Of a DNA stretch of 15,640 nucleotides, positions 1-15,640 are shown piece after piece (the stretch's first letter is position 1; each line of letters starts with the position of its first letter). A model generated the notes under the pieces. It did not search any database. It was given only the letters and a program-made list of their open reading frames with translations, and was not told where the DNA came from. This stretch comes from Candidatus Hermodarchaeota archaeon (GTDB lineage: Archaea > Asgardarchaeota > Lokiarchaeia > Sigyniarchaeales > SOKP01), in contig JBHLLG010000062.1 in assembly GCA_048885925.1 (NCBI GenBank), forward strand, positions 1-15,640, in the 5' to 3' direction. The translations under genes and the position numbers were made by a program.

Positions 1-819
1 TCTTCCTGTAAAAACATCCTCTAATAAATTACCTTTTGAAGGAATTCGGCCTTTTGGTAATCCTGAGGTTGGTAAAGTAAATCTAAAGAAATTTCCTACT
101 ATATCAGGCAAACTTTCGGTAACATCATCATCATTATCTGCTAATTTATCAGTTGCTCCCTTTTCAGAATGTTCAGTAGCAACTTCAATATTTCCCATAA
201 GAGTACCAAACATTCCTAACATCCTAATTCCAGAACGTTCTACAATTGGTTTGCAACCCCTACAAGGAGCATTGTAATCAATACATCGTTCTTTACATTC
301 TTTCGAGACAAAACCATTACAAAGATATCCTAGATCGTTAAAACAAGTTTCATAATCCTCTAATTCAATTTGACGTTTTACTTTTTCTAAATAATCACAT
401 GTTTTTCGCCGTCCGCATACTGTACAGAGATTCTTTAATTTTGGAATTTCATTACCATCAATTTCTAGTTTTAATTCCTCAATTTCACCTAAACAACCGT
501 TTATATTAATTGAATCTTCTATGAGTTTATTTAAGGGTGATACATCATGACCTTTTTGATTGGCAAGAGCAAAAATCCCTCCAGTTGTAGTACAGTTTCC
601 ATATGCAATTACTTTCTCTGAATGAGATTTGATTTTATCTAAAATTTGCATATTCTCTGGTAGTAAAAATCCAGTGATTATTGATACATCTGTTTTCTCT
701 TCTTTCCAATTTTCAGGATCTTGAATAAATTCAATATTATAATTTGATTCTCCCTTTAAAAGAATAGTTTCATTAAAACATTTATTGCATCCATTAAATT
801 GAAAAATTTTAACATCCAT
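1..819 (-). CDS. mvhG: MvhG/VhuG-like [NiFe]-hydrogenase group 3 small-subunit-like Fe-S protein (3' partial, runs off window)
   Basis: Not in the ORF track. Hand translation from ATG at 819 gives 273 open codons: MDVKIFQFNGCNKCF...VIAYGNCTTTGGIFAL...INGCLG...LCTVC...TCFNDLGYLCNG...ECKERCIDYNAPCRGC...LPDIVGNFFRFTLP. The Cys pattern matches MvhG. It overlaps the mvhD stop by 11 nt and has GAGGAGG upstream. Confidence 0.75.
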   Translation of the reverse strand, partial: MDVKIFQFNGCNKCFNETILLKGESNYNIEFIQDPENWKEEKTDVSIITGFLLPENMQILDKIKSHSEKVIAYGNCTTTGGIFALANQKGHDVSPLNKLIEDSININGCLGEIEELKLEIDGNEIPKLKNLCTVCGRRKTCDYLEKVKRQIELEDYETCFNDLGYLCNGFVSKECKERCIDYNAPCRGCKPIVERSGIRMLGMFGTLMGNIEVATEHSEKGATDKLADNDDDVTESLPDIVGNFFRFTLPTSGLPKGRIPSKGNLLEDVFTGR

Positions 820-1261
820 CTTTAAAAGTCCCCTCCTCTCTAATTGCAGTTGCTAATCGTTCTACAATATCCTCAAAATCTCCAACAGCTGTCTCTCCTT
901 CTGCAGCTCGAGATGTATATTGATTAACAAACTGATCACTATAACCTAATTCTTTAAATAATTTCTTCATTAATTTTATTCTATGCATTGATAAAATATT
1001 CCCATTAAAGAAATGGCATGCTCCTAAACAACAACCAACACACGCAACTGCATCTGCTCCGTTGCTTAAAGCATCCATAATCTGAATAGGACCAACTTGA
1101 CCAGTGCATTGTACTCGAATTATTCGAATTGCAGGATTATATGCCATTCGAGCTACACCAGCAGTGTTAGCCGAACCTTGTCCGCATTCATTACACATAA
1201 ATACTACAACATTTTCCATCTTTTCAAGTACTTCTGGTTCAATATATTCACATTCACTCAT
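809..1261 (-). CDS. mvhD: Hydrogenase iron-sulfur subunit MvhD/FlpD ([2Fe-2S])
   Basis: Motifs VFMCNEC, IRIIRVQCTGQV, GADAV, GCCLGACHF. Start placed at ATG 1261 (overlaps the hdrA stop; GGAGGTG about 12 nt upstream) rather than GTG 1282. Confidence 0.9.
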   Translation of the reverse strand: MSECEYIEPEVLEKMENVVVFMCNECGQGSANTAGVARMAYNPAIRIIRVQCTGQVGPIQIMDALSNGADAVACVGCCLGACHFFNGNILSMHRIKLMKKLFKELGYSDQFVNQYTSRAAEGETAVGDFEDIVERLATAIREEGTFKDGC

Positions 1262-3290
1262 TTTCGCATACAACACCTCCACCTGAAGTGGCGATTATTT
1301 CATCTAATAATTGGTCATCTCTAAAATTCAATAATTGTATTGCCCCTGTCGGACAAACAGGCATACACATCCCACATGATTTGCAGGCTATTTCATTAAC
1401 CATTGGAGTCCCATCATCATTTATTTCAATTGCAGCAGGAGCGCATATTGTCTTACATAATCCACATTTAACACATAGATCCAAATCTATGGAAGGTACT
1501 AACATTTCTTTTTCTATGTATCCCTTTACTAATGGAGCAGCTGCTAATGCTGCTGCATTTCCCGCATGGGCAACAGTTTCTGAGATATCTTTAGGTCCCT
1601 GAATGGCACCTGCTAGATAAATACCACCTTTACTACTTAAAGTAGGGTTCATTTTGATATGAAATTCTTTTAAGAATCCTTCCTTTGAACGAAGCACATG
1701 TAATTTAGATCCTAAAGGTCCAATTCCTTCAGGGGGCACCATTGCTGCGGATAGTACTACTAAATCTGAATGGAGTCTCAATGGAGTTTGACTCAATGTA
1801 TCTTCGACAATAACACTTAAATCACCTGAAACGGGATCTCTAAGAACTTCTGAAGGGCGTCCTCTAATGAATCTTACCCCAACTTCTTGTGCTGATTTAT
1901 ATAATTCTTCGAAATTTAATCCAGGTGTTCTAACATCAATATAACATATTGTAACATCTGCATTAGGATACATTTCTTTAACAATTCTTGCATTTTTTAT
2001 TGCAAACTTGCAACAAACACCTGTACAATATTGATTCCCAACTTGATCATTTCTACTCCCTACACATTGAATCATTACAATACTTTTTGGAAATTTTCCA
2101 TCTGAAGGACGTAAAACTTGACTATTTGTCAGGGAAGTTGGTGATAACATTCGCTCTAATTTAAGTTGTGTAATAACATCTTCATAACCCTCTTGCCCGT
2201 AATGATATGGCTCAATTTCAGTAGGATCATATTCATCATAACCTGCAGCAACTATTATTGAACCAACTTTAAAAATTTTAGTTTCAGATTCCATAGAAAA
2301 ATCAACAGCCTGTACAGGACAAATATTAATACAAGTATTACATTCAATACATGCCTTCTTATCCCTTACATAAGTTGCAGGTATTGCTTGTGGATATGCC
2401 TTGTATATTGCATTTCGCATTGACATGCCACTATCCCATTCATTTGGAATTTCAACTGGACAATGAGCAGCACATTCACCACATGAGGTACAGTTATCTT
2501 TTACATATCGAGGTTTGATTTCTATCTCAACTTCGAAATTTCCCATCGATCCGTCAACATTTTTAATCTGAGCGTTAGTATATAACTCTATTAATGGATG
2601 ATTCGCAACTCCATTTGTTAGAGGAGAGATTGAGCATTGTGGACATTCTAACGTCGGAAATGTTTTATTCAATTGTGTCATATGACCTCCAATTGTCGAA
2701 TTTCTTTCGACTAAGTAAACTGGAATACCCAACTCAGCCATATCATAAGCAGATCTGAGTCCTGCAATACCAGCACCTATTACTAGTGCAGCCTTAGTTG
2801 TTGGGATCTTCCTAGTTTCAACATCTTCTAATTTTCTTGCTCTATTAACTCCAGCTTCAACCAGTCTCATTGCTTTATTTGTTGCCTTTTCTTTTTGTTT
2901 TTGATGAACCCAACTACAGTATTCTCGTACGTTTACTTGCTGATGTTTATGCTTATTAAGACCCATCTCTTCAATTGCATTCGCAAATGTTCTTCCATGT
3001 TGATTTTTAGAACAAGATGCTACAACAGTGCGGTTAACTCCTAATTCTTCTATAGAATCTTTAACCATTTGAACTCCGGGTTTTGAACACATAAACATAT
3101 AATGTTCTGCTTTAACAACATTAGGTAATGTTGACGCATATTCAGCAACTTTAGTTACATCTACCGTTCCTGCAACATTGTGTCCACAATGACATACAAA
3201 CACTCCTATTCGTGGTTCATCATTCTCAGCGGCTACAACCTTTTCCCCTATACTTTTGGTTTCTTCTAACCTTTCTTCTTTTACGGTCAA
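1254..3290 (-). CDS. hdrA: Heterodisulfide reductase subunit A (FAD, Fe-S)
   Basis: RIGVFVCHCG, ALVIGAGIAG (FAD), KTFPTLECPQC, inserted 2x[4Fe-4S] (CTSCGEC..CP, CIECNTC..CP), IQCVGSR..YCTGVCC, and a C-terminal ferredoxin pair. TTG start with GAGGAGG RBS. Confidence 0.96.
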   Translation of the reverse strand: MTVKEERLEETKSIGEKVVAAENDEPRIGVFVCHCGHNVAGTVDVTKVAEYASTLPNVVKAEHYMFMCSKPGVQMVKDSIEELGVNRTVVASCSKNQHGRTFANAIEEMGLNKHKHQQVNVREYCSWVHQKQKEKATNKAMRLVEAGVNRARKLEDVETRKIPTTKAALVIGAGIAGLRSAYDMAELGIPVYLVERNSTIGGHMTQLNKTFPTLECPQCSISPLTNGVANHPLIELYTNAQIKNVDGSMGNFEVEIEIKPRYVKDNCTSCGECAAHCPVEIPNEWDSGMSMRNAIYKAYPQAIPATYVRDKKACIECNTCINICPVQAVDFSMESETKIFKVGSIIVAAGYDEYDPTEIEPYHYGQEGYEDVITQLKLERMLSPTSLTNSQVLRPSDGKFPKSIVMIQCVGSRNDQVGNQYCTGVCCKFAIKNARIVKEMYPNADVTICYIDVRTPGLNFEELYKSAQEVGVRFIRGRPSEVLRDPVSGDLSVIVEDTLSQTPLRLHSDLVVLSAAMVPPEGIGPLGSKLHVLRSKEGFLKEFHIKMNPTLSSKGGIYLAGAIQGPKDISETVAHAGNAAALAAAPLVKGYIEKEMLVPSIDLDLCVKCGLCKTICAPAAIEINDDGTPMVNEIACKSCGMCMPVCPTGAIQLLNFRDDQLLDEIIATSGGGVVCENE

Positions 3291-3291
3291 C

Positions 3292-4209
3292 TTATATAGC
3301 CTCCTCTTCTTTCTTTATTTCTACTCCTCCAAAAATGTAATTCTTTCCCATTAATTGATATTGTAACCCTATGAATTCTTGGTCCATACCCATACAATAA
3401 GCAGTTAGTTGAGAAAGATGAATTACTGGATAATCGTAATTACAGCTCTTATTTTTATTTAAATAATCTTGTCCAGTTTCATATTGCAAATGACAAAATG
3501 GACAAATATCCAATATAAAATCTGGTTTTACTTCATCAATATTTTTCATCTTTTCTGCGAAAATTGTCATACTTGCATTACCATCATAAGCTTTAACACC
3601 ACCTCCAGCTCCACAGCAGGTAAGTTGTTCATTGAATCGTACAGATTCAATTCCTAAAACTTCAACAAATTCTTCAATAATTGTTGGTCCTTCCGAACTT
3701 TCAATTTCTCTAATTCTTGTAGGCTTCAGAAAATGACAACCATAATGTATCGCAGCTTTAGCATTTACTTTTCTAACAATTAAATCTTCTATACCCCAGG
3801 GTCCAACCTCATAACCTAAAACTTCAGCAACATGCCGAACATTAATAGTTCCCTTAAATTCATAATTTCCAATGAGTTTTAATCTTTCATTTACCATATT
3901 ACGATGATCTTCATTTTCTTTTAAGTGCTTATTAACTTCTTGAAGAGTTCCAAAACATCCATTACATACTGTCAAAATATCTGCGTCTAATTGTTCTGCA
4001 ATACATAGATTTCTAGCCGCAGCAACCATCCAATCAACTTTATTAAAAGATCGGAAAACTCCGGGTGCTGGACAACAAGTTGCTCTTTCCATATCTAAAA
4101 TTTCGTATCCTAACTTTTTCATTACAAATTTCGTTGATTTTTCAATTGCAGGGTATCGATTGGGCATAATACACCCTAAGAAGAAAGCAAATGTGTTTTC
4201 TTTAACCAT
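3292..4209 (-). CDS. hdrB: Heterodisulfide reductase subunit B (two CCG domains)
   Basis: FLGC, TCCPAPG, TVCNGC, HYGCH, TCCGAGGG, ICPFCHLQ: the non-cubane cluster ligands are present. Confidence 0.96.
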   Translation of the reverse strand: MVKENTFAFFLGCIMPNRYPAIEKSTKFVMKKLGYEILDMERATCCPAPGVFRSFNKVDWMVAAARNLCIAEQLDADILTVCNGCFGTLQEVNKHLKENEDHRNMVNERLKLIGNYEFKGTINVRHVAEVLGYEVGPWGIEDLIVRKVNAKAAIHYGCHFLKPTRIREIESSEGPTIIEEFVEVLGIESVRFNEQLTCCGAGGGVKAYDGNASMTIFAEKMKNIDEVKPDFILDICPFCHLQYETGQDYLNKNKSCNYDYPVIHLSQLTAYCMGMDQEFIGLQYQLMGKNYIFGGVEIKKEEEAI

Positions 4210-4212
4210 ATT

Positions 4213-4770
4213 TTATTTCTCCTCCTCTTCCTTTTTCTCCTTCTTAACCGGAGGTAAATCGAACAAATGTTCTTCAATATTTTTTAAATCTTTATCATCC
4301 CCCTCTTGTTTAAATTTAAACGCAGTAGGAGGTAATTCTTCTAATCCTAATTCTACTCTTCGTTTTCTTACTTCATCATTTATCGGTACGGCATGTCCAA
4401 AATTTTTCAAATATCCTACAACAGCTCTATGATTAGGAGAAATATTTCCTAATTTTGTGGCATAATTTCTTAATTCCATTATTACATCTGTAGGTCTTAC
4501 ATCACGCGGACATCGTTCGTAACACTGATAACATGTGGTACATAACCAAATATCAGGATCTTTTAATACCGATAAATCTCCTAAAACTACTTTTCTCACA
4601 ATTGAACGTGTTTTTAAAGCAGTCCATCTCCCACTTTCACAGCTCGCTGTGCATGTTCCGCATTGGATGCACTGCCAAATATTTGATTTTCTTTCTATAT
4701 TTTTAAAAAAATCTTTATCAAAATCTACATCCGTTTTATATTCACGGTGTTGTTCTTTTACATCAGACAT
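4213..4770 (-). CDS. hdrC: Heterodisulfide reductase subunit C
   Basis: CIQCGTCTASC and IWLCTTCYQCYERCPR motifs, GHAVPIN; adjacent to hdrB. Confidence 0.95.
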   Translation of the reverse strand: MSDVKEQHREYKTDVDFDKDFFKNIERKSNIWQCIQCGTCTASCESGRWTALKTRSIVRKVVLGDLSVLKDPDIWLCTTCYQCYERCPRDVRPTDVIMELRNYATKLGNISPNHRAVVGYLKNFGHAVPINDEVRKRRVELGLEELPPTAFKFKQEGDDKDLKNIEEHLFDLPPVKKEKKEEEEK

Positions 4771-4792
4771 TAATCATCACTCTTTTTTGATT

Positions 4793-4809
4793 AAAAAATA
4801 AAAAAAAAA
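4793..4809 (-). terminator. Possible oligo-T terminator or attenuator between dsrE2-like gene and hdrC
   Basis: Long T tract on the minus strand just after the stop at 4827. Archaeal intrinsic terminators are oligo-T, but the DNA is AT-rich generally. Confidence 0.3.
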
Positions 4810-4826
4810 TATTATTTTATTTTAAA

Positions 4827-5249
4827 TTATAATGAAACTATTTGTCCACTATTGCTCATTTCTAAAAATGAAGCAGCTCCAACAGGTTCTTCTACCCAAT
4901 CAAGTAAATCTTCTCTTTTTATCCCCATTAAATCCATTGTCATTTGACATGGATATAACTTCAAATTACCACTTTCTACTCCGTCCTTAATCAATTGCAT
5001 AGGGTCGTCAATTCCGAATTTTTTCATCCTTTTTCTAAATATCTTTGCTCCCATACCTTTCATAGGAGTAGGCATTCCAGCAACCTTAGGCTTAAATTTT
5101 TTGGTTAATAGATTTAAACCCCAAAAAGTAAAGAAAAAATTCATTTTCATATCCATAGCGTCACCTGTTGAACCAAGGATAGCCATCATTGCGAACTTTT
5201 CGAATGATTTATCCTTTACAATAAAATTTACTGTTCCGTTTTCAGGCAC
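4827..5249 (-). CDS. DsrE2/DrsE-like (DsrE/DsrF family) sulfurtransferase
   Basis: FFFTFWGLNLL and YPCQMTMDLMGI with the conserved Cys, GAASFLE. Start placed at GTG 5249 after an AGGTGA RBS (ORF track start 5258). Confidence 0.85.
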   Translation of the reverse strand: MPENGTVNFIVKDKSFEKFAMMAILGSTGDAMDMKMNFFFTFWGLNLLTKKFKPKVAGMPTPMKGMGAKIFRKRMKKFGIDDPMQLIKDGVESGNLKLYPCQMTMDLMGIKREDLLDWVEEPVGAASFLEMSNSGQIVSL

Positions 5250-5295
5250 ATATATCACCTTTTTTTTCTGTTTTTGTATTTTTATGTTAATTTTC

Positions 5296-5325
5296 TCTGA
5301 CTTCAGTCAGAATTTTTTTTATAAA
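5296..5325 (-). promoter_or_regulatory. Putative internal promoter (TTTATAAA) followed by a perfect palindrome TCTGACT-N2-AGTCAGA
   Basis: 7-bp perfect inverted repeat at 5296-5311. TATA-like box at 5325-5318 on the minus strand, preceded by an A-rich BRE-like tract. Confidence 0.45.
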
Positions 5326-5350
5326 TTTTTAATTATAATTGTTGATTTTA

Positions 5351-5692
5351 TTACATCCAAGAGATTAGTTTTGGCGTTGTATCCAAAATATCTACAAGAT
5401 CATCATATTCAATAAGTCTAACCTTTTCACTAATGTATTCAAGAGCAATACCACGTGCTTTTAAATCAGGTATCATTGCAAATATAATGACGTTTACGTC
5501 AAGAAGGTCTTCCATTTGCTTAGGAATTCTTCCTTTAGTTGTAATACCAATCACTCCGTCATGAATCAAGACTATTCCAATGTTAGAATTCTTTTTTTTC
5601 TGTGATTTTAAAATCGGTAATAATCTTTCCAAATGAGTCCCTGTATTACTACTGTATCCAAATAAATAAACCACATCAAGAGTCTCTACCAT
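5351..5692 (-). CDS. dsrH: DsrH/TusB family sulfur relay protein
   Basis: IVLIHDGV, DLKARGI and C-terminal ISW; third gene in an E-F-H order. Confidence 0.85.
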   Translation of the reverse strand: MVETLDVVYLFGYSSNTGTHLERLLPILKSQKKKNSNIGIVLIHDGVIGITTKGRIPKQMEDLLDVNVIIFAMIPDLKARGIALEYISEKVRLIEYDDLVDILDTTPKLISWM

Positions 5693-5707
5693 TATTTCTA
5701 CACCTCG

Positions 5708-6076
5708 TTAAAACCTAAAACATGTATTAGCGTCTTCAATTAGTTCTATTAACTCATCAAAATTAATGATTTTTAAATTTTCATATTCAATTAAGTCTTC
5801 TTTTGTTAAGCCTGCGTCATATAAAGATGAATCTATTACATAAAGCTCCAAATCAGATAAATCTGCCATTTCAAGAACCTCATTCATTGAATCCATTCCA
5901 ACAGCTTCCGGAAAAGCATTTTTACTTAGTAAATAAACCGCATCTCCCATAAATACTATTTTACATTCAATATATTCTCCAAGTGCTACAAAACCAGAAC
6001 CAATCCTAATTGCTTCTGCTGCGGAATTCTTTCCAATGGGTGATTGATCACTTATTATCAAAACGGATTCTATCAT
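5708..6076 (-). CDS. dsrF: DsrF/TusC-like (DsrE family) protein
   Basis: SPIG..AAEAIR, VFMGDAVY, LYVIDSSL..GL; lies between the DsrE-like and DsrH-like genes. Confidence 0.8.
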   Translation of the reverse strand: MIESVLIISDQSPIGKNSAAEAIRIGSGFVALGEYIECKIVFMGDAVYLLSKNAFPEAVGMDSMNEVLEMADLSDLELYVIDSSLYDAGLTKEDLIEYENLKIINFDELIELIEDANTCFRF

Positions 6077-6081
6077 TTTTC

Positions 6082-6450
6082 TTAAAACCCCGCTCCAAAT
6101 ACAATTATTTTATCTGACTCAATTGCCCAATTTGAAAAGTCCCCTAAACCTTCTTCAGTTGCGCCCTCAATAAAATCTTGTTGCTTTAATCCCGTTATAC
6201 TAACCCATGTACTGCAACCAGCAGCTGGGATATTATTTTCTAAGCAAAATTGTTGGATCTTATTTGGCATATTCCTAATAGATGTACCACAGCTAATATC
6301 CTTCTTAAGATTGTAAACCCCTGTTCCAAAGAAAAAAATTCCTCTAATTTTATTTCCCTTTTTTATCATTGCTTTACCAATTTCGATCAATGAATCTACT
6401 GCTTCAAACTTATATGGCTCTGTACTTACAAAGAAAGTATAAGTCGTCAT
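6082..6450 (-). CDS. dsrE: DsrE/TusD-like sulfurtransferase
   Basis: EPY, GIFFFGTGVYN, AAGCSTW (Cys at the position of the DsrE/TusD active Cys78), GLGDF. Confidence 0.82.
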   Translation of the reverse strand: MTTYTFFVSTEPYKFEAVDSLIEIGKAMIKKGNKIRGIFFFGTGVYNLKKDISCGTSIRNMPNKIQQFCLENNIPAAGCSTWVSITGLKQQDFIEGATEEGLGDFSNWAIESDKIIVFGAGF

Positions 6451-6480
6451 AGCTTTGCCGAACCTCTAAAAACTCGTTAT

Positions 6481-6705
6481 TTATGCTTTTTTAATTACAA
6501 AGATTAAATTTCCATTATCTTCTCGAAGTTCTAATAATTCATCGCCTAACTTATTAAGTAATGCTGGAATATCGTTTTTAGCACCAATATCATCCGCAAT
6601 TACTTCTATGACTTGTCCTGGAGTTAAATTTCTTAATTCTTTTTTAGTCTTTAAAACCGGCATAGGACATTTCAAGCCAGTAAAATCAAAAGTTTTTTCA
6701 GCCAT
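6481..6705 (-). CDS. tusA: TusA family sulfur carrier
   Basis: DFTGLKCPMPVL (CPxP motif), GQVIEVIADD..AKNDIP. Likely start is ATG 6705 (ORF track start 6714). Confidence 0.93.
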   Translation of the reverse strand: MAEKTFDFTGLKCPMPVLKTKKELRNLTPGQVIEVIADDIGAKNDIPALLNKLGDELLELREDNGNLIFVIKKA

Positions 6706-6714
6706 TTTTTTCAC

Positions 6715-6973
6715 TTTTTTATTTTGTTTTTTAAACTTTTTTATATCTTTTTGTTTACATTTAATGAATAATTTAATATTTAATATTACAAATGTAAACT
6801 AATATTTAAAGTTACCATAGATGTTATAAAAGTATTTATAAAGGACAAGCACAAATAGATATAAATATTTATAAAAAGATATCACGAAGCAAAAGTTTAT
6901 ATTAATTTTATCATATTAATAAGTAAGGAAGTTGAAATTAGTAATTTCAATAATTAGAAATTTGAAATAAATT
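6715..6973. promoter_or_regulatory. Divergent promoter region tusA/lrp with TATA-like boxes and palindromes
   Basis: AAAAG-TTTATATT (BRE/TATA-like) at about 6891-6903. Perfect 9-1-9 palindrome TTGAAATTA-G-TAATTTCAA at 6932-6950. 10-bp inverted repeat GTTTACATTT/AAATGTAAAC at 6753-6762 and 6790-6799. Confidence 0.55.
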
Positions 6974-7441
6974 ATGACAGAAACGATAGAACTAGATGAA
7001 TTGGATAAGCAAATACTTAGTATTCTTCAAAATAATGCTAAGGCTTCACTTCGTGACATTGAAAGAGAGATACAATTAACTCCAACATCTATAAGGATGC
7101 GTATTAACCGTTTGAAAGAAAAAAAAGTAATAAAACAATATGTAACTCTTATAGATTGTCGTTATTTAGGATATGATGAGATGGTAATGGCATCTCTTCG
7201 AGTGAATTCATCATTCCCTTTAGATGATATTAAGAGAAAATTAGAACTCCTGGATAAGATAAAATATGCTTATATAATTACTGGTGAATATCCTCTATTT
7301 ATTATGGCAAAATGTATGAATCATCAAGATTCTATGGATCTTATAGAAAAACTTCGCAACCTTCCAGGAGTAGAGGAAGTAAAGACTCAAATTGTATTGG
7401 ATAAAATTAAAGAAGATCCCTCTGTTATTATTCCTAAATAG
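6974..7441 (+). CDS. Lrp/AsnC family transcriptional regulator (full length)
   Basis: LDELDKQILSILQNNAKASLRDI HTH, RINRL..KKVIK.Y, LGY linker, C-terminal RAM domain with TGEY and LPGVEEVKTQIVL. Confidence 0.95.
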   Translation: MTETIELDELDKQILSILQNNAKASLRDIEREIQLTPTSIRMRINRLKEKKVIKQYVTLIDCRYLGYDEMVMASLRVNSSFPLDDIKRKLELLDKIKYAYIITGEYPLFIMAKCMNHQDSMDLIEKLRNLPGVEEVKTQIVLDKIKEDPSVIIPK

Positions 7442-7443
7442 GC

Positions 7444-7524
7444 CTTTCTCCTTTTTATTATTAGAACTATTATGCTGATTATTACAATTCCAGCAATAGA
7501 TATACTTATGATAAGTAAATCATA
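7444..7524 (-). pseudogene. Remnant C-terminal membrane anchor (Loki-CTERM-like) of a deleted convergent surface-protein gene
   Basis: Minus strand reads YDLLIISISIAGIVIISIIVLIIKRRK (TM helix plus basic tail). No start codon; TAA immediately upstream where lrp copy 1 begins. Confidence 0.55.
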
Positions 7525-7736
7525 TTAAATCTAAGATTGAAAAAATGGAGAAGATAAAATATACATATATAATTACTGGAGAATATCCTTTATTCCTTAT
7601 GGCAAAATGTTTAGATCATTCAGATTCTATGGGCTTTATAGAAACACTACGTAATCTTCTTGGAGTTGAGGAAGTTAAAACTGAAATTGTTTTAGACCGA
7701 ATAAAAGAAGATCATTCCATTATTATTCCTGAGTAG
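7521..7736 (+). pseudogene. lrp 3'-end copy 1 (partial RAM domain)
   Basis: HIKSKIEKMEKIKYTYIITGEYPLFLMAKC...KEDHSIIIPE*; homologous to the C-terminus of 6974-7441, with no HTH. Confidence 0.85.
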
Positions 7737-8018
7737 GGTCTCTGTACCTTAATCCCATTGGCAAATACACTTCTATACAAAGCTGTCTAATATAATTATA
7801 GAGCCTGTAAAATAAACTTCACTTAGATTTTACTAGGATTTAATTGAAAGACTTAAAAAACTCCTAATCTTGTTAAATCTGTACTATCCTTTCTATTAAA
7901 CGTATCTATTTCAAAAATCTTCCTTGATCTTCTCCTCAAGTACTTCTCTAAATTGCTTGACCATCATGATAAGGATATTATTATTTTGTAGTTTAAATTA
8001 ATAGTATCAAAATATCTT

Positions 8019-8486
8019 CTAAAAAACATCAAAATCTTCTGGGAAGCGTCCTTGTGGTCTCCATTCTATATCCTTTGCAGTAAGAGCGTAGATTTGGTTG
8101 TATAAATCCTTAATATCAAATTTAAAATCAACAAGATCAAATTTTTTTTTATTCACAATAAATTCGATTTTATTATTTTTCCAGTTACCAGATTTTATTT
8201 CATACAAAATACCAAATAGTACTTCGTCAATCTTTGGAATTTCACCTATATACTCCTCAATATAGCAGTTAATTTTATATAGATCTGAATTAAATCCTTC
8301 AATATCACACCCAAGTTCATATTTTTCGAAATGTAACCTATGTTGTTTTCCAGATCTCACTAATTCAATGCCTTCTAAAAGCTCAGGTTCGTGAAAATTT
8401 TCGGCAAATTTTTCAAGAGAATCGAGAAATGGATCCAATCCAGATTTATCAGTTAAGGCTCGTATTCTTGCGTCGTAATTAGTCAT
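8019..8486 (-). CDS. Hypothetical protein (155 aa, acidic)
   Basis: Clean ATG-started ORF with an AT-rich upstream region; no recognised motif. Confidence 0.7.
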   Translation of the reverse strand: MTNYDARIRALTDKSGLDPFLDSLEKFAENFHEPELLEGIELVRSGKQHRLHFEKYELGCDIEGFNSDLYKINCYIEEYIGEIPKIDEVLFGILYEIKSGNWKNNKIEFIVNKKKFDLVDFKFDIKDLYNQIYALTAKDIEWRPQGRFPEDFDVF

Positions 8487-8611
8487 TATTATAATTAGTA
8501 ATAATATCTAAATAAACTATTTTTTTTAAAAAAAAAAAATAACAATTATTAAATCTAAAAAAATTCGATATGATTTAATATGAACTGAAAAAATAATTAA
8601 GGCTTTTAGAA

Positions 8612-9220
8612 TTGACTGTAGATATATATTCTGATGATAAAGAATCGAGAAATATGTTATATTTAGTTTTTGATTTGGTTAAAAGAAGGGTTAACGAAAG
8701 AAAAATATCCAAGCGACTGATTTATAAAACCCTTAAATTGATATCAAATAGTTATATAGACAATTTTAACGCAACGGAATTTGAACGTTTTTTGCTAGAT
8801 CCAGGATATTCGACCAAGGAACATATCATCTTCCCTTCTAATAATTGTTTTTTAATTAAATACTCAACATTTTTATTCCTTATTCATCTCTAAATATCAT
8901 TCTCATATATAGCAGAGATGTTACTTGAGAAAGAGATTATAAAGGTTTTAATTTATATCCAGCAAGATAATTCTATGGAGGGAGAGGTTTTAGATTTCTT
9001 TAAAATTCTTAATTCATCATTAATTCAACTTGATATTGAGAGATTTTTTGTCAATAGGATTATGTATGAAGCAGACATGAATTTAGAACATAATAAGCAG
9101 TCTTATCTACTTGCTGATTTTTTTATTGATTACTTGATGAGAAATAAACGACCAGACCTTTCATTATCAGAGTTAAAGAATAGATTAACACTATCAAATA
9201 AATGTCCAACAAATTTATAG
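8612..9220 (+). pseudogene. Hypothetical gene probably split by one in-frame TAA
   Basis: ORFs 8612-8893 and 8918-9220 are in the same frame. They are separated only by TAA 8891-8893 and 8 sense codons. Confidence 0.55.
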
Positions 9221-9223
9221 ATA

Positions 9224-9553
9224 AAAGACGTGATTAATTAAAAAATATGTTGCGTTGCGTTAATTGACTGCCGTCAATTAGGATATCGAGAGATGGTGAT
9301 GGCATCTTTAAGAGTGAATGCTTCAAAACCTTTAGAACAAGTTAAAACAGAGATTGAGGGTATGGAAAAAATAAAGTATGCTTATGTAGTTACTGGGAAG
9401 TATCCTTTATTCATTATGGCAAAATGTCTTAACCATCAGGATTCTATGGGACTAATTGAAACTTTAAGAAACCTTCCTGGAGTTGAAGAAGTTAAGACTC
9501 AAATTGTGTTAGATAAAATTAAAGAAGATCCTTCTGTTATTATACCAGAGTAA
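9224..9553 (+). pseudogene. lrp 3'-end copy 2 (linker plus complete RAM domain; open ORF 9293-9553)
   Basis: KDVI..KKYVA..LIDCRQLGYREMVMASLRVNASKP...KEDPSVIIPE*. The 5' part is disrupted by 4-nt and 5-nt tandem duplications. Confidence 0.85.
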
Positions 9554-9600
9554 TTTAATAAATCACTTTTTATAAAAAAATAGAAAATAAGAAAAATATA

Positions 9601-9682
9601 AATTAAATAATATTATTTCTGTGGTTTATTCAAGGATTTCTAATATTATGGTTTATTCAAGAATTAGTATAATTAAATAATA
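9601..9682. repeat. Short local direct repeats
   Basis: TGGTTTATTCAAG at 9622-9634 and 9649-9661; AATTAAATAATA at 9601-9612 and 9671-9682. Confidence 0.6.
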
Positions 9683-9715
9683 GGGTCGTTTTCTCTTTAA
9701 CTTTAAATTGAGTAA

Positions 9716-11038
9716 TTAAAGGCTATTGTATAATTTATGGAGTTCCTCTTCATTAAACTTATGGGAAATCATACGTGAATGTGAATCAGAGGAGCTAATT
9801 AGACTAATGCATCGTCCCAAAGCATTTTTTGCTGCTTCTTTATTTCCTAATTCAAGATAAACTGTTCCAAGATCATACCAAGCGAAAGGATCTTTAGGGA
9901 TTCTAGAAGTATATTGTTGTAATAAGCTTACTGCATCGTTATATTTTTCCAGTTTTATTTTTACATCTACTAACATTTTTAGATAATTTATTGATGTAAC
10001 ATCATGAGTCCTTATTAATAATTCTGTTAAAATTTGTTCTGCTTCTTCTGGTGGCTTTAACCTTAATTCGAGTTCGAATAATCTATTCTGAGCGTTGAAT
10101 AAATTTGGAACTAATTGAAGAACTCGGTTCCAAATCATTCTCTCTCTATTAAAATCTTCTAACTCCTCATATGCTCTAGCTAAAGTCATTAAAGAATCAG
10201 AATCAAGCGTCATAACCTGCCATTCAAAAAACTTTTCTGGTTCATTAAAATAAGGTTCTGCTTCAGTTAAATTGACATTTTCTTCAAATTCAATTATTTC
10301 ATCAGGATGATCCTCTATATAGCGTTTATATAATTCTCTACAAAGATAAACTATACCAGCGCCCAAAATTGTGCCAGGTGGTCTGACACCCCATGTTTGA
10401 GCTTTAGCGTGCAATTTCTTATCTTCGGGAGTTAAGGGATTTTTATATAGCGATAATTCGGAACAATTTGTCCAGTTAAAGATACAAGAAGGTATTTTTT
10501 TAAATTTTCCTGCTAAATAAACTTTTTTTAAATTAGATAAATTTCTAGCACTTGCAGGTAGACTTTCTAATAAGCAATCTCCTAGACTTAAGTCTTCTAA
10601 ATTCTCTAAATTTCCAAAAGATTCAGGTAAGTTTTTAAGATAAGTTGTTGAGATATTTATTTTTTTAAGACTAGTTATCTTGCCAATAGTTTCAGGTAAT
10701 GTTTTTATTGGCACACTTTTCACTACTAATTCTTTTAGTTTTGTTAAATCACTTATGAAAAGTGGTATTTCAGGAATGTTTACGTACCAAATTTCTAGTA
10801 CTTCTAAATGTGATAACTTAACTATGCTATTTGGAATTACTCCGGGTTTTTGGGTTCCTATATTATCATAATCAGATTTTCCCAATATTCGTAATGTATG
10901 TACATGATCATCTTTTTCAATATAATATGCTCCACCATATGACCTTTTTTTCTCATTCTTAAAACCTTTAAATTTCTCAGATTTTATTGCTTTTCCGATT
11001 TCTTTTACAATATTTCTTTCTTCATTTATAGATACCAT
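9716..11038 (-). CDS. Leucine-rich repeat plus tetratricopeptide repeat protein
   Basis: About six 23-aa LRRs (e.g. LPESFGNLENLEDLSL) ending at LYKNPL. C-terminal TPR-like helices (AWYDLGTVYLELGNKEAAKNAL, YNDAVSLLQQY..RIP). Confidence 0.88.
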   Translation of the reverse strand: MVSINEERNIVKEIGKAIKSEKFKGFKNEKKRSYGGAYYIEKDDHVHTLRILGKSDYDNIGTQKPGVIPNSIVKLSHLEVLEIWYVNIPEIPLFISDLTKLKELVVKSVPIKTLPETIGKITSLKKINISTTYLKNLPESFGNLENLEDLSLGDCLLESLPASARNLSNLKKVYLAGKFKKIPSCIFNWTNCSELSLYKNPLTPEDKKLHAKAQTWGVRPPGTILGAGIVYLCRELYKRYIEDHPDEIIEFEENVNLTEAEPYFNEPEKFFEWQVMTLDSDSLMTLARAYEELEDFNRERMIWNRVLQLVPNLFNAQNRLFELELRLKPPEEAEQILTELLIRTHDVTSINYLKMLVDVKIKLEKYNDAVSLLQQYTSRIPKDPFAWYDLGTVYLELGNKEAAKNALGRCISLISSSDSHSRMISHKFNEEELHKLYNSL

Positions 11039-11127
11039 TCTTTTAAAAACCTAATAAATTTCAATAATTTTACAATACTAAAAAAATGAATTCCGTTTTA
11101 TTATTAGATTTATATCAGATTATATAT

Positions 11128-11454
11128 AAAGTTATAGCCAAATATAAGGAATATACCGTATTAATCGACCGTCATCAATTAGGATATCGTGAGATGGTAA
11201 TGGTATCACTAAGAGTAAATGCTTCAAAACCATTAGAGCATGTTAAAACAGAGATTGAGAATATGGAAAAAATCAAGTATGCCTATGTAGTTACTGGCGA
11301 ATATCCATTATTCATTATGGCAAAATGTATGAATCATCAAGATTCTATGGGTCTTATTGAAAAACTCCGCAACCTTCCAGGAGTAGAAGAGGTTAAAACT
11401 CAAATCGTTTTAGATAAAATAAAAGAAGATCCCTCTGTTATTATTCCTGAGTAA
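11128..11454 (+). pseudogene. lrp 3'-end copy 3 (linker plus complete RAM domain; ORF open from 11086)
   Basis: KVI..KEYTVLIDRHQLGYREMVMVSLRVNASKP...KEDPSVIIPE*; the HTH is missing. Confidence 0.85.
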
Positions 11455-11714
11455 TAAAAATTTTTTTACATGTTTCATCTCCTTATTATTTTAAAATTAA
11501 TAGTTATTCTTCAATTACTCACTTTTTATTCTAACGATTTTTAGTATATCCTTAATGGAAACTAACCCGAAGTTTTTAATAAATTAGAACTAATTTTTTG
11601 ATAAAATTTTCAAACCTAAGTTGGTGAATATTTTACTGAGATTTGAAAGTTTAATTTCTCAACTTGGAAATATTAAAAAGTTTCAATTTGAAACCGAATT
11701 TATTTTTTTGGAAT

Positions 11715-11740
11715 TGTACAGAATTTTGAACGGCTGTACG
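11715..11740. promoter_or_regulatory. Putative operator TGTACAG-N12-CTGTACG
   Basis: Inverted repeat about 68 bp upstream of ATG 11808 and just upstream of a BRE/TATA-like tract. Same geometry as 14915-14940. Confidence 0.5.
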
Positions 11741-11807
11741 AAAGATAGATTTTTAATTCAAATTGGTAAATAATTATCTAACAAAATAAAATTTTGGAGA
11801 AACTAAA

Positions 11808-13820
11808 ATGAAATTACATTCAAACAGAAAATTCATTAATGATAGGGAAAATAGAGAGAAATTGAATAGAAAAATAAAACAAACTCTAAACTTGAAAAAT
11901 ATAAAAATCTACTTAATAGTTTTTATTTTACTCTGGTGTTTTAGTTCAATATTACAAGTAACCTTGTTTCATTTTGATAATCGAGATGATAGGGTCAACA
12001 AGGATTTTGTTGTTAAACCATCTTCAGGTGATTCAGTTACGGTACAATGGATTCGATTATGGGGTGATAAACAGGGTACTGGGGGTAAAGGAATTGCAGT
12101 TGATTCATCTGATAATGTTTATACTATAAGTGAAATAGGGCTTTATGGGTATTATCCTGAAAATATTAAAAGTTTTCTGGTGAAGTATGACAGTTCTGGC
12201 ATGGAGCAATGGAATCGTACTTGGGTAAGGACTTGGTCTGGTAAATCTCTGTCAGAGATAAATGAGGTATCCTTAGATTCGGTAACCGTAGATTCGTTAG
12301 ACAATGTATATGTAGTAGGAACTACATCTACAAATTTTAATAATAATTTCAAATTAATTATAATTCTGATGAAATATGACAGTTCTGGTGTCCAGCAATG
12401 GAATCGTACATGGGATGCTAATTCTTTAGGAGCTGTGGATGTGGATGTGGCAGTAGATTCTTTTGGCAACGTATATGTTTCAGGATGTACTTGGACCGGG
12501 GCTGAAGGGACCAATTTGCTCTTGGTGAAGTATGATAATTCAGGAGTATTACAATGGAATCGCACATGGGGCGGGAATTATAGTGATAATGCTATTGGGG
12601 TGAAAATTGATTCTAATGATAACGTGTACGTAGTAGGAAATATATATGGTTTGGAGATACAACTCGATATGGTCTTGTTGAAGTATGATAGTTCAGGAGT
12701 ATTAATATGGAATCGCACTTGGGGCAGTAGTGGTTGGGAAGAAGTGAAGGGAATAGCACTGGACTCATTAGACAATATATATGTTTCAGGATATACTGGG
12801 GTCGAAGCTGAAGAGGACAATATGGTCTTGGTGAAGTATGATAGTTCAGGAGTGCAACAATGGAATCGTACTTGGATTGGAATTGGACCGGATTGGTTGG
12901 TAAAACATGGAATAGCAGTGGATTCATTTGATAATGTTTACCTTACGGGGAGTATAGAGGAAGGAATAGCTCTTGTGAAATATAACAGTTCTGGTGGGCA
13001 GCAATGGTATCATATATTGAATTTTATAACAGTATATGAGGGTAGTGCATTAGCTGTTGATTCATCAAACAATATTTATATTTCGGGACACACGCTTTGG
13101 AGAAGACCAGCTCTAGTGAAATGTGTATTAAGTAATATTACAATTAATTTCCCAAACCAACTTGGCTTTTTTGGAAGGATATCCCCTATCTTCGATATTT
13201 CCATCAATAATTCGAATTTAGATTCTACTTGGTATACTTTGGATGGTGGGCTGACTAATATTACTTTTTCAGGAATAACAAGAACTATCAATCAAGCAGA
13301 ATGGGATAAGCATGGAGAAGGTATAGTGGAAATTAGATTTTATATGAACAATACTAATGGGAATGAAGAATATGTTGAAGTTTCTGTTATCAAAGATATA
13401 TCTAGTCCAAAAATTACCATAATTAGCCCTGTTCAAAATGAAAAATATGGATCTCAACCTCCTAGTTATATTCTTTCAATTGTAGAACCCAATTTTGAAA
13501 TATTAAGAATTTTTGCTAGGAATATAATGTTTGATGCTCTACCCGATGATCTTTCTGAAGTGTCAGGAACGTTTTCTCAAGATGATTGGGATAAGGTTCC
13601 TCAAGGAGAAGTAACCATAACATTTTGGGTTCGGGATATCACGGGGAAAGAAGTAAGTATAAGTATTGTCATCATAAAAGAAATTCGATTAAGACAACCA
13701 TTTTTATATTTTCCACTTGTTATCTTTGTTTCTATCCTATTTATTGGAGTTTCTGTTTATTATATCAACAAAAATCGTAAATTACCAAAATTAACCCAAG
13801 AGGAACTCGATTCATTATGA
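11808..13820 (+). CDS. Membrane-anchored extracellular beta-propeller (SBBP-like repeat) protein
   Basis: N-terminal hydrophobic segment. About 7 blades of AVDSxxNVYVxG...LVKYDSSGxxQWNRTW. Two beta-rich C-terminal modules (PKITIISP; WDK..GxVxIxF). C-terminal TM helix plus basic tail; many NxT/S sequons. Confidence 0.88.
   Translation: MKLHSNRKFINDRENREKLNRKIKQTLNLKNIKIYLIVFILLWCFSSILQVTLFHFDNRDDRVNKDFVVKPSSGDSVTVQWIRLWGDKQGTGGKGIAVDSSDNVYTISEIGLYGYYPENIKSFLVKYDSSGMEQWNRTWVRTWSGKSLSEINEVSLDSVTVDSLDNVYVVGTTSTNFNNNFKLIIILMKYDSSGVQQWNRTWDANSLGAVDVDVAVDSFGNVYVSGCTWTGAEGTNLLLVKYDNSGVLQWNRTWGGNYSDNAIGVKIDSNDNVYVVGNIYGLEIQLDMVLLKYDSSGVLIWNRTWGSSGWEEVKGIALDSLDNIYVSGYTGVEAEEDNMVLVKYDSSGVQQWNRTWIGIGPDWLVKHGIAVDSFDNVYLTGSIEEGIALVKYNSSGGQQWYHILNFITVYEGSALAVDSSNNIYISGHTLWRRPALVKCVLSNITINFPNQLGFFGRISPIFDISINNSNLDSTWYTLDGGLTNITFSGITRTINQAEWDKHGEGIVEIRFYMNNTNGNEEYVEVSVIKDISSPKITIISPVQNEKYGSQPPSYILSIVEPNFEILRIFARNIMFDALPDDLSEVSGTFSQDDWDKVPQGEVTITFWVRDITGKEVSISIVIIKEIRLRQPFLYFPLVIFVSILFIGVSVYYINKNRKLPKLTQEELDSL
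12090..13120 (+). repeat. Intragenic ~150-bp coding repeats (propeller blades)
   Basis: AAGTATGAYAGTTCWGG...TGGAATCG-like units recur about six times at roughly 150-190 bp intervals. Confidence 0.75.
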
Positions 13821-14371
13821 CATCTGGAAGATTAAAAGGGAAAAGTGAAAGTCTTGAATTAACATCTATATCCAAAAATGATACCTCGCCTGTAGAGTCG
13901 GAATTTGATTTAAAAGCAAAAGGTCAAAAGAAAGTTTATGAAAAACGGCTACAAGGTATGACTCTCAAAATTTATTGGTACATTTTAACTCATAGACGAG
14001 CGGGCGTAAGGGAAATTCAAAAGTCATTAAAACTTTCATCTCCAGGAACAGTATCCTATCAAATAAATAAATTATTGAAAGCAGGGATTATTTCAAAAAA
14101 AGAAGAAGATAACATGTATTATGTGAAAAAGGAAGTAAAAAAGGGTATGTTAGGATTTTATTTTCACTTAGGACCTTTTATGATACCCCGATTTTCTTTA
14201 TACTTAGTTATCAATATTTTGGGTTTTGTTGGATATATAATTTTTGCCGGTATATATGGGGATATGTTTATTACTAATGTAGGAAGTATATTTTTCTTAT
14301 TTTTCTTGATTTTTAGTACTTCTGAAAATATTATTGAATCTAAAAAACTTTGGGAAAGAAAACCTACCTAA
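13817..14371 (+). CDS. Membrane-anchored winged-HTH transcriptional regulator
   Basis: TLKIYWYIL...GVREIQKSLKLSSPGTVSYQINKLLKAGII (wHTH), followed by two hydrophobic helices. ATGA overlap with the upstream gene. Confidence 0.82.
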   Translation: MTSGRLKGKSESLELTSISKNDTSPVESEFDLKAKGQKKVYEKRLQGMTLKIYWYILTHRRAGVREIQKSLKLSSPGTVSYQINKLLKAGIISKKEEDNMYYVKKEVKKGMLGFYFHLGPFMIPRFSLYLVINILGFVGYIIFAGIYGDMFITNVGSIFFLFFLIFSTSENIIESKKLWERKPT

Positions 14372-14610
14372 TAAGCATAAAAATCAGTAGATAATAATGG
14401 ATGTGCATTTAATATATTAACTGCCATTTTTTTCTACTTTTTTTAATATTTTTTTACTCTTTCTTTTTCACTATCACATTAATTTCTTCAATTCTTATTA
14501 AAATAAAAGAAAGTTATTTTAGACTTTTTAATGCGAAAGTGATTTTTCTTTCCAAAGTGATCTATCAAAAGTTAATACATTTCATTTTTCTTAGTTAATT
14601 TTGCCTAACT

Positions 14611-14757
14611 TTATTTATTATGGCAAAATGCTTGAATCATTCAGATTCTATGGAATTTATTGAAAAACTCCGCAACCTCCCTGGAGTTGAAGAAGTTAAA
14701 ACTAAAATTGTTTTAGACCGAATTAAGGAAGATCACTCGATTATCATACCTGAGTAA
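14611..14757 (+). pseudogene. lrp 3'-end copy 4 (shortest; below the ORF-track cutoff)
   Basis: LFIMAKCLNHSDSMEFIEKLRNLPGVEEVKTKIVLDRIKEDHSIIIPE*, 48 codons plus TAA. Confidence 0.88.
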
Positions 14758-14912
14758 TCCATTAGTACTATTTTCATTCTCTATAGTTGATTATGTCTTA
14801 ATTTTATAAAAAATTTCATATAGTTTTATTGAAATAAAAGGAAACACCTTTCTCTGCTTAAAAACACCTCTTTTTATAATAAATCATAAATTAATTTTGA
14901 GGTGTTCTAATC

Positions 14913-14942
14913 TCTGAACAACTAAGTGACATATTGTTCAGA
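14913..14942. promoter_or_regulatory. Putative operator TCTGAACAA-N12-TTGTTCAGA
   Basis: Perfect 9-bp inverted repeat about 70 bp upstream of ATG 15011. Confidence 0.55.
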
Positions 14943-15010
14943 AAATAGTATTATCAAGGTATTAAGATAACTAATTATTTGACAAATATATATACAATTA
15001 TGTAAAATAA

Positions 15011-15640
15011 ATGATGAATATGAAAAAAAAATCTATTTGGATTATAGTAGGAGTTATTGGTGCATCATTAATAACGGTATTAGGTATTTCCATTCCTATA
15101 TTGATAGTACCGCCAATAGTACCAGATGAATGGCTCACATGCACTCCAGAAGAACAAGGTATGAACTCAAGCAAAATTGAGGATATGTATGACTATATTT
15201 ATGAAAATTCTATAAATTTGCATAGTGTGTTAATTATACGAAATGGATGTATTGTTGATGAAAATTTCTTAGAAAACTCTATTCGCCGTGAAGAGAATTA
15301 TTATGCTCCTAATTGGATGGTCAGTGGTGGAAGGCATAGAGTGTATTCTGCTACTAAAAGCATAATTTCCCTGTTAATTGGTATAGCAATAGAAATGGGA
15401 TACATTGACAACTTAAGTCAAACACTTTATGAATTTTTTGAAGATTATTGGAATCCTCAGATTGATGTACGGAAAAAGAACATAACTATTAAACATTTAC
15501 TAATGCAAACTTCAGGGCTTCCATATGAAGCTGTTGATGAACCTTATATTAAGAAATCTCTTGATGAGCCTCTCTCATTTGATCCTGGAACTGATTGGTT
15601 ATATAGTGGTTTCGCGGGATGTCACCTTTTATCAGCGATT
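15011..15640 (+). CDS. Serine hydrolase, beta-lactamase/AmpC (class C)-like family, N-terminally anchored (3' partial)
   Basis: Not in the ORF track. Hand translation: MMNMKKKSIWIIVGVIG (TM), TPEEQGM, HSVLIIRNG, YSATKS (SxxK), ITIKHLLMQTSGL, FDPGTDWLYS. Confidence 0.9.
   Translation, partial: MMNMKKKSIWIIVGVIGASLITVLGISIPILIVPPIVPDEWLTCTPEEQGMNSSKIEDMYDYIYENSINLHSVLIIRNGCIVDENFLENSIRREENYYAPNWMVSGGRHRVYSATKSIISLLIGIAIEMGYIDNLSQTLYEFFEDYWNPQIDVRKKNITIKHLLMQTSGLPYEAVDEPYIKKSLDEPLSFDPGTDWLYSGFAGCHLLSAI

Follow-up and report, generated by a model that had tools for sequence, protein, structure and literature searches.

The stretch of DNA analysed here raises the question of how a single intact regulator gene came to be followed by a series of its own 3' ends with foreign genes in between. 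This window of 15,640 nucleotides comprises the entire contig C62 of a 3.9-Mb assembly, a metagenome bin of 181 contigs (genome G000), and a preliminary description had proposed that it is an integron-like array in which units consisting of an lrp 3' end plus cargo integrate repeatedly at lrp as attachment site. Partial lrp copies, in the following termed tails, were mapped with nhmmer using a nucleotide HMM built from full-length lrp orthologues, whose stop codon is located at about positions 444–449. Labels such as t349 denote the HMM position at which a tail starts, and L numbers refer to metagenome and other loci. The organization of the window is as follows.

1 to 6714, minus strand: left flank with frhG/mvhD-like, hdrA, hdrB, hdrC, DsrE/DsrF/DsrH-like and TusA-like genes (names from reading the translations)
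6974 to 7441, plus strand: intact lrp, 155 aa, the anchor gene (ORF list, Pfam, nucleotide HMM)
7442 to 7518, no strand: 77-nt spacer between lrp and tail 1, an almost empty unit (alignment, nucleotide HMM)
7519 to 7736, plus strand: tail 1, 'B-type', which is the sequence type of the other clade; HMM 233–449 (match to 7735), E 4.8e-58
7737 to 9229, no strand: cargo unit 2 (ORF list, Pfam, comparison with G107)
8019 to 8486, minus strand: 155-aa ORF of cargo unit 2, no family assigned (ORF list)
9230 to 9553, plus strand: tail 2, chimera; HMM 132–449 (match to 9552), E 1.7e-89
9554 to 11144, minus strand: cargo unit 3, a 440-aa LRR and TPR protein (9716–11038; ORF list, Pfam)
11145 to 11454, plus strand: tail 3, chimera; HMM 141–449 (match to 11453), E 1.1e-89
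11455 to 14608, plus strand: cargo unit 4 (ORF list, Pfam)
11808 to 13820, plus strand: SBBP beta-propeller membrane protein of unit 4 (ORF list, Pfam)
13817 to 14371, plus strand: winged-helix membrane protein of unit 4 (ORF list, Pfam)
14609 to 14757, plus strand: tail 4, type of the other clade; HMM 302–449 (match to 14756), E 1.4e-41
14758 to 15640, plus strand: right flank with a beta-lactamase-family gene from 15011, incomplete at the contig end (ORF list, Pfam)

The intact gene encodes a protein with an HTH_AsnC-type and an AsnC_trans_reg (RAM) domain, as identified by Pfam, and is followed on its 3' side by four 5'-truncated copies, all on the plus strand, whose E-values of 1e-41 to 1e-89 exclude a chance origin. 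Their positions reproduce those of the preliminary description within a few bases, with the start of the third copy being 17 bases off, and their termination at the stop codon is equally borne out by reading frames ending at 7736, 9553, 11454 and 14757, where similarity in the alignment ceases. Open frames extend over 63 aa in tail 1 (7545–7736), over 86 aa containing a RAM domain in tail 2 (9293–9553) and over 122 aa in the ORF that includes tail 3 (11086 to 11454). Unit by unit, the cargo of the window shows no relation to that of the next, as had been described. Nucleotide identities in blastn range from 77 to 85% for the full gene compared to the copies and for the copies compared to each other, with the copies differing by 15–36%, and the suggested genome-wide search returned no further nucleotide copy of lrp in the 3.9-Mb assembly.

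In a bin of 181 metagenomic contigs, such a pattern could reflect an artefact, with the assembler having stitched strain variants in tandem, and the region does break assemblies, as illustrated by the contigs of G011, G009 and G016, which stop right behind lrp. However, the divergence of the copies leaves too few common long words for collapse or chaining, each cargo–tail joint is a unique sequence and some tails show pseudogene-like decay. Independent assemblies, among them contigs of 113–474 kb and metagenome contigs of other projects, contain the same junctions and arrays, so that we regard misassembly as extremely unlikely.

The comparison with relatives, which had been proposed as a check, has revealed a conserved left flank next to variable cargo and variable numbers of tails, in genomes and metagenome contigs alike. 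The hdr-dsrE-tusA genes adjoin lrp in unchanged order in relatives of the genus (as identified by tblastn), whose Lrp orthologues share 63–94% of their amino acids, whereas the downstream DNA differs and contains between zero and four tails per genome. The closest relative found (Lrp 94% identical in amino acids, left flank 80.6% in nucleotides) carries two tails, and none of its cargo is shared with the window. Five of the 11 genomes of the genus in which 3 kb or more follow lrp have tails, and one or more were detected in half (10/20) of the metagenome contigs that contain a complete lrp and extend 2.5 kb or more beyond it. Among the first 41 sequences searched, all 51 partial pieces are co-oriented, with 5' starts ranging over HMM positions 56 to 390, and 46 of them reach position 444 or later, which corresponds to the stop codon. 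Tail lengths range from 78 to 394 nt, with short tails piling up at HMM starts 331–372 and a minimum length of about 78–82 nt, and many unrelated downstream sequences start right at the stop codon, where the similarity ends sharply in most copies.

The cargo across loci comprises surface proteins, LRR/TPR proteins, small GTPases, PIN and HEPN-MNT modules and enzymes, and parts of the window reappear elsewhere. A gene that is split in unit 2 (8612–8893 and 8918–9220) forms a single 202-aa ORF in G107, where the 3' 606 nt of the unit are 93.7% identical (L056) and are likewise followed by a tail, so that unit and tail match together. The SBBP/winged-helix gene pair with its tail is located immediately behind lrp in G002, and the winged-helix gene precedes a tail in all five loci holding that gene. 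The beta-lactamase-family gene flanks the lrp array on its right side in G010 as well, and near-adjacent tails resembling tail 1 occur in G053 and G097 and in the metagenome loci L141, L142 and L147.

Direct support for an accretion of units with displacement comes from five cases in which the DNA located 3' of a tail in one genome equals the DNA 3' of the intact lrp in another: t349 of G126 corresponds to the full genes of G096 and G008, t351 of G104 to G011, t200 of G069 to G012, t305 of G109 to G126 and t56 of G016 to G088. A junction at t368–372 is common to G016, G075, G106 and G111. Cargo and the 5' part of a tail thus move as one, and new DNA has been inserted with displacement of the old end. 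G075 (genus g1) and G111 (genus g14) share one cassette at 96.7% identity over 847 nt, compared to 69.3% for their tusA-dsrE flanks, and this cassette has been transferred recently between genera. The tails themselves are in part chimeric. In tail 2 (t132), the 5' portion belongs to the type of the other clade and the 3' portion to that of the window's clade, with a breakpoint at about 310–330; tail 3 (t141) likewise joins a foreign 5' portion to a 3' portion of resident type (breakpoint about 305–310 against the window's own lrp), and further breakpoints are found at about 389 in t193 of G008 and at about 250 in t218 of G075. Crossover points hence vary, and tails of 78–82 nt imply a crossover beyond HMM position 368.

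A purely local tandem duplication, followed by divergence and a replacement of content by rearrangement without imported units, would be in line with tail 1, which lies in register 295 nt behind the matching part of lrp, and with G075, where the same 1.2-kb cassette is present twice and 200 nt of one tail equal the genome's own lrp. Three of the four tails of the window, however, already contradict it, as they show the sequence type of the other clade as a whole or in their 5' part, and it is at odds with a cassette that is 96.7% identical in two genera with flanks of 69% identity and with cargo that is unrelated from unit to unit, which makes this scenario very improbable. In contrast, the tandem accretion of units, each of which supplies a new 3' end of lrp and shifts the previous one downstream, as postulated in the preliminary description, is supported by the flank swaps, the inter-genus cassette, the chimeric tails and the conserved flank with its variable cargo.

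The sequence relationships also reveal gene conversion between tails and intact lrp, in G075 over the 200 identical nucleotides of t218 and in the window, where a patch of lrp at 310–345 is identical to tail 3. Such exchange would suit tails that are retained for a function, either as stand-alone RAM proteins modulating Lrp oligomers or as silent cassettes that alter the C-terminal ligand-binding part of Lrp, in analogy to gene conversion from pilS or vls cassettes. The ORFs of tails 2 and 3 match the whole AsnC_trans_reg domain in Pfam (E 3e-10 and 3e-11), and 64 of 76 tails are devoid of a stop or frameshift well inside. Nevertheless, the majority are too short for a RAM fold, with many spanning only 27–45 codons. 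Stops or frameshifts interrupt 12 of the 76, and decay is visible in several. The two C-terminal sequence types of Lrp differ in few residues and would thus leave little to vary, and neither the unrelated cargo and flank swaps nor the recurrence of the pattern at genes for enzymes such as RNR would be explained. We consider a functional role of the tails as improbable.

A more serious contender concerns site-specific integration in trans, where integrase-less satellites or decayed integrative elements would use an att site in the last ~80 nt of lrp and each tail would be the remnant of an attR. The recombinase could reside on a virus or plasmid that is seldom binned with these genomes, or it could be a Xer-like enzyme of the host, as employed by IMEX elements and pdif modules. 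The 3' ends of genes are classic targets of integrases, and the co-orientation of the tails, their nearly uniform termination at the stop codon and the accumulation of short tails near a minimum length all fit this view. So does the fact that AsnC-type regulator genes account for three of about 14 tail loci in G000. Precedents exist in Thaumarchaeota, where elements integrate into the 3'-distal part of a gene of the AsnC family and the tandem re-use of a single site is known (Krupovic et al., 2019; PMC6563490), which makes a site-specific element at lrp more likely a priori, and in tycheposon islands, where new elements push older ones inward (Hackl et al., bioRxiv 10.1101/2020.12.28.424599).

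The search for a recombinase has offered little to sustain this reading. No integrase or transposase family was matched among the 10 proteins of the window scanned with Pfam, in agreement with the preliminary description. The nearby tyrosine recombinase that it had suggested to look for was not found, as PF00589 has no match on any lrp contig in 20 genomes, in 11 of which the sole match is one gene of ~307–333 aa, which we take to be the putative host XerA. With a custom recombinase profile, whose positive control worked, a single N-terminal fragment was detected among 134 loci (1.09 Mb). This integrase fragment lies at the edge of contig C29 of G017, 2.2 kb from an lrp piece, which might speak for integration in trans, but its junction with the shared DNA does not coincide with a tail. 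Neither an SSV-type integrase (PF16795) above the cut-off nor a serine recombinase (PF00239) was found in five genomes, no recombinase was contained in the at least 32 of 86 cargo clusters scanned with Pfam, and no relatives of the window's lrp were found in IMG/VR viral contigs. In lrp itself, third codon positions vary throughout the last 100 nt and no conserved nucleotide core is visible there, and a search of G000 with 26-mers of the lrp end (up to three mismatches) yielded one AT-rich match elsewhere and no dif-like twin, although this is a weak test. The tails extend to 394 nt, far beyond the needs of a site, and their breakpoints are not uniform, which is no proof since gene conversion after integration may blur them.

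About a dozen other genes of G000 carry the same 3'-tail signature, including those of a class II RNR, a TPP enzyme, an acyl-CoA dehydrogenase, a PGM and a second Lrp paralogue. The signature is not specific to lrp, and these gene ends have no motif in common. Together with the lack of a recombinase in cis, the varied crossovers and the missing core, this speaks against an integron-like system with lrp as its dedicated attachment site, and we view integration in trans as possible but rather unlikely.

With restrained confidence, we favour a sequential displacement anchored by homology, a process that has been put forward for Rhs and T6SS arrays. In this process, DNA from related archaea would arrive, either circular or linear, with a 3' piece of lrp joined to foreign genes. 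The incoming piece would pair with the resident lrp by homology and insertion would proceed via homologous recombination of the Campbell-type or 'ends-in', presumably by the host machinery, leaving lrp whole with the incoming 3' end and the old end as a 5'-truncated tail downstream of the new cargo. Repetition would build the array, in which, according to this model, the newest unit adjoins lrp. The first cargo–tail joint of each cassette type would have originated from a rare illegitimate join (homology-facilitated illegitimate recombination). Several observations count against this mechanism. With homology alone, a sharp end at the stop codon requires selection and fast-diverging spacers in addition, and a site at the gene end is the simpler account. 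Random homology-anchored insertion predicts tails and heads alike, whereas the loci of G000 comprise about 10 with a downstream tail, three with a truncated copy upstream and one candidate 5' head, so that selection against upstream insertions has to be invoked. The work on bacterial arrays describes the illegitimate first step as rare where measured (PMC5361080), whereas tails are common at the lrp locus. Finally, when lrp identities of the 5' and the 3' part were set against the identity of the flanks, no clear discordance emerged.

The described array resembles several known systems without coinciding with any of them. Integrons grow at one end by adding small units with one to three genes each, with older units moving back, and carry toxin–antitoxin modules and unknown small genes. 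The lrp array shares the unit size, the presumed one-end addition and this type of cargo, but it lacks IntI, attI and attC, its cargo is found on both strands and its units are separated by fragments of a host gene instead of folded recombination sites. At icd of E. coli, phage 21 and e14 have similarly supplied a substitute 3' end to a protein gene and left the displaced end as a downstream pseudogene fragment, although there an integrase drove one event at a fixed crossover, in contrast to a family-wide array without recombinase. A close parallel is provided by the Rhs, CDI and T6SS effector loci, which form sequential displacement arrays by 'C-terminal displacement' with orphan 3' regions, for which homologous and homology-facilitated illegitimate recombination was proposed, with strains exchanging arrays by homologous recombination and integrons mentioned as parallel (Kirchberger et al., 2017; PMC5361080). 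According to the same text, a conserved part of a protein gene anchors incoming DNA there, the new module adjoins the intact gene and older 3' regions are moved downstream into strings of co-oriented 5'-truncated pieces, with no integrase known. However, their displaced ends are variable and functional toxin tips with immunity genes, retained via immunity selection, whereas in the lrp array of Asgard hosts the ends are conserved RAM-domain copies and the unrelated cargo is the variable part.

Tycheposons of Prochlorococcus form tandem islands at tRNA genes, where one conserved gene end is hit repeatedly, partial target copies separate the elements, newcomers push older ones inward, degraded remnants and cargo-only stretches are found and the place of the island is conserved in many genomes (Hackl et al., bioRxiv 10.1101/2020.12.28.424599). 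They differ by their tyrosine recombinases and a short fixed att site in the tRNA, compared to a protein-gene target, repeats of 78–394 nt, varied crossovers and the single recombinase fragment at or near 134 loci. The elements of Thaumarchaeota are likewise archaeal and use the 3' end of a regulator gene of the same family, which stays intact, but these are defined elements, namely proviruses, casposons and integrative-conjugative elements, that encode an integrase or casposase of their own and have short att sites or target-site duplications (Krupovic et al., 2019; PMC6563490). The assumption that the arrangement is undescribed in archaea must thus be narrowed, as AsnC-family genes are established targets in Thaumarchaeota; a multi-tail array of small integrase-free units does not figure in the passages of that paper considered here.

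Collectively, our study favours a view of the locus as a recombination hotspot, or flexible island, that is anchored on the 3' end of lrp. In a homology-anchored displacement, the tails would serve as portable homology arms that promote further exchange and gene conversion with the intact gene, and an integrase encoded by the incoming element would be unnecessary.

The genome that contains the window (G000) is a metagenome bin of 3.9 Mb in 181 contigs, with 29% G+C and an estimated completeness of 95%. The window makes up the entire 15,640-bp contig C62, at whose end the readable sequence stops. It holds the following features, where a tail denotes a 5'-truncated 3' end of lrp, located with a nucleotide profile of full-length orthologues whose positions delimit the retained segment:

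left 6.7 kb, minus strand: hdrABC, mvhD/frhG-like genes and a DsrE/TusA-type cluster, named from their translations
6974-7441, plus strand: lrp, encoding a 155-aa Lrp/AsnC regulator, both domains matched by Pfam
7519-7735, plus strand: tail 1, profile positions 233 to 449
8019-8486, minus strand: unknown ORF of 155 aa, cargo
9230-9552, plus strand: tail 2, profile positions 132 to 449
9716-11038, minus strand: LRR-TPR protein, cargo
11145-11453, plus strand: tail 3, profile positions 141 to 449
11808-14371, plus strand: SBBP beta-propeller membrane protein and winged-helix membrane protein, cargo
14609-14756, plus strand: tail 4, profile positions 302 to 449

The membership of the intact gene in the Lrp/AsnC family is reflected in the matches of its product to the AsnC-type helix-turn-helix (PF13404, E 3.2e-11) and to the RAM domain (AsnC_trans_reg, PF01037, E 4.3e-10). 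The four tails were recovered with E-values between 1e-41 and 1e-89, they share 77-85% identity with lrp and among themselves, and each is terminated by a stop codon, at which point the similarity ends. The separators between cargo units are in-frame copies of lrp coding sequence, and a repeat search reported no inverted repeats of note within them. The organization proposed in the preliminary description of this DNA, an intact lrp followed by four co-oriented 3' pieces with unrelated genes between them, is confirmed by profile search, ORFs and Pfam, and the genome-wide search for further tails that it had suggested, carried out at the nucleotide level, found no copy of lrp in the rest of the G000 assembly. 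The cargo genes of the window lie on both strands, which departs from the uniform orientation of integron cassettes, most of which lack promoters and are transcribed from a common one. Two adjacent ORFs of 93 and 100 aa at 8612-9220 jointly match a single 202-aa ORF of a related genome (G107) and form an interrupted copy of it, probably a decaying cargo gene.

The same locus was followed through related genomes, all of which are metagenome bins or contigs. Across the genus, the order and orientation of hdr, the dsrE-like and tusA-like genes and lrp are kept and the DNA after lrp varies, with a constant left flank and variable cargo and tail number as had been predicted. Of eleven genus genomes in which lrp is followed by 3 kb or more, five contain tails (G000, G002, G005, G008 and G010), one (G012) carries an N-terminal lrp fragment instead and the remaining five contain neither. 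The closest relative found, with 94% identity in Lrp and 80.6% in the left flank, has two tails and no cargo in common with the window. A search with the last 55 residues of Lrp in 120 genomes of the order revealed more arrays in several genera of the family, twenty of which were fetched, having tails being the criterion of their selection. In an independent sample of metagenome contigs, chosen by two peptide words inside lrp, 20 contained the full gene and at least 2.5 kb of downstream sequence, and tails were absent in ten of these, single in six and double in four. A misassembly of the window, as a source of its repeated gene ends, is given small weight.

In the first 41 sequences searched, which included the twenty fetched arrays, 51 partial lrp pieces were found, all of them co-oriented and 46 reaching the stop codon, with 5' starts that extend from position 56 to 390, pile up at 331-372 and leave about 80 nt in the shortest case. 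The tails are clearly disrupted in 12 of 76 cases, a rough figure since, owing to boundary effects, the control passes only 82 of 97 full genes. To the possibility that the tails are themselves functional we attach little weight. The fragment in G012 (locus L037, contig G012:C37, the same contig as L088) spans 5667-5832, encodes residues 1-63 and is located about 850 nt downstream of the intact gene; no other clear N-terminal piece was seen in the arrays, and displacement does not explain it. In three genomes the assemblies break 200-600 nt past the lrp stop codon (G011:C156, G009:C46 and G016:C15, loci L042, L049 and L005), as might be expected from strain variation or repeats at this place. 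In L041 (G016:C68, 9117-10344) and L045 (G018:C28, 9628-9985), a frameshifted lrp copy or a lone tail is found across the hdr cluster, next to a TusA-like gene that is more distant (38-42% identity), in what may be a second, mirrored locus.

The displacement of gene ends is reflected in the DNA that adjoins them. The 40 nt following each lrp piece group into families that cut across genomes, and DNA found after a tail in one genome follows the intact lrp in another, as is the case for t349 of G126 with respect to G096 and G008, where the number after t refers to the profile position at which a tail begins. Equivalent swaps relate t351 of G104 to G011, t200 of G069 to G012, t305 of G109 to G126 and t56 of G016 to G088. 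In the first genome of each pair, DNA has thus been placed between lrp and its former neighbor, leaving an lrp end in front of the latter. The resulting arrangement of a restored target gene and a displaced 3' end located downstream in direct orientation is that of integrative elements targeting 3' ends, and we infer an order of insertion in which the newer DNA of an array would reside beside the gene.

The units also share their joints. The t368-372 tails of G016, G075, G106 and G111 have their upstream DNA and their 5' boundary in common, and unit 2 of the window is 93.7% identical over 606 nt to its counterpart in G107, with tails starting at 132 and 119, respectively. These shared joints between cargo and tail imply that the moving unit behaves as a ring or as a segment flanked by repeats, with lrp 3' sequence attached to either side of the cargo; a true terminal overlap, as signature of a circle, is seen in no locus. 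In one case, a cassette is 96.7% identical over 847 nt between genomes of two genera (g1 and g14) whose tusA-dsrE flanks are only 69.3% identical, which indicates a recent movement between genera to the same site. The preliminary description had interpreted the locus as a hotspot of tandem accretion, and this view is borne out by the flank swaps, the shared joints and the cassette found in two genera. The latter, which precedes the t368-372 tails (L050 7795-8593, L061, L064 and L040), contains two small overlapping ORFs of about 105 and 179 aa without a Pfam match even at E-values up to 1, and gives the impression of a two-gene module, perhaps a toxin-antitoxin pair. In a metagenome contig of 3028 nt (L174), the terminal 59 nt (2970-3028) are 98% identical to the start of a tail at 224-282 and have the same 5' truncation point as this internal tail, which could reflect a cassette copied in tandem or an assembly that stopped at a repeat.

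A second line of evidence concerns the composition of the tails. Two sequence types can be distinguished among the lrp genes, one found in the clade of the window (together with G011, G053, G115 and G012) and the other in the remainder. Tails 1 and 4 of the window are of the other clade's type over their full length, and in tails 2 and 3 this type gives way at about position 310 to the window's own, which continues through the stop codon. Such chimeras are the expected product of a crossover inside a shared segment, by which the 5' part of an incoming lrp would be joined to the 3' part of the resident gene. A purely local duplication of the resident gene end is an account to which we assign small weight. 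In G008, t193 is nearly identical to the genome's own lrp until about position 389 and divergent beyond. In G075, t218 (L050, G075:C47, 10027-10258) is 100% identical to its own lrp (4608-5053) over positions 250-449 and shows 10 mismatches in the 32 nt before position 250, suggesting either that gene conversion took place recently or that the event itself is very recent. One 1.2-kb cassette is present twice in G075, at 84% identity. In the 80-nt tails, the crossover must lie beyond position 368. With breakpoints near 250, at 305-330, near 389 and beyond 368 in the short tails, there is no fixed crossover point, though later gene conversion may have blurred the breakpoints, and the third codon positions are variable across the entire last 100 nt of lrp, leaving no conserved nucleotide core. 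The differing switch points thus imply recombination at many places along the homology, including gene conversion with the intact gene. A comparison of the identity of 5' and 3' parts of lrp with that of the flanks was uninformative, with correlations of 0.35-0.52 for all parts; its top outliers all involve L041, the second locus with a different flank.

An alternative explanation invokes a site-specific recombinase acting in trans. It would account for the sharp boundary of the tails at the stop codon and for the near absence of 5' heads, and it has a precedent in thaumarchaeal integrative elements, which target an AsnC-family gene in its 3'-distal part and occupy the same sites repeatedly, in tandem (PMC6563490). 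Against it stands the outcome of our searches. Among 20 genomes with arrays, no tyrosine recombinase (PF00589) is encoded on the lrp contigs, and 11 of the assemblies contain no match other than a single gene of about 307-333 aa, taken here to encode a putative host enzyme of the Xer type. In five genomes, SSV-type integrases (PF16795) gave nothing above cut-off, with two sub-threshold matches located elsewhere, and serine recombinases (PF00239) gave zero matches. We have also derived a profile from 15 tyrosine recombinases that these genomes encode and used it, together with each protein singly (phmmer), on six-frame ORFs of at least 80 aa from 134 loci comprising 1.09 Mb. This profile recovered all three recombinase genes or fragments of G000 as positive control and found one match in the loci, the N-terminal approximately 50 residues of an integrase at position 1-264 of G017:C29 (L046, minus strand). 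This fragment, interrupted by the end of the contig, is separated by 2.2 kb from a truncated lrp copy (2523-2816) and resembles recombinases of 283-306 aa in G075 and G111; the DNA that carries it does not meet the shared sequence at a tail. The check for a nearby recombinase that had been proposed from the sequence alone has thus revealed none on the lrp contigs of 20 genomes and a single off-tail fragment in 134 loci.

Recombinases were also absent from the Pfam-scanned representatives of at least 32 of the 86 cargo clusters, the families searched by name being tyrosine recombinases, SSV-type integrases and serine recombinases. Elsewhere in G000, two further tyrosine-recombinase fragments are found at C76:6200-6883 and C131:1-246, of which one contains an internal TGA and the other is located at the edge of a contig. 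The units of Xer-dependent elements, such as IMEX and pdif modules, are bounded by sites similar to the chromosomal dif. When 26-mers from the last 90 nt of lrp were sought elsewhere in this 95% complete assembly, a single AT-rich match was obtained at up to three mismatches, and no convincing dif-like twin of the gene end. A viral source was considered and rejected, as the viral contigs of IMG/VR contain no relative of this lrp.

As recombinases are missing in cis and the genome often has only the Xer-like gene, as crossover points vary, repeats are long and of variable extent, a conserved nucleotide core is absent and many unrelated genes are targeted, homologous recombination fits the data better, and we consider the trans-acting recombinase unlikely. 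We therefore lean, with modest confidence, towards a homology-anchored sequential displacement as origin of the array. Of the mechanisms offered in the preliminary description, the one by homologous recombination is thus favored, in light of the varied crossovers and the many target genes, and the integron-like, integrase-driven version is not, as there is no recombinase in cis.

The closest published model is the sequential displacement at T6SS effector and Rhs loci, where a conserved stretch anchors the incoming DNA, its far end joins illegitimately and old 3' regions are pushed back, with finished arrays then spreading via ordinary homologous recombination (PMC5361080). The lrp locus shares with such displacement arrays the conserved anchor in the intact gene followed by co-oriented, 5'-truncated 3' pieces, and also the mosaic junctions and the transfer of arrays between strains, as seen in the chimeric tails and the 96.7% identical cassette. 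It differs in that the Rhs and T6SS arrays consist of variable toxin tips with immunity genes, whereas here conserved RAM-domain ends separate heterogeneous cargo. Unlike in integrons, an IntI-type gene adjoining the array was not found, neither with PF00589 in 20 genomes nor, one N-terminal fragment away from any tail joint excepted, with our own profile in 134 loci. Site-specific elements of the tycheposon kind resemble the lrp array in the restored gene and its displaced end, but an element-borne recombinase was not found here; tycheposons likewise re-use tRNA sites in tandem (bioRxiv 10.1101/2020.12.28.424599). The literature that we found on hypervariable regions and mobile elements in Asgard archaea and Lokiarchaeia and on archaeal Lrp/AsnC attachment sites does not describe arrays of lrp tails.

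Similar tails are found at other genes of G000. In a self-comparison for local direct repeats of 75-600 nt, subsequently sorted by ORF context, the signature of an intact gene and a truncated copy of its own 3' end located 1-8 kb downstream, with similarity ending about 0-16 nt from the stop, was detected by a strict rule in five pairs outside C62, the contig of the window (two in C1 and one each in C17, C36 and C115). A further five or so pairs (C36:13212, C103, C116, C28 and C65) came from reading through a looser list. The truncated copy is upstream instead in three cases (C74, C95 and C128), and there is only one candidate for a 5' head (C23:12269/17292). The tail-bearing regions include:

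C1:364086-365700
C1:368528-369963
C17:26556-28503
C36:12211-14478
C36:16256-25878
C103:3952-8660
C115:1818-5296
C116:4492-6010

The genes concerned encode a second Lrp/AsnC paralogue, for which the copies were aligned, a double AsnC-HTH protein, a class II ribonucleotide reductase, a TPP enzyme, an acyl-CoA dehydrogenase, a phosphoglucomutase-like and a pterin-binding enzyme, an Arf-like GTPase and a NosD protein, and twelve duplicated gene ends have no motif in common beyond A/T-rich words. Since the second Lrp paralogue carries tails in just 2 of 34 genus genomes, the lrp of the window stands out as a true hotspot within a wider phenomenon. It is conceivable, if rather improbable, that Asgard archaea (phylum Promethearchaeota of the kingdom Promethearchaeati) possess a general, recombinase-independent way of gene capture, in which the 3' ends of conserved genes serve as portable attachment sites and the lrp locus is the most active. 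In that case, the locus would be an integron-like array without integrase, by which toxin-antitoxin-like modules, surface proteins and signaling genes of eukaryote-like kind, such as those for small GTPases and LRR/TPR proteins, would have moved between genera, and the 3' bias and the sharp edge at the stop codon would point to a dedicated, undescribed mechanism acting on gene ends, beyond selection alone.

The cargo comprises diverse Pfam families, including NosD/beta-helix and SBBP surface proteins with a common C-terminal region (23 members), TPR and LRR proteins, Ras-like and Gtr1/RagA-like GTPases with a Roadblock domain, MarR-like regulators, three PIN proteins, a HEPN-nucleotidyltransferase pair, a GH15 enzyme with a sugar transporter, an MtrH-like protein, a large JAB-domain protein and an alcohol dehydrogenase. 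The common region corresponds to approximately residues 444-626 of the SBBP protein of the window (11808-13820, cargo cluster 0), whose gene contains internal repeats of about 153 nt (families D3-D6). It ends all 23 proteins, the bodies of which are otherwise NosD/beta-helix or beta-propeller, and looks like a module for anchoring or secretion that is shared within a rapidly changing surface-protein family. In L062 (G118:C128, 3966-19691), a single unit of 15.7 kb between lrp and a tail encodes a Gtr1/RagA-like GTPase fused to a Roadblock domain, a Ras-like GTPase, three MalT-like TPR proteins and a winged-helix-TPR protein, which are eukaryote-like signaling genes carried in the hotspot.

To our knowledge, gene exchange in Asgard archaea is little understood, and reports of integrases or other mobile elements in them are few. 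Our study identifies the lrp locus as a family-wide site of gene gain that is detectable from sequence alone, with at least one displaced lrp end in about half of the examined genomes and metagenome contigs, a complete turnover of cargo between close relatives and one unit that has recently moved between genera. Should the trans-acting recombinase be found, lrp would have to be added to the attachment sites of archaea, as one with an unusually long history of insertions. If the displacement is instead anchored by homology and proceeds without recombinase, a model proposed for bacterial toxin loci would extend to ordinary archaeal genes, and the tails would serve as markers to date and order transfers in uncultured lineages. 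Since the cargo includes the expanded families of signaling and surface proteins that are typical of Asgard archaea, the locus offers a concrete and testable route for their spread.
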